From the NCBI GenBank assembly GCA_965223665.1, contig OZ245011.1:159179-223178 (forward strand): DNA of 64,000 nt, read 5' to 3'. Under the pieces are notes generated by a model, which was not told the DNA's origin, did no database searches, and was given only the letters and a program-made list of their open reading frames with translations. This stretch comes from Nitrospinaceae bacterium (lineage in GTDB: Bacteria; Nitrospinota; Nitrospinia; Nitrospinales; Nitrospinaceae). The position numbers were made by a program, and so were the translations under genes. This document shows positions 1 through 64,000 of this stretch, one piece after another; positions within the stretch are counted from its first letter, which is position 1, and every line of letters begins with the position of its first letter.

Positions 1-1382
1 TTCTTGGTATAAGTAATTTTTTCTGCGCCATACATTTTGTTTGCTACTTTCCAAATTTTAGTTTTTACGTCTTCTTCCCAAGAGTAAAGAGGGCAAAAAG
101 GTTCTGATTCTTTTTCAGCATATTTCATTACGGTTTCTGCTAATTCAATAGCACCTTCCCCTCCTTTTTCAAAATGATTTGCAACAGCGAAAGGAACTTT
201 TAGTGATTCCTCGCAATGTTTACGAACAATATCAATTTCCTCGAGGGTGTCATTGCTGAATTTATTTAAGCAAACGACAGGGGGTTCGCAAAATTGTTTA
301 ATGTTTTCTACATGTTTGTCCAAATTTGCCAATCCTTTTTGAATGGCTTGAGGGTTGACTTGACTAAGTTCGTTCTTAGTAATCCCTCCGTGCATTTTTA
401 ACGCTCTGCAAGTCGCTACTAAAACTACGGCAGCTGTATCTAATTTGGCACTTTGGCATTTAATGTCAAAAAACTTTTCTGCTCCTAAATCAAACCCAAA
501 CCCTGCTTCTGTAATAGCCCAATTTGCGAGACTCATAGCCATTCTGGTGGCTATTACGGAATTACATCCATGGGCAATATTTGCAAATGGTCCTCCATGG
601 ACAAAAGTGGGTACTCCTTCTGAGGTTTGGACTAAGTTTGGTAACAAGGCATCCTTTAATAATGCTGTCATGGCACCTGTTGCTTTTAAATTTGATGCTT
701 TAACAGGTTCACCTTCATATGTGAATCCAACTAAAATCCGATCGATCCTTTTTTTTAAATCTTCAAAGCTTTCTGCAAGACAAAGGATAGCCATGATTTC
801 AGACGCAGCTGTTATATCAAAACCTCCTTCTCTGGGAATTCCTTGAAGGACGCCCCCAAGTCCAAGGATTATATTCCGAAGTGACCTGTCATTCATATCA
901 ATCACCCGTTTCCAAGTGATTCTCCGAGGGTCAACACGTTGTTCTTTTTCTTCTCTGTAAATTCGATTGTCCAGTAAAGCGGCAAGTAAATTATTTGCTG
1001 AAGTTACTGCATGAAAGTCACCTGTAAAATGTAAATTGATTTCATCTGCAGGAATTAATTGGCTTTTTCCTCCACCCGTCGCCCCTCCTTTCATACCCAA
1101 ACATGGCCCCAAGGAGGGTTCCCTTAGGGCTAAACATACTGATTTATTTAGTTTTGCAAAAGCTTGTCCCAGCCCGATTGTCGTTGTAGTTTTTCCCTCC
1201 CCTGCGGGAGTGGGCGTGATTGCAGAGACAAGAATGAGTTTTCCTTTTTTAGCCGTCTTATCCAAAACATTTAATAAAACTTTGGCTTTTTGATTTCCAT
1301 AAAGAAGGTAATCCTCTGGATTTAAGCCTAATTTTTCTGCAATTTTTTGAATGTCCTCACCTGCAATGTTTTTCATGCTCAT
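1..1382 (-). CDS. fhs: Formate--tetrahydrofolate ligase. The N-terminal ~460 aa are present and the C-terminus runs off the left edge of the window.
   Basis: The ORF track omits it because it is edge-truncated. My own minus-strand translation from the ATG at 1382..1380 gives MSMKNIAGEDIQKIAEKLGL...LVSAITPTPAGEGKTTTTIGL...EPSLGPCLGMKGGATGGG...VHGGPFANIAHGCNS, which are typical FTHFS core motifs. Its start overlaps the upstream stop in an ATGA. Confidence 0.9.
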   Translation of the reverse strand, partial: MSMKNIAGEDIQKIAEKLGLNPEDYLLYGNQKAKVLLNVLDKTAKKGKLILVSAITPTPAGEGKTTTTIGLGQAFAKLNKSVCLALREPSLGPCLGMKGGATGGGKSQLIPADEINLHFTGDFHAVTSANNLLAALLDNRIYREEKEQRVDPRRITWKRVIDMNDRSLRNIILGLGGVLQGIPREGGFDITAASEIMAILCLAESFEDLKKRIDRILVGFTYEGEPVKASNLKATGAMTALLKDALLPNLVQTSEGVPTFVHGGPFANIAHGCNSVIATRMAMSLANWAITEAGFGFDLGAEKFFDIKCQSAKLDTAAVVLVATCRALKMHGGITKNELSQVNPQAIQKGLANLDKHVENIKQFCEPPVVCLNKFSNDTLEEIDIVRKHCEESLKVPFAVANHFEKGGEGAIELAETVMKYAEKESEPFCPLYSWEEDVKTKIWKVANKMYGAEKITYTK

Positions 1383-1996
1383 GGGTTAAATTTTTCCTGA
1401 GTTAAAAATTGAATTAGTTTAGGGTCCTCAAACATTTTTTTCAATGTAAAGGAGAGACCATCATTTATAAATTGCTCATTCATAAATTTTCCAGAGAGAG
1501 CTTTTTGTGACTTGTTTTTAATAGTTGTGTATTTATTCTTAAAAAAATATTTTTGATTTTTTGCCGTAACCTTTAATAAAACCGTGAGTTGAGCAAAAAT
1601 TGTGGGAAGTTTTAAACTTAAGTTTTCACTTTTGTAATTCAATTGAAGTTTGGCTAAGTCAACGCGAATTTTTTTATTTGCTTTAGTGCTTTGTCTTGTT
1701 ATTCTAAAACCCATTTTTTGAAATCCTTCCTCTACTTTGTCGTAAACTGCGTCCTTAACACTGGAGCCAGGGTATATATTAATGGTTTGGAATGATCTTT
1801 TTTTCCCTTTTAGTCCTGATTGACTTTTATAAATTGCCCCCTGTGGTCGGGTATCAATAACTTGAATGGCTAAAATTGAATTTTTTCCTAATTGGGAGGG
1901 TTTGACAAAGACATGAGGTCGAATATCAACTTTGTGATCATGGGTGCAGGCTAAAATTAAAGCCATAATTGGAATATACTTTAACCAATTATTCAT
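1379..1996 (-). CDS. Putative lipoprotein of unknown function (possibly YajG-like)
   Basis: The N-terminus MNNWLKYIPIMALILAC carries a lipobox-like L-I-L-A-C. The rest is K-rich and soluble. Its stop overlaps the fhs start (ATGA). Confidence 0.55.
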   Translation of the reverse strand: MNNWLKYIPIMALILACTHDHKVDIRPHVFVKPSQLGKNSILAIQVIDTRPQGAIYKSQSGLKGKKRSFQTINIYPGSSVKDAVYDKVEEGFQKMGFRITRQSTKANKKIRVDLAKLQLNYKSENLSLKLPTIFAQLTVLLKVTAKNQKYFFKNKYTTIKNKSQKALSGKFMNEQFINDGLSFTLKKMFEDPKLIQFLTQEKFNP

Positions 1997-2001
1997 TTGC
2001 C

Positions 2002-2529
2002 CTATTCCAATTTATGAATACTTGTGTGAAAATCACTTTGAATTTTTCTTCTAAACAAATCCCTACGGCTGATTAGCCGATCTAAAAATAAAAGACCATT
2101 AAGATGATCCATTTCATGTAAAACGGCTCGGGCTTCATATCGTTCCATTTTATATTTTTGTGGTTGTCCAAAAGGATCTTTGGCTGTTAGAGTAATGAAT
2201 TTAGCGCGCTCCACATTTCCAATATATTCTGGTACCGATAAGCATCCCTCTTTTCCTACAGATCTTCCACTTTGTGAAACGATTTGAGGATTGATTAAAA
2301 TCATTTTACCATGGTGTTTGATATTTGGTTTACCAGAAACATCTACAATAATGATTTGCTGGAAGCGACCTACCTGAGGAGCGGCAATACCTACACTTCC
2401 TGGGCTTGCGAGCATTGTTTCTTCTAAACTTGAAATAAATTCTCGAATTTCTTCGTCAAAAATATTAACGGGCTTGGAAATCTGCTTCAGCCTTGGGTCA
2501 GGGTAAGTTAATATTTTTAGTAAGGCCAT
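2002..2529 (-). CDS. def: Peptide deformylase
   Basis: All three PDF motifs are present: GIAAPQVG, EGCLSVP and HEMDHLNG. Confidence 0.95.
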   Translation of the reverse strand: MALLKILTYPDPRLKQISKPVNIFDEEIREFISSLEETMLASPGSVGIAAPQVGRFQQIIIVDVSGKPNIKHHGKMILINPQIVSQSGRSVGKEGCLSVPEYIGNVERAKFITLTAKDPFGQPQKYKMERYEARAVLHEMDHLNGLLFLDRLISRRDLFRRKIQSDFHTSIHKLE

Positions 2530-2534
2530 TTTTA

Positions 2535-3059
2535 TTAACCTAGCATAATATCAATGGGTTCAATTTTTGTTTCTAAATTTTTTTCTGAGGAAATTTGTTT
2601 TAATGTCTCTTCTACTAACCTATAGCCTTTCGTAGCAATCCCATCTATTTGCATTATGTAAATTGGGCTATCAATGGAACCTCCTACATCAGTTTCTAAA
2701 TTTAAAATGTTTAAACCGCTTTCTGCTAATACGTTGGTGACTTCGGCGACAATTCCAGTTCGATCAGCCCCAAATACTGTAATTCGCACGTCGGGCTCGA
2801 GATGTTTTAGTAACTCCCCTTCAATTTCATCTAAATGAAAATTCAATTTAAGTGATTTGGAAATAGGAGTTAAGAGATCTGTTAAACTTTGGCTAGAAAG
2901 ATTGGTACAAACCATCAGCATTATTGAAAAATTGCCTCCTAATCTTGCCATTGAGGCTTCGCCTAAATTGCAGTTGCCTTTATAAAGTGTTTTTGTGATT
3001 TTTGCTACGATTCCAGGTTGGTCTTTTCCTACTAACGTAAGCATGTACCAGGTTTTCAT
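2535..3059 (-). CDS. Tandem ACT-domain protein (GcvR-like regulatory protein)
   Basis: Two ACT-like units are present: LTLVGKDQPGIVAKIT and ITVFGADRTGIVAEVT. The ORF opens at a TTG at 3092, but the ATG at 3059 (MKTWYMLTLVG) gives the usual N-terminus. Confidence 0.75.
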   Translation of the reverse strand: MKTWYMLTLVGKDQPGIVAKITKTLYKGNCNLGEASMARLGGNFSIMLMVCTNLSSQSLTDLLTPISKSLKLNFHLDEIEGELLKHLEPDVRITVFGADRTGIVAEVTNVLAESGLNILNLETDVGGSIDSPIYIMQIDGIATKGYRLVEETLKQISSEKNLETKIEPIDIMLG

Positions 3060-3181
3060 AATCTGTTCCAAAAGGTAAACTGTTTTCGTCAAAGAAGTAT
3101 TTAATTGAATATGATTATTTTAAATTACAAGAAAAAATAAGTTTGTCAAGGGATGGGGTATTGGTATGTTTGGAAAAAGAT

Positions 3182-3922
<741 letters not shown>

Positions 3923-3987
3923 TTATATTTTAAACTGTTATAAAATTAAAGATACTAATGTTAAGGTTTTAAATTCCAATAGTTTGG

Positions 3988-4016
3988 TTTAAAGGCCTTT
4001 GTAATTTTGCTATAAT
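3988..4016 (+). promoter_or_regulatory. Candidate sigma70 promoter (TTTAAA, 17-nt spacer, TATAAT)
   Basis: TTTAAA at 3988..3993 and a perfect TATAAT at 4011..4016 are separated by 17 nt. The pair lies ~55 nt upstream of the ATG at 4071. Confidence 0.35.
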
Positions 4017-4070
4017 TCTTTTGGTAATAAAGGAAAGTTGAAAAGTCGATTATATCCGGAGAATCTCGAA

Positions 4071-4361
4071 ATGAGTTCTAATAAGTTAGATGTTATCTGC
4101 CCATGCTGTGAAGCTCGTTTACAGGTAGATAAGAAAACGGGCGAAGTATTGTGGAAAGAAGAAAAGAAAAAAGAACATGGTTCTTTGTCAGATATGGTGA
4201 AAAACTTAGATTCTCAAAGGAAAGAAGCGGAATCTTTATTTAAACAGCGAAGCGAAATTGAAAAAGACCGAACTCGAATTTTAGATGAGAAGTTTAAAGA
4301 AGCTCAAAAGAATGTAGATAAAACTGATGATAAACCATTAAGAGATTTTGACTTAGATTGA
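4071..4361 (+). CDS. Small zinc-ribbon / coiled-coil protein, function unknown
   Basis: A CPCC-x14-GEV ribbon-like N-terminus (VICPCCEARLQVDKKTGEV) is followed by a K/E-rich helical tail. GGAGA lies ~10 nt upstream of the ATG at 4071. The ORF track opens earlier, at a TTG at 4038. Confidence 0.5.
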   Translation: MSSNKLDVICPCCEARLQVDKKTGEVLWKEEKKKEHGSLSDMVKNLDSQRKEAESLFKQRSEIEKDRTRILDEKFKEAQKNVDKTDDKPLRDFDLD

Positions 4362-4362
4362 T

Positions 4363-5127
4363 TTATAATTCTATTTCCAAACCATCATAAGCCAATTCTA
4401 CATTATCAGGTAATTCATTACTTACTGTTTTGTGGTCGTAGGTATGGTTAATATGAGTCAAAAATGTGCGTTTAGGTTTTAAGTTTGAGACCACCTCTAA
4501 AGCTTCAGATAAACAAAAGTGCGTTGGATGTGGTTTAAATCCAACCGAATTAATTATTAAGGTATCCAATCCTATTAGCGAGTTTTTGGATTCCTTAGGT
4601 ATTCCACTTCCATCCGTTATATAAGCCATATTTCCAAACCTATAACCTAAAATAGTCAGACTTCCATGGTTTATTGGGATAGGGGTTATAAGAGTATCCT
4701 TCAATTCAAAGGGTTTATTTTCAACGGTATGTAAAACTAATTGTGGAATCCCACCTCCTTCTGGTCGGTTCCCATTAAATATATATCCAAAGTTTTTCTT
4801 TATCATAGATAAGGTAACTTCATTCCCATAGCAAGGGATAACGGCCTTATTGAAAAAATTAAAGCACCTTAATTCATCAATTCCATGAACATGATCTGCA
4901 TGGTGATGAGTGTATAAAACAGCCTCTATATGAGTTATGTTATAACGTAAGCATTGTTGCCGTAAGTCAGTGGAAGTGTCTACCAGAAAGTTAGCCCCAT
5001 TATTTTGTATTAATATTGATGCTCTTAATCGCTTATTAAATGGGTCTTCGGATTGGCATACCTCACAACTACAACATAAAGAGGGAACTCCAGTGGAGGT
5101 TCCTGAGCCTAAAAAAATAATTTTCAT
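4363..5127 (-). CDS. MBL-fold metallo-hydrolase (PhnP-like family)
   Basis: It has the HHHADH metal motif and an N-terminal FLGSGTSTGVPSLCCSCEVC zinc-knuckle typical of PhnP-like MBL proteins. Confidence 0.8.
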   Translation of the reverse strand: MKIIFLGSGTSTGVPSLCCSCEVCQSEDPFNKRLRASILIQNNGANFLVDTSTDLRQQCLRYNITHIEAVLYTHHHADHVHGIDELRCFNFFNKAVIPCYGNEVTLSMIKKNFGYIFNGNRPEGGGIPQLVLHTVENKPFELKDTLITPIPINHGSLTILGYRFGNMAYITDGSGIPKESKNSLIGLDTLIINSVGFKPHPTHFCLSEALEVVSNLKPKRTFLTHINHTYDHKTVSNELPDNVELAYDGLEIEL

Positions 5128-5131
5128 AAAA

Positions 5132-6031
5132 TTAATGCTTCATATTGCAAAGGACTTCTGAGGAGCCGCAGGGATTGATTTCAAATTGTATCGTAGAATG
5201 GGTGATATTAAATTTTTCCTGTAAGAGTCTTTTGGCATCTTGTAATATTTTTTCAGCCTGATGAATTTTTTGAGCTTTGATCAATGCATGGGTGCTAAGA
5301 GCATAAATATTGGAACAAATACACCAAATGTGTAGCTCATGAATATCTTGAATTTCAGGTAATGAAGACAGTTCATTTTTAACTTCGGAAAGAGAAATTC
5401 CTTTTGGAACCCCCTCTAGTAAAATATGTACTGAATCGGCAATTATTTTCTTTGCAATATGGATTAAAAATAGGGAGATGGAAATTGCAATGATGGAATC
5501 GAGGAGGTACCAATTGGTAAACCACATAATCAAGCCTCCTGAAATGACTGCCACGGAAGATAAGGTGTCCCCTAAAACGTGAAAGAAAGCCCCCTTTACA
5601 TTTAGGTCTTGTCCATGGTTGGCATGAGCGGCATCCTTTAGAAAATAGATTACTGCCAGGTTAGCTGCTAATCCAATGAGAGCAACCCAAATTAATGTGA
5701 CACTTTGTACTTCCTGGGGGTTTTGAAACCGCTCATAGGCTTGCCAAGCTATTCCAAGTGCCATGGCTAAAAGAAGGAGACCGTTAATAAAAGCGGCAAA
5801 AATCTCCATCCGATGATATCCATAAGTTTTGGTGCTGGTAGAGGGTTGGGCGGCAATTTTTAAAGCAAACCAACTCAATCCTAAGGAAAAGGAATCTGTA
5901 AGCATATGAGCAGCATCGCTAATAAGAGCCAAGCTATTGGAAATAACTCCCCCTACGACCTGTACGCCCATTATCAAAAGGGTAAGTATTAGGGCAAATT
6001 TCAATCTATTTTGGACAGAATGGGTATCCAA
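5132..6031 (-). CDS. Cation diffusion facilitator family transporter (CzcD/ZitB-like)
   Basis: It has six predicted TM segments, the HMLTDS and HVLGDT metal-site motifs, and a C-terminal cytoplasmic domain. The start codon is TTG. Confidence 0.88.
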   Translation of the reverse strand: MDTHSVQNRLKFALILTLLIMGVQVVGGVISNSLALISDAAHMLTDSFSLGLSWFALKIAAQPSTSTKTYGYHRMEIFAAFINGLLLLAMALGIAWQAYERFQNPQEVQSVTLIWVALIGLAANLAVIYFLKDAAHANHGQDLNVKGAFFHVLGDTLSSVAVISGGLIMWFTNWYLLDSIIAISISLFLIHIAKKIIADSVHILLEGVPKGISLSEVKNELSSLPEIQDIHELHIWCICSNIYALSTHALIKAQKIHQAEKILQDAKRLLQEKFNITHSTIQFEINPCGSSEVLCNMKH

Positions 6032-6218
6032 CTTTTTCCTGAATGCAAACGTTATTAGAAAAAAAAATTGCCATATAATCTGATTAGTTCTTTTTTCATT
6101 TTATGGTGGAGTTGGATACCTGTCAAGAATGACCTCACGATGTTTCTCGTTGATTGCCAAATCCAGGCAGTTAAACTATTAGAACAATGTTGGCAAAGTA
6201 TTGATTAGGAAAATTGGA

Positions 6219-6551
6219 ATGTTAAGTTATTGGTGGATAGGTTTTCTATTATCTATAATTTGGGGAATAATTGTAGGATTCTGGATATATGCAAGGTTTT
6301 TATCAAAACTCCGTGATCAGCACCCTAGTCAATATTTAATGCTAGGATCTCCCACCCTGTTAAATCGTTCTATTCGGAAGGGTATTGCACTACAGAAGTT
6401 TATTTACAGTTCTCAAATTAATTCATTGAATGACCATGAGTTATTAAAAGACTGTTGGTTTATACGCTGGTTCAATATTATTCTAATTGGGACAGTTTTC
6501 ATTTGCTTTATTTTTGGTCTTGTCAATACGTTTAATGTTGTAAAGGGGTAA
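6219..6551 (+). CDS. Hypothetical small membrane protein
   Basis: Two strongly hydrophobic segments (WWIGFLLSIIWGIIVGFWIY and IILIGTVFICFIFGLV) are present, with no recognisable family. The ORF track opens at a TTG at 6201. Confidence 0.4.
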   Translation: MLSYWWIGFLLSIIWGIIVGFWIYARFLSKLRDQHPSQYLMLGSPTLLNRSIRKGIALQKFIYSSQINSLNDHELLKDCWFIRWFNIILIGTVFICFIFGLVNTFNVVKG

Positions 6552-6669
6552 ATTTCTTCAAATAAAAAGATTCTATAAATGGGATATAAAGGGAATTGAA
6601 TCAAGGTGGATTTTTTGCTAGATTATATCCCCTCATCTGATTTTTTATCTCATATATAGGAGTGAAAAT

Positions 6670-7257
6670 ATGTCAACTTTAGTTGCCCAACCGGCGCCTG
6701 ATTTTTCTGCCCAAGCCGTGATGGCAGACGGGTCTTTTAAGGAGATCAAGCTTTCGGATTACCGTGGCAAATACGTTATTCTTTTCTTTTATCCTTTGGA
6801 TTTTACTTTCGTATGTCCTACCGAAATTATTGCATTCAGCGAAAAAATTGCTGATTTTAAAAGCCGAAATGCAGAGGTTTTGGGTGTTTCTATAGATAGT
6901 CAATTTTCTCATTTGGCTTGGAGAAATACAGACCGTAAAAAAGGTGGATTAGGGAATATTGATTATCCATTAATTGCCGATATTGATAAAAATATTAGTC
7001 GAGATTATGGTGTTCTCGCTGATGGTGGAATTGCTTTTAGGGGATTATTTTTAATTGATAAAGAAGGAACCGTTCAGCATGCCTTGGTAAATAATTTGCC
7101 CCTTGGCCGTAATGTGAATGAGGCCCTTCGAATGATAGATGCTTTACAGCACCATGAAAATCATGGGGAAGTTTGTCCTGCGAATTGGGAAAAAGGTGAA
7201 GACGCCATGAAACCAGGCCCCAGTGAATCTCAAGAATACTTCGAAAAGCATAATTAA
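6670..7257 (+). CDS. ahpC: Typical 2-Cys peroxiredoxin (AhpC/Tsa family)
   Basis: The peroxidatic motif is FTFVCPTE and the resolving Cys lies in EVCPANW. AGGAG sits upstream of the ATG. Confidence 0.93.
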
Positions 7258-7299
7258 TTTTGGCCTAACTTTTAACCAGTAAATTTAAAAAAGAGAAAA

Positions 7300-7327
7300 G
7301 GCGGAGCCTCTTGGCCCCGCCTTTTTT
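7300..7327 (+). terminator. Rho-independent terminator after the peroxiredoxin gene
   Basis: The hairpin is GGCGGAGCC-tctt-GGCCCCGCC followed by TTTTTT. The T-tract ends 1 nt before the surE ATG. Confidence 0.7.
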
Positions 7328-8092
7328 ATGCATATGATTTTATTAACAAATGATGATGGATTCTATGCAAAAGGTATCCAAAGCCTTTGGCAAGAACTAT
7401 CTGCAGTTGATGATGTTGTAATTATTGCCCCTGATGCAGAACAGAGTGCAGTGGGACATGCCATAACCTTATCTAATCCTTTAAAAGTTCAAAAAGTTGA
7501 ACCAGAGGGAAAATTGGTTGGTTACATGGTGAATGGGACTCCCGCTGATTGCGTTAAAATCGGAATCACTGAATTACTGGAGGAGCCTCCTGATATTGTT
7601 ATTTCTGGAATTAATCAAGGGGGAAATTTAGGAACGTGTGCTATTTATTCGGGGACAGTTTCGGCTGCCACAGAAGCTGCAATAATGGGCATTCCTTCCA
7701 TTGCCGTTTCATTAAATTCGTTTGAGTTTTTTGACTTTTCTTCTGCCGGATCTTTTGTACGACAATTTTATCCACAAGTTATCGAGAGAGGACTTCCTGA
7801 AGGAGTCTCCTTAAATATTAATGTGCCTGCAATCAAGCGGGAAGATATTCGAGGTGTGGTATTTACTCGTCAGGGAAAATCTAGAGTGATAGAAACATTC
7901 GATAAACGGGTAGATCCAAGAAATAATGTTTACTATTGGTTGGCAGGGGAGATGAAGTTTGAAGAAGCGGATCCGGGTACGGACTGCGAAATGGTTTTGG
8001 AAAATTACATTTCAATAACTCCAATCCACTTTGATCTTACTCATTATAAAACTTTAGAGTTGCTAAAAAGTTGGAAGATCTCTTTTGATTAA
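7328..8092 (+). CDS. surE: 5'/3'-nucleotidase SurE
   Basis: The N-terminal ILLTNDDG and the GINQGGNLG motif are typical of SurE. An alternative ATG lies at 7334. Confidence 0.9.
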   Translation: MHMILLTNDDGFYAKGIQSLWQELSAVDDVVIIAPDAEQSAVGHAITLSNPLKVQKVEPEGKLVGYMVNGTPADCVKIGITELLEEPPDIVISGINQGGNLGTCAIYSGTVSAATEAAIMGIPSIAVSLNSFEFFDFSSAGSFVRQFYPQVIERGLPEGVSLNINVPAIKREDIRGVVFTRQGKSRVIETFDKRVDPRNNVYYWLAGEMKFEEADPGTDCEMVLENYISITPIHFDLTHYKTLELLKSWKISFD

Positions 8093-8122
8093 TTGCAGAA
8101 CCAATAAGAAAGTAATTCAACT

Positions 8123-8161
8123 AAAAAAATAGCGAACTAAGGTAGAACCCTAATTCGCTAT
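8123..8161. terminator. Bidirectional hairpin terminator between convergent surE and pnp
   Basis: The TAGCGAA...TTCGCTA stem is flanked by AAAAAAA on the left (a T-tract for the minus-strand pnp transcript) and by TTTCTCTT on the right. Confidence 0.55.
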
Positions 8162-8183
8162 TTCTCTTATAAAAATTAGATGA

Positions 8184-10286
8184 TTATGATTGTGCCGCTG
8201 CAGCTTCTTCTCGCATAGCCTCTTTACGGCTGAGTTTGACTTTTCCATTGCGGTCTACATCAATTACCTTAACTACAATCTCATCACCCTCCTGAATTTC
8301 ATCGCTAACCCGTTTGATTCGACGATCACATATTTGGGAAATGTGAACCAATCCATCTGTGCCGGGAAAGATTTCAACAAATGCTCCGAAATCCATTATT
8401 TTCTTAACTTTCCCTAGATAAATTTTTCCGATTTCGACTTCTTGGATCAGGTTGTTAATTCGGTTGATTGCATCATCGGAACCTCCTGCATCACTGGAGG
8501 CAATGGTGACTAAACCATCATCATTGATATCGATAGATACACCAGTTTTTTCAATAATGTCTTTAATAACTTTTCCACCTGGGCCAATAACGTCTCGAAT
8601 CTTATCGGTTGGGACTTTCATGGTAGTGATTCGCGGAGCAAATTGTGACATCTCCTCTCTTGGTGTCTCAAGGGCTTGTGCCATTTCATCCAAGATGTGG
8701 AAACGCCCATCCTTTGCTTGTTGAAGAGCTGTTGCCATAAGTTCTTTGGTCAAGCCTCCAATTTTAATATCCATTTGTAAAGCAGTAATTCCCTTGCGAG
8801 TTCCAGCAACTTTAAAGTCCATATCTCCTAGATGATCTTCATCACCCAAAATGTCAGATAAAATTGCTACGCGATCATCTTCTTTTATTAGCCCCATGGC
8901 GATACCAGCAACAGGCGATGTTAATGGAACACCTGCGTCCATCATAGATAGTGCCCCACCGCAAACCGAAGCCATTGAAGAAGAGCCGTTGGATTCTAAG
9001 ATTTCGGAAACAAGTCTGATTGTGTAGGGAAAAGTCTCTTTTGATGGTAGAACTGGGATCAATGACCGTTCAGCAAGCATACCATGTCCAATTTCCCTTC
9101 TTCCAGGATTGGCCATGAATTTAACTTCTCCGGTACAAAATCCCGGGAAATTATAATGAAGCATAAATGATTTGTTGCCACGAAATTCAAGATTGTCCAT
9201 TCGTTGTTCATCGGATACGGTTCCTAAAGTTGTAGCAACTAAGGCTTGTGTTTCACCTCGGGTGAATATGGCGGATCCATGAACTCTCGGGAGATAACCG
9301 ACTTGGCAGTTGATTGGGCGAATATCAGTCAAGCCTCTGCCATCAATGCGAACTTTTTTCTCTAATATCATCTCACGCATGGATTCTTTTTCAATACCAT
9401 GAAAGATTTCGCTTAACTCGGATTGCAAATCCTCATCACCTTCTGGATTAATATTTTGAGCCATTGCTTCTGCTGCATTTGTCAAAGCCTCTTTGCGCTC
9501 TTTTTTATCGGCAATTTGCATGGCAGATTCAACACTGGCTTGAGTGGTAGTTTTAACTTTGGTGATTAGCTCTTCGTTTTTTTCGGGAATTTCGACTGGT
9601 GCCTTTTCTTTGCCAATCATTTCTCTAAACTTAATTTGGAGCTCGACGATTTTCTTTATTCGATCATGCCCAAACTCTAAAGCGTTCATCATTGTTTCTT
9701 CATCTAATTCATCGGCTCCTGCTTCTACCATTACTAGAGCATCTGCGGTCCCTGCCATTAATAGATGAAGGTCGCTTTGTTTTTGTTCTTCGTAAGTTGG
9801 GTTGATTACAAACTCACCCTCAATTCTACCCACCCGAACCCCTGCAACAGGGTTTTCAAAAGGAATGTCTGAAATTAAAAGGGCAGTGGAAGCACCAGAG
9901 AGTGCAATTACATCTGGGGGATTTTCTTGGTCATGAGAAACAACTAAACAAACTACTTGAGTTTCTGTCCGAAATTCATCGGGGAAAAGAGGGCGAATAG
10001 GACGATCAATTAATCTGCTGGTTAAGGTTTCATGATCTTGGGGACGGGCTTCACGTTTTAGAAAGCCACCCGGGATTCGACCTGCTGCGTACGTTTTTTC
10101 TCGATAATCTACCGTAAGGGGGAAAAAATCAACTCCTTCTTTTGCTTGTTTCGCCATGGTTGCTGTGACAAGCACCATAGTGTCTCCATAACGGACCACA
10201 ACTGATCCGTTGGCTTGTTTGGCCAGCCATCCAGCCTCGAATGACAAAGTCTTGCCATCCAGATCCATCTCTATTTTTTGTTGCAT
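8184..10286 (-). CDS. pnp: Polyribonucleotide nucleotidyltransferase (PNPase)
   Basis: At 700 aa it has two RNase PH domains plus C-terminal KH and S1 domains (GKVKKIMDFGAFVEI). Confidence 0.97.
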   Translation of the reverse strand: MQQKIEMDLDGKTLSFEAGWLAKQANGSVVVRYGDTMVLVTATMAKQAKEGVDFFPLTVDYREKTYAAGRIPGGFLKREARPQDHETLTSRLIDRPIRPLFPDEFRTETQVVCLVVSHDQENPPDVIALSGASTALLISDIPFENPVAGVRVGRIEGEFVINPTYEEQKQSDLHLLMAGTADALVMVEAGADELDEETMMNALEFGHDRIKKIVELQIKFREMIGKEKAPVEIPEKNEELITKVKTTTQASVESAMQIADKKERKEALTNAAEAMAQNINPEGDEDLQSELSEIFHGIEKESMREMILEKKVRIDGRGLTDIRPINCQVGYLPRVHGSAIFTRGETQALVATTLGTVSDEQRMDNLEFRGNKSFMLHYNFPGFCTGEVKFMANPGRREIGHGMLAERSLIPVLPSKETFPYTIRLVSEILESNGSSSMASVCGGALSMMDAGVPLTSPVAGIAMGLIKEDDRVAILSDILGDEDHLGDMDFKVAGTRKGITALQMDIKIGGLTKELMATALQQAKDGRFHILDEMAQALETPREEMSQFAPRITTMKVPTDKIRDVIGPGGKVIKDIIEKTGVSIDINDDGLVTIASSDAGGSDDAINRINNLIQEVEIGKIYLGKVKKIMDFGAFVEIFPGTDGLVHISQICDRRIKRVSDEIQEGDEIVVKVIDVDRNGKVKLSRKEAMREEAAAAQS

Positions 10287-10314
10287 TAAATATCTCCAAT
10301 CTGTGTATCATAAT

Positions 10315-10584
10315 TTACCGTCGGATACCTAGGTCCTTAATAATGTTTTGGTAAGAACTGAAGTTCTCTTTCTTTAAATGATCTAATAACTTTCGCCTTC
10401 GATTTACAATTTTTATCAAACCTCGGCGAGAATGGTGATCCTTATTATGAGTCTGAAAATGTTCAGTTAAATAGTTGAGGCGATTTGTTAATAAAGCAAT
10501 TTGAACCTCAGAGGACCCTGTGTCCTTTTCATTTAGACGGTATTTGTCAATAATAGAAGCTTTTGCTTCTTTTGTGAAAGCCAT
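10315..10584 (-). CDS. rpsO: 30S ribosomal protein S15
   Basis: The 89-aa product from the ATG at 10584 is MAFTKEAKASIIDKY...HHSRRGL. GAGGAGG lies 6 nt upstream. The ORF track opens 2 codons earlier at a TTG. Confidence 0.95.
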   Translation of the reverse strand: MAFTKEAKASIIDKYRLNEKDTGSSEVQIALLTNRLNYLTEHFQTHNKDHHSRRGLIKIVNRRRKLLDHLKKENFSSYQNIIKDLGIRR

Positions 10585-10619
10585 AGCCAACCTCCTCTAT
10601 CGAATTGGCAATGCCGTAA

Positions 10620-10717
10620 GGTTGTTGAATGTTTTTGCAGAGAAGATTCTTTTGGGAGAATCACTTCCCTTAAAATAATATGCTTCAGAGAATCTTACCT
10701 GTAAAAACATTCCAACC
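10620..10717 (-). promoter_or_regulatory. Long bulged hairpin in the truB-rpsO spacer (candidate rpsO leader or processing element)
   Basis: The arms at 10620..10650 and 10687..10717 pair over ~26 bp (5 bp, a 2-nt bulge, 10 bp, a mismatch, 3 bp, 2 mismatches, 8 bp). No U-tract follows on the transcribed strand. The hairpin ends ~22 nt before the rpsO SD. Confidence 0.4.
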
Positions 10718-10740
10718 TTTCCAGCAACATAAGTTAATAA

Positions 10741-11673
10741 CTAAACTAAAACACGTTTTAATTTAAAAGCAATTTTCATTGAATCAATATTTTTAAACTC
10801 CTCCTGATTTACAAGAGGATCTACTATAGCAATTAAATCATTTTCTGAACTTAAAACCCGAAGGTTCATTCCCGGATAAAATTCACTGGGTACCTTTTTT
10901 ATATATCTCTTTAAAATTGGTAATCCATTAACAATGGGTTTTTTTTCTTCAGAAAAAATACTTATTTCAGGGAGAAAATCCAAAGCTTGTTCCGTTTTTA
11001 ATAATTTTTCGGTAAGGGTACCTTGGGCTTGGGCTTGATTAAGTTCTTCTAAAGTGATTGATGATTGGACGTTGAAATGACCTACCTGTTCTCGAACTAA
11101 TTGAGTTAAATGAGCACCACAACCTAGTTTTAAACCTACATCATGGCATAGGGTACGGACATAAGTTCCTGCCGAGCATACCACCCTAAAAGTAACTTGA
11201 TTTCCATCCTTATTCAAAAATTCAATGGAATAAATGTCTACCGTTACCGGGTCTCTATTGATAGTAATACCATTTCTAGCTAATTTGTAAAGTGGAACTC
11301 CATTTTTTTTCTTAGCTGAGAACATGGGGGGTGTTTGCTGTTGTTTCCCTATAAAATTCTTTAATACTTTCTTTATATCCTCACTAGAGATATTATTGGC
11401 GTCCCCAAGGCTAATTATCTTACCGGTAGAGTCTTGTGTGTCTGTAGACTCACCTAATTTCATTGTGGCCGTGTAACTTTTATTTAGGCGAGTCAAAAAT
11501 TGAATGATTTTGGTTGATCGATTAAGACAGATAGGCAAAACACCTTCTGCTAGGGGATCCAGTGTTCCTATATGGCCTGCTTTTTTTACATTTAGAGTAT
11601 TTTTTACGGATTGGACCATTGAAAAAGAGGAGGGCCCTGCGGGTTTATAAATATTGACAATACTATTCATCAT
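10741..11673 (-). CDS. truB: tRNA pseudouridine(55) synthase TruB
   Basis: It contains KPAGPSSF and GHIGTLDPLAEGVLPI with the catalytic Asp. The ORF is trimmed to the MMNSIVNIYKP start, which overlaps the rbfA stop by ~10 nt. Confidence 0.9.
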   Translation of the reverse strand: MMNSIVNIYKPAGPSSFSMVQSVKNTLNVKKAGHIGTLDPLAEGVLPICLNRSTKIIQFLTRLNKSYTATMKLGESTDTQDSTGKIISLGDANNISSEDIKKVLKNFIGKQQQTPPMFSAKKKNGVPLYKLARNGITINRDPVTVDIYSIEFLNKDGNQVTFRVVCSAGTYVRTLCHDVGLKLGCGAHLTQLVREQVGHFNVQSSITLEELNQAQAQGTLTEKLLKTEQALDFLPEISIFSEEKKPIVNGLPILKRYIKKVPSEFYPGMNLRVLSSENDLIAIVDPLVNQEEFKNIDSMKIAFKLKRVLV

Positions 11674-12007
11674 GCAATCGATTGATAAGCTTTGTAATTT
11701 TTTCAACATGTTCCGCGGACTCATCGATTTTAAATTCGAGTTCGGGAATATATTTTAAATATAAATTTTTGCCTAATTGATTTCGAATAAATCCTTTGGC
11801 GCTTTTTAATCCGTTTAAACTTTCTTCTTTTTTTATTTCATCACCCATAATGCTAACAAAAACCTTAGCGTGTTTTAAATTATTACTCAATTCTATTTTA
11901 GTCACGGTTACAAACCCAATTCTTGGATCCTTTAACCCTCTCATTATTAGAGAGGATATTTCTTCTAAAAGTAACTCTTGGACTCTTTGTGATCTTTTGA
12001 AACGCAT
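11663..12007 (-). CDS. rbfA: Ribosome-binding factor A
   Basis: The sequence RSQRVQELLLEEISSLI...DPRIGFVTVTKIELSNNLKHAKVF is typical of RbfA, and the gene sits in the conserved position. Confidence 0.9.
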   Translation of the reverse strand: MRFKRSQRVQELLLEEISSLIMRGLKDPRIGFVTVTKIELSNNLKHAKVFVSIMGDEIKKEESLNGLKSAKGFIRNQLGKNLYLKYIPELEFKIDESAEHVEKITKLINRLHDE

Positions 12008-12031
12008 CTTTTAGCCCGCAAATGGGAATAA

Positions 12032-12334
12032 TCAAAAGGATTCCTTTCCCAAATTTATGATTTCGACATCGTGGCTTGTCATTTCTGCTAAATGCATGTT
12101 ATCAATGAAGTTGACCACTTGTTGAATTAACCCCTCTAAATATTGGGCATCTCCACTTACTGCGGCGATACCCAAATGCAAATTTTGCCAAATATCCTGA
12201 TCCCCGACCTCAGCTATGGAAATATTAAATTTATTTTTTACACGATCTTTAATGGTACGAATAATGCGTCGTTTCCCTTTAAGGGAACTATTTCCGTGCA
12301 AAAAAAACCTTATGGAACAACAACCCACATGCAT
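12032..12334 (-). CDS. DUF503 (YlxP-like) protein
   Basis: It contains the SLKGKRRIIRTIKDRVKNKFNISIAEVGDQDIWQ pattern and sits in the conserved slot between infB and rbfA. Confidence 0.75.
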   Translation of the reverse strand: MHVGCCSIRFFLHGNSSLKGKRRIIRTIKDRVKNKFNISIAEVGDQDIWQNLHLGIAAVSGDAQYLEGLIQQVVNFIDNMHLAEMTSHDVEIINLGKESF

Positions 12335-12390
12335 GGGATAAACTAATTATGAATTATATTTAAGTTGATATTTAATTGCTTAACAGGATC

Positions 12391-14805
12391 TTAAACTGGC
12401 TCTTTTTCCAGGATATAAGGTTCAATAATATCGCCTGACTTTAAATCCTGGTATTTTTCAAATGAAAGTCCACACTCATAACCCGAAGCAACTTCCTTAA
12501 CATCGTCTTTAAATCTTTTTAGCGAATTGATTTTCCCATCATAAATCACTACGCTATCTCGAACCAACCGAGCCTGAGTATTTCTTTCAATTTGTCCAGA
12601 TAAAACAAAACAACCTGCAATATTTCCCACTTTGGGAATATGAAAAACTTCCCGGACTTCGGCGCGGCCCATTACTTTTTCTTTAAAAGTAGGTTCTAGT
12701 AGTCCTTCCATTGCTTTTTTAATATCGTTTATAGCATCATAGATGACACTGTAAAGTCGTACATCAACCTTTTCTTTCGAACTCATTATGCTTGCTTTTT
12801 CAGTAGGTCTTACATTAAACCCAATAATAATCGCAGTTGAAGCGCTGGCTAATAGTATGTCTGATTCAGTGATTCCACCGACAGCGTCATGGATTACTTT
12901 AACGCGAACCTGATCATTATCTAATTTAGAAAGAGCTTCTTTGACAGCTTGGATAGAACCTTGAACATCGGCTTTAATGATTAAGCTAAGCTCATGAATT
13001 TTGCCCTCCAGGATTTGCTGATGGAGGTCTTCCATGGTGATCCGAGGTTTTTGAGCCAAAGCAGTTTCTCTTTGTTTTTGAACTCGTAATTCACATAGTT
13101 GACGAGCACGTTTTTCATCTTTGACTACCATAAATTTATCGCCGGGTTCTGGGACCTCAGGAATCCCAATAATTTCAACCGGCATACAGACCGTTGCTTT
13201 GGAAATATTTTTTCCTTGATCATTGGTTAAAGCTCGCGCTTTGCCAAAATAATTACCAATAATGTAAGGGTCGCCCACGTGCAAATTACCCTTTTGAATG
13301 ATCACCGTTGCAACGGGTCCTCGACCTTTATCTAATTTTGACTCAATGACTATTCCTCTTCCTCTAAGCTTTGGGTTTGCCTTTAATTCCATAATTTCAG
13401 CTTGAAGTAAAAGTAGCTCAAGAAGATTATCAATTCCTAAATTCATTTTGGCAGAGACTTCAGTAAATATGGTTTGGCCACCCCAATCCTCCGGTAAGAG
13501 GCCTAATTCTGCTAATTGCTTTTTAACTTCATCTGGTTTTGCATCAGGCTTATCAATTTTGTTAATTGCTACCAGCAAAGGGACATTAGCAGCATTTGCA
13601 TGATCTATAGCCTCTTTTGTTTGAGGTTTGATTCCATCGTCTGCGGCTACCACTAAAACGACTATATCCGTAATTTGTGCTCCACGAGCTCGCATAGCGG
13701 TAAAAGCTTCATGACCAGGGGTATCAAGAAAAGTTATTGAAGACCCTTTTACTTTGGCTTGGTAGGCTCCAATGTGCTGAGTGATTCCCCCATGCTCACT
13801 TTCAGTAATATTGGTTTTTCGTATGGCATCTAAAAGTGAAGTTTTACCATGATCGACATGGCCCATAATGGTTACGATTGGAGGGCGCAATTGATGATCT
13901 GAAGGTAAATCCTGTTCTTCTTCTTCAAATTCAAGTTCCTCTTCCTCCTGAACCTTTTCAACTTCAAACCCGCGTTGATCTGCAATTTTGGAAGCCATCT
14001 CAAAGTTCAAACTTTGATTGATAGTGGCCATTACACCTAAACCCATAAGTTCTTTAATTATATCGTTTGCGGTACAGTTTAATTTTTCAGCTAAATCGCG
14101 AAGTTGAATGTTTTCACCAATTTGAACAGTTTCAAAACTTTCTTCTTCCGTGACTTCGGTTGGAGCCGGAGTGGAAGCGGGAGTTGATTTTTCATCGGGA
14201 GATATTGATTCATCTTTTTTTGACTCTTGAGTTTTTGCGCTTTCTTTTACTTTTTTTGTCGGTTTATCTTTAACTTTTTTAATATCTCCGAGTTCTTCAA
14301 GTTCCTCGGGTTTTACAATTCTTAAGCTAGGCTTTTTAGCTGCTTTTAATTTATCGGCTATGGGGGCTTCGCCTTCTCCTGGCTTTTGAGGTTTTTTTGA
14401 AGAATCGGTAGTTTTTTCTTTATCAACCTCTTTAAGGGCAGCTTTCACTTTTTTTACAGGTTTGGTGGTTTTTGGTGTATCCGTGGTACTCTCTGCTTTT
14501 TTTGCTTTGGTGGTCTTGGGGGGAGAGGATTTTTTAGCTTTTTTAGTTTCTGATTTCGTCGATGTTTTCTTTTTAGTTGTGGCTTTGGTAGCAGCTTTTT
14601 TCTTGGTTGTGGTTTTCTTTTTACTTTTTGGCGCTAATTTTTCCGAAAAAAATTCTCTGAGATAATTGGACATTTCTTCATCAATTGAACTCATATGGTT
14701 TTTTACTGGGTAATCTTTTTCTTTGAGTTCATCAATGATCTGGTCGTTAGAAACACCCAACTCTAACGCTAATTTGTTAACCCTAATTTTCGCCAAAAGC
14801 AACAC
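12391..14805 (-). CDS. infB: Translation initiation factor IF-2
   Basis: The GTPase motifs are GHVDHGKTSLLD, DTPGH and NKID. The N-terminal region is K/T/A-rich and low-complexity. The start codon is GTG. Confidence 0.97.
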   Translation of the reverse strand: MLLLAKIRVNKLALELGVSNDQIIDELKEKDYPVKNHMSSIDEEMSNYLREFFSEKLAPKSKKKTTTKKKAATKATTKKKTSTKSETKKAKKSSPPKTTKAKKAESTTDTPKTTKPVKKVKAALKEVDKEKTTDSSKKPQKPGEGEAPIADKLKAAKKPSLRIVKPEELEELGDIKKVKDKPTKKVKESAKTQESKKDESISPDEKSTPASTPAPTEVTEEESFETVQIGENIQLRDLAEKLNCTANDIIKELMGLGVMATINQSLNFEMASKIADQRGFEVEKVQEEEELEFEEEEQDLPSDHQLRPPIVTIMGHVDHGKTSLLDAIRKTNITESEHGGITQHIGAYQAKVKGSSITFLDTPGHEAFTAMRARGAQITDIVVLVVAADDGIKPQTKEAIDHANAANVPLLVAINKIDKPDAKPDEVKKQLAELGLLPEDWGGQTIFTEVSAKMNLGIDNLLELLLLQAEIMELKANPKLRGRGIVIESKLDKGRGPVATVIIQKGNLHVGDPYIIGNYFGKARALTNDQGKNISKATVCMPVEIIGIPEVPEPGDKFMVVKDEKRARQLCELRVQKQRETALAQKPRITMEDLHQQILEGKIHELSLIIKADVQGSIQAVKEALSKLDNDQVRVKVIHDAVGGITESDILLASASTAIIIGFNVRPTEKASIMSSKEKVDVRLYSVIYDAINDIKKAMEGLLEPTFKEKVMGRAEVREVFHIPKVGNIAGCFVLSGQIERNTQARLVRDSVVIYDGKINSLKRFKDDVKEVASGYECGLSFEKYQDLKSGDIIEPYILEKEPV

Positions 14806-14835
14806 TCCTATGTATGGTGAATTGATATAAAATTT

Positions 14836-16569
14836 TTAAACGTTTTCGTATTTTTCCATATGTAACTTTGCCTGACTCAAAATAAATTGGGCCGTATCCT
14901 CATCGATTCCTTCGATAGAAATCAGTTCTTCAATTGGAGTCACCGACAACTCGGCAATGGTTTGAAAATCATTTTCTTGCAACGTTTTAATGATGGTGCT
15001 ATCCACTTTTGTTAGCTCTTCAAGACCAAATTCCTGGTCTTCCTCTAATTCTTCTTCTTGAGCAGCCTCTTCTGCAGAATTAACTACACTCTCTTCTTCA
15101 GACTCTAAAGTTTCTAATTCATTTTGCGGTATTTGCTCTTCATCCAGCTCCAAGCTAGGCTCTTCTTCAGAAGATTCTTCGGAACTATCCGAAAATAATG
15201 AATCGACTTCACTTTTTTCTTTAATATCCGGGGCGGTGTAAACTAAATTATCTTCAATCTCAGGTGAAACAATTTCGGTGGAAGAAGCTGGTTTTCTATT
15301 TTTAATATATTCTTCCGAGAAACTGACAAGAGCTTCAGCTTTCTTTGGGCCGACTCCTTGAATCTTAATTAGTCCTTCTACCCCTTGGCTCAACACTTCA
15401 TCAAAAGTTACTACATTATTTGCAAATAAAATAGCAACTAACTTTTCACTAAAACCTTTAGTGTTTTTAATAATTTCAATGAAGTCTTCCTGCGGTTCTT
15501 TCTTTTTTACAAAAAGATCAGTTGCGCTTAAAATTGATTGGGCCTCTGACTCGCCTTTAATATCAATTTTCCATTTAACTAATTTCGCTGCCAAACGAAC
15601 ATTCTGACCTTTCTTTCCTATTGCTAATGACATCTGGTCATCGGCAACGATGATTGTCATATGTTTTTCTTCTTTGTTAGTGACAATTCTTGAAATTTTT
15701 GCTGGACTTAATGCATTGCGAATGAAAATCTCAGGGTCTTCAGAGTATTCTACGATATCTATCTTTTCACCACGCAACTCTTGCACAATTGATTGAACTC
15801 TTAGGCCTCGCATTCCAACACAAGCTCCCACGGCATCAATGTCTCTATCATTGGTTCGAACGGCAATTTTTGTGCGACCATTAGGTTCTCTCACAATCCC
15901 CATGATTTCCACCATGCCTTCACTTATTTCAGGAACTTCAAGTTCAAATAATCTTTTTATCAAGCCGACATGGGTACGAGAAAGAATAAGTAGGGTATTT
16001 TTAGAGGTTTTTTTTACTTCAAGCACATAGGCACGGACGCGATCTCCACGATTGAACTTTTCTCTGAAAACTTGTTCTCTTCGCGGTAATACTCCTTCAG
16101 CACGACCCAAATCTACAATAATGTCTCCATGCTCAAATCGTTGCACTATGCCACTAAGAAGTTCATTTTTTTTGTCCTGAAATTCGTTATAAACTATTTC
16201 GATTTCAGCCTCTCGGACCTTTTGTAAAATGACTTGTTTGGCTAATTGAGCTGCAATGCGTCCTAAATTTTCTAATTTTTGTGGAATTAGAATGGTTTCC
16301 TTTAATTGAGCTTCAGGAGATATTTTTGATGCTTCTTTTAAAGAAACTTCGAGATCTGGGTCTTTAACTTTAGAAACTACCGTTTTTTCAGCAAATATTT
16401 CAATTTCACCATTCTCCAAATTAAATTCACTATGAAGAATTACTTCAGGGGGCATTTTTTTTCGCGCGGCTGCCTCCACGGCTGATTTTATTGCTTCTAT
16501 CAAGACATCTTTATCGATGCCTTTTTCTCGGCAAAGCTGATCAATGATATGGATTACTTCTACGGTCAT
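14836..16569 (-). CDS. nusA: Transcription termination/antitermination factor NusA (long form with an acidic S/E-rich linker and C-terminal HhH repeats)
   Basis: It has the N-terminal, S1 and KH1/KH2 core (GACVGMRGLRVQSIVQEL, AIGKKGQNVRLAAKL), followed by an acidic tract and an HhH region. Confidence 0.95.
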   Translation of the reverse strand: MTVEVIHIIDQLCREKGIDKDVLIEAIKSAVEAAARKKMPPEVILHSEFNLENGEIEIFAEKTVVSKVKDPDLEVSLKEASKISPEAQLKETILIPQKLENLGRIAAQLAKQVILQKVREAEIEIVYNEFQDKKNELLSGIVQRFEHGDIIVDLGRAEGVLPRREQVFREKFNRGDRVRAYVLEVKKTSKNTLLILSRTHVGLIKRLFELEVPEISEGMVEIMGIVREPNGRTKIAVRTNDRDIDAVGACVGMRGLRVQSIVQELRGEKIDIVEYSEDPEIFIRNALSPAKISRIVTNKEEKHMTIIVADDQMSLAIGKKGQNVRLAAKLVKWKIDIKGESEAQSILSATDLFVKKKEPQEDFIEIIKNTKGFSEKLVAILFANNVVTFDEVLSQGVEGLIKIQGVGPKKAEALVSFSEEYIKNRKPASSTEIVSPEIEDNLVYTAPDIKEKSEVDSLFSDSSEESSEEEPSLELDEEQIPQNELETLESEEESVVNSAEEAAQEEELEEDQEFGLEELTKVDSTIIKTLQENDFQTIAELSVTPIEELISIEGIDEDTAQFILSQAKLHMEKYENV

Positions 16570-16572
16570 GGT

Positions 16573-17037
16573 TTAATTTATTTTTATTTCAAGTTTAGCC
16601 GATGCAATATTATCCATGGGAATGGATATAGTTTTCTCACCGACATCTAAAAAAAGAGTGCTCTCTTTGAAGTTCTCAATGATCCCTGTATATTTTCGTT
16701 TTTCTTGAATGGGAGAAAATAATGAAACTTGGATTGATTTTCCTAAATACCTTAAAAAATCTCTATCCTTTTTTAAAGGCCGATCTAAACCTGGCGAAGA
16801 TACTTCCAGGTAGTATCTATTTGGAATTAGATCTTCTACTTCAATGATATCTTCGATTTGTCGACTTATTTTCTTGCAGTCCTCAACAGTAATACCATTT
16901 TGTTTATCAATAAATACTCTTAGAAACCAATCTTTCCCCTCTTTTTTGTATTCAATGTCAACCAACTCTAAATTTGCATTTTCAACAATTGGTAAAACGA
17001 GCTCTCTAATCGATTGGGAAACGGAACTCTTGACCAT
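16573..17037 (-). CDS. rimP: Ribosome maturation factor RimP
   Basis: It contains LELVDIEYKKEGKDWFLRVFID and LEVSSPGLDRPL and is the first gene of the nusA operon. Confidence 0.9.
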   Translation of the reverse strand: MVKSSVSQSIRELVLPIVENANLELVDIEYKKEGKDWFLRVFIDKQNGITVEDCKKISRQIEDIIEVEDLIPNRYYLEVSSPGLDRPLKKDRDFLRYLGKSIQVSLFSPIQEKRKYTGIIENFKESTLFLDVGEKTISIPMDNIASAKLEIKIN

Positions 17038-17120
17038 AATTGTTGATTATTTTTATTTCTGGCCCTTAAGGGGAACTTGACGCCAGATTTACAATTTAAA
17101 TGAATGAACCAAGATTAGCC

Positions 17121-17146
17121 AAAATAAAAGCGGGCCTAAGCCCGCC
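17121..17146 (-). terminator. Rho-independent terminator after proS
   Basis: The hairpin is GCGGGC-ctaa-GCCCGC. On the minus strand it is followed by TTTTATTTT. Confidence 0.65.
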
Positions 17147-17232
17147 TTTTGCAGACCAATCAATTTTGAGAAAATTTTACAGAATCTAGGGAGAGGATTC
17201 AAGGAAAATCGTAAATACCTAACAATTTGAAT

Positions 17233-18942
17233 TTAAAGGGCTTCAAGGATACTTGGTATAGTTTCTAATACTTCTGGGAAATCATAAAGTTCGGAATTGC
17301 CAGAATGTCTAATTTTTACCTCAATTTTCCCTGCATCCAAGTTTTTAGGACCAATAATCATTTGCAACGGAATTCCCAATAAGTCTGCATCTTTCAGCTT
17401 TGCTCCCAATCGGTCTGTCCTATCATCCAAAAGGGTTTCAATGTTAAGTTTTTTTAGGGTTTCATAGGATTGAATACATGCTTCCTTTAAAGCGTGATCA
17501 GAAAAGTTAACGGGAATAATAGCTGCTTGAAAAGGTGCAAGTGGAACAGGCCAAATGATACCATTATCGTCATGATTTTGCTCAATAGCAGCTGCAGCTG
17601 TTCTTCCAACTCCTATTCCATAACATCCCATTAACATGGTTTTTTCTTTGCCCTGATGATCTAAGAAATTAGATTTTAAGGCAGAGCTATATTTATCTCC
17701 TAAAATGAAAATGTGCCCCACCTCAATACCCCGACGAATTTTATAATACCCGTTTTCGCATTTTGGGCAAGGATCACCTTCTTCTATCGTTCGTAGATCG
17801 CCAGATTTTTTTATCTCGAAATCACGACCTATCTGCACACCGGAAAAATGAGCATCTTGAGTGTTTGCGCCTGTAATTAAATTGTGCATTTGGCTAACTT
17901 CATAATCCGCAAAAATTTCTAAATTTAAATTAACAGGACCTAAAAAACCAATAGGAAAATTTGTTTGTTCTTTTACTTGTAATTCATTAGCTGGGTGTAG
18001 CCAGTCACAACCAATAAGGTTTTTTAGTTTTGTGGGGTGAATCTGTCGATCGCCTCTGACTAAACCTGCGACAAGACCGTTTTCTGTTTCAAAAATAATT
18101 GTCTTTACAATATTTTGAGGAGCCACATTTAAAAATTTACTAACTTCTTCAACTGATTTTTTATTGGGAGTCTCAATTTTTTTTAATGAATCAATGTTAT
18201 TTGGAGATGATGAAGGCAATGGTAATTTTGAAGCTGCCTTTTCGATATTTGAAGCATAATCACATTTTTCGCAAAAACCGATCTCGTCTTCTCCGGAATC
18301 AGCAAGAACCATAAACTCATGTGAAAAGCTTCCACCAATTGTTCCTGAGTCTGCCTCAACCATTTTGAAATCCAATCCGCATCTTTCAAAAACTTTACAA
18401 TAGGCTTGTCTCATTTTTTCATAAACTTCCTGTGTGCTTTCTTGATCTACATGGAAGCTATACGCATCCTTCATCATAAACTCTCTTCCACGCATTATTC
18501 CAAAACGTGGTCGAACTTCATCTCGAAATTTGGTTTGGATTTGATAAAGGATAAGCGGGAGTTGGCGATAGGATTTTACCTCTTTACGAACAATATCCGT
18601 AATAACCTCTTCATGGGTGGGGCCGTAGCAAAACTCTCTATTATGCCTATCTTTAATTCGTAATAATTCTTTGCCATAAAGACCCCAACGGCCACTTTCC
18701 TGCCACAGTTCGGCTGGTTGGATACTAGGGAGGAAAACTTCTTGACCACCAATATTATTCATCTCTTCTCTTATAATTTGTTCTACTTTTTTAAGAACAC
18801 GCAAGCCTAAGGGCAGAATAGAATAAACACCTGAAGCCAGTTGACGAATCATGCCTGCACGTACCATTAGCTTATGACTGATAACCTCTGCATCTGAAGG
18901 TGACTGTTTAAGTGTAGGAATGAAAATTTGAGAATATCGCAT
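17233..18942 (-). CDS. proS: Proline--tRNA ligase (bacterial type with editing insertion)
   Basis: At 569 aa it carries class II motifs (FRDEVRPRFGIMRGREF, GCYGIGVGR) and an INS domain. Confidence 0.97.
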   Translation of the reverse strand: MRYSQIFIPTLKQSPSDAEVISHKLMVRAGMIRQLASGVYSILPLGLRVLKKVEQIIREEMNNIGGQEVFLPSIQPAELWQESGRWGLYGKELLRIKDRHNREFCYGPTHEEVITDIVRKEVKSYRQLPLILYQIQTKFRDEVRPRFGIMRGREFMMKDAYSFHVDQESTQEVYEKMRQAYCKVFERCGLDFKMVEADSGTIGGSFSHEFMVLADSGEDEIGFCEKCDYASNIEKAASKLPLPSSSPNNIDSLKKIETPNKKSVEEVSKFLNVAPQNIVKTIIFETENGLVAGLVRGDRQIHPTKLKNLIGCDWLHPANELQVKEQTNFPIGFLGPVNLNLEIFADYEVSQMHNLITGANTQDAHFSGVQIGRDFEIKKSGDLRTIEEGDPCPKCENGYYKIRRGIEVGHIFILGDKYSSALKSNFLDHQGKEKTMLMGCYGIGVGRTAAAAIEQNHDDNGIIWPVPLAPFQAAIIPVNFSDHALKEACIQSYETLKKLNIETLLDDRTDRLGAKLKDADLLGIPLQMIIGPKNLDAGKIEVKIRHSGNSELYDFPEVLETIPSILEAL

Positions 18943-18991
18943 AATAAGTATTTAAATGATTTGATTACATCAGATGATTATTCAAATCATT

Positions 18992-19018
18992 AACAAAAAG
19001 CACCTAACCAAAGTTAGG
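18992..19018 (-). terminator. Weak candidate terminator after the PEP mutase fusion gene
   Basis: A 6-bp CCTAAC-caaa-GTTAGG stem is followed on the minus strand by a T-rich run (TGCTTTTTGTT). Confidence 0.35.
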
Positions 19019-19076
19019 CATTAACGATTTAAAAACAATTAATTTATTCTTAATCTTAAATGGGAAAGCGCGGAGG

Positions 19077-20822
19077 TTATACTGGCGTTTTGGTGGAATA
19101 CAACTCCCGAGCCAATTCAATATCCTGCGGAAAGTGTATTTCCAACCAACCTTTATGGATTTCTAAGTAATGTATATCAAAACCACGATCGACCATTTCT
19201 TGAAGTAGGTCTGTAAATCGAAACTTAGAAATATCCTCAGCCTCTTGGATTTTTCCGACATGATTTTTGACACAATCATCGTAAGTATTTAAAAACTGCT
19301 CAGCTCCCCTTGGAGAGAACTTTGCCAACCCAACAAATTCATGGGTTGAGATGCTTGAGTCAATTCTCTTGCCGATTTTAGCAACTGTATTTTGATAGTC
19401 AAAGTTTATGTTGCGACGGAGACGATTTTTTTTATTCTTGCTTACTACAAAATCCTGTAATTTTCCCGGAGTAGGCCCAAGGTATTGAATGGAATTGTCA
19501 ACGACAACTACAATATCTTCTTTACAAGCTAATAATTGGCTGAATATGTTTTCAGCGACTAACAAATCGGAATATAAAATCAGAAATCCATTTTGAAGCT
19601 TATTTTTAGCCGCTAAAATTGAATGAAGTTCGGTTCCTTTTTTGTAGTCAGTATGATGTATAAAGTTAACGCCTTCAGCACTCATTTTGCCGTTTTCATA
19701 TCCCGTAATTACATTGATATCAGTTAAAAAATTTGCGTTCAGTGCTTCAATTTGCCTTTTCAAAAGGGTTTTTCCTGAAATTTCAAGCATGGCTTTGGGT
19801 ATACTTCCAATAGCGGACTGAAGATCAGGGGCCGAACCTGCAGCTGGAATAATTACGGGTATATTTTTATTGGAAACATCCTGCTTATCTTTTTCTTTTA
19901 CATCCAGAAATCCAACTGCTTCAAAAATTTCCTTTACCGGGGTGCAAAATGGGTCTGCTTCGAAAGATCGTTGATTTAACAATATGGATCTTGTCGTATC
20001 CATCATGGCTTTATAAGCTGACCGTAAAAGATGGTTTGCATAAATAATAATTTGAAATCCTGATTTTTGTAATTCTGATTCCACAATGTTGTTATAAGTG
20101 GTAGGTACACAAACCAGAGGTTTTTTTACTCCCAATTCAGCTTGAAGGTCTTGATATTTTTGTGCGAACTCTAAAATTTCCCCAGGGTCTTTTGATTTTG
20201 AATGGATCATTATCCCATCTGCCCCTGCGGTTAAATATGCGCGAGCCCTTTGTAGAGCATCCTTTAATCCTGTTCCTGCAATCAGGCTTTCCAAACGGGC
20301 GATAATCATAAAGTCCGGTGTCATTTGAACCTCTTTGCCTCGACGAATTTTGTGCGCAAATACTTCCGGTTCTTGCAACGATTGATTGGTTCCAGCTTCT
20401 AAGCTATTTCTCTTAGGAAATACTTTGTCTTCAATAATGACAGCTGAAACTCCTGCACGTTCTAACTTTGAAACCGTATATTCAAAAATATTTGGATCTC
20501 CGCCCGTATCGCCATCAACAATCATGGGTTTCCGAGTGACCGCTAGAATTTCGTTGATCGTATGAAATCGGGAATCAAAACTAATAACTTCAATATCTGG
20601 GTGACCTTTGGAGGCTGAATCTGTCAAGCTGCTTTCCCAAATAGCATCAAATTCTCTAATTATAGTATCATTTTCAAAAGTTCCCTCAATTCGAGCACAA
20701 TCTGCAATAATACCGCTCAATCCATTGTGGGCTTCCATTACTCGAATAAGTTTTCCCTGGTTCAATAGTTTTCTTAACTGGTTGCGTCGGTTTTCGGGTA
20801 ATATTTTACTTAAAAGAGTCAT
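19077..20822 (-). CDS. Phosphoenolpyruvate mutase fused to a C-terminal nucleotidyltransferase (cytidylyltransferase-like) domain
   Basis: Residues 1-300 carry the PEP mutase motifs MEAHNGLSG, IVDGDTGGD, IIEDKVFPKRNS and IARLES. From about residue 320 there is an NTP-transferase fold (IPVIIPAAGS...IPKAMLEISGKTLL). Confidence 0.85.
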   Translation of the reverse strand: MTLLSKILPENRRNQLRKLLNQGKLIRVMEAHNGLSGIIADCARIEGTFENDTIIREFDAIWESSLTDSASKGHPDIEVISFDSRFHTINEILAVTRKPMIVDGDTGGDPNIFEYTVSKLERAGVSAVIIEDKVFPKRNSLEAGTNQSLQEPEVFAHKIRRGKEVQMTPDFMIIARLESLIAGTGLKDALQRARAYLTAGADGIMIHSKSKDPGEILEFAQKYQDLQAELGVKKPLVCVPTTYNNIVESELQKSGFQIIIYANHLLRSAYKAMMDTTRSILLNQRSFEADPFCTPVKEIFEAVGFLDVKEKDKQDVSNKNIPVIIPAAGSAPDLQSAIGSIPKAMLEISGKTLLKRQIEALNANFLTDINVITGYENGKMSAEGVNFIHHTDYKKGTELHSILAAKNKLQNGFLILYSDLLVAENIFSQLLACKEDIVVVVDNSIQYLGPTPGKLQDFVVSKNKKNRLRRNINFDYQNTVAKIGKRIDSSISTHEFVGLAKFSPRGAEQFLNTYDDCVKNHVGKIQEAEDISKFRFTDLLQEMVDRGFDIHYLEIHKGWLEIHFPQDIELARELYSTKTPV

Positions 20823-21114
20823 TTATTTTCGTCTCAAAAATTTCGTGATTTAGATATTCCCTAATCCATGAAGCTATATAAATTTCTTCGGTATCGTAAT
20901 TTTTAAAGGCTTCAATCAGAACTTTCATTTGGTTCAAAATTGGAAGTTTTTTATCTAAAAAAACTAATCCTTTTCCATTTAATTTGCAAAACCCACTTTT
21001 AATAGGGATATCTTCATTAGAAAGGTTAAAATATTGGATATCAATTCCTAATTTATCTGCCACCGATTTTAATTCTTCCCACCGCTGGTCATTATTATAG
21101 GTTTTGGCTAACAT
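20806..21114 (-). CDS. Hypothetical 102-aa protein, translationally overlapping the PEP mutase gene
   Basis: The ORF has an AAGGG SD-like element ~6 nt upstream. Its 3' end overlaps the next start by 17 nt. I recognise no family. Confidence 0.45.
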   Translation of the reverse strand: MLAKTYNNDQRWEELKSVADKLGIDIQYFNLSNEDIPIKSGFCKLNGKGLVFLDKKLPILNQMKVLIEAFKNYDTEEIYIASWIREYLNHEIFETKINDSFK

Positions 21115-21142
21115 AAATACCCTTTAAGCCATTGAAATTAAG

Positions 21143-22513
21143 TCAGTTAATAATTCTCATGATATCATTATAAAAAGCAAAAATCATTAGAGATATGAGC
21201 ATAAATAATCCAACTTGCGAAGCTCGTTCTCGATTTTTCTCGCTTACGGGACGGCCTTTTATCATTTCAATTAAAAAGAAGAAAATGTGACCACCATCTA
21301 AAATTGGAATGGGCAATAGATTTAATAACCCCAGGTTAATACTTAAAAGGGCGGTTAATCGAATGAGTTCGTTAAAGCCCTGTTTTGCCTGTTCACCATA
21401 TATTTGAAAAATCAGAATAGGGCCACCTATGCTTTCGGCGGAAATTGAACCGAATATCATTTTTTTTATGCTGGTAAAAATTAGATAGATTAATTTCCCA
21501 GTTTCAATAAATGAACGTTTAATTGCTCCAAAAAAACCATATTGCTCGAGAATCAGGTCTCCTGTAATGGCAATTCCTAACCAGCCCAACTCTATTTCTT
21601 TTCCGTTTTCATCTTGAATGATTTTAGATTCAGGAGTTACTTTGATTTCTAAATCTAGCCCATCTCTTTTGATTTGAACATTTAACTCTTTTCCCGCTTT
21701 GTCTTTGGTGGTTTCTTTAAGATCGGTCCAACTACGGATTTTTGTTCCATCAATGGAAACTAATTGATCTCCCTCTAATAATCCCGCTTTATGAGCTGCT
21801 GAGCCCTCTTTGACATAGCTTATATTATGAACCAAAGGGTTAATGCCAATCAGTCCCACCCTTTCTTTTTCTCCAAATAAATCAGGAACTTCTTCCGTGA
21901 CAGGAGTGATTCCTACTTCAAAAAGTTCTTTCTTATCCCTTTCAATTAAAAACTTTAGTTCTTTGTTTGGGGAATTGCGAACAATTTTCACTAGCCGATC
22001 CCAAAACTGAATTGGTTGGCCTTCGACTTCGACTATTCGATCACCTGATTTTAGTCCTGCTTCTAAGGCGGGAGAAGAATCTCTAACAGTTCCAATGGTG
22101 GTTCCTAAGGTAGAAACACCGTTCATATAAACTACAACATAAATTGCTATAGCAAATAATATGTTAAATAAGGGGCCCGCAAATGCGATAGCCAACCTAT
22201 GGAGGACAGGTGCAGTTGAAAAAGAACCTTTGCTATCTTCAAGTTCTTCGCCCGGGTCCTCTCCTTTCATTTTTACATAGCCTCCTAACGGAATGGAGGC
22301 AATTAAATATTCAGTGCCTGATTTTGTAAACCCTAAAAGTTTAGGGCCAAATCCCAGGGCAAATTTTTCGACTATGACTCCGCATTTTCTAGCAACCAAA
22401 AAATGCCCAAGTTCATGAACAAAAATTAAAGCTGCCAAACCACCAAGAAACACTACCATCTTAGTGCCAAATGCAAAAAAAGATTCTAATGAAAAAACTG
22501 CTGTTTCAATCAT
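21143..22513 (-). CDS. rseP: RIP metalloprotease RseP (site-2 protease, M50) with two PDZ domains
   Basis: It has HELGHFLVA near the N-terminus, two PDZ-like segments, and a C-terminal LNLLPIPILDGGH motif. Confidence 0.9.
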   Translation of the reverse strand: MIETAVFSLESFFAFGTKMVVFLGGLAALIFVHELGHFLVARKCGVIVEKFALGFGPKLLGFTKSGTEYLIASIPLGGYVKMKGEDPGEELEDSKGSFSTAPVLHRLAIAFAGPLFNILFAIAIYVVVYMNGVSTLGTTIGTVRDSSPALEAGLKSGDRIVEVEGQPIQFWDRLVKIVRNSPNKELKFLIERDKKELFEVGITPVTEEVPDLFGEKERVGLIGINPLVHNISYVKEGSAAHKAGLLEGDQLVSIDGTKIRSWTDLKETTKDKAGKELNVQIKRDGLDLEIKVTPESKIIQDENGKEIELGWLGIAITGDLILEQYGFFGAIKRSFIETGKLIYLIFTSIKKMIFGSISAESIGGPILIFQIYGEQAKQGFNELIRLTALLSINLGLLNLLPIPILDGGHIFFFLIEMIKGRPVSEKNRERASQVGLFMLISLMIFAFYNDIMRIIN

Positions 22514-22515
22514 AA

Positions 22516-23196
22516 TTAATTTGATTTTTTATCTGAAGAAGTAAAGTCAATCAACTCAACACCTGGCGGAACCTGGAAATGAAAAGTTTCATCAGGAGTG
22601 TCGGGATTGATCGTAATGTTTGTAAAGATCATTTCTGTTTGATTACCTAGTTTATCGTAAACTCGGGAGCCAATTATCTGATAACTACTATTGTCCGCAA
22701 ATATGGTCATCCGGTCAATATTATCATTGGATTCTTTAGGAATTAATTCGACACTTACGGAATCTTTATTTCGAGTTACTTTCCCAATATTAAACGTTTG
22801 GGTTAGTTTCCCTTTCCCTGCTAGAAACAGGGCGGGAGTATTTGAAGAATAAATGCTTCCAATTTGCATTTTAGTAACTTGGCTTTCTTCAGGCAAAAAA
22901 AGCCAAAGAGCTTTTGCATCACTAATTAGTATTTGCGGGTCCGGAGCAGTGTAATCCCATTTCATACGTCCAGGTTTTTTAATAATTACTTCACCTTTTG
23001 CAGTTTGAGTTTGGCCCATTACTTTTAAAAATGATTTTTGGATGAAATCAGCTTTAAATGTTTGGGTTTCGTCATACCGCTTTTGAATAGCATCAATTAT
23101 GTTTTGGGAATCATTGGCAAATGCAGTTTGAGACCAGAAATAAAAAATAAAAGCGGTTATCAAAAAACGATTTGTTTTGAGGGCGGCTGAAAACAT
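22516..23196 (-). CDS. lolA: Outer-membrane lipoprotein carrier LolA-like protein
   Basis: It has a signal peptide and then the pattern TFKADFIQKSF...KGEVIIKKPGRMKWDYTAPDPQILISDAKALWLFLPEESQV, which is typical of LolA. Confidence 0.75.
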   Translation of the reverse strand: MFSAALKTNRFLITAFIFYFWSQTAFANDSQNIIDAIQKRYDETQTFKADFIQKSFLKVMGQTQTAKGEVIIKKPGRMKWDYTAPDPQILISDAKALWLFLPEESQVTKMQIGSIYSSNTPALFLAGKGKLTQTFNIGKVTRNKDSVSVELIPKESNDNIDRMTIFADNSSYQIIGSRVYDKLGNQTEMIFTNITINPDTPDETFHFQVPPGVELIDFTSSDKKSN

Positions 23197-23207
23197 TTAT
23201 TTTCTTC

Positions 23208-23822
23208 TTATATTAAATTAACTTTTCTATTATTTATCTGTATTTTTTTTTCTGCGATTAATTTAATGGCCTCCGGATAGATTTTATGCTCCTGCTCCAA
23301 GATCCGTTTGGATAGTGATTCTTCATCATCATTGTCTAAGACAGGAACGACAGCTTGAAGTATGATAGGCCCAGAATCCACCTCTTCGTTCACATAGTGA
23401 ACGGTACAACCAGAAAATTTAACACCATAATCAATTGCTTTTTGTTGCACATTTAATCCCGGGAATGCTGGAAGTAGGGAAGGGTGAATATTTATAATTT
23501 TGTTTGGAAACGATTGTATGAATTCTTTCCCTAGAATTTTCATGTAACCTGCCAAGCAGATCAAGTCTACATTATGTTCTTTTAGTTCAGTGGCCAAAGC
23601 CAAATCATAATCAGATTTGGAGTTAAACTTCTTAGGGTCCAAAAAAATTGACTTTATTCCATGGCTCTTTGCTCTTTCCAAAGCAGGTGCATCCTTTTTG
23701 TTACTTAAAATGATTTCAATGGTTGCTGGAATGTTTCCCCGAGAAATTTGATCAATAATTGCTTGCAAATTGGTTCCCCGACCGGAAACCAGGACACCGA
23801 TTTTTAAATCATCCGAAGCCAT
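23208..23822 (-). CDS. purN: Phosphoribosylglycinamide formyltransferase
   Basis: It contains VLVSGRGTNLQAII, the INIHPSLLP motif and HYVNEEVDSGPII. Confidence 0.92.
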   Translation of the reverse strand: MASDDLKIGVLVSGRGTNLQAIIDQISRGNIPATIEIILSNKKDAPALERAKSHGIKSIFLDPKKFNSKSDYDLALATELKEHNVDLICLAGYMKILGKEFIQSFPNKIINIHPSLLPAFPGLNVQQKAIDYGVKFSGCTVHYVNEEVDSGPIILQAVVPVLDNDDEESLSKRILEQEHKIYPEAIKLIAEKKIQINNRKVNLI

Positions 23823-23893
23823 TATTGGTAAGATCTCAAAAAGTTTAGAGGCAAAGAAAAAATGTAAGTTTTAAAATATTCATAGTTGTATAC

Positions 23894-26119
23894 TTAAACA
23901 GCTACGGGTTGCAAAATGTCTGCCTGTATTTGTTTTAACAAGCCTATGTTTTGTGTATGGCCAGATTTATGGGCTTTTATATAACCTCGGATTGGTCTGC
24001 CAAGTAAGTAAAAGTCTCCCAATATGTCCAAAATTTTATGTCGAGCAAATTCGTTTTCATAACGCAATTTCGTATTTAAGACTTTTTGGTCTCCCAAAAG
24101 AATAAAGTTGTCAAGTTTACCCCCTGCGCCAAACCCCATTTTTGTTAACTGCGCAACTTCTTCGACAAATCCAAAAGTTCTAGCCGGAGCAATTTCTTCT
24201 TTAAATCCTTTAGAGTCAACAAACTCAAAGGTGTGATCCATAACTCCAATGGGTGCAGGATATTCCATATGGTACGACACTTTGAAACCATTATAGGGTT
24301 CAATGCTAATGGAAGGTCCCTTTTCATCCTCTGCTCCATAACTATAAGTTTTGTCAATTATTAATTCGTCCATAAGCTCGTCTTGTTCTTCAAATTCACC
24401 ATCTTCAATTAATTGACAAAAATCTTTTGCCGACCCATCCATCACTGGAGCTTCATCACTGATTTTAATAAGAAGATTTGAAATGCGATACATATGCAAG
24501 GTGGCCATTATATGTTCAATGGTTAGAACAGATGAATATCCTTTTTTCAGACAGGTTGCATAATCAGTAGATTGGACATTTTCTAAACGGGCGGGAATAG
24601 TATCTCCGCTAGAAATATCCCCGAATACAATTCCACTCCCTGGTGGCATAGGTTGCATAATTAAACCTGTTTTTATTCCAGAGTGCAGTCCATGGCCGCA
24701 AAGCACAACACTACGTTTAAGTGTTCTTTGGAATTGATGTTGAGGCGAACCACTTTTGGCAGCACTTAACGGAAGAACAATATTATGTTGCTGAAGTTTG
24801 GTTTTTAGTTTGTCGGTATCAGTTTTTAATGTTTTACTTGTTTCATCTAAATTCCATTTGTTTTTTCGAAGATGATGAATAATAAATTCACGCTCCCAGC
24901 TTCTTTCTGCATCTTGTAATGAGTCAAAGCTTTCAAATACCGACTTATCCCAATGTTGTTCCAGGTTGCGAATGGATTCGGGTAAGTCATGGAATCGAAT
25001 GGGATCCTTTGAAGGAACTTTAGATGAAAGTTGATCTAGAACTTTCCTTAATTCCTTTAAATTTTCTGGCCACTCATATCCCATTAACGCCTTAAGAGCT
25101 TCCTCAGAAATATCCCTTGGGCTGTGTCCGCTTTCTTCCGCCTGCTCCGCAAAGTATTTTTCCACTAGATTCGGAATGAGAGCTGAGTTTTCTCTTAGGG
25201 GAGAAATGGTTAATTGGTTCTTATTTAAAATCTGATATAGATCTTTATTAAATTTTCCTTTATCTACCAACTCCTGTAAATTTTGGGTTGTTGAAGCAAA
25301 AATTCGGTTAGGAAGTAGTTCTAAGTTTGTATTTCCTTCGGATCCTTTATATGCCAAAACTTCGGCTAATTTTTCTTGAAGTGTTTTATTTAGGCCTTCT
25401 ATATTTTTTAAATAAATTGATCTGGGGTTATAAGAAGGTTCAGAATTTTTATTATCCGTTTTTGATTTTCGATTAGTAATAAAAAGCTCAGATTGGACTG
25501 CAGATTTGGTTCGAATTGCACAATTTACCTTTACTAAGGGATATTGGGAATTTTTACTTGCATTATGGATAGCCTGAGCAATAAATTCTTTTGCTGTACC
25601 AATTTCTCCAGTAATTATCACAGGTTCGTTATTTTTAGAGGCATCATTTATTCCTCTTTTAACGTCTACCATGAGTTGGAAACAATGAGGAAGTTCTTGC
25701 TTTCCTAAAGACTTTTTGCCATTAGAATGAAATCTGGTTTTTTGAAGTTGGAGGGCTTTTTCTACAGATTGAACTAACTCATCTAATGAGAATGGTTTCT
25801 CAATAAAATCATATGCTCCCAACTTTGTGGCTTTGACGGCCGTATCTACTGTCCCATGACCAGACATAACAAGTACTTCTATTTCAGGGTGGTAGGTTTT
25901 AACGGTTTTCAAAACTTCAATGCCATCCATTCCAGGGATCCAAATATCAAGAAGAATTAATTCGGGTGGATCAGCCTGGATCATTTCCAGGGCAGTAATT
26001 CCATCTTCTGCAGTAGTGATTTCATAACCTTCATCTTTTAAAATATCCTGAAGAGAAGATACAATATTTTTTTCGTCGTCAACGATTAAAATTCTTTCTT
26101 TAGACAAGGAAACCTCCAA
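23894..26119 (-). CDS. lpxC: Fusion protein: response-regulator receiver, degenerate sigma54-type AAA+ domain, Fis-type HTH, and UDP-3-O-acyl-GlcNAc deacetylase (LpxC)
   Basis: The REC domain (aa 8-124) keeps DD14-15, D58, S86 and K108. The AAA-like domain (aa ~145-385) has GEIGTAK in place of GESGTGK, no GAFTGA, and IYLKNIEG in place of the Walker B DE. The HTH-like segment is EREFIIHHLRKNKWNLDETSKTL. The LpxC domain (aa ~463-741, nt 23894..24733) has GHGLHSG, TIEHIMATL, HKILDILGD and HKSGH. Confidence 0.9.
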   Translation of the reverse strand: MEVSLSKERILIVDDEKNIVSSLQDILKDEGYEITTAEDGITALEMIQADPPELILLDIWIPGMDGIEVLKTVKTYHPEIEVLVMSGHGTVDTAVKATKLGAYDFIEKPFSLDELVQSVEKALQLQKTRFHSNGKKSLGKQELPHCFQLMVDVKRGINDASKNNEPVIITGEIGTAKEFIAQAIHNASKNSQYPLVKVNCAIRTKSAVQSELFITNRKSKTDNKNSEPSYNPRSIYLKNIEGLNKTLQEKLAEVLAYKGSEGNTNLELLPNRIFASTTQNLQELVDKGKFNKDLYQILNKNQLTISPLRENSALIPNLVEKYFAEQAEESGHSPRDISEEALKALMGYEWPENLKELRKVLDQLSSKVPSKDPIRFHDLPESIRNLEQHWDKSVFESFDSLQDAERSWEREFIIHHLRKNKWNLDETSKTLKTDTDKLKTKLQQHNIVLPLSAAKSGSPQHQFQRTLKRSVVLCGHGLHSGIKTGLIMQPMPPGSGIVFGDISSGDTIPARLENVQSTDYATCLKKGYSSVLTIEHIMATLHMYRISNLLIKISDEAPVMDGSAKDFCQLIEDGEFEEQDELMDELIIDKTYSYGAEDEKGPSISIEPYNGFKVSYHMEYPAPIGVMDHTFEFVDSKGFKEEIAPARTFGFVEEVAQLTKMGFGAGGKLDNFILLGDQKVLNTKLRYENEFARHKILDILGDFYLLGRPIRGYIKAHKSGHTQNIGLLKQIQADILQPVAV

Positions 26120-26150
26120 GTTTGGGGAGTCATCATTGATGGGATTTAAG

Positions 26151-26828
26151 TCAACCGGCTGGCGCAGGTTCGACTAGATTTGAAAATACATATTCCTCGT
26201 GTTTTTGAAAATCAAAATAAAAAATGGATTTCCCAATTTTTAAAAAGTTTTTTTCATATTTAGTCTGAGGAATTCCATTCCTAACATGGGAAAACCCACT
26301 TTTTTTGTTAAGGTTCAACAAACTAGGCTCTTCTTCTAAATAAGATAACATTTCTGTTGCATAGGGTTCAAAATCAGTAGCAATTTTTAACGTGCCTCCT
26401 GGGGCAATCTTTTGGGCTAACACATTAATGAAGTCAGGTTTGATTAACCTACGCTTAATGTGTCTTTTCTTTGGCCACGGATCTGGGAAGTTAATAAAAA
26501 TTTCATCCAACTCACCATCTTTAAAAAGAACCGGTACTCGCTCCTTAGCATCCCCATAAATGATTCGTACGTTTGGAATTTGAAAACGATCTAACTTCAT
26601 AATCGTTTTGCGGATGCCCTTATGGTAAAAGTCAAGGCCTAAAAAGTTGCTATTCGGGTCACTAATAGCCATATCTAATAAAAATTTTCCATTACCAAAA
26701 CCAATTTCTAATTTTAAGGGTTTTTGGCATTTAAAATTCTCATCCCAATTTGGATAAACATCTGTATCTATAAAAAAGGGGTGACCGGACGCAATTTGTT
26801 CAAAAGGAATTAATGGCTTTGAGGACAT
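26151..26828 (-). CDS. trmB: tRNA (guanine46-N7)-methyltransferase
   Basis: It contains the LEIGFGNGKFLLDMA SAM-binding motif and INFPDPWPKKRH. Confidence 0.85.
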   Translation of the reverse strand: MSSKPLIPFEQIASGHPFFIDTDVYPNWDENFKCQKPLKLEIGFGNGKFLLDMAISDPNSNFLGLDFYHKGIRKTIMKLDRFQIPNVRIIYGDAKERVPVLFKDGELDEIFINFPDPWPKKRHIKRRLIKPDFINVLAQKIAPGGTLKIATDFEPYATEMLSYLEEEPSLLNLNKKSGFSHVRNGIPQTKYEKNFLKIGKSIFYFDFQKHEEYVFSNLVEPAPAG

Positions 26829-26854
26829 TAGTTTAAGTTAATTGGAGTTATTTT

Positions 26855-27322
26855 TTATTCATCATGTATTGTTTTTATTTGAATGACTTCATATTCCAAG
26901 CTTTCTCCACCAATGGAGAGAGAAATTTCGTCTCCTTCCATTTTACCTAAAAGAGATCGGCCAATAGGGGAAGCTAATGAAACTTTTCCATCCTCCGGTG
27001 AAACTTCTTCTGGAAAAACCAGGAAGTAAGTTTTTTCCTCACCTGAATTTGCATTCTTTAATACTAATGAACTACCAAGTCCTGAACGATCTTTTGGAAT
27101 CCGATCAATATTGATTGCCATAACATCACTAATTCGCTTTTGTAATTGAGAAATTCTTGCCTCTAAAAACATTTGCCTTTCCTTAGCGGCCTTATATTCA
27201 GCGTTTTCACTTAAGTCTCCCATTTCTGTTGCCGTTTTAAGAGCTTTGGGAATATCGATCTCAAGTTCATTTTTTGATTCCATTAAGGATTTTTCTAATT
27301 TATCAAGAATAGGTAATCTCAT
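26855..27322 (-). CDS. greA: Transcription elongation factor GreA
   Basis: It has the GDLSENAEYKAAKERQ coiled-coil tip motif and a C-terminal FKBP-like domain, at 155 aa. Confidence 0.9.
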   Translation of the reverse strand: MRLPILDKLEKSLMESKNELEIDIPKALKTATEMGDLSENAEYKAAKERQMFLEARISQLQKRISDVMAINIDRIPKDRSGLGSSLVLKNANSGEEKTYFLVFPEEVSPEDGKVSLASPIGRSLLGKMEGDEISLSIGGESLEYEVIQIKTIHDE

Positions 27323-27474
27323 AATCGATTTAATTTTTCTTCAGAAGGAAATTGGAAAATAAAAAATTGTAAAATAAGTAGTGACATTAAAGGAATGGAG
27401 CAATATAGGGGCTTCCCTTAAGCTTATAAAATAGCATAATTAGCAGGCAAAAAACTAGAGTTTCAATGATTGTT

Positions 27475-28038
27475 TTAAGGTGAATTGTTTAAGGTTTTAG
27501 GATTTCCTGGGCCTTTTTTATGGGGTTCAATAATCGATAGTCGGACTTTTGCGATCCCCTCGTTTGCTAATCCTAATATTTTGGCGGCTTTGTAACTAAG
27601 GTCTATAATCCGGTTTTTTACGAAAGGTCCGCGATCATTGATTCTAACCACAACTTCTTTACCGTTTTCCAGGTGGGTAACTCGGACTAAGGAATTAAAA
27701 GGAAGTGTTTTATGTGCAGCAGTTAAAGAGTACATATTAAAATGCTCTCTATTAGAAGTAAATTCTCCATGAAATCTTTTACCATACCAGGAAGCTATTC
27801 CTTCCTGGGAAAAACCCTTAGAGTCCTTCAGGGGATAGTAAACTACTCCCTTCACCCCATAGGGTTTAAAATACTTCGATAATTGCCCAGAATCTCTAAG
27901 TGCTTGTTGTTTTGCCATTTGGATAAACAGTAAGGACGAGGCTGAGCAGGTAAGTATTGCTGGACCAAATATAAATCCAGGTAGCAAAAATAACAAACTA
28001 AAAAAGAGTAGATACTTTATTTTATAGATTGGGACCAT
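27475..28038 (-). CDS. rlpA: Septal ring lytic transglycosylase RlpA family protein (DPBB domain)
   Basis: After a signal or anchor segment it reads [60 protein letters not shown]. Confidence 0.85.
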
Positions 28039-28411
28039 TATTTTCTAAGAATTAGTCTTTTTTTGAAAAAGATTGATTCGGCTATCCGATTCATTTACTT
28101 TTAGATTTTGTGGGTGATTATAATTACTAGCGACCTTTGCTCTTAAAACTTTAAAAATAAAAGGATTGTGGGAGGGGTAGTATTCCCAGAACTAATTGAA
28201 TCTAAAGGGCTAATTTGGCTTGTTTAAGGATTAGTAAAGTAAATTTTTTTATAAGCAGTTGGCAAGGATAAAATAATATCCCCAAGGAAAATCTCTTATA
28301 AATATTTGACTTTTAACGCTATACTGAAATTAGTCAGCTAATTTTTTAGAATCCAATATCTTTACGTCTTCTGATGGTTTACCTAGGAGAAGATTTATAA
28401 TTTGTTCCTAA

Positions 28412-29266
28412 ATGCGCGAAGTCTTACTAAAGTTAATTGAAGAAAAAAGTAATATACCCCCTTTGCCTGATATTCTTTTGAGGTTGGAGTCAAAAATTGA
28501 AGATCCGAAGAGTAAGGTCAGTGATATTGCTATTCTAATTGAAACGGAACCCATCTTAGCGGGTAGATTAATTAAATTGTCGAATAGTGTTTTTTTTGGA
28601 GGTGGGAGAGAAAAGGTAGAGCATTTACATAAAGCCATTCTTCGTTTAGGTCTAAAAATGATTTTGGATTTAGCTTATACCTTGGAAATCCCCAAAATAT
28701 TTTCAAAGGGAAATGCATTCGATCAAAAAAAGTTTTGGCAACATTCCTTAGCGGTGGCAATTTTATCAAGATTATTAAGTACGGAAATAAAGGCTTTTAA
28801 TACCGAACCAGATTTATGTTACCTCTCAGGATTAATGCATGACATAGGAATTTTGGTTTTTAATTTTTTAATTCCATCAAAATATGCGGGTTTTCTTCAG
28901 CAAATTAAAGGTTCCGATTGTCCCCTTGAGGAGTTAGAAAGAGAAGAATTTGGAATAGCTCATCCGGAACTGGGATCTCTTTTTATCAAGAAATGGTGGC
29001 CGGTACCCAGTGAAGTTGTGACTGCTGTGGATAAACATTATTTAAGAGCTTCTGAAAAAGGAAAAAACTATCCAGAACTTTTAGTCGTAATTTTAGCGAA
29101 CTCTATCGCAAATAACTATCAAATGGGTCACGAAATTTGTAATGACGTGGAGCCATTTAATTCGAAGTTTATTGAAACATTGGGGATAGGAAATCGACAA
29201 ATGGAAGATATTGTTGATGAAACGCGTGAAAGCCTACAAATGGCTAAACAGGTATTGTTTAAGTGA
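28412..29266 (+). CDS. HDOD domain signalling protein
   Basis: It contains IPPLPDILLRLE...DIAILIETEPILAGRLIKLSNS, GLMHDIGILV and a GIAHPELG HD-like core. Confidence 0.8.
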   Translation: MREVLLKLIEEKSNIPPLPDILLRLESKIEDPKSKVSDIAILIETEPILAGRLIKLSNSVFFGGGREKVEHLHKAILRLGLKMILDLAYTLEIPKIFSKGNAFDQKKFWQHSLAVAILSRLLSTEIKAFNTEPDLCYLSGLMHDIGILVFNFLIPSKYAGFLQQIKGSDCPLEELEREEFGIAHPELGSLFIKKWWPVPSEVVTAVDKHYLRASEKGKNYPELLVVILANSIANNYQMGHEICNDVEPFNSKFIETLGIGNRQMEDIVDETRESLQMAKQVLFK

Positions 29267-29327
29267 ACTATAAAATTACAGAATCCATGCGGGTTCAATA
29301 TTTAACTTTTTTTGAGAAATAAGATCA

Positions 29328-30302
29328 ATGAGGCAAAATAAATTCCGGGTTACTTTTCGAGGGGTTCGTGGGTCAATCCCTTCTCCTGTTTTAGGGGAGG
29401 AAATTGAAGAAAAAATTGCTAGAGCTTTAGAAATGGTTCGGCCGGAAGATTTAAAAGATGACAATACACGGCATGCTTTTATTGATCAGCTTCCATTACA
29501 TATTAGGAGTTGTTACGGAGGGAACTCTTCCTGTGTACAATTAGAGGTAGGGGGAGAACATTTGATTTTTGATTGTGGCACTGGACTTCGAGTGTTGGGA
29601 AATATATTAATGAAAAAAGAATTTGGACGAGGAGAAGGGGAAGCGCATTTATTTTTGTCCCATACTCATTGGGATCATATTATGGGGATCCCTTTCTTTG
29701 TTCCCTTTTATGTATCTGGAAATAAATTCAAAATTTACGCAGTCCACCCAAATATAAAAGAGCGTCTCATAGGACAACAAAAGTATGAGTACTTTCCTGT
29801 TTCTTTTAATTCTTTTGCGGCATCTGTGGATATAGTGAGTCTAGAAGAGCAAAAGATATTGAAAATTGGGGACGCCACTGTGACCTGGAAAGAGATGGAC
29901 CACCCTGGTCGAAGTTTTGCTTTCCGAGTCGATTATCAGGGTAAGAGTTTTGTGTATGCTACGGATGCTGAGTATAAGCAATTAGCAGATGAGGACCTTC
30001 AACCTACAATCGACTTTTTTAAGGACGCGGATTTACTGGTATTTGATTCTCAATATACCTTTATTGAAGGAATTGAAAGAGAAGATTGGGGGCATAGCTC
30101 GACATTTATTGGAGTGGATATTGCTACCCAAGCAGGTGTGAAACAAATTGCTTTTTATCACCATGAGCCTACCTATAGTGATTTCAAATTAAACAATGTA
30201 TTTCAGCAAACACGAAAATATTTAAAAGCCATAAACGAAAATGGAAGTCTAAAAATGTTTTTATCTTATGAGGGACTGAGCATGGACTTGTTAAAATGTT
30301 AA
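29328..30302 (+). CDS. MBL-fold metallo-hydrolase
   Basis: It has an N-terminal FRGVRGSIPSP, the HTHWDHIMG metal motif, and later D/H ligands (YATDAEY, YHHEP). Confidence 0.8.
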   Translation: MRQNKFRVTFRGVRGSIPSPVLGEEIEEKIARALEMVRPEDLKDDNTRHAFIDQLPLHIRSCYGGNSSCVQLEVGGEHLIFDCGTGLRVLGNILMKKEFGRGEGEAHLFLSHTHWDHIMGIPFFVPFYVSGNKFKIYAVHPNIKERLIGQQKYEYFPVSFNSFAASVDIVSLEEQKILKIGDATVTWKEMDHPGRSFAFRVDYQGKSFVYATDAEYKQLADEDLQPTIDFFKDADLLVFDSQYTFIEGIEREDWGHSSTFIGVDIATQAGVKQIAFYHHEPTYSDFKLNNVFQQTRKYLKAINENGSLKMFLSYEGLSMDLLKC

Positions 30303-30436
30303 GGTTATTTTTTCCCGCCTAAAAATTTTTATTTTTGCCCACCGTTGAATTTCTTTATTCTTTAAAAAATAAAAATCATCAGAGTAGATAAAAAAGTGTT
30401 ATAAAAATTAGGTTTTTATTTCCCAGACATTGCTAT

Positions 30437-33400
30437 ATGGAAACCCCAAATAATAATCTTTTTCGCTTCGCGATAGACCGGGGGGGTACATTCACTGATA
30501 TTTATGCAGAGGTTCCTGGTAAACCCGGTTATAGAATTCTGAAATTATTGTCCGAAAATCCGGAGCATTACGTGGATGCTCCCTGGGAAGGAATTCGGAG
30601 AATTTTAGAAGAATGTACAGGGCAGTCTTTGCCAATAAGTGGATTTGATACCTCTGCCATCGAGTGGGTTCGTTTGGGGACAACGTTAGCAACCAATGCT
30701 CTTTTAGAAAGAAAAGGTGCTAAAACGGCACTTTTAATAACAAAGGGATTTGGTGATTTATTATCTATTGGGAAACAAAATCGTCCCAAACTATTTGATT
30801 TAAATATAAAGAAGCCAAGACCCATTTATGATTTTGTGTTGGAAGTTGAGGAGCGAGTACGTCTTTTAAAGGATAAGGAAAATTCAAATTCTTCCAAGGT
30901 GGTTGTATGTAAATCAGGAGATTTAATTGAAATAATTAAAAGACCGGATGAAAGTTTATTAAAAGACTCCCTCCGGAAACTTCTAGAAAAAGGAATTCAA
31001 AGTCTAGCAATAGTTTTCATGCATTCTTATATTTATCCAGACCATGAGAAAAAAATCGGAATTCTTGCCAAGCAACTGGGATTTAAAAATGTCTCCTTAT
31101 CCTCACAAGTTATGCCGCGGATTAAGATGGTTGATCGGGGACAAACCTGCACGCTGGATGCCTATCTCACTCCTAAAATTCAAGAATACTTAAATACCTT
31201 TCAGGCTAATTTAAATAAAAAAAACACTGAGATGTTTTTTATGCAATCAGACGGCGGTCTAGTTACGCCTAAAAAGGTAAGAGGTAGTCACTCTATTCTA
31301 TCGGGGCCCGCAGGTGGAATTATTGGTTATGCAAAAACCTTATACAATTCTAAGCAACCAACTCCAATTATTGGCTTTGATATGGGAGGGACATCAACGG
31401 ATGTATCTCGCTTTGATGGTCAACTGGAATGGACTTATGAAACAGAAAAAGCAGGGGTCCATATTCAGTCACCTCAGCTCGATATTAATACCGTTGCGGC
31501 TGGGGGTGGATCACGATTGTTTTTTAATAACGGGATGTTTCAAGTGGGCCCTGAATCTTCAGGAGCAAACCCCGGTCCAATTTGTTATCGAAAAAAGGGT
31601 TGGTTATCTGTTACAGATGCAAATTTATTTTTAGGGCGTATTTCCCCCGAATTTTTCCCAAAAATTTTTGGTCCCCAAAATGATGAACCTTTAGATGGAG
31701 AAAGTACAAAAGCGTCCATAATCAAGCTTAGAGATGAGATTAATGAATTTCAAGTTAATAAAAAGTTGCGAGTTTTGAGTGCTGAGGAAGTTGCTTTGGG
31801 ATTTATTCAAGTGGCAAATGAAATAATGGCCAGATCAATCCGAGAGATAACAGTGGCAAGGGGTCATGATGTTCGTGATCATATTTTGGCCTGTTTTGGC
31901 GGGGCAGGTGGACAGCATGCATGTTCTCTTGCCAAGTCCTTAGGCATCAGCAAGATATTAATACATCGTTTTGCAGGAATTCTATCTGCTTATGGACTAG
32001 CTTTGGCGAATGTCGTAGTTGAAAAACAAGCTCCTGTATCACAGGAGTTAAAATCTGATAGCTTTTTCCAGCTAAATCCTAAATTAGAAGAATTAGAGAA
32101 TGGTGCTATTCAAGATTTAATAGAACAGGGAGCAGAAAAACTAAACATTACCTGTACACGATTTTTAAATCTCCGTTATGAAGGGACTGATACGCAAATA
32201 ATGGTTTCTCAGCCGGAGGATCACGATTTTCTCAAAGCGTTTAAAAATATTTATTCCAGAGAATTTGGTTTTGATTTAAATAATCGAAAAGTTTGGGTTG
32301 ATGATGTTAGGGTTCGGGCTGAATTTGAACCTTCAGGGATAAAAAAGCAAGCGTTGGATTTTGAAAAATGTACTACAGAATTAGAATGTGTGACTCCCTG
32401 TTACTTTGAAAATGGCTGGTTAGACACTCAAGTTTATTTAATGAATAAAATAAATCCGGGTGATCCCGTTAAAGGACCCGCCATTTTAATAAGCGATACC
32501 TCCACCGTAGTTATCGAACCTGGGTGTGTATCAAAAATTAATCAATTTGGAGATGTAGAAATAGATGTTCCAAAAGAGGAGGTAACAGAAAAAAGTTCGT
32601 TGTCTCGGGATCCGATTCAACTGGCTATCATAAGTAATAAATTTATGTCTATAGCTGAGCAGATGGGTAGGACTTTGCAGCGAACGGCAATATCGACCAA
32701 TATAAAAGAAAGACGGGATTTTTCTTGTGCTATTTTTGACCCCAAGGGAAACCTGGTAGCAAACGCTCCTCATCAACCTGTGCATTTGGGTTCTATGGGG
32801 GAGGCAATCCGATCTCAAATTAAATTCCATGGCGATTCAATAAAACCAGGTGATGTTTTTTTAAGTAATCATCCTAAAGCCGGAGGTACTCATTTGCCAG
32901 ATTTAACCGTGATAACACCTGTCATGGAAAATGGAAAACCCATATTTTTTGTTGCAAGCCGCGGTCACCATGCGGATATTGGCGGGATTTCTCCAGGATC
33001 CATGCCTCCCTTTTCTTCGAGCATAGAAGAGGAAGGGGCCGCAATACTCTCTTTTAAGCTTCTTGAAAAGGAGGAGTTCCAGGAAGAAAAAGTAAAGCAA
33101 TTATTAATGAACCCTCATAAAGGAAAATTAAGTTCAAATTCAGAAAACATAAGTGGTGCTCGCGCTGTGAACGACAATGTGTCTGATTTGAGGGCTCAAG
33201 TTGCTGCCAATGAAAGAGGCAAACAATTATTATTGGAATTGATTGCCGATTATTCATTAACTAAAACTCATAGGTACATGTCGTATATTCAAGATGCGGC
33301 TGAAGAATCTGTTCGAAAATTAATTACTAAAACGCTTGTAAAGAAATCGAGCAAGAATAAATTAATGGCAAAAGATTTCTTAGATGATGGCACTCCTATT

Positions 33401-34186
33401 TGCTTATCAATTTTACTAAATGCGGATGGGTCAGCCGACTTTGATTTTTCAGGAACTGGTGTTCAGGTTGCTGGGAATTTAAATGCACCAATTTCTGTAA
33501 CTCTCTCAGCAATTTTATATTGCTTGCGCTGTTTAGTTGATAATGACATACCTCTGAACCAAGGTTGTTTGAACCCTATTTCCATCCATATCCCAGAAAA
33601 CTCTATTTTATCTCCTTCGCAAAACGCTGCGGTTGCCGCAGGAAATGTGTTGACGTCTCAAAGGATTGTAGATGTAATATTCAAAGCTTTTGGTGCAATG
33701 GCTGCCTCGCAGGGTTGCATGAATAATTTAACGTTTGGAAATGAATCATTTGGATATTATGAAACTATTGGGGGTGGAGCGGGCGCAGGTCCAAACTGGG
33801 ATGGTGCTTCTGGCGTACATACTCATATGACCAATACGCGAATAACGGATCCTGAAATTTTAGAAAAGAGATACCCTGTTTTGTTAAAAGAATTTTCTAT
33901 CCGAAAAAACTCGGGTGGAAAAGGGTTTCATGTTGGAGGTGATGGATTGATCCGTGAATTTGAATTTATTGAGCCGCTTCAATTGGCCGTGTTAACGGAG
34001 CGCAGAAATTTTTCACCCTTTGGATTAATGGGGGGAGAGCCCGGCTTAAAGGGAAAAAATATTTTTCTAAAAAAAGGTGAGAAAGAAATAGTTCTTGGAA
34101 GTAAAAGTCAATTTCAAGTTCGTAAGGGAGATCGAATTCGAATTTTAACTCCAGGAGGGGGTGGTTTTGGAAAACCTGGAGGTTGA
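30437..34186 (+). CDS. Fused hydantoinase A/B family protein, 5-oxoprolinase (ATP-hydrolysing)-like, 1249 aa
   Basis: The N-terminal HyuA part (FAIDRGGTFTD, GFDMGGTSTDVS) and the C-terminal HyuB part (DPIQLAIISNKFMSIAEQMG, RDFSCAIFD) lie in a single ORF. Confidence 0.88.
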   Translation: METPNNNLFRFAIDRGGTFTDIYAEVPGKPGYRILKLLSENPEHYVDAPWEGIRRILEECTGQSLPISGFDTSAIEWVRLGTTLATNALLERKGAKTALLITKGFGDLLSIGKQNRPKLFDLNIKKPRPIYDFVLEVEERVRLLKDKENSNSSKVVVCKSGDLIEIIKRPDESLLKDSLRKLLEKGIQSLAIVFMHSYIYPDHEKKIGILAKQLGFKNVSLSSQVMPRIKMVDRGQTCTLDAYLTPKIQEYLNTFQANLNKKNTEMFFMQSDGGLVTPKKVRGSHSILSGPAGGIIGYAKTLYNSKQPTPIIGFDMGGTSTDVSRFDGQLEWTYETEKAGVHIQSPQLDINTVAAGGGSRLFFNNGMFQVGPESSGANPGPICYRKKGWLSVTDANLFLGRISPEFFPKIFGPQNDEPLDGESTKASIIKLRDEINEFQVNKKLRVLSAEEVALGFIQVANEIMARSIREITVARGHDVRDHILACFGGAGGQHACSLAKSLGISKILIHRFAGILSAYGLALANVVVEKQAPVSQELKSDSFFQLNPKLEELENGAIQDLIEQGAEKLNITCTRFLNLRYEGTDTQIMVSQPEDHDFLKAFKNIYSREFGFDLNNRKVWVDDVRVRAEFEPSGIKKQALDFEKCTTELECVTPCYFENGWLDTQVYLMNKINPGDPVKGPAILISDTSTVVIEPGCVSKINQFGDVEIDVPKEEVTEKSSLSRDPIQLAIISNKFMSIAEQMGRTLQRTAISTNIKERRDFSCAIFDPKGNLVANAPHQPVHLGSMGEAIRSQIKFHGDSIKPGDVFLSNHPKAGGTHLPDLTVITPVMENGKPIFFVASRGHHADIGGISPGSMPPFSSSIEEEGAAILSFKLLEKEEFQEEKVKQLLMNPHKGKLSSNSENISGARAVNDNVSDLRAQVAANERGKQLLLELIADYSLTKTHRYMSYIQDAAEESVRKLITKTLVKKSSKNKLMAKDFLDDGTPICLSILLNADGSADFDFSGTGVQVAGNLNAPISVTLSAILYCLRCLVDNDIPLNQGCLNPISIHIPENSILSPSQNAAVAAGNVLTSQRIVDVIFKAFGAMAASQGCMNNLTFGNESFGYYETIGGGAGAGPNWDGASGVHTHMTNTRITDPEILEKRYPVLLKEFSIRKNSGGKGFHVGGDGLIREFEFIEPLQLAVLTERRNFSPFGLMGGEPGLKGKNIFLKKGEKEIVLGSKSQFQVRKGDRIRILTPGGGGFGKPGG

Positions 34187-34275
34187 TAAAGTTACCCAAG
34201 TCTTTTTTTCTTGTAACCAGGGAGCGAATAAAGTTTTAGTTCTCCTAATCTGGCATTAATAATATTCGAATTGGT

Positions 34276-35292
34276 TTAGTGGACCTTTAGGATCACTTTA
34301 TTTTCGCGAAATGCTTGATTCATGGCAGGAATGATATTTTCTAAGGGCTCAACATTTGAGATGAGTTGTTTTAATTTATCTTGATGCGAAGAAATTATTT
34401 TTAATGACTTTTCAAATGGTCCACAACGCGATCCTTGAATTTGTATTTCATCAACTACAATTTGAGTAGTGTTTAAGGATTTTTCTGGAAGCCCGCAAGT
34501 AGTTTTTAATGAAAGAGTTCCTTTGGGGCGGACATAATTCAGGGCTTTTGAAATTCCTTCAGGATGACCTGTAGATTCTACGACAATATCTGCTCCAAGT
34601 GAGTCGGTGTTTTTTAGAATTACCTCCTTGGCTTCTTCAGGCGAACACGCAATTGAAGCGCCATAGTTTAACGCCCGGTTTCTTTTGCTTTCACTTCTAG
34701 AAACGGCAATCACTTTTGCACCCATAAGAGACGCAACAAAGGTAATTAAAATTCCTAATCTACCTGGTCCCAAGACTACTAATGTTTCCCCTTTTTTTAT
34801 TGGGGTCATCTCAAAAGTTTGCAACGCGGCTGCCAGGGGTTCAGTTAAAGTTGCAGTTAAGGGAGAAATATTTTCTGGAATTTCATGAAGAACCCCCTCA
34901 GGAACAATGATTTCCTCGGAAAATGCTCCATCTTTATTTATAATGCCTGTAACCGTCCTTTTTAAACAGTGTTCCGGCATACTTCTTTTGCAAGCCTCAC
35001 AAAAAAATTTTGAACAATAAGCTTTACAAGAATTATTAATTTCTGCGGTTACCCTTTTCCCTTCCCATACAGGGTCAACTTCTGCTCCAACCTTTTTTAC
35101 AATGCCAACAAATTCGTGACCACAAACAAGAGGTAAAGAGACAGAATAATCTCCGGAATATAAAGCTAAGTCGGTTCCACAGATACCCGCATATTCTACG
35201 GCTATCTTAACTTCATTTTGTTCTGGTTCTGGGGAATCCTGATTTTGGAAAATAATGGTTTTAGGTGAGGTCAGTACGGCAGCTTTTGGCAA
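34276..35292 (-). CDS. Zinc-dependent alcohol/threonine dehydrogenase family (MDR) oxidoreductase
   Basis: It has GICGTDL, the GHEFVG catalytic Zn site, a structural Zn Cys cluster (CKAYCSKFFCEAC), and the GPGRLG Rossmann motif. The start codon is TTG. Confidence 0.85.
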   Translation of the reverse strand: MPKAAVLTSPKTIIFQNQDSPEPEQNEVKIAVEYAGICGTDLALYSGDYSVSLPLVCGHEFVGIVKKVGAEVDPVWEGKRVTAEINNSCKAYCSKFFCEACKRSMPEHCLKRTVTGIINKDGAFSEEIIVPEGVLHEIPENISPLTATLTEPLAAALQTFEMTPIKKGETLVVLGPGRLGILITFVASLMGAKVIAVSRSESKRNRALNYGASIACSPEEAKEVILKNTDSLGADIVVESTGHPEGISKALNYVRPKGTLSLKTTCGLPEKSLNTTQIVVDEIQIQGSRCGPFEKSLKIISSHQDKLKQLISNVEPLENIIPAMNQAFRENKVILKVH

Positions 35293-35317
35293 TTGAAATT
35301 CCTTTTAAGATTATTTA

Positions 35318-36055
35318 TCAATTACGTCTTTTTTTGGCAGCTTTTTTCTTTTTCCACATTAAAAGCCAGTATTGAATGAGGCGAAGCTTTTGTATTCCTG
35401 AGAATTTTCTTCGTTTGAATTTCGGGGTAGAGTCATATTGCAACCGAGCAATGACTGTAGGTGCAACGGCTTCCTCAATTAAAACTCCTCTTTGCGCGTG
35501 TTCCAGTCTTTTAGACCCGCATACTTCGCGAAAGGCCACCATCAGTCTGCAATCTAAAGGACGGTCCTCATGAATTAAACAAGATTCTTCTGAGTCTAAA
35601 AACGGGCACGGCTGATTGATTACAGTGCGGTACCAATCTACAGTTTCGGGATCAACTCCAGACTCCAATACTTTTGCGACCCGATCAACGGTTTTTTTTG
35701 AACTTTCGAAAACCTCATTAAGATCTAACCCTTTTTTCCTGGCACCGTTAAGCATGCCGTCCCATTCTAATTGACTAATGGTAACTCCTGTATAACAGCA
35801 ATGACCGCAGCCTTTATGACAAGTCAACGCGGGAGCTTTTTCCTGGTAAGCTTTGTCTAGTAAAATCCAAAGTGCTTTAAGGGGAGGAATCTTTTCTTTT
35901 TTGGAAAGAATTTTTGTGTTTTCTAAAAGATGCTCATAAGCATATTGAAGTTCAGCTTCAGAAAATTTCCTTTGAATGAACTTCCGCAATTCTTCGGGGT
36001 CAGTCATCCCCTGTATATAAACCCCATTATGGTCTGAAAAAAGAGTATCAGTCAT
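35318..36055 (-). CDS. YkgJ/UPF0153-type cysteine-cluster protein
   Basis: It has the CHKGCGHCCY and CPFL...CLIHEDRPLDCR motifs and a K/R-rich C-terminal tail. Confidence 0.7.
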   Translation of the reverse strand: MTDTLFSDHNGVYIQGMTDPEELRKFIQRKFSEAELQYAYEHLLENTKILSKKEKIPPLKALWILLDKAYQEKAPALTCHKGCGHCCYTGVTISQLEWDGMLNGARKKGLDLNEVFESSKKTVDRVAKVLESGVDPETVDWYRTVINQPCPFLDSEESCLIHEDRPLDCRLMVAFREVCGSKRLEHAQRGVLIEEAVAPTVIARLQYDSTPKFKRRKFSGIQKLRLIQYWLLMWKKKKAAKKRRN

Positions 36056-36144
36056 TAAATTGAAAAAATAGAATTTTAATTATTTAACTGTTTTATCAAA
36101 ACCCAGATGAAAATGCAGGAAAATTTTAGAATTAGAATCAATTT

Positions 36145-36561
36145 TTACTTGTTTGGGTTTTTGGCGAGATATTTCATTTGTAGTTCATAAATCAATTGAT
36201 CCATAAGTTTGGTTTCTTCGGCATTCAGGTTATTTGTAGTTTTTTCCTTAAGCATAATTAAAATATCAATGGTTTGCTTAACAGCAGGCAAATTCTCCTG
36301 TACCTGACCTGTGGTAGGATCTGCAATATCACCTAAGTAATAAAAAGCAGAAGAGGTGAGAGACAATACAAACGTAGAAAAATTGATTTCTAAAGGTGTG
36401 GTGCCGGCTGAAGAAGACTCCTGTTGCTGTTGTGCAGCCTGTTCTTTGGCTTTTTCTTTCTCCTTTTCTTCATCAAGAGCTTTAATATCATCATCGGACT
36501 GATATGTGGATCGCTTATCTTTAATTACAAAGCCTTCTTCTTCTTTATTTTCTTCAGCCAT
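36145..36561 (-). CDS. DUF1844 domain protein
   Basis: An acidic or Q-rich N-terminus is followed by INFSTFVLSLTSSAFYYLG and a helical C-terminus, as in DUF1844. Confidence 0.7.
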   Translation of the reverse strand: MAEENKEEEGFVIKDKRSTYQSDDDIKALDEEKEKEKAKEQAAQQQQESSSAGTTPLEINFSTFVLSLTSSAFYYLGDIADPTTGQVQENLPAVKQTIDILIMLKEKTTNNLNAEETKLMDQLIYELQMKYLAKNPNK

Positions 36562-36762
36562 TTAAAATTCCTTTTTGGAAAATGCTAATCAATATTAATA
36601 GAAAAATGAGTAATGCAAAAACTTAAACCTATCAAATTCAATAAATCTTCCTTCCCTTAACTTACTGGCGAAGCATAGCAGGTCAAAAAAATGTTGTCAA
36701 TTCATGTCCTGCTTGATCCCTTTGGTTGTTGAGCGTTTAACCTTCTGTTATCATTGGTTATT

Positions 36763-37626
36763 ATGAATTTAAAACGAATTGGGTTCGTAATAATAATGAT
36801 AATTCTCCCTGCCTGCTCTACTCAAAAGATGGCGGTACGTTTAGCCCTTCCTTTGATTGCAGGTCAATATGATTCTATTATTGAAGAAGCAGATCCTCAA
36901 TTTGCTGAAAGAGCAATTCCTTCCAGTTTGAAAATGATGGAGGGATTATTGAAGTCGGACCCTACCAACACTGAACTTCTATTAAAACTTGCAGAGGGAT
37001 TTTGCAACTATTCTTTTGGGTTTGTGGAGGATGAGGATCCAAAGCGTGCTTCTAACTTTTACCTTAGAGGCAGAGATTATGCTCAATCTGCATTGAACAG
37101 TTTAGGAGTAAGTGAAAATCTCAATCAATTGAACTTAGATCAATTGTCCTCTCGTCTAAATTCTTTGAGTAAAGATCAGTTCCCTGCATTATTTTGGTGG
37201 AGTCAATGTGGCGCTGGGTGGTTACTTTTAAACCTGGATAAACTGGAAGCCTTAGCGGCAATATCAAAGATTGAGAAATCTATGGATTCTGTTTTAAAAC
37301 AGGATGAAAGTTTTTACTTCGCAGGCCCCCATTTATTTTTTGGCAGCTTTTATGGTGGCCGATCTAAAATGCTTGGAGGCAACCCTGAGAAATCTTTATC
37401 TCATTTTGAGCGTGGATTAGAGTTGACGCAAAATAAGTTTTTAATGCTTCAGGTTATGTATGCCAAAACTTATGCAGTCCAATCTCAAAATAAAGAAAAG
37501 TTTATTGAATTGTTAAGTGAAGTTTTAAAAGCATCTACGGAAGGTAGGCCTAAACAGAGATTGGCAAATCAAATTGCAAAAATTAAAGCAAAAAAACTAT
37601 TGGAGAAAGTGGATGAACTTTTTTAG
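36763..37626 (+). CDS. TRAP-transporter-associated TPR lipoprotein (TatT family)
   Basis: It has a lipobox (IILPAC), is helical and TPR-like throughout, and sits directly upstream of and overlapping a DctP-type binding protein. The ORF track opens at a TTG at 36754. Confidence 0.65.
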   Translation: MNLKRIGFVIIMIILPACSTQKMAVRLALPLIAGQYDSIIEEADPQFAERAIPSSLKMMEGLLKSDPTNTELLLKLAEGFCNYSFGFVEDEDPKRASNFYLRGRDYAQSALNSLGVSENLNQLNLDQLSSRLNSLSKDQFPALFWWSQCGAGWLLLNLDKLEALAAISKIEKSMDSVLKQDESFYFAGPHLFFGSFYGGRSKMLGGNPEKSLSHFERGLELTQNKFLMLQVMYAKTYAVQSQNKEKFIELLSEVLKASTEGRPKQRLANQIAKIKAKKLLEKVDELF

Positions 37627-38710
37627 TTCCATGTTGGCGAAATTAAATTCAAAATTTGGACTTAAGATTCCAAGTGTATCTTCCAGGACTTTAACATGTA
37701 TTTTATGCGGAATTTTAGCTTCTTTGCTGTTAGCTTTTATTATGGCCACGGTTCAAACCCCTGAAGCCCATGCGGCGAAAGTAATAAAAATAAAATTCTC
37801 AACCTTAGCGCCGGAAGGTTCTTCATGGATGAAACAAATGCACCGCTTAGAAAAAGAAGTGGAGTCTGCCACTCAAGGATCCGTCAAATTTAAATTCTAC
37901 CCTGGTGGCGTATCCGGGGATGAAAAGGATGTCATTCGTAAAATGCGTATTGGCCAGGTCCATGCCGCGGGTTTTACAGGAGTGGGATTAGGAGAAATTC
38001 TTCCGGAAGTAAGAGTCCTGGATCTTCCTTTTTTATTTCATAACGATCGCGAAGTTGAATATGTATATGAAAAAATGACAGATTACTTTTCTAAAAAGTT
38101 TGAGGAAAAAGGTTACATTTTATTGGGTTGGGTGCCGGTCGGCTGGATCCATTTTTTTTCTAAGGATAAAGTCATTACCTTAAGCGATCTTAAAAACTCA
38201 AAAGCCTGGATGTGGGAAGGAGACCCATTGGTTCAAAAGACTTATGAAGAATTAAATGTCAGTCCGCATCCATTATCCATTACGGATGTACTGCTATCTC
38301 TGCAAACGGGAATAATAGATACGGTTTATGCTTCTCCCGTCGGGGCCTTGGCGCTGCAATGGTTTACAAAAGTAAAGTATATGTCCGAATTACAAATGGG
38401 AAATGCGACAGGGGCCGTCTTGATGACTAAACGGATTTATAAAAAATTAAATGCGGAGCAAAAGGAAAAGGTCAAAGCCGTCAGTAAAAAATATTTAAAG
38501 GAATTGGTTAACAAAATTCAGGAAGACAACGATCAAGCCATAGCAGTTATGAAAAATAACGGGTTGAAAATTTCTGAATTGCCCTCTGAGGATGAACGGA
38601 AACAATTCCTTTTGGTAGGTGAAAAGATTAGAGGAAAACTGACAGGTAAACTTTATGATAAGGCTCTACTGGACCAAGTATTAACCCATCTGCAGGCTGT
38701 AAGAAATTAA
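37613..38710 (+). CDS. TRAP transporter substrate-binding protein (DctP family)
   Basis: After a signal anchor it reads KIKFSTLAPEGSSWMKQM...KFYPGGVSGDE..., which is typical of DctP family SBPs. GGAG lies 8 nt before the ATG at 37613, and the start overlaps the tatT-like stop by 14 nt. Confidence 0.8.
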   Translation: MNFFSSMLAKLNSKFGLKIPSVSSRTLTCILCGILASLLLAFIMATVQTPEAHAAKVIKIKFSTLAPEGSSWMKQMHRLEKEVESATQGSVKFKFYPGGVSGDEKDVIRKMRIGQVHAAGFTGVGLGEILPEVRVLDLPFLFHNDREVEYVYEKMTDYFSKKFEEKGYILLGWVPVGWIHFFSKDKVITLSDLKNSKAWMWEGDPLVQKTYEELNVSPHPLSITDVLLSLQTGIIDTVYASPVGALALQWFTKVKYMSELQMGNATGAVLMTKRIYKKLNAEQKEKVKAVSKKYLKELVNKIQEDNDQAIAVMKNNGLKISELPSEDERKQFLLVGEKIRGKLTGKLYDKALLDQVLTHLQAVRN

Positions 38711-38926
38711 CACTCTCTCCCATGTTGATCCCTCAATAAGTAGCCCAATTGGGGTTTGAAATTTAAAAAATTGGTTAAAAGTTCTCCTTTGTTTTAGGTT
38801 ATTTACGTCAACTCTGGCAAAATTTCTGTATTTTTCTGTTGAAAAAAGCCCTCTTTGGGTTATTATTGTGTCGCTCCAATATTGTTTTAATTTCAAACCG
38901 CAAATTTACAATAAAACTCTAATGTC

Positions 38927-41900
38927 ATGGGGGAAATCATGAAATCCAAAATTCATCCAGTTTTCCAATTGTGTGTCCTTTTAGTTTTAGTGTTTTTCCC
39001 CAATTTGGCCTTTAGCGCTAACTTAAACCACACTCAAAAATCCATGGACTCCGTTCTATCGGATCCGGTATTGAGATTGGACTCTGCTAAAGCTTTAGGA
39101 CCAAACCCCTTTGAAAAACAGACTCATGGTTATTTATTAAAGATGGGGACAGTGAATTCCCAAACCGCTTATTTCCCCGAAACATTAAACTCAAAACATC
39201 CGATTGTTCTAAAAACCTTTAATGACACTGTGGAACAATCTTTGGTCTCCGATGAAGTTTATCATGCAGAGCTGAAGGGCAGGTATCTGATTTATCGTGG
39301 TAAACATAATTCTATTTTGTATCGCTATGATGTGGAGAGTCAATCGTTACGTGAGTTCGTGTATTTAGAAAACAAAACACAACTTCAAAAAGATCGTCCT
39401 GTAATTGAGTGGAAGTTTGCCGGAGCAAATCTTAAATCACAAAAAGATGGCAGTGTCATTTTAATCAAGGCGAGAGATATTAAAAATGAAGTACGCAAAA
39501 TATCGAATGATTCGATGGCGAATCGCATTCAACGATTTTTAGAAAAGAAAAATACTTCAACCAAAAATGACTCATTGATTCAGACGTTATTCATTATTCC
39601 CAAACCGGAGTTCATTGACGGCAACCAGGAGCACCATACCCAGGGATTAAATTACAGCGTCCACAATGATCAACTCGCACTTAACCTTGAACCTAACGAA
39701 CAACTTAAATTTCCCTTGTGGGTGGATCCTACAGTTGTTTTAAATTCTAATGATAATTTTGATGTTTTGATTAATGGACAAGATGCGTATGACAATTTTG
39801 GAGGAGTGGTTGTAGGTGATATCGATATTAATGGAGATGGTTTGGATGATGTGATAATTGGCGCTTCTGAGGACGACAATAATGGTGATAGGTCAGGAAG
39901 AGTTTTTATTTTTTTTGGTCGTCTCAATTGGCCCACGCCTCTTACGGCTGATACAAATGCTGATGTCATTATCAATGGAAATAGTGTGAATGGGATTTTA
40001 GGAAGAACTATTTCTGCTGGCGACATGAATAACGACGGAATCGATGACGTGATTCTTGGCCAAAATGATAATCCGGGAAGGGTTTTCGTTTTTTTTGGAC
40101 GTAATGTATGGGCTTCTTCGCTAGATATAGAAACAGATGCCAACGTGATAATTAATGGAACTGGCTTTGCAGATGGATTTGGAAACAATTTATCAGTTTT
40201 AGGAGATATAAATGGAGATGAAGTTGATGATTTAATTATTGGAGCACTTTTTGACGATAATAGTGGAAATGATTCTGGTAGCGCTTTTGTATTTTTTGGC
40301 CGTAGTTCCTGGTCTTCTCCTTTAAATGCTGACAATGACGCTGATGTCATTATAAATGGAACAAATGCGGGAGGCCTTTTTAGTGGAGGTTTAGGGAGAG
40401 GTGATTTTAACGGGGATGGATTAGGTGATTTTATTGTCCGAGCCAATGGAGGTGAATTTATATTTTTTGGCCGTAACTCTTGGTCTTCGCCATTAAATGC
40501 AGATAGTGATGCAGATGTAATTATTGATGTTCGGGGTTCAATTTCTCAGCTAGGAGGAGATATCAATAATGATGGTTTCGACGATTTAATAGTATATGCA
40601 AATAGAGAGGTCCTTATTTTTTTTGGTCGAAATGTTTGGCCATCTTCTCTCAATTCCGAAAATGCAAATATTATTTTAGATGGGGTCTTAATCACGGCTA
40701 TTTTAAATGATATTAACGAAGATGGCATTGATGACCTTATTGTGGGTGAACCCTCTGCTGATGTTAGTTTTCCTCAAGTTGGAAAAGTTTATGTTCTTTA
40801 TGGCCGAGATACTTGGCCTTCTTCATTTGAACTTGATGAATTTGCCGATATCGTTATTAATGGTGTAAAAGCAGAAGGAGGATTTGGGGGAGCAGTAACA
40901 CCTACCGGCGATGTTAATGGAGATGGTTTTGAAGATTTACTGATAGGAGCCCGTATGCATGATATCCGTGGGCAAGAGTCAGGAAGCGCTTATATTTTCT
41001 TTGGTCCTTTTAAACCTAATAACTTAAGTTTTTCAGATGCCCAAGACTCCTACATTCGACAAACTTCTCCAAGTACTAACTTTGGAAATGAAGCAGTTTT
41101 ACTTGCAGATGGAGTGGATCAAGATCCCAGTAATGGATTATTTGGTGAAGTAAGATCAGTAATTTCCTGGGATGTTTCAGATATTCCCCCCAATGCCACA
41201 ATCGAGTCAGCTACAATCGATTTATTTCATACTAATACAAGTACGGGGTCTTATGGAATCTATGAGGCTAAAGTGCCCTGGTCAGAAGAAAGTGTGACTT
41301 GGAATAATTTTGACGACCCGAATAATACAGGTACAGAATTATTGGGATTTGTGAATTCCTCCGGACCCACAAGTTTTAATCAAGCGGGATTGGATCTAAT
41401 ACAAGGTTGGATCGATGGAAGTATTCCCAATAATGGGATTATTATAAAAAGTATTGATACAAATGATGGAATAGATATTAATTCAAGTGAGGCAGCAGAT
41501 AATCAACCCGTACTTAATGTGAAATTTTCGAATGACCCTCCACCCTCTCTTCAGGTTACGGACAATTTTCAAGATGCAAAGGATGCTTATGTTTATAGCT
41601 TTACTCCAGATCAAAATTATGGGGATGATGTTAAATTAATATCCTCAGGAAATGAGCTTGCTTCTGAAGATCCCTTAAAACATCCTACTCCAATATACTC
41701 TTTGATTTCCTGGGATATTTCGTCTATTCCACAGGATGCGGTAATCCAATCAGTAAAGATCTCTTTTAACGTAACAAACGATAGTGAACAAGATTTCGAA
41801 ATTTACGAGATGATAAATAGGTGGGAAGAAGATGTTGTGACCTGGGGAAACTTTAGTTTTGGTCCGAGAGGAAGTGTGGGAAGGGAATTGTTTGGATCTT

Positions 41901-43210
41901 TCTCACCTGGGACTTTAGGTGAACATATTGTCGAATTAAATGATAAAGGTGAAGAAATAGTCCGTGAATGGATAAGAGGGACTGTCGCAAACAATGGTTT
42001 AATCATTAGGATGGAAAGAGGGGGAGAGCTCCTAGACCAACGTGATAGAGTTGAAATGAATTCAAGTGAGGCTGCTACAGGAAATCCTAAAATAGAGGTT
42101 ACTTATTTGACCTCACCTCCTCCCGGGGAAACCACAGTGGATTTGGTGAATGCGGAGGATTCGTATGTACGTGAGACATCGCCGACAGTGAATTATGGTA
42201 GTGAACCGGTTTTGTTGGCGGATGGTTCGGATGAAGATCCCGACAATAGCAATCTAGGTGAATTGTTGTCGGTTATTTCCTGGGATGTATCGGGCATTGC
42301 TAATACTTCGGTCGTGCAAAATGCACAGGTGACTCTGGATCTGTTCAATCCCAGTTCAGGGGAATACAAACTGTATGCTGTCAACACTCCTTGGGCAGAA
42401 GGGACGGTTTCCTGGAACGATGTGGGGTCGGACATTGGTTCTACGGTTCTGGGTACTATTGCTGCTGGGTCGTTAGGATCGACTGTGATTAACTTGAATG
42501 CCTCCGGTTTGGCCTTAGTGCAGGGTTGGGTTGATGGGACAATCCCTAATAACGGATTTGCGGTTAGAACCGGTGGCGCGACAAATGGGATTGATTTTAA
42601 TTCCAGTGAAGCAGGTTCCGGTCAACCTAAACTGACGATCACTTATTCGGACTCCGGTCCCCCTCCTCCAACCCCTGTGGAGGTCAACATTGGAAACGCC
42701 GAGGATTCGTATCTGCGTGAAACTTCTGGCAACACCAATTATGGAAGTGAAACTCTATTGCAGGCAGATGGAGTGGATCAAGATCCCGGCAATGGGAATT
42801 ATGGTGAATTACGACCGGTGCTTTCCTGGGATGTATCGTCAATACCTACAGATGCAGTGGTGGATTCAGCGAGTATTAATCTGAGTTTAACGGATTCCAG
42901 TACCGGCAGTTACGAACTGTTTTCTGTGAACAGTGCCTGGACCGAAGGGACTGTAGTGTGGAATGACCTGGACGGGCCCGGTGATACGGGATCTACAGTT
43001 ATTGGAACCATTACTTCCGGAATCATAGGTAATACGGTGATTAACCTGAATGCCTCTGGGGTTGCACTGGTCCAGGGCTGGATTGATGGATCGATTTCTA
43101 ACAACGGGATTATTATCAAATCCGGGGGTACCAACAACGGAATCGACATCAGTTCCAGTGAAGCCAGTTCCGGACAACCTATACTGAATGTGACCTACAC
43201 GCAACCTTGA
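38927..43210 (+). CDS. Large secreted protein (1427 aa): signal peptide, unknown ~240-aa N-domain, 7 FG-GAP repeats, 4 DNRLRE-like modules
   Basis: The signal peptide is KIHPVFQLCVLLVLVFFPNLAFSA. Seven D-x-N-x-D-G-x-D-D blades are present (DINGDGLDDVIIGA, DMNNDGIDDVILG, and so on). Four ~180-aa modules end in NSSEA..QP.L.V.Y. An alternative start is the ATG at 38939, preceded by GGGGGAA. Confidence 0.9.
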   Translation: MGEIMKSKIHPVFQLCVLLVLVFFPNLAFSANLNHTQKSMDSVLSDPVLRLDSAKALGPNPFEKQTHGYLLKMGTVNSQTAYFPETLNSKHPIVLKTFNDTVEQSLVSDEVYHAELKGRYLIYRGKHNSILYRYDVESQSLREFVYLENKTQLQKDRPVIEWKFAGANLKSQKDGSVILIKARDIKNEVRKISNDSMANRIQRFLEKKNTSTKNDSLIQTLFIIPKPEFIDGNQEHHTQGLNYSVHNDQLALNLEPNEQLKFPLWVDPTVVLNSNDNFDVLINGQDAYDNFGGVVVGDIDINGDGLDDVIIGASEDDNNGDRSGRVFIFFGRLNWPTPLTADTNADVIINGNSVNGILGRTISAGDMNNDGIDDVILGQNDNPGRVFVFFGRNVWASSLDIETDANVIINGTGFADGFGNNLSVLGDINGDEVDDLIIGALFDDNSGNDSGSAFVFFGRSSWSSPLNADNDADVIINGTNAGGLFSGGLGRGDFNGDGLGDFIVRANGGEFIFFGRNSWSSPLNADSDADVIIDVRGSISQLGGDINNDGFDDLIVYANREVLIFFGRNVWPSSLNSENANIILDGVLITAILNDINEDGIDDLIVGEPSADVSFPQVGKVYVLYGRDTWPSSFELDEFADIVINGVKAEGGFGGAVTPTGDVNGDGFEDLLIGARMHDIRGQESGSAYIFFGPFKPNNLSFSDAQDSYIRQTSPSTNFGNEAVLLADGVDQDPSNGLFGEVRSVISWDVSDIPPNATIESATIDLFHTNTSTGSYGIYEAKVPWSEESVTWNNFDDPNNTGTELLGFVNSSGPTSFNQAGLDLIQGWIDGSIPNNGIIIKSIDTNDGIDINSSEAADNQPVLNVKFSNDPPPSLQVTDNFQDAKDAYVYSFTPDQNYGDDVKLISSGNELASEDPLKHPTPIYSLISWDISSIPQDAVIQSVKISFNVTNDSEQDFEIYEMINRWEEDVVTWGNFSFGPRGSVGRELFGSFSPGTLGEHIVELNDKGEEIVREWIRGTVANNGLIIRMERGGELLDQRDRVEMNSSEAATGNPKIEVTYLTSPPPGETTVDLVNAEDSYVRETSPTVNYGSEPVLLADGSDEDPDNSNLGELLSVISWDVSGIANTSVVQNAQVTLDLFNPSSGEYKLYAVNTPWAEGTVSWNDVGSDIGSTVLGTIAAGSLGSTVINLNASGLALVQGWVDGTIPNNGFAVRTGGATNGIDFNSSEAGSGQPKLTITYSDSGPPPPTPVEVNIGNAEDSYLRETSGNTNYGSETLLQADGVDQDPGNGNYGELRPVLSWDVSSIPTDAVVDSASINLSLTDSSTGSYELFSVNSAWTEGTVVWNDLDGPGDTGSTVIGTITSGIIGNTVINLNASGVALVQGWIDGSISNNGIIIKSGGTNNGIDISSSEASSGQPILNVTYTQP
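39790..41010 (+). repeat. Seven tandem coding repeats (FG-GAP blades, period ~155-200 nt)
   Basis: The DNA motif TTTTTTGG(C/T)CG(T/A) (which encodes FFGR) recurs near 39913, 40093, 40293, 40467, 40620, 40800 and 41000. Each is preceded by a Ca-binding-like DxNxDGxDD loop. Confidence 0.85.
41025..43207 (+). repeat. Four tandem DNRLRE-like (CBM96-like) modules separated by Pro-rich linkers
   Basis: Approximate module boundaries are 41025, 41550, 42127 and 42676. Shared motifs are D(S/A)Y(I/V/L)R(Q/E)TSP..N(F/Y)G, SWD(V/I)S.IP, VPW.E..V.WN, QGW(I/V)DG.I.NNG and NSSEA. The linkers are DPPPS, SPPPG and GPPPPTP. Confidence 0.85.
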
Positions 43211-43220
43211 ACTTAAACCA

Positions 43221-43259
43221 AATCCACCTCTCAATTTTGGGAGGTGGATTTATTTTCTT
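43221..43259 (+). terminator. Rho-independent terminator after the FG-GAP/DNRLRE gene
   Basis: A perfect 10-bp stem (AATCCACCTC, 10-nt loop, GAGGTGGATT) is followed by TATTTTCTT. Confidence 0.8.
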
Positions 43260-43436
43260 ATCTTCTCCAAAAAATCCCCTGTTACTATTTTTGATAACTA
43301 TGGTCACTTTTTCATACAAAAATCTCTTAGTCCCTTTTTCTCAACACAGTTCAATTGGTCGAAAACAGTTGTTTAGAAAATTTATATGACTGATTTATCC
43401 TTCTTTCCCTAGAGCAATTTCCCAAAAATAAGGAAT

Positions 43437-43452
43437 TGGCATTAAATATGCT
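43437..43452 (+). promoter_or_regulatory. Candidate sigma54 -24/-12 element (TGGCATTAAATATGCT)
   Basis: The GG and GC are spaced exactly as in the TGGCACG-N4-TTGCW consensus. TGGCA is perfect and ATGCT matches TTGCW at 4 of 5 positions. It lies ~380 nt upstream of the metalloprotease ATG, which is far. Confidence 0.2.
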
Positions 43453-43830
43453 GTTTCGGATACTAGATATAAGTATTGGAATTTATTTGGTTCCAATTGC
43501 TTTGCTCCCATTAGAAAAAATATATTCAGATTTCTTTAAAGAATTTTTTTATAAAAGTTTTATTCAAAAAATTTAATTTTCAAACAATAAAAAAGATTTT
43601 GTTTTTCTTAATCTCATTAGGTCGATAGTTTTGAGAATATTGCAAGGAAAACAGGTTGTATATTACTCAATCCTAAAACAATGGGTTAAGTGAATTGTTG
43701 CTGCTTGTGTTCAGTAAGTAAAGTTTTACCTGAATGCTTTTTTCAATTCCAGACTTTTCTATTTATAAAAGTGTGGATAAATTTTTGAATACTTTGGATT
43801 CGTATTTTCATTTTTAAATCGAGGTCAAGA

Positions 43831-46518
43831 ATGAACCGGTATTTTTCTGGGAATTTTAATAATTTTTTTAAAAAAGTTTTGGTGGTTCTTTTAATCATGT
43901 TTGGTTTGGTCACCATTTTTAGCAGTTCATTGTTAGCCAAACCTAAATCAAAGGCGCCGAATTTATTTTTTGACCCACCCGCAAGCGATGTCCCATCAAA
44001 AAGTTTTTCAAGGGAAGGAATTAAGAAGAGTAGAGCTGCTCTTAGGACCAGAAATGTAGATATAAAAATAAATTTAAGAAAATATAAACGAATTCTACTT
44101 AATCTTTTCGAGGATATGAATTTAGAAGCGGAAAAAACTCACGTTCATATGGGGTCAAGGGGGGAAATGACCTGGAGTGGAAAACTTAAAGATGTCGAGT
44201 TTGGAACAGTTGATATTACGAAGTATAAAGGTTCTTGGGCCGGACGAGTGAGTTGGGATGGCCATTTATTTTTATTACGTCCGAGACCTAAAGGTGGAAT
44301 AACAATTGAAGAAATTGATGCAGGACTTTTACCCCCTCATAGAGACCCATTAGTTCCTGATATTGATTTTGAGCCGTTAAAAGAAAATGAAAATAATGGA
44401 GAAAATAGTCCACCGATTGCTTTGGACAGTGGCGAAACGATCGACCTCATGGTGGTCTACACTCAGGCTACCCAGGCTATTTATGGAACTAGCGGAATTG
44501 AGTCGATGATTATTAATGCAGTGGATTCTGCAAATACAGCTTATGCCAGAAGCCAAATTACAGCTCGGTTGAGGTTAGTCCATATGGCAGAAATTGATTA
44601 CACAGAAACCGGTGACATGGGTGATGCTTTAGATGAAATAACCGATGGAAATATTGCAGGAGTGGATGCTCTGAGAGACCAATACGGTGCTGATATTGTC
44701 TCTATGATTGATGAGGATTCCAATTATTGCGGTATTGCCTGGGTTATGACACCGGGTTGGTTGTCTAATAGTATGGAAAGATTAGCATTCAATGTCACGT
44801 ACAGCGGATGTTTGGGCAACCATACTATGACTCATGAGATTGGTCATAATGAAGGTTGTGCACATGATCGGGCGAACTCAAGTGTGCCGGGATCGTATCC
44901 ATACTCCCATGGGCATCGTGATACGGTTACTGGTTTTCGAACTATTATGTCTTATTCTTGTCCTGGAGGAACCTGCCCAAGAATTTCTAACTTTTCGAAT
45001 CCCAATGTTAGTTTCAGTGGAGCTCCTACAGGTATTGACCACAATTCTGACCCGGACAATTCTGCTGATAATGCTCTGTCCATGAACAATACTGATCAAA
45101 TTGTTGCCAATTGGAGGCAAGCCGTTGAACTCTCTGAACCCGATCCTCCAAGTGCTTTGGCTGCGAATGCCGTTTCAGGGGAACAAATTGATCTTGATTG
45201 GATTGATGAATCCGACAACGAGGATGGATTTTTATTAGAGCGTTCAGAAGATAATTCTAATTGGATTGAAATTGCCAGCTTGACACCAAACTCTACGAGC
45301 TACGAAGACTTGGGATTGGAAAGTGGTTTTACCTATTACTATAGAATCCGTGCGTTCAATGGAGCGGGAAACTCAGAGTTTTCAAATGTAGTGCAAGAAA
45401 CTACTTTGTCCTCTGGAATAATTAATCAAAGTTTTATAAGCAGTAAAGATTCTTATATAGTCCAAACATCTCCAAATCAAAATTTTGGAAATGCTAGTTT
45501 TCTTATGGCCGATGGGGTAGCGTTAGATGCTAATAACGGAAAATATGGGGAAGTTATGGCAGTGTTGTCCTGGGATGTTTCTTCACTTCCCAATAATGCT
45601 GTCGTTCAATCTGTTGGTATAACTGTAAACATGGAGAATACCAGTTCTGCTGATTACAATTTGTTGGAGGCAAAAGTTCCATGGTCTGAAGGAAATGTTG
45701 ATTGGAACGATTTTAGTGGTTCTTCTTCTATAGGGAACTCGGTATTGGGAGTTATCCCTCCATTGGTGTTGGGTGAACAGACATTGAATTTAAATCAAGC
45801 AGGGATAAACCTGGTACAGGGTTGGATCAGTGGAAGTGTCTCTAATCATGGCTTAATTGTCAGGACTAGTGGAACTAATAATGGAATTATTTTTAGTTCA
45901 AAAGAGTCTTCAAATCCTAAACCGACAATTCATATATCTTATACATCAGGATCTGCTCCCCAAACCGTTACAGTGAACTTTCAAAATAATGGTTCTTATT
46001 CCGGGACTCAAGATGCCATCCTTCGCCAAAGGTCGCCTAGTAGCAACTATTCTAATGATACAGAATTAGTGGCAGATGGAGTGGAACAAGATCCAAGTAA
46101 TGGGCGATATGGTGAAGTTATGTCAGTTTTGTCCTGGGATGTTTCTTCGATTCCAAACAATGCGGTGGTCCAATCGGCAAGCATCACTTTTAATATGGTT
46201 GATCCAAGTTCGGCAGATTACCATTTTTATGAAGCGAAAGTCCCCTGGGCCGAAGGATCTGTAACTTGGGATGATTTTTCAAATACATCTTCCCTGGGTA
46301 GTGCAATACTTGGAATTATTCCACCTTTGATTTGGAATACTCAGACGTTTAATCTAAACTCCTCAGGGATTAATTTATTGCAGGGTTGGATTGATGGAAG
46401 CATCTCGAATAATGGATTAGTGGTTAGAACCAGTGGAACTAACAATGGAATTATATTTAATTCCAGTGAGGCTTCTTTTGGACAGCCTATTCTTAGTATT
46501 ACGTATGACCAACCCTGA
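43831..46518 (+). CDS. Secreted or anchored metzincin (reprolysin-like) zinc metalloprotease with an FN3 domain and two DNRLRE-like modules (895 aa)
   Basis: The N-terminal hydrophobic anchor is VLVVLLIMFGLVTIFSSSLLA. HEIGHNEGCAHD (an HExxHxxGxxHD motif) lies at nt 44833..44868, with a downstream TIMSY Met-turn candidate. The FN3 domain reads PSALAANAVSGEQIDLDW...YYYRIRAFNGAGNS. Two modules are homologous to those of the upstream gene. Confidence 0.9.
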   Translation: MNRYFSGNFNNFFKKVLVVLLIMFGLVTIFSSSLLAKPKSKAPNLFFDPPASDVPSKSFSREGIKKSRAALRTRNVDIKINLRKYKRILLNLFEDMNLEAEKTHVHMGSRGEMTWSGKLKDVEFGTVDITKYKGSWAGRVSWDGHLFLLRPRPKGGITIEEIDAGLLPPHRDPLVPDIDFEPLKENENNGENSPPIALDSGETIDLMVVYTQATQAIYGTSGIESMIINAVDSANTAYARSQITARLRLVHMAEIDYTETGDMGDALDEITDGNIAGVDALRDQYGADIVSMIDEDSNYCGIAWVMTPGWLSNSMERLAFNVTYSGCLGNHTMTHEIGHNEGCAHDRANSSVPGSYPYSHGHRDTVTGFRTIMSYSCPGGTCPRISNFSNPNVSFSGAPTGIDHNSDPDNSADNALSMNNTDQIVANWRQAVELSEPDPPSALAANAVSGEQIDLDWIDESDNEDGFLLERSEDNSNWIEIASLTPNSTSYEDLGLESGFTYYYRIRAFNGAGNSEFSNVVQETTLSSGIINQSFISSKDSYIVQTSPNQNFGNASFLMADGVALDANNGKYGEVMAVLSWDVSSLPNNAVVQSVGITVNMENTSSADYNLLEAKVPWSEGNVDWNDFSGSSSIGNSVLGVIPPLVLGEQTLNLNQAGINLVQGWISGSVSNHGLIVRTSGTNNGIIFSSKESSNPKPTIHISYTSGSAPQTVTVNFQNNGSYSGTQDAILRQRSPSSNYSNDTELVADGVEQDPSNGRYGEVMSVLSWDVSSIPNNAVVQSASITFNMVDPSSADYHFYEAKVPWAEGSVTWDDFSNTSSLGSAILGIIPPLIWNTQTFNLNSSGINLLQGWIDGSISNNGLVVRTSGTNNGIIFNSSEASFGQPILSITYDQP
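45420..46515 (+). repeat. Two tandem DNRLRE-like modules (paralogues of 41025..43207)
   Basis: The motif series matches the upstream modules: DSYIVQTSPNQNFGN / DAILRQRSPSSNYSN, LSWDVSS(L/I)PNNAVVQS, EAKVPW.EG.V.W.DF, QGWI.GS.SN.GL.VRTSGTNNGI. Confidence 0.85.
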
Positions 46519-46556
46519 ATGGATGTGTTTGGCGAAAGTTGAAGTTGGATAGAAGC

Positions 46557-48206
46557 CTAGACTGTAAATTCTTTTTGTCGAGTAGCCCAATCTGCCAGTT
46601 GTTCGCGATTGATTTTCGCGTTGTGGCGGATATCTACAGGGAAAGCGGGGTGAAAAAAGAAGTTTTGGATATGTTCCACAGAAGGGTTTTCTTTCTTTAA
46701 TAATTCAAGTTCTTCAATGAGCTTTTTTTTAAATTGCGTATTGTTTATTTTCCTTACCTTTTCTAATTCTATGACAATGGCGGGTATAATTTTTCTATTT
46801 TGCTTTAGGCCTATTAAGGCTGACCTTTGGACTTCGGGGTGAGTATTAAAAATTGATTCACAAGGGATGGTGAATAAGGTTTTATCGTTTGTGACGACAC
46901 GGTGACTTTTTCTTCCGCAAAACCAAAGTCTCCCTTTTGAATCCAGATATCCCACATCACCCATTCGATGCCAAATTTGATTTCCATTTTTGATTTTAGA
47001 CAATTGATTAAATCTTTCTAGATTGAAGTATTTTTTGGTAGTCCAAGGGGCATGGACAACAACTTCACCAATTTCTCCCTGTGGCAATTCTATTGAACTA
47101 TTCCATTCTGGAATGGGATTATCTGAGATAGAAATTATTTTTAAATCAAGCCCTTCAACGGGTTTACCCACACAAGTTCCTTTTCCAAATTGGGTTTGTT
47201 CCCAAGTTTCTGACAATATCATTCTATGGTCAATCACGGCAACTGGAAGTGCTTCTGTGGCACCATAAGGTGTGAAAATATTTGCCTCAGGTTCGAGAAT
47301 TTTTTCTAATTCTTTTAACAAAGATCCTGGCACCGGAGCGCCCGCTATTAGTATCCTTTTTAAAGGGGTAAGATTTACCTCTTGATCCGAGCAATATTGA
47401 GAAATAGTTTTCCATAATGCAGGTGACCCAAAGCTACTTGTTATGGAAAAGTCTTTTATATGCTTTATAATTTTTTCTGGATTTACTTTTGCCGGCTGAG
47501 TGGGATCCATGTCAGGTATAACACTCGTCATTCCTAAAGCAACATTGAAAAGTGCGAAAAGTGGAAAGGTAGGCAAATCAAACTCTCCTGATTGAATATT
47601 AAATAAGCGGCGAAGTAACAGAACTTGATGATAAAACATCTTATGGTTATATATGACTCCTTTGGGAGGTCCAGTGCTTCCACTTGTAAATAATATTGCG
47701 GCTGGATCTTCAGGTTTAACCTCTTGTGACTGAAAAGTAGAGCTTCCATTTGTCTCAACCTGATCCAATTTTGGCCCTCCCCAGAACCAACGCCTACCTG
47801 CAGTAATGAAATTCTGAATGGATTTAAATGCTGCAGGATAAAGAAACTTGAATGCATGTGCTAAAGGAACCGCAATCATTGTTTGAGGTTTAACGTTGGT
47901 AATGCATTTCAGTATGTTTTTTTTTCCAAGACCGGGGTCTATTAATACTGGAATTGCTCCAATTTTAAATAACGCAAAAGTTGTCGCAATAAATTCTATT
48001 CCAGAGGGTATCATTAAAAGTACATGCTGATTTTTCTTGACCCCGCTTTTTATCAGACCGGATGCTAATAAATTTGATTTTTTATTGAGATCCTCATAGG
48101 TGATTTGTTCACAAGAATTATTTCGGGGAACGATGATAGCGGGATTATTGTGTATTTCCCCAGCTAGGGTCTCCAATAAAAAGGAAATGTTTTCAGGATT
48201 TTTCAT
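46557..48206 (-). CDS. AMP-dependent synthetase/ligase (fatty acyl-CoA ligase family)
   Basis: It has the AMP-binding signature LFTSGSTGPPKGV, YGATE, and a C-terminal GDVGYLDSKGRLWFCGRK. Confidence 0.85.
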   Translation of the reverse strand: MKNPENISFLLETLAGEIHNNPAIIVPRNNSCEQITYEDLNKKSNLLASGLIKSGVKKNQHVLLMIPSGIEFIATTFALFKIGAIPVLIDPGLGKKNILKCITNVKPQTMIAVPLAHAFKFLYPAAFKSIQNFITAGRRWFWGGPKLDQVETNGSSTFQSQEVKPEDPAAILFTSGSTGPPKGVIYNHKMFYHQVLLLRRLFNIQSGEFDLPTFPLFALFNVALGMTSVIPDMDPTQPAKVNPEKIIKHIKDFSITSSFGSPALWKTISQYCSDQEVNLTPLKRILIAGAPVPGSLLKELEKILEPEANIFTPYGATEALPVAVIDHRMILSETWEQTQFGKGTCVGKPVEGLDLKIISISDNPIPEWNSSIELPQGEIGEVVVHAPWTTKKYFNLERFNQLSKIKNGNQIWHRMGDVGYLDSKGRLWFCGRKSHRVVTNDKTLFTIPCESIFNTHPEVQRSALIGLKQNRKIIPAIVIELEKVRKINNTQFKKKLIEELELLKKENPSVEHIQNFFFHPAFPVDIRHNAKINREQLADWATRQKEFTV

Positions 48207-48230
48207 TCAAAGATTTTCTGGAGGTAAGTA

Positions 48231-48980
48231 TCATATACCCAAAGCGGTTTTGGCTAATTGTAATGTGACTTTTTTCTTTTGTTTAAAAGATTCTTCATTT
48301 AAACGGATAACTGAATTTTTTATGGTGGAATAGTCACGCGGAATTCTATTTAAAAGGAAAGTGATTACTTTATCTGGGATTCCTAATCCAACATCATTAC
48401 CCAGTTTTTTTATTATTTGATGGGTGGTTTGGTCATCCATTGGATATAGTTCTACCGTCATTCCCCAAAGAAAACGTGAAACAAGAAAGCTTTCAATATC
48501 TTTTAATTGATTTGGAGATTTGCGGCCAGTAAAGACGATTACCTTTTCATGGTCTCTAAGAAAATTGTATAAAGTGTAAAGCTTTTCTTGAGCCAGGGTA
48601 TGACCTGCAATTAAATCCACATCATCCAATAAAAAATAGTCTACCGATTGAAGTTGTAAAAGGGTTTGATTGGCGGTTTCATTTTTATCCTGTTCCATGG
48701 ATTGAATGAAATCAGGGCAATGCATATATAAAGTTTTTACATGGGGAAATTGCTCAGCAAGATAATTACCCATAGAAATAAGCAAATGTGTTTTGCCTTG
48801 ACCTTTATTACCGCTGATGTAGATAGACTGGTGTTGCAAACCCTTGTTTGAACAGATTTCTTTGCAAGTCCTTAGAGTCAATTCAGACTGCGTGGAAGTG
48901 AAAAAGTTTTCAAAGCGATACTCAGGTTTGGCTGGAAAGTTGAGGAGAAGTTGATCTTTAATAGGTGATGACTGTTGCAT
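48231..48980 (-). CDS. hda: DnaA-related AAA+ protein (Hda-like regulatory inactivator)
   Basis: It has the Walker A GNKGQGKTHLL, the Walker B YFLLDDVD and a DnaA domain III-like layout without a DNA-binding domain IV, at ~249 aa. Confidence 0.7.
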   Translation of the reverse strand: MQQSSPIKDQLLLNFPAKPEYRFENFFTSTQSELTLRTCKEICSNKGLQHQSIYISGNKGQGKTHLLISMGNYLAEQFPHVKTLYMHCPDFIQSMEQDKNETANQTLLQLQSVDYFLLDDVDLIAGHTLAQEKLYTLYNFLRDHEKVIVFTGRKSPNQLKDIESFLVSRFLWGMTVELYPMDDQTTHQIIKKLGNDVGLGIPDKVITFLLNRIPRDYSTIKNSVIRLNEESFKQKKKVTLQLAKTALGI

Positions 48981-48994
48981 GAGGATTTAATTTT

Positions 48995-49034
48995 AAAAAA
49001 TTAATGGGCGCTCTCAAAAAAAGTGAGAGCGCCT
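48995..49034 (-). terminator. Rho-independent terminator after the lipoprotein/DUF2065 pair
   Basis: A perfect 10-bp stem (GGCGCTCTCA, 8-nt loop, TGAGAGCGCC) is followed on the minus strand by CATTAATTTTTT. Confidence 0.6.
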
Positions 49035-49065
49035 AAATAATAAACCTGGAAACAGGGTTGAATCT

Positions 49066-49509
49066 CTATTTAGGGCCTACCTGAACTTCCGCCCTGGTTT
49101 TAGCAAATGAGTGAGAAACAATAACCGTACATAGTTCCTTTTGATTTTCATATAACATTACAGTTCCATCATGTTCAATAATCCTTATTAACTTCCAACC
49201 TTTTGCCAGCATCTCACTTCTATAAAACTCAACCAAATCTTCAGAGGAACTTTTAACATAAAAATATAAACGCCCAACTTTTACGTTTCCCGACCCAGAT
49301 TCGTATATAAATGTTCGGTCTCTATCTAGAGAATAATTTTTTGGAATAGGAATGTTGGAAAATTGTATGGCAAGAGGTGGTGGAGTTTGGTTGCTTATTG
49401 CGGAGGGCTGAGTTTGGGTTCGTTTTCTTTTTGAGCAACCCCATAAAACTAATGAAGTTATTAATATTAGGATGAAAAATAATTTTTGTTTTCGATTTAA
49501 AATAATCAT
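49066..49509 (-). CDS. Putative lipoprotein, function unknown
   Basis: From the ATG at 49509 the product is MIILNRKQKLFFILILITSLVLWGC, with an L-W-G-C lipobox. The ORF track opens 11 codons earlier. Confidence 0.55.
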   Translation of the reverse strand: MIILNRKQKLFFILILITSLVLWGCSKRKRTQTQPSAISNQTPPPLAIQFSNIPIPKNYSLDRDRTFIYESGSGNVKVGRLYFYVKSSSEDLVEFYRSEMLAKGWKLIRIIEHDGTVMLYENQKELCTVIVSHSFAKTRAEVQVGPK

Positions 49510-49513
49510 AGTT

Positions 49514-49702
49514 CTACATCGCCCTCCCAAAGTATACAACAATTAATCCAATGATCATTAAAAAGAATCCAATAAGCCGTATCGTTCCGGCTTCAAATTC
49601 CAAAAGTTTTTTAGCAAATTCTTTTACATGGTTTGGGGAACAAAAATAAGGAATTCCCTCAAAAACCATCATTAAACCTAAAGCAGTAAGAAAGAAACTC
49701 AT
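49514..49702 (-). CDS. DUF2065 family small membrane protein
   Basis: It is 62 aa with two TM helices, the GLMMVFEGIPYFCSP motif and IRLIGFFLMIIGLIVVY, as in DUF2065. Confidence 0.6.
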   Translation of the reverse strand: MSFFLTALGLMMVFEGIPYFCSPNHVKEFAKKLLEFEAGTIRLIGFFLMIIGLIVVYFGRAM

Positions 49703-50145
49703 ATATTTTTCTAATTATCTGATTATTGAAAAATTAACATAAGGTCCACCTCGAAAAAGATCACCTGTTAAAGGAACAATAATCCAGGAAATTATGGTGA
49801 CATTAATTGAATCGGGTCTGGCAAATTATGACTCAATCGGTCAAGCGGGGTCAATAAATTTAATAGGTAGAACCCCTTTGAAATATGGGGGTTGTAAATC
49901 GGGAAATGAGCATTATATAATAATCTTGTTGCATGCTTTCAATCTTGTCAGATTAAGATAATTTTCTCTAATAAGCTGATTTTCAATAAATTTAGGTTTC
50001 TAAAGTTTTGAATAGGGGCCAATTAGCGGTTAATATTTCTTTTGGCTGATTAATGGTGAATTTTCCTTCTTATAAAAGTTGTTATTAAATTGATAACTAA
50101 TCTGAAGTTTTGCCTAATGGGTAAATTTTAATTCGAGGATTTCTA

Positions 50146-51597
50146 ATGATTTTTAAATTTAACAAAGTCTTTCCAACTTTTATTTTCTCTATCCTGTTTT
50201 TAGCTTTTGCTATGCATTCCGATACTGCTAATGCTTTAAGCAGCCAAAGTGTTCCCTTAGGCAGTAATATTTTTGTGGAAATTGCCAAAAAGCAAAACCC
50301 TGCAGTTGTCAACATAAGTATTAAAGGTAAGAAACCCTCAGCTCCTATGAGATCTCCTCGACGTCCCAATGATAAAAACTTTAAAGATCCATTTCAAGAT
50401 TTCTATGACCGTTTTTTTGGAGACCGAAATCGTAGACCACGACGGGGAATGGGTTCTGGATTCATAATTAATAAAGAAGGTTTGATCCTTACGAACAATC
50501 ATGTCGTAGAAGGAGCTGATGAGATTGTTGTTGTAGTGGAAGATGGGGATCATGAGGAAAAAGAATATAATGCAAAAATTATTGGCACTGATTCAAAAAC
50601 GGATATTGCTTTAATACAAATTTTAGCGGAACAGAGAGAGCAAAAGGAATTTCCATTTCTTAAACTTGGCAATTCAGATGTTTTAGAGGTTGGTGAATGG
50701 GTTGTTGCAATCGGAAATCCTTTTGGATTAAGTCATACTGTAACTGTAGGGGTGGTCAGTGCAAAAGATCGCTCTATTGGTGCGGGACCTTACGATGAGT
50801 ATATACAAACGGATGCATCGATTAATCCCGGTAATAGCGGGGGTCCATTAATGAATATTAAAGGTGAAGTTATTGGAATAAATACGGCCATTATTTCTGG
50901 GAATTCTGGTGGAAATGTAGGTATTGGATTTGCGATTCCAATTAATGTGGTCAAAAGTATTCTCAGTCAATTAAAGGATAAAGGAGAAGTGACCCGAGGT
51001 TGGCTTGGAGTTATGGTCCAAAAAATTACTCCCGAGTTGGCAGAATCCTTCAACTTAAGTGGCAAAGATGGAGCCTTGGTTGGAGATGTTATCCCTAATG
51101 GGCCTGCAGAAAAATCTGGAATTAAATCGGGAGATGTGATTATAAAATTTGATGGTAAAGAAGTTAAAACGATGGAAGTGCTACCTAAAATTGTTGCGGC
51201 TACGCCTCCTGGTAAAAAAGTTCCTGTCGAAGTAATTCGAGATGGAAAAACTCAGGTGGTCGATGTGACATTAGATGTTTTAAAAGATGAAAACTTGAAA
51301 GTGGCGGCTGCCAAGGATCCATTGGGAATCCAGGTGCAAGAAATTACTGAAGAATTAAGGCAGAGTTTGAATTTGAAAACTAATGAGGGTGTTTTAATTT
51401 CTGATGTGGCTCCAGGGGAACCTGGTGGTGAAGCGGGTCTTCGACGGGGTGATGTGATTGCAGAAATCAAGCGCGAACCTGTTCGAAACCTGGCTGATTA
51501 TAATAGGCTTATTGGGAATTTAAAAGCAGGAGATAATGCCCTAATGCTTATTAAACGTGGTGGTACCACCATTTATATTGCAGTTAAGCTTAAATAA
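50146..51597 (+). CDS. Periplasmic serine endoprotease DegP/DegQ (HtrA family, two PDZ domains)
   Basis: It has a signal peptide, the catalytic triad context (TNNHVV, TDIAL, GNSGGPL) and two PDZ segments. Confidence 0.92.
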   Translation: MIFKFNKVFPTFIFSILFLAFAMHSDTANALSSQSVPLGSNIFVEIAKKQNPAVVNISIKGKKPSAPMRSPRRPNDKNFKDPFQDFYDRFFGDRNRRPRRGMGSGFIINKEGLILTNNHVVEGADEIVVVVEDGDHEEKEYNAKIIGTDSKTDIALIQILAEQREQKEFPFLKLGNSDVLEVGEWVVAIGNPFGLSHTVTVGVVSAKDRSIGAGPYDEYIQTDASINPGNSGGPLMNIKGEVIGINTAIISGNSGGNVGIGFAIPINVVKSILSQLKDKGEVTRGWLGVMVQKITPELAESFNLSGKDGALVGDVIPNGPAEKSGIKSGDVIIKFDGKEVKTMEVLPKIVAATPPGKKVPVEVIRDGKTQVVDVTLDVLKDENLKVAAAKDPLGIQVQEITEELRQSLNLKTNEGVLISDVAPGEPGGEAGLRRGDVIAEIKREPVRNLADYNRLIGNLKAGDNALMLIKRGGTTIYIAVKLK

Positions 51598-51649
51598 ATT
51601 TTAATTTAATAAGGAAATTATCTTTGACAGGTTTTTCCTAATCATTCAT

Positions 51650-51687
51650 ACGGTGGTCCTTTATATTTAAGGATCACCGTTTTTTTT
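51650..51687 (+). terminator. Rho-independent terminator between the two htrA paralogues
   Basis: A 12-bp stem with one G.T pair (ACGGTGGTCCTT, loop, AAGGATCACCGT) is followed by TTTTTTT. The T-tract ends 4 nt before the next ATG. Confidence 0.75.
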
Positions 51688-51691
51688 CATT

Positions 51692-53080
51692 ATGACTTTT
51701 GTAAATAAATCCTTAGTTTGGTTTTTGACTTTTATCGGATTTTTGGGATTGTCTTTTTACAGTCCGGTAAACTCAAAAGAAAGGTTTTCCCGCCTGACTC
51801 CAATAGTAATTGCTGCTCAAAAAGTCAGTCCTGCTGTAGTTAATATTTTTACCGAAGAAGCTCCGAGAAGTTTTAAGAACCCCTTTAGAGGCTTTTTAGA
51901 TGATTCTTTAGTTGAAGAGTTTTTTCGTGATTTTTATCCTCCGTCCTCTTCGGGACGTCGCAGCTTGGGTTCGGGAGTGATAATAAATCCTAAGGGATTC
52001 ATTTTGACCAATGAACATGTGATTACAAAAGCAGTACGTATAAAAGTGACTTTAGGTGATAACCGGGAATATGATGCGAAATTAATCGGTGCTGATATTA
52101 AAACAGATTTAGCTGTTATAAAAATAGATTCACCCAAAAGTTTGCCTTTTGTCAAAGTAGGACGATCGGATGATTTGATGATTGGGGAAACAGTCATTGC
52201 TATTGGTAATCCATTTGGACTAAAACATACAGTGACAACAGGAATTATTAGCGCTTTGGATCGTACCATCCAAGCCGGAAAAGACCGAGTGTATAACGAT
52301 TTTATTCAGTTAGATGCTTCTATCAATCCTGGAAATAGTGGTGGCCCTTTGCTTAATATTAATGGATCGTTAATAGGGATTAACACGGCCATTTACCAAG
52401 ATGCTGAGGGAATTGGGTTTGCAATTCCAATTGATAAAGCAAAGCGTATCGTAGATGATCTCATTGAATTCGGAAAAGTTCGCCGAGGCTGGGTAGGAGT
52501 TTCTGTGCAAAATATGACTCCTGATTTGGCGCAGCATTTTGGTTTAGATCAAGTTCGTGGTGTCGTGGTCAACAAGGTTTTTAAAAAAAGTCCGGCTTCT
52601 CGTGTGGGTATTGAAAGAGGTGATGTTCTTTTAAAAGTAGATAAACACAATTTGCAAAATAAATCTGATTATTTTGAAAAAATTGGTTCTTACCCTGTAA
52701 ACGATTCTTTTCATTTGGAATATTTAAGAAATGGTCGGATCCGAAAGGCACAACTAAAAGTAACTACCATTCCCAAAGATATTGCAGTGGATTTTGCCCG
52801 AGATTGGTTAGGTGTAAATATTAAAACTATAAACAAAAAATTGTCGAAGCATTTTCGTTTAGTTGCTAATAACGGGGTAGTTGTAACCAAAGTGGTCCCC
52901 CAAGGGGCCTGTGGTAAAGTGGGTATACAGCCAGGGGACGTAATTCGGCAAGTTAATCAGCGAACTATCCAAAATGAAATTGAATTTAATCAAGCCATCC
53001 TTGAGGCGGGCAAGCGTAGTTCCGTGGTTTTGTTAGTGCAACGTGGACGATATGGGTATTATGTAACCTTAGAACCTTAA
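51692..53080 (+). CDS. Second HtrA-family serine protease (trypsin-like domain plus PDZ domains)
   Basis: It has a signal peptide, TNEHVI, TDLAVI, GNSGGPLLN, and PDZ-like segments with GIERGDVLL and GIQPGDVI. Confidence 0.9.
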   Translation: MTFVNKSLVWFLTFIGFLGLSFYSPVNSKERFSRLTPIVIAAQKVSPAVVNIFTEEAPRSFKNPFRGFLDDSLVEEFFRDFYPPSSSGRRSLGSGVIINPKGFILTNEHVITKAVRIKVTLGDNREYDAKLIGADIKTDLAVIKIDSPKSLPFVKVGRSDDLMIGETVIAIGNPFGLKHTVTTGIISALDRTIQAGKDRVYNDFIQLDASINPGNSGGPLLNINGSLIGINTAIYQDAEGIGFAIPIDKAKRIVDDLIEFGKVRRGWVGVSVQNMTPDLAQHFGLDQVRGVVVNKVFKKSPASRVGIERGDVLLKVDKHNLQNKSDYFEKIGSYPVNDSFHLEYLRNGRIRKAQLKVTTIPKDIAVDFARDWLGVNIKTINKKLSKHFRLVANNGVVVTKVVPQGACGKVGIQPGDVIRQVNQRTIQNEIEFNQAILEAGKRSSVVLLVQRGRYGYYVTLEP

Positions 53081-55117
<2,037 letters not shown>

Positions 55118-55147
55118 TTTGAAAATAATCCTTTTGTGTATTACCTG

Positions 55148-56725
55148 TTACCTGTTTCCTGAGTCATTTGAAGGGCGGCGGGGAGAGGGTCGGCGAGGAT
55201 TGGAACGTGAACTCCCGGGACGGCGTTTGTTCCCGTACCGAGAGGATTTTGGGCGATTTTGGGATTGAGATCCTGAATTTTCGTTACCGCGTTGATTGTA
55301 GTCAGTGCGATTTCCACTTCCTTCCCGTTGATCTTGACTTTGGCCCTGAGTTCTACGAATATTTCCACCGTGTCGATTTCCTTGACCCTGTTGTCGAGAC
55401 CCGCGGCTATTAGAACGCCGTTGATTCCCGTAACGGCCTCCACCTTCGCGACGACTACCTCCTTGGCGAGGTCTGCCTCCCTCACGTGGTTTAAATGCTC
55501 TTGGGGGACGAGGTTCTTTTCGTTCTGGCCCTCCCGGTTTTTCTTCGAAGAACATATTGTCTTCAGGCCACTCGACGGGAATTTTCATTTTGAGGGCTTC
55601 TTCAATTCGCACTAAATGTTCGGCATAATCTTCACAGGCTAAAGAAATTGCATCACCTGACTCCCCTGCTCGAGCTGTTCTTCCAATTCGGTGTATGTAG
55701 TCTTCCGAATCCTGAGGCAAATCGTAATTAATTACATGAGAAATGGCATCGATATGAAGACCGCGTGAAGCAACATCAGTGGCAATTAAAATGTTTGAAT
55801 CGCCTTCCATAAAACGAGTTAGAACGCGCATGCGAACTCGTTGGGGTAAGTCTCCACTGATTTGGTCCGCCTCATAATCATTGTGGCGGAGTTTTGCTTC
55901 TAAATACTCAGCTGTATTTTTGGTATTTGTGAAAATCAATACTTTTTCTCCTTTTTCTGAATCCAAAATTCCCAGAAGGAGGCTAAACTTTTCATGCGAA
56001 CCCACGTGATAAAGTTTTTGTTCTACTTTATCGACTACCATTTTCTCAGGATCAATTTTAACAGGAACCGGGTCATTCAAATGTTCGTAACAAAGTTCCA
56101 TGACCCGGTGGTTGAGAGTAGCAGAATAGAGCATCGATAAACGCTGATTATATTTTGTTGTATTACGGAGGATGTATCGAATATCATTTATGAATCCCAT
56201 ATCAAACATTCGATCCGCTTCATCAATTACCAGCACTTCTACTGACTTGAGACTAAAGAACTTTTGTTTGTAATAATCAATAAGCCGGCCAGGGGTGACA
56301 ATCATGATATCTACCCCCTCCTGGATTTGTCGCCTTTGTTTTTCGTAATCGACTCCACCGTAAATACAAACAGTACGCAAGTTACAGTATTTACCTAATA
56401 CTTTTGCATCGCGGTCAATTTGAATCGCCAGTTCCCGAGTAGGAGCAACTATTAATGCTCTTGGAGCAACCCAATCAGGTCGTTTCAATTCTTTCTCAGG
56501 TTTGCTCATTAGATGAGAGAAAGTGGCAATTAGAAATGCCGCTGTTTTTCCAGTTCCAGTTTGTGCTTGACCTGCAACATCTTTTCCATTCAACGTTATG
56601 GGTAAGGTTTTCCCTTGAATATCAGTACAATGGGTGAAACCGGCGTCCTGGATTCCTCTTAAAACGGGTTCTGCAATAGGAAGCGAATCAAATGTTATTT
56701 TTTCTTCTGTCGAATTGACATCCAT
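55148..56725 (-). CDS. DEAD-box ATP-dependent RNA helicase with an ~130-aa R/G/S/N/Q-rich C-terminal tail
   Basis: The motifs are a Q motif region, AQTGTGKT, PTRELA, VIDEADRM (DEAD), SAT and HRIGRTARAG. The tail begins around PRPPRAFKPREGGRPRQGG. Confidence 0.92.
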   Translation of the reverse strand: MDVNSTEEKITFDSLPIAEPVLRGIQDAGFTHCTDIQGKTLPITLNGKDVAGQAQTGTGKTAAFLIATFSHLMSKPEKELKRPDWVAPRALIVAPTRELAIQIDRDAKVLGKYCNLRTVCIYGGVDYEKQRRQIQEGVDIMIVTPGRLIDYYKQKFFSLKSVEVLVIDEADRMFDMGFINDIRYILRNTTKYNQRLSMLYSATLNHRVMELCYEHLNDPVPVKIDPEKMVVDKVEQKLYHVGSHEKFSLLLGILDSEKGEKVLIFTNTKNTAEYLEAKLRHNDYEADQISGDLPQRVRMRVLTRFMEGDSNILIATDVASRGLHIDAISHVINYDLPQDSEDYIHRIGRTARAGESGDAISLACEDYAEHLVRIEEALKMKIPVEWPEDNMFFEEKPGGPERKEPRPPRAFKPREGGRPRQGGSRREGGGRYGNQRRSNSRGSRQQGQGNRHGGNIRRTQGQSQDQREGSGNRTDYNQRGNENSGSQSQNRPKSSRYGNKRRPGSSRSNPRRPSPRRPSNDSGNR

Positions 56726-57081
56726 ATCCTACAAATAGTCCATTTAATTAATTGAGTGCAAGTTAATTTTGAAAGGGTAACTTGAAAAAACTTTTTGAAG
56801 AATCACAAAATCATAGTGGGTAATTCATTGAAAACAGAGAAGTACAGCGTAGCACAGTGGGTTTGAAAAAGAAAAGTATTTTCCTTGACATTGCCTGGCT
56901 TAAGGTGGTTCAATACCCCTTCAATTTTAACGAATTTCATACCTAAAGTGAATTATCTCACCCAAAAACACCCACCCACATTATTTTCAATCCTTTAGGA
57001 TTCCTTGGGCCTAATGGATAGAACTTATTGAAAAACAAGGGTGAGTGCAATGATGGAATTGGAAAGGTGAATTGAAGCAAA

Positions 57082-58791
57082 ATGATTAGACATGATGTAC
57101 TGATAGTTGGGGCCGGGCTTGCGGGAATGCGTGCGGCTTTAGAGGTTTGTAAAGAACTGGACGTAGGAATTCTTACCAAAGTGTATCCTTCCCGTTCTCA
57201 TAGTGGTGCTGCCCAAGGGGGAATTGCAGCTTCCCTAGGAAACTCTGAACCTGATAGCTGGGAAGAACACATGTTTGATACAGTCAAGGGCGGAGATTAT
57301 CTAAGCGATCAAGATGCCGTGGAAGAATATGTTAAGGCAGCTCCAAGAATAATTTATGAGTTGGAACATTTTGGTTGTGTGTTTAGTCGTACTGAGGAAG
57401 GTAAAATTGCGCAAAGAAGTTTTGGCGGCCACTCTAAACCCCGAGCTTGTTTTGCTGCTGACAGAACCGGGCATGCCATTCTCCATGCTTTGCATGAGCA
57501 GGTATTGAAAAATAGTAAAAAAATCCAAATCTATTCCGAATGGTTTATGCACAGTTTAATTGTGGAGGAAAATCAATGTTGTGGAGTAGTGGTCAGTAAT
57601 GTGCATACAGGAGCTGTGGAAGTTATCCAGGCAAAAGCTGTAATTTTTTGCACAGGCGGTTATGGGCGGGTTTTTAAAATCACGACAAATGCTTTTGCCT
57701 CCACTGCAGATGGAGCTATTTCAGCTTTTAATGCGGGTATTCCTTTGGAGGATCCGGAATTTGTCCAATTTCATCCTTCCGGATTATATCGCCAGGGAAT
57801 TCTGTTTTCAGAAGCTGCAAGAGGAGAAGGTGGATACTTGTTAAATGGGGCTGGAGACCGGTTCATGGAAGAATATGCACCTTCAAGAATGGAACTTGCT
57901 CCAAGAGATATTGTTGCACGGGCGGAACAAAGTGAAATTGATGCAGGTCGTGGAGTAAATGGCGAGGGATATATTAATTTGGATCTCCGTCATTTAGGGG
58001 AGGCTCGAATTATGGAAAGGCTTCCTCAAATAAGACAATTAGGAATTGATTTTATTGGAGTCGATTGCATTAAAGATCCACTGCCCATTCAGCCTTCAGC
58101 TCATTATTCTATGGGAGGCATTCCCACAGACAAAACAGGACAAGTAATTTTAGACAAGGACAAAACACCTTTAAAAGGTTTTTTTGCAGCAGGGGAATGT
58201 GCATGCGTTTCGGTTCATGGTGCGAATCGATTAGGGACAAACTCTTTACTGGATGCAACGGTATTTGGAGAGCGTGCTGGAAGAACTGCTTTGGAATATG
58301 CAAGAAATGCTGCCTTTGGTCAGTTCAATGAAGGACAGGAAAAAGCTAAGGTTTTAAAAGACATTGAGGAGATTTATGCGCGCGAAGGTACGGAAAGTTA
58401 TAACGATATTCGCAATGAGATGAAAGACGTGATGATGGAGAAATGCGGTGTTTTTCGTGATGAAGAGAATTTAAAAAGCTGTGTATCTACCATTCGAGAA
58501 CTGCAACAAAGATTTAAAAAGGGTAAAGTAACTGACAAAGGTAAAGTTTTTAATACAGAATTGTATGAAATCATTGAATTGGGAAATATGTTAAAGATGG
58601 CTCAAATAATTTCAACGGCAGCTTTGGAAAGAAAAGAGAGTCGAGGAGGGCATTATCGCACCGATTTCCCAAAACGTGATGATAGTGATTATTTAAAACA
58701 CACTTTGGTTTATCCCAAAGAGGATGAACTGGAATTAAAATACAAGCCAGTTGTAATTACCAAGTATCAACCAAAGGAAAGAACCTACTAA
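57082..58791 (+). CDS. sdhA: Succinate dehydrogenase/fumarate reductase flavoprotein subunit
   Basis: It has [24 protein letters not shown] (FAD-His context), HPSG and a HYSMGG-type active site. No Tat signal is visible. Confidence 0.95.
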
Positions 58792-59735
58792 TGGCAACCT
58801 TTCGAATAAAACGATTCAATCCAGAAAAATCTCAAGAACCTTATTATGAAGAATTTGAATTAGATATTTCTGAAGGGGCAACCTTATTGGATTGTCTCAA
58901 CGAAATCAAATGGACAAAGGATGGATCTTTAGCTTACCGAATGTCTTGCCGAAGTGCGATCTGTGGTTCTTGTGGTATGAAGGCCAATGGTCATGCTTTG
59001 TTGGCCTGCCAGCGGCAGGCGGAACATTTATTGAAAGGGGATAATGACACCATTACGATTGAGCCTTTAGGAAATATGGCTCCTATCAAAGATTTGGTGG
59101 TTGATTTTAAGCCGTTTTGGGACAAAATTGACCAAGTTAAGCCGTATTTGAAAAACAAAGAAAAACCTCCCGAAAAGGAAAGACACCAGTCACCCCAACA
59201 ATTTAAATTAATTGATGACTCTAGTACCTGTATTATGTGCGCGGCATGTTATTCCGACTGTAATGTTTTAGAGGTGGATGACAAATTTCTGGGGCCGGCC
59301 GCTTTGGCTAAAGCTCAACGATTTGTGGAAGATTCCCGGGATCAGGAAACCCTCGAAAGAATTAAAGAATTAAGTGAACCGGGTGGCATGTGGGATTGTA
59401 CCCATTGTGGTGAATGTGTAGAACGATGTCCAAAACCAGCCCGACCTTTCTACCGAATAAAAGAGTTGATGCGGGTGGGCTTGGAAGAAGGAGTTCACAA
59501 TAATAATGGCGCGCGTCATGCACTGTCGTTTACGAAATCGGTAAAACATAGTGGCCGTTTGAATGAAAATAAAATACCCATTGAATCGGTAGGTTATTTT
59601 AATTTGAAGGGATTGTTTGAGTTATTACCCGTTGGGTTGCGAATGTTTTTTAAAGGAAAAATTCCGCCTGTCATTCATAAATCTATTGATGGTGTGAAAG
59701 ACGTTCGGCGTATATTTCGGGAGTTTGGAGAATGA
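58791..59735 (+). CDS. sdhB: Succinate dehydrogenase/fumarate reductase iron-sulfur subunit (type-E-like, with a C-terminal extension)
   Basis: The 2Fe-2S site is [11 protein letters not shown]...[12 protein letters not shown] and [12 protein letters not shown] are both CxxCxxCxxxC patterns. The product is 314 aa, with ~70 extra C-terminal residues. Confidence 0.9.
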
Positions 59736-60613
59736 AGTTTGCATTATTTACTGGTTGTGTAGCTAAAGGCGCTACAAGAGAATTGATGTTGTCCACCCAA
59801 AAAGCAGCGGAAGGTTTAGGGATAGATTTTGTTGAAATGAAAAGTGCCGCCTGCTGCGGAGCGGGGGTTATATCAGAAAAAAACCCTACTCTTACAGATG
59901 CAATTAATGCTCGTTCTTTTGCTATTGCAGAAAAACAAAACCTGGACCTCATTACCATTTGTTCAACCTGTCAGGGAAACTTAAAAAAATCAGAATGCAA
60001 ACTGGACGGGGATGTTGAGTATAAAGATAAGATCAATTATGTTCTTAAAGACGGAGGCCACCAGTATCAGGGAGGCAAAATAAAGGTAAAACATTTTTCT
60101 AACATTCTTGCCAGCGAAGAAGGAATGGCATTACTCAAATCTAAGATCAAACGGCCCTTGGAAGGCCTTAAGACAGCTGCTTTTTATGGGTGTTATGTTT
60201 TACGTCCTTCAGAACTATCTGAGTACGATGATCCTGACAACCCTACTGGTTTAGAAGATATTTTCGAGGCTCTAGGAGCCACTCCTATCTATTATCCAAG
60301 TCGACTTAAATGTTGTGGATTTCCCATTATTATGATGAACAAACAGGCCTCGCATGATATGGCAGGCAATGCTCTTATCGATGCCGCAGAACATGGTGCT
60401 GATTGTATTGTTACTGGATGCCCGTTATGTCATCTTAGCTTGGATTCCTACCAACCGGAAATTGAAAGCCTCCGAAAGAAGGGTTATTCGGTTCCCATTC
60501 TTCACTTGCCGCAACTGGTGGCTCTGGCTTTGGGTTATTCCCCCGAAGACATAGGTATGGACAAGCATATTGTTTCCACTGCCAAACTCGATCAAATTCT
60601 TGCCAATGCTTAA
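59732..60613 (+). CDS. sdhE: CCG-domain subunit (SdhE / HdrB-like) of type-E succinate:quinone oxidoreductase
   Basis: Two CCG domains are present (AACCGAG...CSTC and KCCGFP...CPLC). Its start overlaps the sdhB stop (ATGA). Confidence 0.82.
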
Positions 60614-60683
60614 TTAAGTAAACCCGATTACAATTTTTAATTCCTAGTCGTTGTTGAAACTTTTTATCCCTGCTACACTGCAG

Positions 60684-62234
60684 ATGATGTTGACGCCAGC
60701 GGGTGATATAAAACGAAAGCTTATTCTAATCGTAACCGGACTACTTTTGTTTGTGCTTATGCTAGCAATGCCACGCCCCAATGGCATTACACCGGAAGGG
60801 CAACGCATGGCAGCGGTTGCCATACTCATGGCATTGTGGTGGATTGGCGAAGTAGTGCCCATCGCGGTGACGGCCCTCATCCCACTTGTTCTTTATCCCC
60901 TCCTTGGAATTATGCCCAGTAAAAATGTTGCTCCTAACTATGGCAACCATCTCATCTTTTTATTTTTGGGGGGTTTTATGATTGCCCTGGCCATGGAAAA
61001 ATGGAATTTACATAAGCGAATCGCATTAACTATTATCCTAAAAGTTGGAACCAGTCCTCAGTTAGTAATTTTTGGATTTATGACAGCCACTGCTTTTTTA
61101 TCCATGTGGATATCCAATACGGCGACTACTATGATGATGTTGCCTGTGGCTATGGCGGTGGTTCGACAAATTGCATCGCAAACCAAATTTTCATCCGAGG
61201 TTCCGGATTCCCTAACTGTAGAGAAAAACTTGGGCCTGGCGCTTATGTTGGGGTTGGCCTATTCTGCAAGTATTGGGGGTGTTGGGACTTTGATTGGAAC
61301 GCCCCCAAATATTATTTTTGCAGGTTTTTTTAAAAATAGCTTTCCTGAACGGCCAGATATCACTTTCTTAGGTTGGATGTTGATGGCTCTTCCAGTGGTA
61401 GTCATTTTTCTTCCTTTAGTTTGGTGGTACCTTTGTCGATTTTGTACCTCCATACCAATAAGCAAAATTAAGGTGGATGATAGTGCCCATGAAATTGTTG
61501 GAAAAGAATTAAAAAGTTTAGGACCTATGAATTTGGCCGAAAAATGGATAGCTGGAGTTTTTGGTACCACTGCATTTCTTTGGATGTTTAGAAAATCTAT
61601 AGACTTAGGTCCCATAAATTTGCAGGGTTGGTCCGGGATATTTCCCTGGCCAGAATATTTGCATGACTCTACGGTGGCCATGTTGATGGGGTTGTTTTTA
61701 ATGATTGCCCCGATTGGTTTGTTAAATGATCTGAAAATTGGGAAAAAAAGAGAATTTTTTCTTTTAGATTGGCCAACGGTACAAAGTGGAATCCCATGGG
61801 GTTTATTACTTTTATTCGGGGGTGGGTTTGCCCTAGCCAGTGGGTTTAAAGCAACTAACTTAGATCAATGGATTGGTCAGCAACTATCCGGTGTCGAAAC
61901 ATTTCCACTTTGGGGAATTATATTAATTCTTTGCCTTGGGATAACTTTTTTAACGGAGATGACATCTAATACAGCAACTGCGACAATGATATTCCCAATA
62001 ATTGCAGGAGCTGCTGTTGCGGGTGGTTTAGATCCCTTAATGCTAATGGTTCCTGTAACTATTTCCTCTTCTTTTGCCTTTATGATGCCGGTGGCTACTC
62101 CCCCGAATGCTATTGTTTTTGGTAGTGGGTGGGTGACGATCCCTAAGATGTCGAGAGCGGGTTTTATTTTAAATATAATAGGAGCCGGTTTAGTGACCCT
62201 ACTAGCGATGACAGTGGTAAAAGGACTATTGTAA
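60684..62234 (+). CDS. DASS/SLC13 family sodium-coupled anion (di/tricarboxylate or sulfate) symporter
   Basis: It has about 12 or more TM segments and two SNT hairpin signatures (ISNTATTMMMLP and TSNTATATMIFP). The ORF track opens at a TTG at 60651. Confidence 0.88.
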   Translation: MMLTPAGDIKRKLILIVTGLLLFVLMLAMPRPNGITPEGQRMAAVAILMALWWIGEVVPIAVTALIPLVLYPLLGIMPSKNVAPNYGNHLIFLFLGGFMIALAMEKWNLHKRIALTIILKVGTSPQLVIFGFMTATAFLSMWISNTATTMMMLPVAMAVVRQIASQTKFSSEVPDSLTVEKNLGLALMLGLAYSASIGGVGTLIGTPPNIIFAGFFKNSFPERPDITFLGWMLMALPVVVIFLPLVWWYLCRFCTSIPISKIKVDDSAHEIVGKELKSLGPMNLAEKWIAGVFGTTAFLWMFRKSIDLGPINLQGWSGIFPWPEYLHDSTVAMLMGLFLMIAPIGLLNDLKIGKKREFFLLDWPTVQSGIPWGLLLLFGGGFALASGFKATNLDQWIGQQLSGVETFPLWGIILILCLGITFLTEMTSNTATATMIFPIIAGAAVAGGLDPLMLMVPVTISSSFAFMMPVATPPNAIVFGSGWVTIPKMSRAGFILNIIGAGLVTLLAMTVVKGLL

Positions 62235-62238
62235 ATAG

Positions 62239-62481
62239 CTAGGGTAATTCCTTTGAATTAGGAGGTCGAACAGCGTTTATCCATTCCTTAGAACTGGCAC
62301 CAAATGATATAAAATTTTTTTGTGCGATATGGAGTGGTATTGAATTGGGTCCACATAAAGAACCAGGGTTCTCGAATTGCTCCAATTCATCTTTCCAATA
62401 ACATACAGGGCAGGTTTCAAAGGTTCCAGGTGGCTTTTGAGTAAGCGTCAAAAAGTTGCAGCATGGGCAAGGAAAATTCAT
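62239..62481 (-). CDS. CPCC-family cysteine-rich small protein
   Basis: It reads FPCPCCNFLTL...ETCPVCYWKDELEQ, as in the Cys_rich_CPCC family. Confidence 0.7.
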   Translation of the reverse strand: MNFPCPCCNFLTLTQKPPGTFETCPVCYWKDELEQFENPGSLCGPNSIPLHIAQKNFISFGASSKEWINAVRPPNSKELP

Positions 62482-62505
62482 TTTAAAATTTTGATGGAAT
62501 GGAGA

Positions 62506-63996
62506 TTATTTTTTCCATTTTAAAATGGGTTGCCTGGCCGCACGGGCTTCATCAGGACGGGAAACTTTGGGCAATTGAGGGGCATTGTGCAATTTTTCTG
62601 CATCGGATTGAGCAGATTCAGCAATTGATTTCATGGCCTCAATAAACTGATCCAAAGTTTCTTTAGATTCAGTCTCTGTAGGTTCAATCATTAAAGCACC
62701 CTTAACGATTAAGGGAAAATAAACGGTCGGAGGATGAAATCCATAATCTATTAACTCTTTGGCAATGTCCATGGTTTTGACCTGGTGTTTTAATTGTTCC
62801 TTATCGTTAAAGACACACTCATGCAAGCTTGGACCAGGATAGGGTAGGTGATAATGGTCCTTTAAACGAGCCTTAATGTAATTGGCATTTAATACGGCCG
62901 ATTCACAAGCTTCTCTTAAACCATCTGGACCTAAAGTTCGAATGTAAGCATAAGCGCGTAATAGGATTCCAAAGTTTCCAAAAAATGCACGAACTCGACC
63001 CACAGTTTGTGGCCTGTCAAAAGACAATTTGTGCTGTCCTTCAATTTGCTCAATAACGGGAACTGGTAGGAAAGGTTCTAAAAACTTTTTGACTCCAACC
63101 GGACCGGCGCCTGGACCTCCACCGCCATGAGGAGTTGAAAATGTTTTGTGTAAATTAAAATGGAGAACGTCTACCCCCATGTCACCAATTTTACTTACAC
63201 CCACTAAGGCATTTAAATTTGCACCATCACAATAAACCAATCCTCCCTTAGAATGGACGATTTCAGTAATCTGGGAAATGTTCTTTTCAAACATTCCTAA
63301 AGTATTGGGGTTAGTGAGCATTAGAGCGGCAGTTTCTTCATCCATTAATTCCTTTAAAACCGCAATGTCAATCAAACCCTCATCATCTGAAGGAATTTGA
63401 ATTACTTCGTAGCCACATAATGCGGAACTGGCAGGATTTGTGCCATGTGCCGAATCGGGCATAAGAACTTTTGATCGGACATTTCCTTGAGATTGCAGGT
63501 AAGCCTGTATGATTAGCATTCCTGTCATTTCTCCATGTGCTCCGGCAGCGGGTTGCAGGGTTACTGCGTCCATTCCGCTGATTTCCTGTAAATAAGACTG
63601 AAGCTCAAACAACATTTGCAGACTACCCTGTGAAAATATCTCAGGAGTATAAGGATGATGTTGGCTAAATCCAGGAAGACGTGCGATATCTTCATTTATT
63701 TTAGGGTTATATTTCATGGTGCAAGACCCTAGGGGATAAAAATTCCCATCGATACTAAAATTCCATTGAGACAGCCGAGTGAAATGTCGAACGACATCTA
63801 ATTCATTGAGTTCTGGGAAATCTTCAATGGAGTCACGAATTTCATTGGGGGGAATTGTTGTTTTAATTTCAATGTCTGGAATTTTAGAAGTGGGCAATGA
63901 ATAAGCCTTACGTCCTGGAGAACCCAAATCAAAAATAACCGGCTCTTCGCAAATTAAACCGGGAATGCCTACACGATGTGATGTTTCTAAAGTCAT
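62506..63996 (-). CDS. gcvPB: Glycine dehydrogenase (aminomethyl-transferring) subunit 2
   Basis: At 496 aa it contains HFNLHKTFSTPHGGGGPGAGPVGV with the PLP-lysine context. The gcvPA partner would lie beyond the right edge of the window. Confidence 0.95.
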   Translation of the reverse strand: MTLETSHRVGIPGLICEEPVIFDLGSPGRKAYSLPTSKIPDIEIKTTIPPNEIRDSIEDFPELNELDVVRHFTRLSQWNFSIDGNFYPLGSCTMKYNPKINEDIARLPGFSQHHPYTPEIFSQGSLQMLFELQSYLQEISGMDAVTLQPAAGAHGEMTGMLIIQAYLQSQGNVRSKVLMPDSAHGTNPASSALCGYEVIQIPSDDEGLIDIAVLKELMDEETAALMLTNPNTLGMFEKNISQITEIVHSKGGLVYCDGANLNALVGVSKIGDMGVDVLHFNLHKTFSTPHGGGGPGAGPVGVKKFLEPFLPVPVIEQIEGQHKLSFDRPQTVGRVRAFFGNFGILLRAYAYIRTLGPDGLREACESAVLNANYIKARLKDHYHLPYPGPSLHECVFNDKEQLKHQVKTMDIAKELIDYGFHPPTVYFPLIVKGALMIEPTETESKETLDQFIEAMKSIAESAQSDAEKLHNAPQLPKVSRPDEARAARQPILKWKK

Positions 63997-64000
63997 GATA

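Follow-up and report, generated by a model that had tools for sequence, protein, structure and literature searches.

A predicted response regulator with the lipid A enzyme LpxC as its putative output domain in Nitrospinota

LpxC carries out the committed step in the making of lipid A. Most Gram-negative bacteria cannot live without this enzyme, and it is a leading target for antibiotics. Cells must keep its activity in balance with phospholipid synthesis, and its known controls are proteolysis, protein partners, and transcription. In Escherichia coli, the FtsH degron sits in a long C-terminal tail of the enzyme. Known LpxC proteins are either stand-alone enzymes of ~270 to 305 aa or LpxC-FabZ fusions (PRK13188; including the 438-aa proteins of loci L058, L059, and L061).

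Two-component systems have been connected with this step through transcription. In Desulfovibrio vulgaris, lpxC is the single mapped target of the response regulator DVU2934, and the operon of the orthologous regulator in S. fumaroxidans has lpxC as its neighbor (PMC3333781). Atypical enhancer-binding proteins (EBPs) are a recognized class of regulators (PMC6158489). Response regulators with enzymes as outputs are also already known, and we did not find a lipid A enzyme described in this role. The literature searched contains no description of a receiver-LpxC fusion, or of LpxC as a response regulator output, which agrees with a first-pass annotation of the DNA discussed here, for which no characterized example was known.

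We analyzed a gene within a 64,000-nt stretch of DNA (the window) from a Nitrospinaceae bacterium (assembly GCA_965223665.1, contig OZ245011.1, positions 159,179 to 223,178 of the forward strand). Its product contains, in one polypeptide, a receiver (REC), a sigma54-type AAA+ domain, a helix-turn-helix (HTH)-like remnant, and a full-length LpxC (Table 1). On the basis of its sequence, we consider it fairly likely that the gene encodes an orphan response regulator with an enzyme, LpxC, as its output domain. Proteins of this kind are currently annotated as 'LpxC' or 'NtrX' only, so their architecture is easily missed.

Table 1. Features of the fusion gene and its neighbors. Positions are those of the window, and residues follow the 741-aa numbering. 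Window neighbors were annotated directly by using Pfam.
Feature	Position	Strand	Remarks
Whole fusion ORF	23894..26119	-	741 aa from TTG at 26119; stop codon 23894-23896
GGAGG Shine-Dalgarno	26113..26117	-	5 nt upstream of second in-frame TTG (26107)
REC domain	25763..26092	-	aa 10-119; Pfam PF00072 Response_reg, E 9e-32
Phospho-acceptor D58	25946-25948	-	in REC
REC-AAA+ linker	25673..25762	-	aa 120-149; REC alpha5 helix runs on to ~aa 132, then disordered
Sigma54-type AAA+ core	25211..25672	-	aa 150-303; Pfam PF00158 Sigma54_activat, E 3e-24; predicted catalytically dead
Walker A GEIGTAKE	25586..25609	-	aa 171-178; Lys retained, second Gly replaced by Ala
Variable Lys/Ser-rich loop	25421..25480	-	aa 214-233; occupies place of GAFTGA sigma54-contact loop
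Walker B remnant IYLKNIEG	25394..25417	-	aa 235-242; K238 and N239 instead of Asp and Glu
AAA+ lid (AAA_lid_14)	24950..25183	-	aa 313-390; Pfam PF25601; sensor-II position is Lys (K355)
Vestigial Fis/NtrX-type HTH	24779..24922	-	aa 400-447; weak alignment to NtrX C-terminus
HTH-LpxC linker	24731..24778	-	aa 448-463; flexible, basic, poorly conserved
LpxC domain	23924..24730	-	aa 464-732; Pfam PF03331, E 2.5e-78; begins at native QRTLK N-terminus
E535/H536	24512-24517	-	LpxC active-site residues
H694..D702	24014-24040	-	LpxC active-site residues
H721	23957-23959	-	LpxC active-site residue
purN	23208-23822	-	Pfam; downstream of fusion; 38/63 related loci
lolA	22516-23196	-	Pfam; downstream of fusion; 40/63 related loci
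rseP	21143-22513	-	Pfam; downstream of fusion; 34/63 related loci

The true start of the ORF is probably the TTG at position 26107, which gives a protein of 737 aa, because a GGAGG sequence sits just ahead of this codon. The 737-aa version agrees with database entry P0001, and the N-termini of fusion homologs read MSKERIL or MAKERVL. Residue numbers given here count from the TTG at 26119, and a start at 26107 would shift each of them by 4.

The fusion is fixed across Nitrospinota. Every untruncated Nitrospinota locus carries it as an uninterrupted ORF (46 ORFs of 672 to 808 aa, including some on single-contig chromosomes), and it occurs in 46 independent assemblies as well as in 180 database cluster representatives (NCBI, ENA, JGI, Logan, and Tara). 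The earlier reading of the gene as one uninterrupted 741-aa ORF, continuous across the junction with LpxC, is thus borne out both by the ORF and its Pfam domains and by recurrence of the same fusion in these 46 assemblies. Our census comprised 180 long forms and 79 short forms, or ~260 fusions in four architectures, and 80 unfused relatives. The short forms, REC-HTH-LpxC and REC-LpxC, are found in metagenome-assembled genomes of Nitrospinota, Ca. Entotheonellia, Ca. Dadabacteria, Thermodesulfobacteriota/'Deltaproteobacteria', and Spirochaetota. Because related lineages carry these trimmed arrangements, REC and LpxC form the constant core of the family. In a set of 377 fetched proteins, REC is present in all deletion variants whose ends are complete. 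The few members of this set that have LpxC but no receiver are mostly no longer than fragments, and the three inspected (P0146, P0162, and P0172) look truncated or frameshifted.

Deletion of the AAA+/HTH module has occurred more than once and has produced both REC-LpxC and REC-HTH-LpxC, and short and long forms interleave in a crude neighbor-joining tree of the REC and LpxC regions. Short-only clades are basal when this crude tree is midpoint-rooted, an arrangement that leaves a small probability to a REC-LpxC ancestor that acquired its AAA+ domain by later insertion. An origin by fusion of a regulator to a neighboring target gene gained no support here: the two closest unfused relatives examined, the semi-degenerate regulators P0166 and P0169, do not adjoin lpxC, and all support for such an origin comes from what is published on D. 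vulgaris and S. fumaroxidans.

The two ends of the protein are the best-conserved parts, with column conservation of 0.81 for REC and 0.83 for LpxC, in comparison with 0.56 for AAA+ and 0.19 for HTH. As the first-pass annotation had noted, the receiver keeps all its phosphorylation residues (D14, D15, D58, S86, and K108). The equivalent of D58 is retained in 179 of the 180 long forms and 78 of the 79 short forms, that of K108 in 179 of the 180 long forms, and the full set of five is ~99% conserved over the ~260 fusion proteins, which span several phyla. From these residues, the receiver looks phosphorylatable. The acceptor Asp has been lost from rare variants with an intact LpxC (Asp to Asn in P0140, and Asp to Ser in one long form), and the enzyme must work unphosphorylated in those lineages. 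In the AlphaFold model, a helix at residues 112 to 132 runs from REC into the linker that follows, and pLDDT is below 50 at residues 133 to 143.

The LpxC domain scores 263.7 bits against the Pfam model (cutoff 27), covering profile positions 1 to 267 of 268, and its 221 bits against TIGR00325 (lpxC) exceed the cutoff of 187. The zinc-binding and catalytic residues claimed from the first inspection were verified by alignment with P. aeruginosa LpxC, which pairs E535/H536 with E77/H78, T648/F649 with T190/F191, H694/K695/D698/D702 with H237/K238/D241/D245, and H721 with H264. In E. coli numbering, the zinc ligands are His79, His238, and Asp242 and the catalytic residues Glu78 and His265, with Thr191, Lys239, and Asp246 in addition; the equivalents of all eight are present in 180 of 180 long forms and in 78 or 79 of the 79 short forms. 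The fused LpxC is thus predicted to be catalytically intact. Foldseek comparison of the AlphaFold model of the window protein gave a TMt of ~0.86 to Aquifex aeolicus LpxC and ~0.78 to P. aeruginosa LpxC, and a short-form model gave 0.86 to 0.94 to LpxC. The domain shares 74-83% identity across Nitrospinaceae, and it stops ~6 to 9 residues past the catalytic domain, with no long C-terminal tail. An internal translation start that would yield free LpxC was rejected as a candidate, given that none of the 25 codons ahead of the LpxC domain in the window gene is a start codon, and that a start codon with a Shine-Dalgarno-like motif occurs at the junction in 1 of 46 loci.

The AAA+ domain was initially described as a disabled ATPase. 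This description holds for Walker B and the arginine fingers, but not, across the family, for Walker A. In the long forms, the Walker B Glu is present in 0 of 180 and the Asp in 41 of 180; the motif in the window protein is degenerate, as first reported. Both arginine fingers are found in 0 of 180, and the corresponding segment reads FNKDLYQIL in the window protein versus FREDLFHRL in NtrX. Sensor II is Arg in 30 of 180 and Lys in 143 of 180. Among the 80 unfused relatives, 70 to 76 retain the same ATPase positions. The Walker A Lys persists in 177 of 180 long forms and the second Gly in 175; the change of this Gly to Ala is restricted to the window's own lineage (2 of 180). The reported absence of GAFTGA extends from the window protein to the whole family, inasmuch as a motif of this kind occurs in 0 of 180 long fusions versus 54 of 80 unfused relatives. 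The residue census and the missing GAFTGA rule out a working sigma54 activator. From its sequence, the domain is predicted to be hydrolysis-dead throughout the fusion family and looks like a nucleotide binder incapable of hydrolysis. Binding of c-di-GMP in the manner of FleQ or VpsR seemed unlikely on inspection by eye, as the residues after Walker A (IAQAIH) lack the Arg-Asn of FleQ.

The Fis-type HTH-like segment proposed earlier survives as a weak alignment with the C-terminus of NtrX, but not as a recognizable domain: the window protein has no Pfam HTH_8 match even at E<=1. PF02954 is missing from the precomputed domain lists of all 120 closest homologs, and the HTH is lacking in 48 of 180 long forms and in all 91 REC-LpxC forms; in many relatives, it is gone entirely or in part. 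Among deep-branching long forms, P0124 carries a precomputed PF02954, and sequences resembling an HTH occur in P0123 and P0130. In the window lineage, the HTH is a relic.

No histidine kinase was detected among the 40 larger window ORFs scanned with Pfam, as the first-pass annotation had stated, and none adjoins any homolog examined. A regular-expression scan of 70 loci for histidine kinases, a crude method, yielded a single fragment, at a distance of 8 kb in locus L035. Orphan response regulators are common, and therefore the absence of a nearby kinase says little about whether a cognate one exists. The short form P0140 shares with the window gene an identical LolA-RseP-RimP-NusA-IF2 context. 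A promoter and terminator scan with chance-level counts found no minus-strand terminator, a result that is compatible with co-transcription and otherwise uninformative.

We propose that an NtrX-like atypical EBP became fused upstream of lpxC, after which its transcription-factor functions would have decayed while strong selection held the coupling of REC to LpxC. An unlinked kinase or a small phosphodonor would phosphorylate D58 and thereby alter the alpha4-beta5-alpha5 face of the receiver and the helical linker. This alteration would change the packing or dimerization of the N-terminal module, and so set LpxC activity and lipid A flux. We slightly favor a scheme in which the unphosphorylated receiver keeps LpxC at low activity and phosphorylation relieves it, as in CheB and NtrC1, and the opposite sign is nearly as likely. 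In most members, the AAA+ domain probably binds nucleotide without hydrolysis and would act as a spacer or dimerization scaffold; in the window lineage, the Gly-to-Ala change in the P-loop suggests that nucleotide binding is also being lost. Because the E. coli type of C-terminal degron tail is absent, direct phosphorylation-dependent control may replace proteolytic control.

An AlphaFold model of a short form (pLDDT 90.7, pTM 0.80) implies a defined arrangement of REC and LpxC. The long-form model (pTM 0.42) has no confident packing between domains, and Foldseek searches with the fusion models matched single modules only. Allosteric control of LpxC is inferred from conservation. The first-pass annotation had suggested phosphorylation-dependent control through a pseudo-ATPase scaffold. 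The regulatory half of this idea is strengthened by the near-invariance of the REC and LpxC sites in ~260 proteins, but the scaffold appears dispensable for REC-LpxC coupling, because the AAA+/HTH module has been lost several times. We also entertain, tentatively and with more doubt than conviction, a broader scheme for Nitrospinota and allied phyla. In this scheme, the sole cellular LpxC would be a response regulator output, so that a phosphorelay would gate the committed step of lipid A synthesis in place of proteolysis of the FtsH/LapB type, and the dead AAA+ domain that keeps its P-loop would be a nucleotide-binding allosteric module coupling outer-membrane synthesis to energy or nucleotide state.

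Several other explanations can be weighed against these data. The fusion could affect stability rather than activity, if the REC-pseudoAAA+ region resembled RssB in serving as a degradation or adaptor handle that depends on phosphorylation. Through this handle, an AAA+ protease would set LpxC abundance, by the same logic as FtsH/LapB control in E. coli but with another degron. Proteolysis sets LpxC levels in the bacteria studied so far (PMC3333781, PMC5007114), and both the absent C-terminal tail and the flexible, basic junction would suit such a handle. However, P-loop conservation is left unexplained, and the fixed REC-LpxC arrangement of the short-form model suits allostery or occlusion at least equally, so that we regard this explanation as unlikely. 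We hold a similarly low opinion of the proposal that the fusion is an accessory paralog, adding conditional, signal-dependent flux to that of a stand-alone housekeeping lpxC elsewhere in the genome. Within the window, tblastn detected no further lpxC, receiver, or bEBP; this search is silent on the remaining ~4.2 Mb. Against a paralog, the fused LpxC exceeds the NCBI equivalog cutoff and surpasses the rest of the protein in conservation, and its gene lies within a conserved string of housekeeping and envelope genes. No close unfused LpxC was seen among the inspected matches from 1.84 billion representatives, the best LpxC-only matches inspected being a fusion fragment, a piece on a 902-bp contig, and a frameshift-like sequence. 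For N. gracilis 3/211, one LpxC appears in a published survey of LPS genes, in a table that gives one hit per genome (PMC5007114); cluster look-ups to link the N. gracilis protein WP_005011542 to the fusion did not return this accession.

The protein might instead be a trigger enzyme, that is, a still DNA-binding, NtrX-like EBP of the sigma70 type in which LpxC serves as both enzyme and flux sensor, as in PutA or BirA, with envelope genes perhaps among the targets. This idea draws on the canonical Fis-type HTH of P0124 and the HTH-like sequences of P0123 and P0130, on NtrX being the top NCBIfam and PDB match, and on the dedicated response regulator that binds the lpxC promoter in D. vulgaris (PMC3333781). 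It may hold in some deep lineages, but it is unlikely for the window protein, given the HTH losses and poor HTH conservation described above, and overall we judge it improbable. We find it very improbable that LpxC is constitutive and its N-terminal region a decaying, non-regulatory remnant of an accidental fusion. Decay of the AAA+ catalytic residues, GAFTGA, and the HTH, repeated deletion of AAA+/HTH, and the lack of a nearby kinase would all be expected of such a remnant, but a neutral one would not preserve five phosphorylation residues in ~99% of proteins, a receiver conserved as well as the enzyme, or REC in every end-complete deletion variant. Finally, the probability that an assembly or annotation artefact joined two adjacent genes is negligible: the junction is in frame in 46 independent assemblies, several of them closed or near-closed chromosomes, and in 180 representatives, and, in the window gene, the 25 codons nearest the junction include no start codon.

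Regulation by an attached receiver, if true, would be direct post-translational two-component control of LpxC, which is unlike known mechanisms. The fusion appears fixed over a phylum of globally important marine nitrite oxidizers, with trimmed forms in other phyla. The family would represent an EBP dismantled stepwise after fusion to an enzyme, from the full REC-AAA+-HTH-LpxC through loss of HTH and loss of AAA+ to plain REC-LpxC, and thus a clear case of which parts signaling needs. Two species, Nitrospina gracilis and N. watsonii, can be grown in culture, and both LpxC assays and complementation of E. coli lpxC are standard.

Among known systems, the closest include the atypical EBPs NtrX, TyrR, HupR, HsfA, PhhR, and VpsR. 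In both sequence and structure, residues 10 to 443 best match NtrX of Brucella abortus (PDB 5M7N/5M7O/5M7P; E 3e-63), and NtrX (NF051870) is also the best NCBIfam model, yet the score of 272 bits versus a cutoff of 600 means that the fusion is not a member. The two have in common the REC-AAA+-HTH order and the absence of GAFTGA, a likeness of layout only; because NtrX, the closest match of the regulatory module, also lacks GAFTGA, the lost sigma54 contact is not unusual for such a module. However, NtrX keeps a Walker B motif (LYLDEV), arginine fingers (FREDLFHRL), and a working HTH, all three of which the fusion has lost, and it has no fused enzyme. The fusion has no adjacent NtrY-like kinase. 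The next-best matches are A. aeolicus NtrC1 and NtrC4 (PDB 1NY5, 3DZD, 4L4U; E 1e-50 to 1e-54), canonical sigma54 activators that their receivers control negatively, which resemble the fusion in having a receiver followed by a long helical linker into AAA+. In NtrC1, the receiver-linker arrangement holds an off-state dimer. Unlike the fusion, NtrC1 and NtrC4 have GAFTGA, the Walker B Asp-Glu, and arginine fingers, and they form ATP-hydrolyzing rings that remodel the sigma54 holoenzyme.

The enzyme itself shares its fold and all zinc-binding and catalytic residues with LpxC of P. aeruginosa, E. coli, and A. aeolicus, and differs from them in carrying a receiver; known LpxC control acts by proteolysis (FtsH/LapB) or transcription, not through a covalently attached receiver. 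DVU2934 provides a precedent, from a neighboring bacterial group, for a two-component system acting on the committed step toward lipid A, but there the control is transcriptional and the proteins are separate. CheB (a methylesterase), PleD/WspR (diguanylate cyclases), and RpfG (HD-GYP), like the fusion, join a receiver having a conserved phosphorylation site to a catalytic domain within a single chain, and this receiver-enzyme layout is precisely that of the short REC-LpxC relatives. The fusion differs from these proteins in that its output is a lipid A enzyme and in that the Nitrospinota form interposes an AAA+ domain predicted to be ATPase-dead. By analogy, it most plausibly works like these receiver-enzyme response regulators.

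The fusion is one uninterrupted minus-strand ORF, counted as 741 aa in the ORF listing of the window from the annotated start, the first TTG (26119). Inspection of the upstream sequence showed that this codon overlaps a GGAGG Shine-Dalgarno sequence (26113-26117) that belongs to a second in-frame TTG (26107) and sits 5 nt before it. Because of this spacing, the N-termini of homologues (MSKERIL or MAKERVL), and the 737-aa length of the identical database entry P0001, the true start is probably the TTG at 26107, giving a protein of 737 rather than 741 aa. Residue numbers below keep the 741-aa count.

Features of the window: genes (nucleotide positions) and profile matches within the fusion (aa positions)
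Feature	Position	Strand	Annotation or score
IF2	12391-14805	-	Pfam
NusA	14836-16569	-	Pfam
RimP	16573-17037	-	Pfam
ProS	17233-18942	-	Pfam
PEP-mutase/nucleotidyltransferase	19077-20822	-	Pfam; 581 aa, PEP mutase fused to MobA-like nucleotidyltransferase
102-aa ORF	20806-21114	-	no Pfam match
RseP	21143-22513	-	Pfam
LolA	22516-23196	-	Pfam
PurN	23208-23822	-	Pfam
Fusion	23894-26119	-	Pfam
TrmB	26151-26828	-	Pfam
GreA	26855-27322	-	Pfam
RlpA-like	27475-28038	-	Pfam
HDOD-domain protein	28412-29266	+	
Repeat protein	38927-43210	+	FG-GAP/CBM96, 1427 aa
Metallopeptidase	43831-46518	+	reprolysin-like M12 with fn3 and CBM96, 895 aa
Hda-like DnaA-related AAA+ protein	48231-48980	-	249 aa, Bac_DnaA and Hda_lid
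HtrA/DegP-type serine protease	50146-51597	+	Trypsin_2 and two PDZ domains
HtrA/DegP-type serine protease	51692-53080	+	Trypsin_2 and two PDZ domains
Response_reg (Pfam)	aa 10-119		E 9e-32
Sigma54_activat (Pfam)	aa 150-303		E 3e-24
AAA_lid_14 (Pfam)	aa 313-390		E 1.2e-12
LpxC (Pfam)	aa 464-732		E 2.5e-78, profile 1-267 of 268
lpxC TIGR00325 (NCBIfam)	aa 464-734		221 bits, cutoff 187
NtrX NF051870 (NCBIfam)	aa 9-443		272 bits, cutoff 600

NtrX is the top NCBIfam model for the N-terminal part, at a score far under its cutoff. Brucella NtrX (5M7N) aligns with an E value of 3e-63, and the window fusion has GEIGTAKE for its GPSGAGKE (Walker A), IYLKNI for LYLDEV (Walker B) and FNKDLYQIL for FREDLFHRL (arginine-finger segment). 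An alignment with P. aeruginosa LpxC finds every one of the motifs E-H, T-F, H-K-x2-D-x3-D and H in the fusion. The motif calls of the first-pass annotation are thus borne out by alignment to solved structures. The segment that it described as Fis-type HTH-like is there, but has no HTH_8 match even at E<=1.

The fusion is real and phylum-wide in Nitrospinota. Over 120 cluster representatives, with identities of 57-65%, share the same four Pfam domains, and all named ones among these are Nitrospinota (Nitrospina, Nitromaritima, Nitrospinaceae). A locus scan with the LpxC part as query, using one genome per GTDB species, gave 63 loci. Wherever a Nitrospinota locus is untruncated, the ORF is fused and 672-808 aa long; with that of the window there are 46 such ORFs, and some of them lie on chromosomes assembled as a single contig. 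The ORF listing, Pfam and these 46 ORFs bear out a single uninterrupted REC-AAA+-LpxC reading frame. Burkholderiales-type outgroups (L051-L057, L063) have plain LpxC of 303 aa; other loci have an LpxC of 286 aa (L060), LpxC-FabZ of 438 aa (L058, L059, L061), or a 434-aa ORF the size of a short REC-LpxC (L050). Four MAGs labelled Nitrospirae or Nitrospirota (L003, L005, L045, L049) carry a Nitrospinota-type fusion, with LpxC domains of 52-82% identity; either the labels are wrong or the family is wider than the names suggest. Because the 25 codons ahead of the LpxC domain in the window contain no ATG, GTG or TTG, and just 1 of 46 loci combines a start codon and an SD-like motif at this place, LpxC is produced solely in fused form.

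Conservation is uneven along the protein. In the 46-sequence alignment, mean column conservation is 0.81 for REC and 0.83 for LpxC, falling to 0.56 in the AAA+ core, 0.53 in the lid, 0.22 in the junction linker and 0.19 in the HTH-like segment. A census of residues covered 180 long fusions (with AAA+), 79 short fusions (without it) and 80 unfused relatives.

Retention of functional residues
Residue or motif	Long	Short	Unfused
REC phospho-acceptor Asp	179/180	78/79	80/80
REC Lys (K108)	179/180	79/79	80/80
Eight LpxC zinc/catalytic residues	180/180	78-79/79	n/a
Walker A Lys	177/180	n/a	79/80
Walker A second Gly	175/180	n/a	80/80
Walker B Asp	41/180	n/a	72/80
Walker B Glu	0/180	n/a	70/80
First arginine finger	0/180	n/a	72/80
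Second arginine finger	0/180	n/a	73/80
Sensor-II Arg	30/180	n/a	76/80
GAFTGA-like motif	0/180	n/a	54/80

Judged from these residues, the AAA+ domain of the long forms is a pseudo-ATPase with its P-loop kept. Retention of the P-loop together with loss of hydrolysis residues argues for nucleotide binding without hydrolysis in the family; NtrX has been crystallised with ATP and with ADP, according to PDB titles. The earlier description of a disabled Walker A fits the window fusion, which has Ala at the second Gly, but not the family, in which the P-loop is normally intact and this Ala is limited to the window's own lineage (2/180), where even nucleotide binding may be being lost. The first-pass observation stands; the reading placed on it has partial support and needs these corrections.

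About half of the Nitrospinaceae lineages have the HTH-like segment; it is partly deleted in three loci (L024, L035, L040), and absent from L002, L004, L022, L041 and the deep branches L044-L049. No precomputed PF02954 match exists among the 120 closest homologues; some deep long forms do have one (P0124), and recognition helices of canonical appearance occur in P0123 and P0130. When 1.84 billion cluster representatives were searched exhaustively, full-length fusions were recovered down to 36% identity, together with numerous REC-LpxC proteins of 420-460 aa in which the AAA+ is wholly missing, a layout confirmed by Pfam for P0151 and P0140. Among 377 proteins, 132 are REC-AAA-HTH-LpxC, 48 REC-AAA-LpxC, 91 REC-LpxC and 2 REC-HTH-LpxC. 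By name, the short forms come from "Deltaproteobacteria", Thermodesulfobacteriota, Ca. Dadabacteria and Spirochaetota MAGs, and REC-HTH-LpxC from Nitrospinota (P0132, 505 aa) and Ca. Entotheonellia (P0136, 491 aa). These last two proteins are intermediate, with the AAA+ alone deleted; the P0132 form is real and abundant, since its cluster has 35 members on contigs of up to 157 kb.

The neighbourhood of P0140, [REC-LpxC]-LolA-RseP-RimP-NusA-YlxR-IF2, matches the window string fusion-PurN-LolA-RseP-...-RimP-NusA-IF2. Because this string is shared, P0140 is most simply read as an ortholog of the fusion that has lost the AAA+/HTH module. In a crude NJ tree of REC plus LpxC, short and long forms interleave at at least five places, which fits repeated internal deletion. 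A change from long to short is what we infer rather than demonstrate, because the midpoint root of this tree places some short-only clades basally. In every architecture, a REC domain that looks phosphorylatable and an LpxC predicted to be catalytically intact are kept together, evidently under strong purifying selection, and the segments between them are evidently optional.

Among the 63 loci, the fusion is accompanied by LolA in 40, PurN in 38 and RseP in 34, and no terminator-like sites were seen on the minus strand from 20700 to 28500. As the first-pass annotation had remarked, the window appears to lack a histidine kinase: none is among the 40 larger ORFs scanned. The 64-kb window also has no second lpxC or other receiver. 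A regex scan of 70 loci gave one kinase-like fragment, 8 kb away. The fusion is therefore probably an orphan response regulator amid housekeeping and envelope genes.

Several other genes deserve mention. The PEP-mutase fusion, which follows lolA-rseP downstream in the same-strand string and recurs in 25 of the 63 related loci, suggests phosphonate biosynthesis and may serve phosphonate-modified envelope glycans or lipids. The 102-aa ORF between it and rseP is conserved in 13 related loci. The HDOD-domain protein, putatively involved in signalling, is divergent, lies just upstream of the rlpA-greA-trmB-fusion string, and recurs in 24 of 63 related loci. The tandem HtrA/DegP-type proteases are a further envelope-quality-control element of the window, and the 1427-aa repeat protein and the metallopeptidase that follows it are probably secreted or surface proteins.

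AlphaFold predicts well-folded modules for the window fusion (pLDDT 76), with REC alpha5 running to about residue 132 before a disordered stretch; because pTM is 0.42, the modelled monomer has no confident inter-domain packing. For the short form P0154, five models are all alike (pLDDT 90.7, pTM 0.80), which suggests a fixed arrangement of REC and LpxC. Foldseek matches are per module only: the N-terminal half matches NtrX, NtrC1 and NtrC4, and the C-terminal half matches LpxC.

We infer that phosphorylation of D58 would change packing or dimerisation of the N-terminal module, and so LpxC activity. Less likely, phosphorylation would alter LpxC stability instead. The LpxC of E. coli has a long C-terminal tail that carries an FtsH degron. 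The fused LpxC stops a few residues past the catalytic domain, and so has no long tail of this type. The paper on the E. coli degron is cited in PMC5007114.

If activity is what changes, we lean slightly toward phosphorylation relieving autoinhibition, by analogy with CheB and NtrC1, in which autoinhibition is relieved upon phosphorylation. Two points speak for the opposite sign or for neither: a few naturally occurring fusions have no acceptor Asp yet keep LpxC intact (D-to-N in P0140, D-to-S in one long form), and most Gram-negative bacteria depend on LpxC for viability. P0140 (L065, 8001-9365), the syntenic short form, reads VVLLNIW, with Asn for the phospho-acceptor Asp, and keeps all LpxC catalytic residues; as a natural variant predicted to be non-phosphorylatable, it could reveal the receiver state that permits LpxC activity.

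Among known systems, the atypical EBP NtrX is nearest to the regulatory module of the fusion and works like it; however, the fusion falls below the NtrX cutoff and has lost the Walker B, arginine fingers and HTH. It likewise lacks three features that define sigma54 activators. Its C-terminal part agrees with LpxC on every testable point. In D. vulgaris, lpxC is the sole target of the response regulator DVU2934, and in S. fumaroxidans lpxC adjoins the orthologous regulator's operon (PMC3333781); this precedent for two-component control of lpxC is transcriptional. We found no description of REC-(AAA+)-LpxC proteins in the literature, and their labels in public annotation are plain LpxC or NtrX. 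Response regulators with enzymatic output are the best class for the whole protein, which would represent an undescribed and directly testable control of a central step in outer-membrane synthesis.

Follow-up and report, generated by a model that had tools for sequence, protein, structure and literature searches.

Two relatives of the DNRLRE/CBM96 domain have been characterised experimentally, and both are substrate-targeting carbohydrate-binding modules (CBMs) carried on lyases. The domain is also known from a PHB depolymerase, and its fold from BamH; its original definition came from archaeal cell-surface proteins and disaggregatase (PMC2447325; PMC9971899). A second described system that bears on the locus presented here is Mep72 (PA2783) of Pseudomonas aeruginosa, a T2SS-secreted, biofilm-associated metzincin that bears two carbohydrate-binding domains in tandem and autolyses more slowly when alginate is present (PMC4334185).

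Here we analyse two neighbouring genes in a 64-kb stretch of Nitrospinaceae DNA, which we call the window and whose relevant features are collected in Table 1. Nitrospinota are the main nitrite oxidisers of the sea, and to our knowledge almost nothing is known of their cell-surface or extracellular proteins. The product of gene 1 is found as an exact protein (P0121) in a 4.24-Mb genome, and that of gene 2 is likewise an exact protein (P0001) with an ortholog at 88% (P0002). For both genes, ORF positions and lengths match the original prediction exactly, and its domain assignments (DNRLRE/CBM96 modules, a seven-blade FG-GAP propeller, a reprolysin-like metzincin, an fn3 domain and an N-domain that could not be placed) were all right, as was its remark that this is the only accessory-looking locus, the rest of the window being core chromosome. 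The window holds no secretion-system or polysaccharide-synthesis genes, and an Rfam scan of its whole length, the conserved spacer between the two genes included, returned no RNA family. An antisense ORF of 258 aa (39670-40446, minus strand) lies wholly within the repeat-rich coding region of the propeller and was set aside as a by-product of gene 1 composition. Overall, we are dealing with a real yet fairly ordinary case of modular secreted proteins, which extends rather than overturns known biology because shared binding modules on secreted proteins are a familiar theme; the locus gains interest from the wholesale swap of the binding half of gene 1 between two sister genomes.

Table 1. Features of the locus, numbered from the first nucleotide of the window.
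Feature	Position	Strand	Description
Sigma-70-like promoter candidate, gene 1	38839..38866	+	TTGAAA-16-TATTAT; consensus match only
Gene 1	38927..43210	+	1427 aa; secreted N-domain / FG-GAP propeller / 4x DNRLRE; ORF + Pfam + NCBIfam
Gene 1 Sec-type signal peptide	38927..39016	+	aa 1-30, …PNLAFS / AN; putative, read from sequence
Gene 1 N-domain	39017..39781	+	aa 31-285; rare all-beta domain
Variable cassette (propeller + M1 + M2)	39779..42112	+	deeply divergent allele in sister genome
FG-GAP beta-propeller, seven blades	39782..41023	+	aa 286-699; Ca-loop motif per blade; Pfam
Module G1-M1	41024..41530	+	DNRLRE/CBM96, aa 700-868
Module G1-M2	41561..42109	+	DNRLRE/CBM96, aa 879-1061; divergent copy
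Module G1-M3	42137..42649	+	DNRLRE/CBM96, aa 1071-1241
Module G1-M4	42683..43207	+	DNRLRE/CBM96, aa 1253-1427; copy used for structure model
Intrinsic terminator after gene 1	43220..43251	+	14-bp stem, then T-run
Sigma-54-type -24/-12 promoter candidate, upstream of gene 2	43437..43452	+	TGGCAT-TAAAT-ATGCT
Gene 2	43831..46518	+	895 aa; secreted metzincin / fn3 / 2x DNRLRE; ORF + Pfam + NCBIfam
Gene 2 signal peptide or signal anchor	43831..43938	+	aa 1-36, read from sequence
Gene 2 N-region	43939..44430	+	aa 37-200; basic, pI 9.1; family-conserved
Reprolysin-like metzincin catalytic domain	44431..45120	+	aa 201-430; Pfam
Zinc motif HEIGHNEGCAHD	44833-44868	+	gene 2 aa 335-346
Met-turn TIMSY	44941-44955	+	gene 2 aa 371-375; RTIMSY, Met373
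Fibronectin type III	45142..45399	+	aa 438-523; Pfam fn3 32.8 bits vs 25, E 8e-8
Module G2-M1	45427..45945	+	DNRLRE/CBM96, gene 2 aa 533-705
Module G2-M2	45991..46515	+	DNRLRE/CBM96, gene 2 aa 721-895

Two modular proteins and their common module

The N-domain of gene 1 has zero matches in Pfam and NCBIfam and only 33 cluster representatives among 1.84 billion, largely Nitrospinota-labelled sequences, in every one of which it is N-terminal. It is a rare beta-sandwich domain (AF2 model with pLDDT 78). The fold search gave only weak matches, with TM at most 0.37, to N-terminal beta-sandwiches of GH139/121/95/92 enzymes, and with matches this weak we assign the domain neither a fold family nor a function. 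The propeller that follows is far more familiar: Pfam finds seven FG-GAP stretches (104 bits), six of the calcium loops have the exact form D-x-N-x-D-G-x-x-D (at aa 300, 366, 493, 545, 595 and 662) and the seventh, near aa 428, is degenerate. Seven repeats with D-x-[DN]-x-D-G-x-x-D loops place it, from sequence, in the FG-GAP/integrin-alpha type. Net charge of the propeller is -48, and gene 1 as a whole is very Asp-rich, with Pro-rich linkers. Homologs of the propeller number in the thousands and carry variable C-terminal adhesion modules (HYR, Calx-beta, cadherin-like, RTX), and the combination of N-domain/propeller with DNRLRE modules was found only in this lineage (P0121, P0122, P0159, P0277).

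Gene 2 had been given an N-terminal anchor; this is possible, but a cleavable signal peptide, cut between …SSSLLA and KP, is possible too. The N-region behind it, with zero matches in Pfam and NCBIfam, is conserved across the protease family (family alignment A5) and missing from the Mep72 model, and is possibly a prodomain. In the catalytic domain, Reprolysin_5, Reprolysin_3 and Reprolysin_4 match over aa 202-394 with scores of 73.6, 64.3 and 59.5 against cut-offs of 27, 22.4 and 22. The zinc motif HEIGHNEGCAHD conforms to HExxHxxGxxH(D), both it and the TIMSY Met-turn are invariant in the family alignment, and catalytic activity is predicted; between sister genomes the domain is 96% identical (dN/dS 0.03). 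By sequence, its nearest PDB entries are weak adamalysin matches around HExxH. The Mep72 equivalog model NF052434 aligns its positions 1-245 (of 573) with aa 203-442 at 150.8 bits against a cut-off of 645, a score that marks the catalytic domain as homologous to Mep72, yet no equivalog. Several homologs at 51-53% identity bear the JGI name 'peptidyl-Asp metalloendopeptidase', a link to M72 that comes from names alone. The fn3 domain matches titin and FN3con in the PDB, down to E 9e-15.

All six modules are recognised as DNRLRE/CBM-like, as the original prediction proposed. The NCBIfam model DNRLRE_dom (NF033679, cut-off 34) scores 336.3 bits over four stretches of gene 1 and 141.9 bits over two stretches of gene 2, and Pfam CBM96 (PF24517, gathering cut-off 26) scores 156.2 and 43.5 bits, respectively. 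Each module reaches 247-279 bits against their joint HMM, far beyond chance; pairwise identity is 34-60%, with 25 invariant columns, and runs up to 60% for copies within a gene and 43-51% for copies in different genes. G1-M2 is the outlier, at 34-36% to the others. It also lacks the ADG.D.DP.NG loop motif, so that the motif ladder once ascribed to all six is kept in five and a half of them. The extra acidic loop is confirmed as an insertion of seven residues, P-x-N-G-x-Y/F-G, relative to more distant DNRLRE domains.

What fold carries this sequence? The AF2 model of G1-M4 (pLDDT 96.5) is the beta-sandwich of the CBM96 founder, the alginate-binding 7VBO (TM 0.66, E 2.5e-7), and of 8WAB, a chondroitin-sulfate-binding CBM and the best PDB match (TM 0.73, E 2e-9), which agrees with the fold class first suggested. 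A profile of the six modules finds no relative among PDB sequences; a broader 20-sequence profile (A4) finds 7VBO and 8WAB by sequence (E 2e-8 and 9e-7, the former 2.3e-8 to two digits). Identity to solved DNRLRE-type CBMs is only 17-19%, and residue mapping to 7VBO (chain numbering offset 16) is approximate at this level. In that mapping the ADG motif places its Asp opposite the key Lys27 of TM6-N4, the protein in 7VBO, Leu/Val stands opposite Arg36, and the basic groove to which these two residues belong is not kept. Fold and family suggest that the modules bind glycans, but even 'polysaccharide' is an extrapolation, because their net charge is -7 to -19 and Lys27 and Arg36 are replaced.

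Probable exchange of a cassette in gene 1

A second Nitrospinaceae genome has the gene pair in synteny, flanks included, and comparison of the two sisters reveals a mosaic. Collinear DNA homology of ~84% breaks off at 39778 and restarts at 42113, and a 30-codon identity profile of gene 1 steps at aa ~280 and ~1065. Between these borders, the propeller of the positional ortholog shares 38% identity, which does not exceed the 41% reached by paralogs, and pS is 0.68-0.73 as against 0.36-0.57 in the flanks. The N-domain (80% identity between the genomes), M3-M4 and gene 2 are conserved while the cassette is replaced: G1-M3 is 96% conserved with dN/dS 0.04 and GC3 0.46, and dN/dS is 0.04-0.09 over M3, M4 and the gene 2 modules. 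We conclude that the propeller together with M1 and M2 has been replaced wholesale, a new finding here, most probably by recombination between lineages, and that the N-domain, M3-M4 and the protease are under strong purifying selection. Full architectures come from two genomes only, which makes evolutionary inference thin.

Other sources of divergence were considered and rejected. Neither a diversity-generating retroelement nor simple positive selection fits a 2.3-kb segment with near-saturated synonymous sites, dN/dS < 1 and no RT gene nearby, and gene conversion from a paralog of the same genome does not fit a closest paralog of only ~41%. A donor copy of the cassette was not found in either sister genome, and there are no silent cassettes or recombinase near the locus.

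How the two genes may be related

Each gene has its own promoter candidate. That of gene 1 is the top of the consensus scan (10/12), and the sister genome differs from it by one change in the -10 hexamer. The pattern TGGCAY-N5-WTGCW upstream of gene 2 has a single match on both strands of the 64-kb window against 0.22 expected, a pattern chosen post hoc and to be read as a lead only; the match falls in a part of the spacer that is nearly identical between the sisters, and the sister genome retains it. The terminator begins 10 nt past the gene 1 stop, and the sister genome keeps its stem but differs in the loop and the outer part of the stem; the spacer of ~580 bp is conserved there as well. 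Conserved terminator and spacer speak against co-transcription, and the two genes are predicted to be separate transcripts.

Beyond the pair, at least three more proteins of the 4.24-Mb genome carry this module subfamily (P0159, P0241 and P0242, at 42-57% to the six modules). P0241 and P0242 consist of a signal peptide, a module and a small Cys domain, without an enzyme part, and the Cys domain of P0241 and P0159 has zero matches in Pfam and NCBIfam. Co-occurrence of propeller and protease carriers, expected from the original prediction, is seen in the single sister genome and at none of the other loci covered: a scan with a 5-sequence N-domain alignment (a 14-sequence alignment was too divergent to serve) recovered the sister genome only and three paralog loci, no protease lies within 10 kb at the N-domain/propeller paralog and relative loci L003, L004 and L005, and around 61 metagenome loci of protease-core relatives (~314 kb of flank) neither a propeller nor an N-domain nor a DNRLRE module turned up. 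Adjacent as they are in this lineage, the two genes do not look like an obligate two-gene system. Given the terminator and spacer, the module on at least three other proteins and the lack of pairing at other loci, the module looks like a lineage-wide address tag rather than a pair-specific link.

What the data show, namely architecture and homology, fold, synteny and terminator together with mosaic divergence and the pattern of selection, is as a whole best explained by two exported modular proteins with the shared module as address tag and with cassette exchange in gene 1, a reading that we consider probable by a modest measure. Genes 1 and 2 would encode separately transcribed, Sec-exported proteins of a marine Nitrospinaceae bacterium. 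Gene 1 would be adhesin-like, its working part an N-terminal beta-sandwich followed by a Ca2+-loaded seven-blade propeller, and gene 2 a metzincin endopeptidase of Mep72/M72-like type that looks active, with a putative prodomain and with fn3 as spacer. The shared, lineage-specific DNRLRE subfamily would act as a multivalent address tag that docks at least five proteins on one repetitive polymer, a polysaccharide either from the envelope or matrix of the producing cell or from marine particles, and co-docking would bring propeller protein and protease to the same place. Because the modules are acidic with an extra Asp-rich loop, a Ca2+-mediated or non-anionic ligand seems likelier than alginate binding by a Lys/Arg groove. 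From these features we infer the export route, the ligand, the docking function, and the activity and substrate of the protease.

The modules might instead anchor their proteins to the producer's own surface, to an envelope or S-layer glycan, in the manner of SLH or Methanosarcina DNRLRE proteins, and both proteins would then be displayed on the cell instead of being directed to a substrate; this we judge possible but unlikely. DNRLRE was, after all, first defined on archaeal cell-surface proteins and disaggregatase (PMC2447325; PMC9971899), the module sits on five proteins of one genome, P0241 and P0242 among them, and near-invariant M3-M4 next to a varying exposed cassette is the pattern expected of an anchor with an outward-facing variable part. 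Against an anchor stand the two characterised relatives, which target substrates on lyases, and the window, in which the locus has no envelope-glycan genes beside it. Anchoring overlaps with the preferred address-tag reading, which allows either kind of docking polymer.

A dedicated two-part system, in which gene 1 captures a target and gene 2, docked on the same polymer, cleaves it, was the original prediction. Parts of it stand: adjacency and gene order are kept in one sister genome, both genes carry the module subfamily, and in other organisms relatives of this protease core share one polypeptide with FG-GAP repeats or whole propellers (P0078, P0080, P0087, P0100, P0113; P0207 joins 14 FG-GAP repeats to a matrixin), a Rosetta-stone type of argument. 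Its dedicated character is doubtful: the genes are parted by terminator and 580-bp spacer and have different promoter candidates, the module is shared with at least three other proteins, modules within a gene (60%) are closer than those between genes (43-51%), L003, L004 and L005 are without a protease, 0/61 protease-relative loci show the partner domains, and the propeller has been swapped without a matching change in gene 2. We therefore regard it as improbable.

Equally doubtful is an extension of the preferred reading in which Nitrospinaceae would have a 'docked secretome': the lineage-specific acidic DNRLRE subfamily, with its extra Ca2+-type loop, would be a new specificity tethering at least five exported proteins, a protease among them, to one envelope or matrix polymer, with gene 1 a cassette-swapping variable adhesin. 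Conserved N-domain and M3-M4 handles would then allow population-level exchange of propeller+M1+M2 as a specificity unit, under pressure from phage, from grazers or from the need to match different particles. That gene 1 might serve the protease as substrate, inhibitor or chaperone, much as Mep72 binds BamI, the product of its neighbouring gene, and needs it against toxicity (PMC4334185), would suit the Pro-rich linkers of gene 1 and its Asp-rich composition if the enzyme were of the peptidyl-Asp type of the JGI homolog names, but it is most improbable for a 1427-aa multidomain protein without similarity to BamI-type inhibitors that, unlike bamI-mep72, is predicted not to be co-transcribed, next to a protease whose N-region could serve as its own prodomain and whose relatives have no such neighbour.

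The locus among known systems

The locus shows Nitrospinota encoding large adhesin-like and protease proteins that have their own variant of a polymer-binding module in common, a module distributed among several exported proteins of the genome; under the address-tag reading, the exposed part of the adhesin would be exchanged by recombination while its presumed anchor stays frozen. Were the module ligand identified, it would indicate which component of matrix or particles these bacteria attach to, and the young CBM96/DNRLRE family would gain a third specificity as well as a context outside the CAZymes.

Reuse of one module on several exported proteins, often in tandem for avidity, is known from dockerin/cohesin cellulosomes, SLH domains and shared CBMs; here the host is different in kind, since Nitrospinaceae are of the chemolithoautotroph type and not polymer degraders. 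With mosaic surface-protein genes (adhesins, outer-membrane proteins) gene 1 shares sharp breakpoints at domain borders, conserved flanks and a deeply divergent middle, whereas here two alleles are known, with no donor copy in either genome and no silent cassettes or recombinase nearby. Like bacterial FG-GAP/integrin-alpha-like surface proteins, gene 1 has seven FG-GAP repeats with D-x-N-x-D-G-x-x-D calcium loops; it differs from them in the rare N-domain before the propeller and the DNRLRE modules after it.

Gene 2 resembles Mep72 in being a secreted metzincin followed by two tandem polymer-binding domains. It differs in an additional N-region of 160 aa and the fn3 domain, in C-terminal modules that are DNRLRE and have no match to the Mep72 model, and in its neighbour, which is a giant propeller protein on a (predicted) separate transcript where Mep72 has the small, co-transcribed BamI inhibitor. 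The modules, finally, have the beta-sandwich fold (TM 0.66-0.73) of 8WAB and of the CBM96 founder TM6-N4 (7VBO), from the Defluviitalea alginate lyase Dp0100, and, as in other CBM96/DNRLRE CBMs, they come in tandem and form the C-terminal part of secreted proteins, which elsewhere are enzymes. Their carriers here are a protease and a propeller protein rather than polysaccharide lyases, and where the groove of the founder is basic, these modules are strongly acidic, with a seven-residue insertion in an Asp-rich loop.

Two modular exported proteins and their setting

We find both open reading frames where the original prediction had placed them, and profile searches against Pfam and NCBIfam bear out every domain it had called, confirming the observation and the accuracy of its domain assignments. 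Gene 1 carries seven FG-GAP stretches (Pfam), with calcium-loop motifs in the propeller, and four stretches matching NCBIfam DNRLRE_dom (336 bits, against 142 bits over two stretches in gene 2; cut-off 34 bits), which we number M1 to M4; the Pfam CBM96 scores are 156 bits for gene 1 and 43.5 bits for gene 2 (cut-off 26 bits). In gene 2, Pfam places Reprolysin_5/3/4 over aa 202-394 and fn3 at aa 438-523; the zinc site HEIGHNEGCAHD lies at aa 335-346 and the Met-turn is present (Met373). The N-terminus of gene 2, first read as an anchor, may instead be a cleavable signal peptide, and the basic region behind it (aa 37-200), which is kept through the protease family, would most naturally be taken as a prodomain.

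Neither Pfam nor NCBIfam has a match for the gene 1 N-domain (255 aa). Only 33 relatives turned up when 1.84 billion cluster representatives were scanned exhaustively, with several named ones from Nitrospinota. The domain is N-terminal in the full-length relatives, and FG-GAP repeats come next in most of those. Its model is an all-beta sandwich (pLDDT 78) that weakly resembles the non-catalytic N-terminal sandwiches of large glycosidases (TM <= 0.37).

The exact proteins are on record (P0121 for gene 1, P0001 for gene 2) from a 4.24-Mb contig, and a second, syntenic Nitrospinaceae genome (the sister genome; 4.0-Mb contig) carries both genes in the same neighbourhood: upstream lie DctP and a TAtT-like gene, and downstream an AMP-dependent ligase, Hda, two DegP genes and LigA. 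The proteins of these flanking genes are 81-97% identical between the two genomes. It was fair to call this the only accessory-looking locus in the window. The remainder is core chromosome (def, pnp, truB, infB, nusA, rimP, proS, rseP, lolA, purN, greA, sdh-like, gcvP); the window holds no secretion-system, exopolysaccharide or mobile-element genes and no Rfam match. Elsewhere in the window, a receiver/AAA+/LpxC frame looks unusual; it may be a genuine fusion, or a stop or frameshift may have been missed. Another fusion suggests, from its domains, phosphonate biosynthesis and activation, the product possibly decorating surface glycans or lipids.

Features of the locus and other noteworthy frames in the window
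Feature	Position	Strand	Description
Gene 1	38927..43210	+	1427 aa; N-domain, FG-GAP propeller, M1-M4
Gene 2	43831..46518	+	895 aa; N-region, metzincin, fn3, two modules
Cassette of gene 1	39779-42112	+	2.3 kb; propeller, M1 and M2
M3-M4 of gene 1	42137-43207	+	C-terminal module pair
Conserved spacer blocks	about 43270-43480		near-identical between the two genomes
Sigma-54-type candidate	43437-43452	+	TGGCATTAAATATGCT (TGGCAT-TAAAT-ATGCT); GG-N10-GC spacing, -24/-12
Sigma-70-like candidate	38839-38866		TTGAAA-N16-TATTAT; upstream of gene 1
Sigma-54-like -24 box element	38815-38830	+	CTGGCAAAATTTCTGTA (CTGGCA…TGTA); upstream of gene 1
Antisense frame	39670-40446	-	258 aa; wholly within the FG-GAP repeat region of gene 1
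Receiver/AAA+/LpxC frame	23894-26119	-	741 aa; response-regulator receiver, sigma-54-interaction AAA+ with lid, complete LpxC (UDP-3-O-acyl-GlcNAc deacetylase)
Phosphonate-type frame	19077-20822	-	581 aa; PEP phosphomutase fused to MobA-like nucleotidyltransferase domain

Cassette replacement within gene 1

The new finding, and the most distinctive feature of the locus, is that gene 1 diverges from its positional ortholog in the sister genome stepwise by domain. Amino acid identity is 80% in the N-domain, falls to 44% in the propeller, 56% in M1 and 33% in M2, and then rises to 96% in M3 and 91% in M4, the most conserved part of the gene; in gene 2 the identity of the individual domains ranges from 82 to 96%. 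A 30-codon sliding profile changes abruptly at aa ~280 and ~1065, both of them domain borders. In the DNA, collinear homology (~84%) extends from 34001 to 39778, breaks, and continues from 42113 through 56516, while the cassette in between, aligned with locus L001 6024-8326, retains about 50-55% nucleotide and 33-56% amino acid identity. The propeller of the ortholog (38% identical) is no closer than those of paralogs (about 41%).

How could one segment differ so strongly between conserved flanks? Synonymous divergence in the cassette is near saturation (pS 0.68-0.73, versus 0.36-0.57 in flanks and neighbours) and its dN/dS is below 1 (0.14-0.40), which is the signature of replacement, through recombination, by a deeply diverged allele and not that of rapid positive selection in place. 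No donor is found among any of the retrieved sequences. Purifying selection is strong on M3, M4 and the protease (dN/dS 0.03-0.05). The GC3 of M3-M4 reaches 0.46, whereas the cassette has 0.23-0.28 and the window's other genes 0.27-0.37; a separate origin might account for this, or else biased gene conversion. The arrangement, in which a variable outward part is set between the conserved N-domain and the conserved pair of C-terminal modules, is consistent with a surface protein that is exposed and has a fixed anchor. The antisense frame across the repeats is most likely their compositional by-product and no gene.

Dedicated pair or shared address tag?

The original prediction suggested that the two genes encode a two-part extracellular system of binder and protease. 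Their adjacency is indeed kept in the sister genome, and elsewhere the same type of protease core is fused in one polypeptide to FG-GAP repeats or whole propellers (FG-GAP_3 repeats in P0078, P0080 and P0087; 6-7 FG-GAP_2 repeats in P0100 and P0113; a matrixin with 14 FG-GAP repeats in P0207). A dedicated system of this kind is possible, but we do not favour it. A predicted terminator, whose 14-bp stem is kept in the sister genome, lies 10 nt past the gene 1 stop and is followed by an AT-rich spacer of ~580 bp. At least three further proteins encoded in this genome, all outside the window, carry the same module subfamily: P0159 (N-domain, propeller, Ig-like domain, one module, Cys domain) and P0241 and P0242 (signal peptide, one module, Cys domain). 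Neither of the sister genome's two other N-domain/propeller loci, nor the locus of the relative P0133, has a metzincin within 10 kb, and at 61 metagenome loci of protease-core relatives (461 kb, about 314 kb of it flank; 21 loci >=10 kb) there is no N-domain, no propeller like that of gene 1 and no DNRLRE module. Our conclusion is that the module most likely serves as a lineage-wide address tag common to a set of exported proteins, which plausibly co-localises the propeller protein and the protease, and that the two genes do not appear to be an obligate, co-inherited, co-transcribed pair.

In P0159, P0241 and P0242 the module is followed by a Cys-containing C-terminal segment of about 85-95 aa that matches nothing in Pfam or NCBIfam; P0241 and P0242 share CP.GKVV.GGG…C in it. 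The sister genome has two P0159-like genes in tandem (L003 6644-12950), each seemingly interrupted by a frameshift; the cause may be an assembly error, or these may be pseudogenes.

The spacer blocks are conserved beyond synonymous sites, and the sigma-54-type candidate within them, about 380 nt upstream of the gene 2 ATG, is kept in the sister genome. No other site in the window matches TGGCAY-N5-WTGCW (0.22 expected), and the strand is the correct one; because this pattern was picked after the site was seen, a sigma-54 promoter here is offered as a hypothesis. The element with the sigma-54-like box upstream of gene 1, also kept in the sister genome, has TGT for TGC at -12, without the canonical GC, and overlaps the region of the sigma-70-like candidate.

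The module and its known counterparts

Pairwise identity among the six modules is 34-60%, and 25 columns are invariant; copies within one gene reach 60% as compared to 43-51% between genes. Their DNA is only 61-79% alike (over the repeat families reported), so these are old duplicates and no assembly artefact. The motif ladder ascribed to all six holds in full except in gene 1 module 2, an outlier without the acidic-loop motif; the extra acidic loop itself is genuine, a 7-residue insertion relative to more distant DNRLRE domains. An AlphaFold2 model of M4 of gene 1 (pLDDT 96.5, pTM 0.91; 20-sequence alignment) finds as its best PDB matches the two solved DNRLRE-type modules: 8WAB, a chondroitinase module binding chondroitin sulfate (TM 0.73, E 2e-9), and 7VBO, the alginate-binding CBM96 founder (TM 0.66). 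TGF-beta/BMP prodomains come next, as they did for the founder's structure (PMC9971899). A sequence search with a broad module profile also reaches 8WAB and 7VBO (E 2e-8 and 9e-7), and the structure and profile matches together establish membership in the DNRLRE/CBM96 family and fold.

The founder holds alginate in a basic groove, with Lys27 and Arg36 as key residues (PMC9971899); in a profile alignment at low identity these correspond approximately to the Asp of the conserved ADG motif and to Leu/Val, and each of the six modules is strongly acidic (net charge -7 to -19, pI about 4). Other reports place a DNRLRE domain, with a neutral surface, on a PHB depolymerase and describe the DNRLRE fold as the one closest to BamH. 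We infer that the modules bind some polymer; as the inserted loop is Asp-rich, binding might be Ca2+-mediated.

Relatives of the gene 2 core (N-region and metzincin, often with fn3) are widespread in metagenomes and end in varied C-terminal modules (PKD, HYR, cadherin-like, Ig-like and dockerin among others). Among them only P0001 and its 88% ortholog P0002 have the tail of two DNRLRE modules; a distant protein, P0115, has one CBM96. Mep72 of P. aeruginosa, the analogue that has been studied best, is a metzincin with two carbohydrate-binding domains in tandem behind it; it is secreted by the type II system, processed, and shielded from autolysis by alginate (PMC4334185). Gene 2 and Mep72 have the catalytic domain in common, but gene 2 scores 150.8 bits, far under the equivalog cut-off of 645, its binding modules come from a different family, and its N-region has no counterpart in the Mep72 model. 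The mechanism is a familiar one, binding modules shared across modular exported proteins, here in an understudied phylum and with an acidic, divergent branch of a CBM family that was defined only recently.
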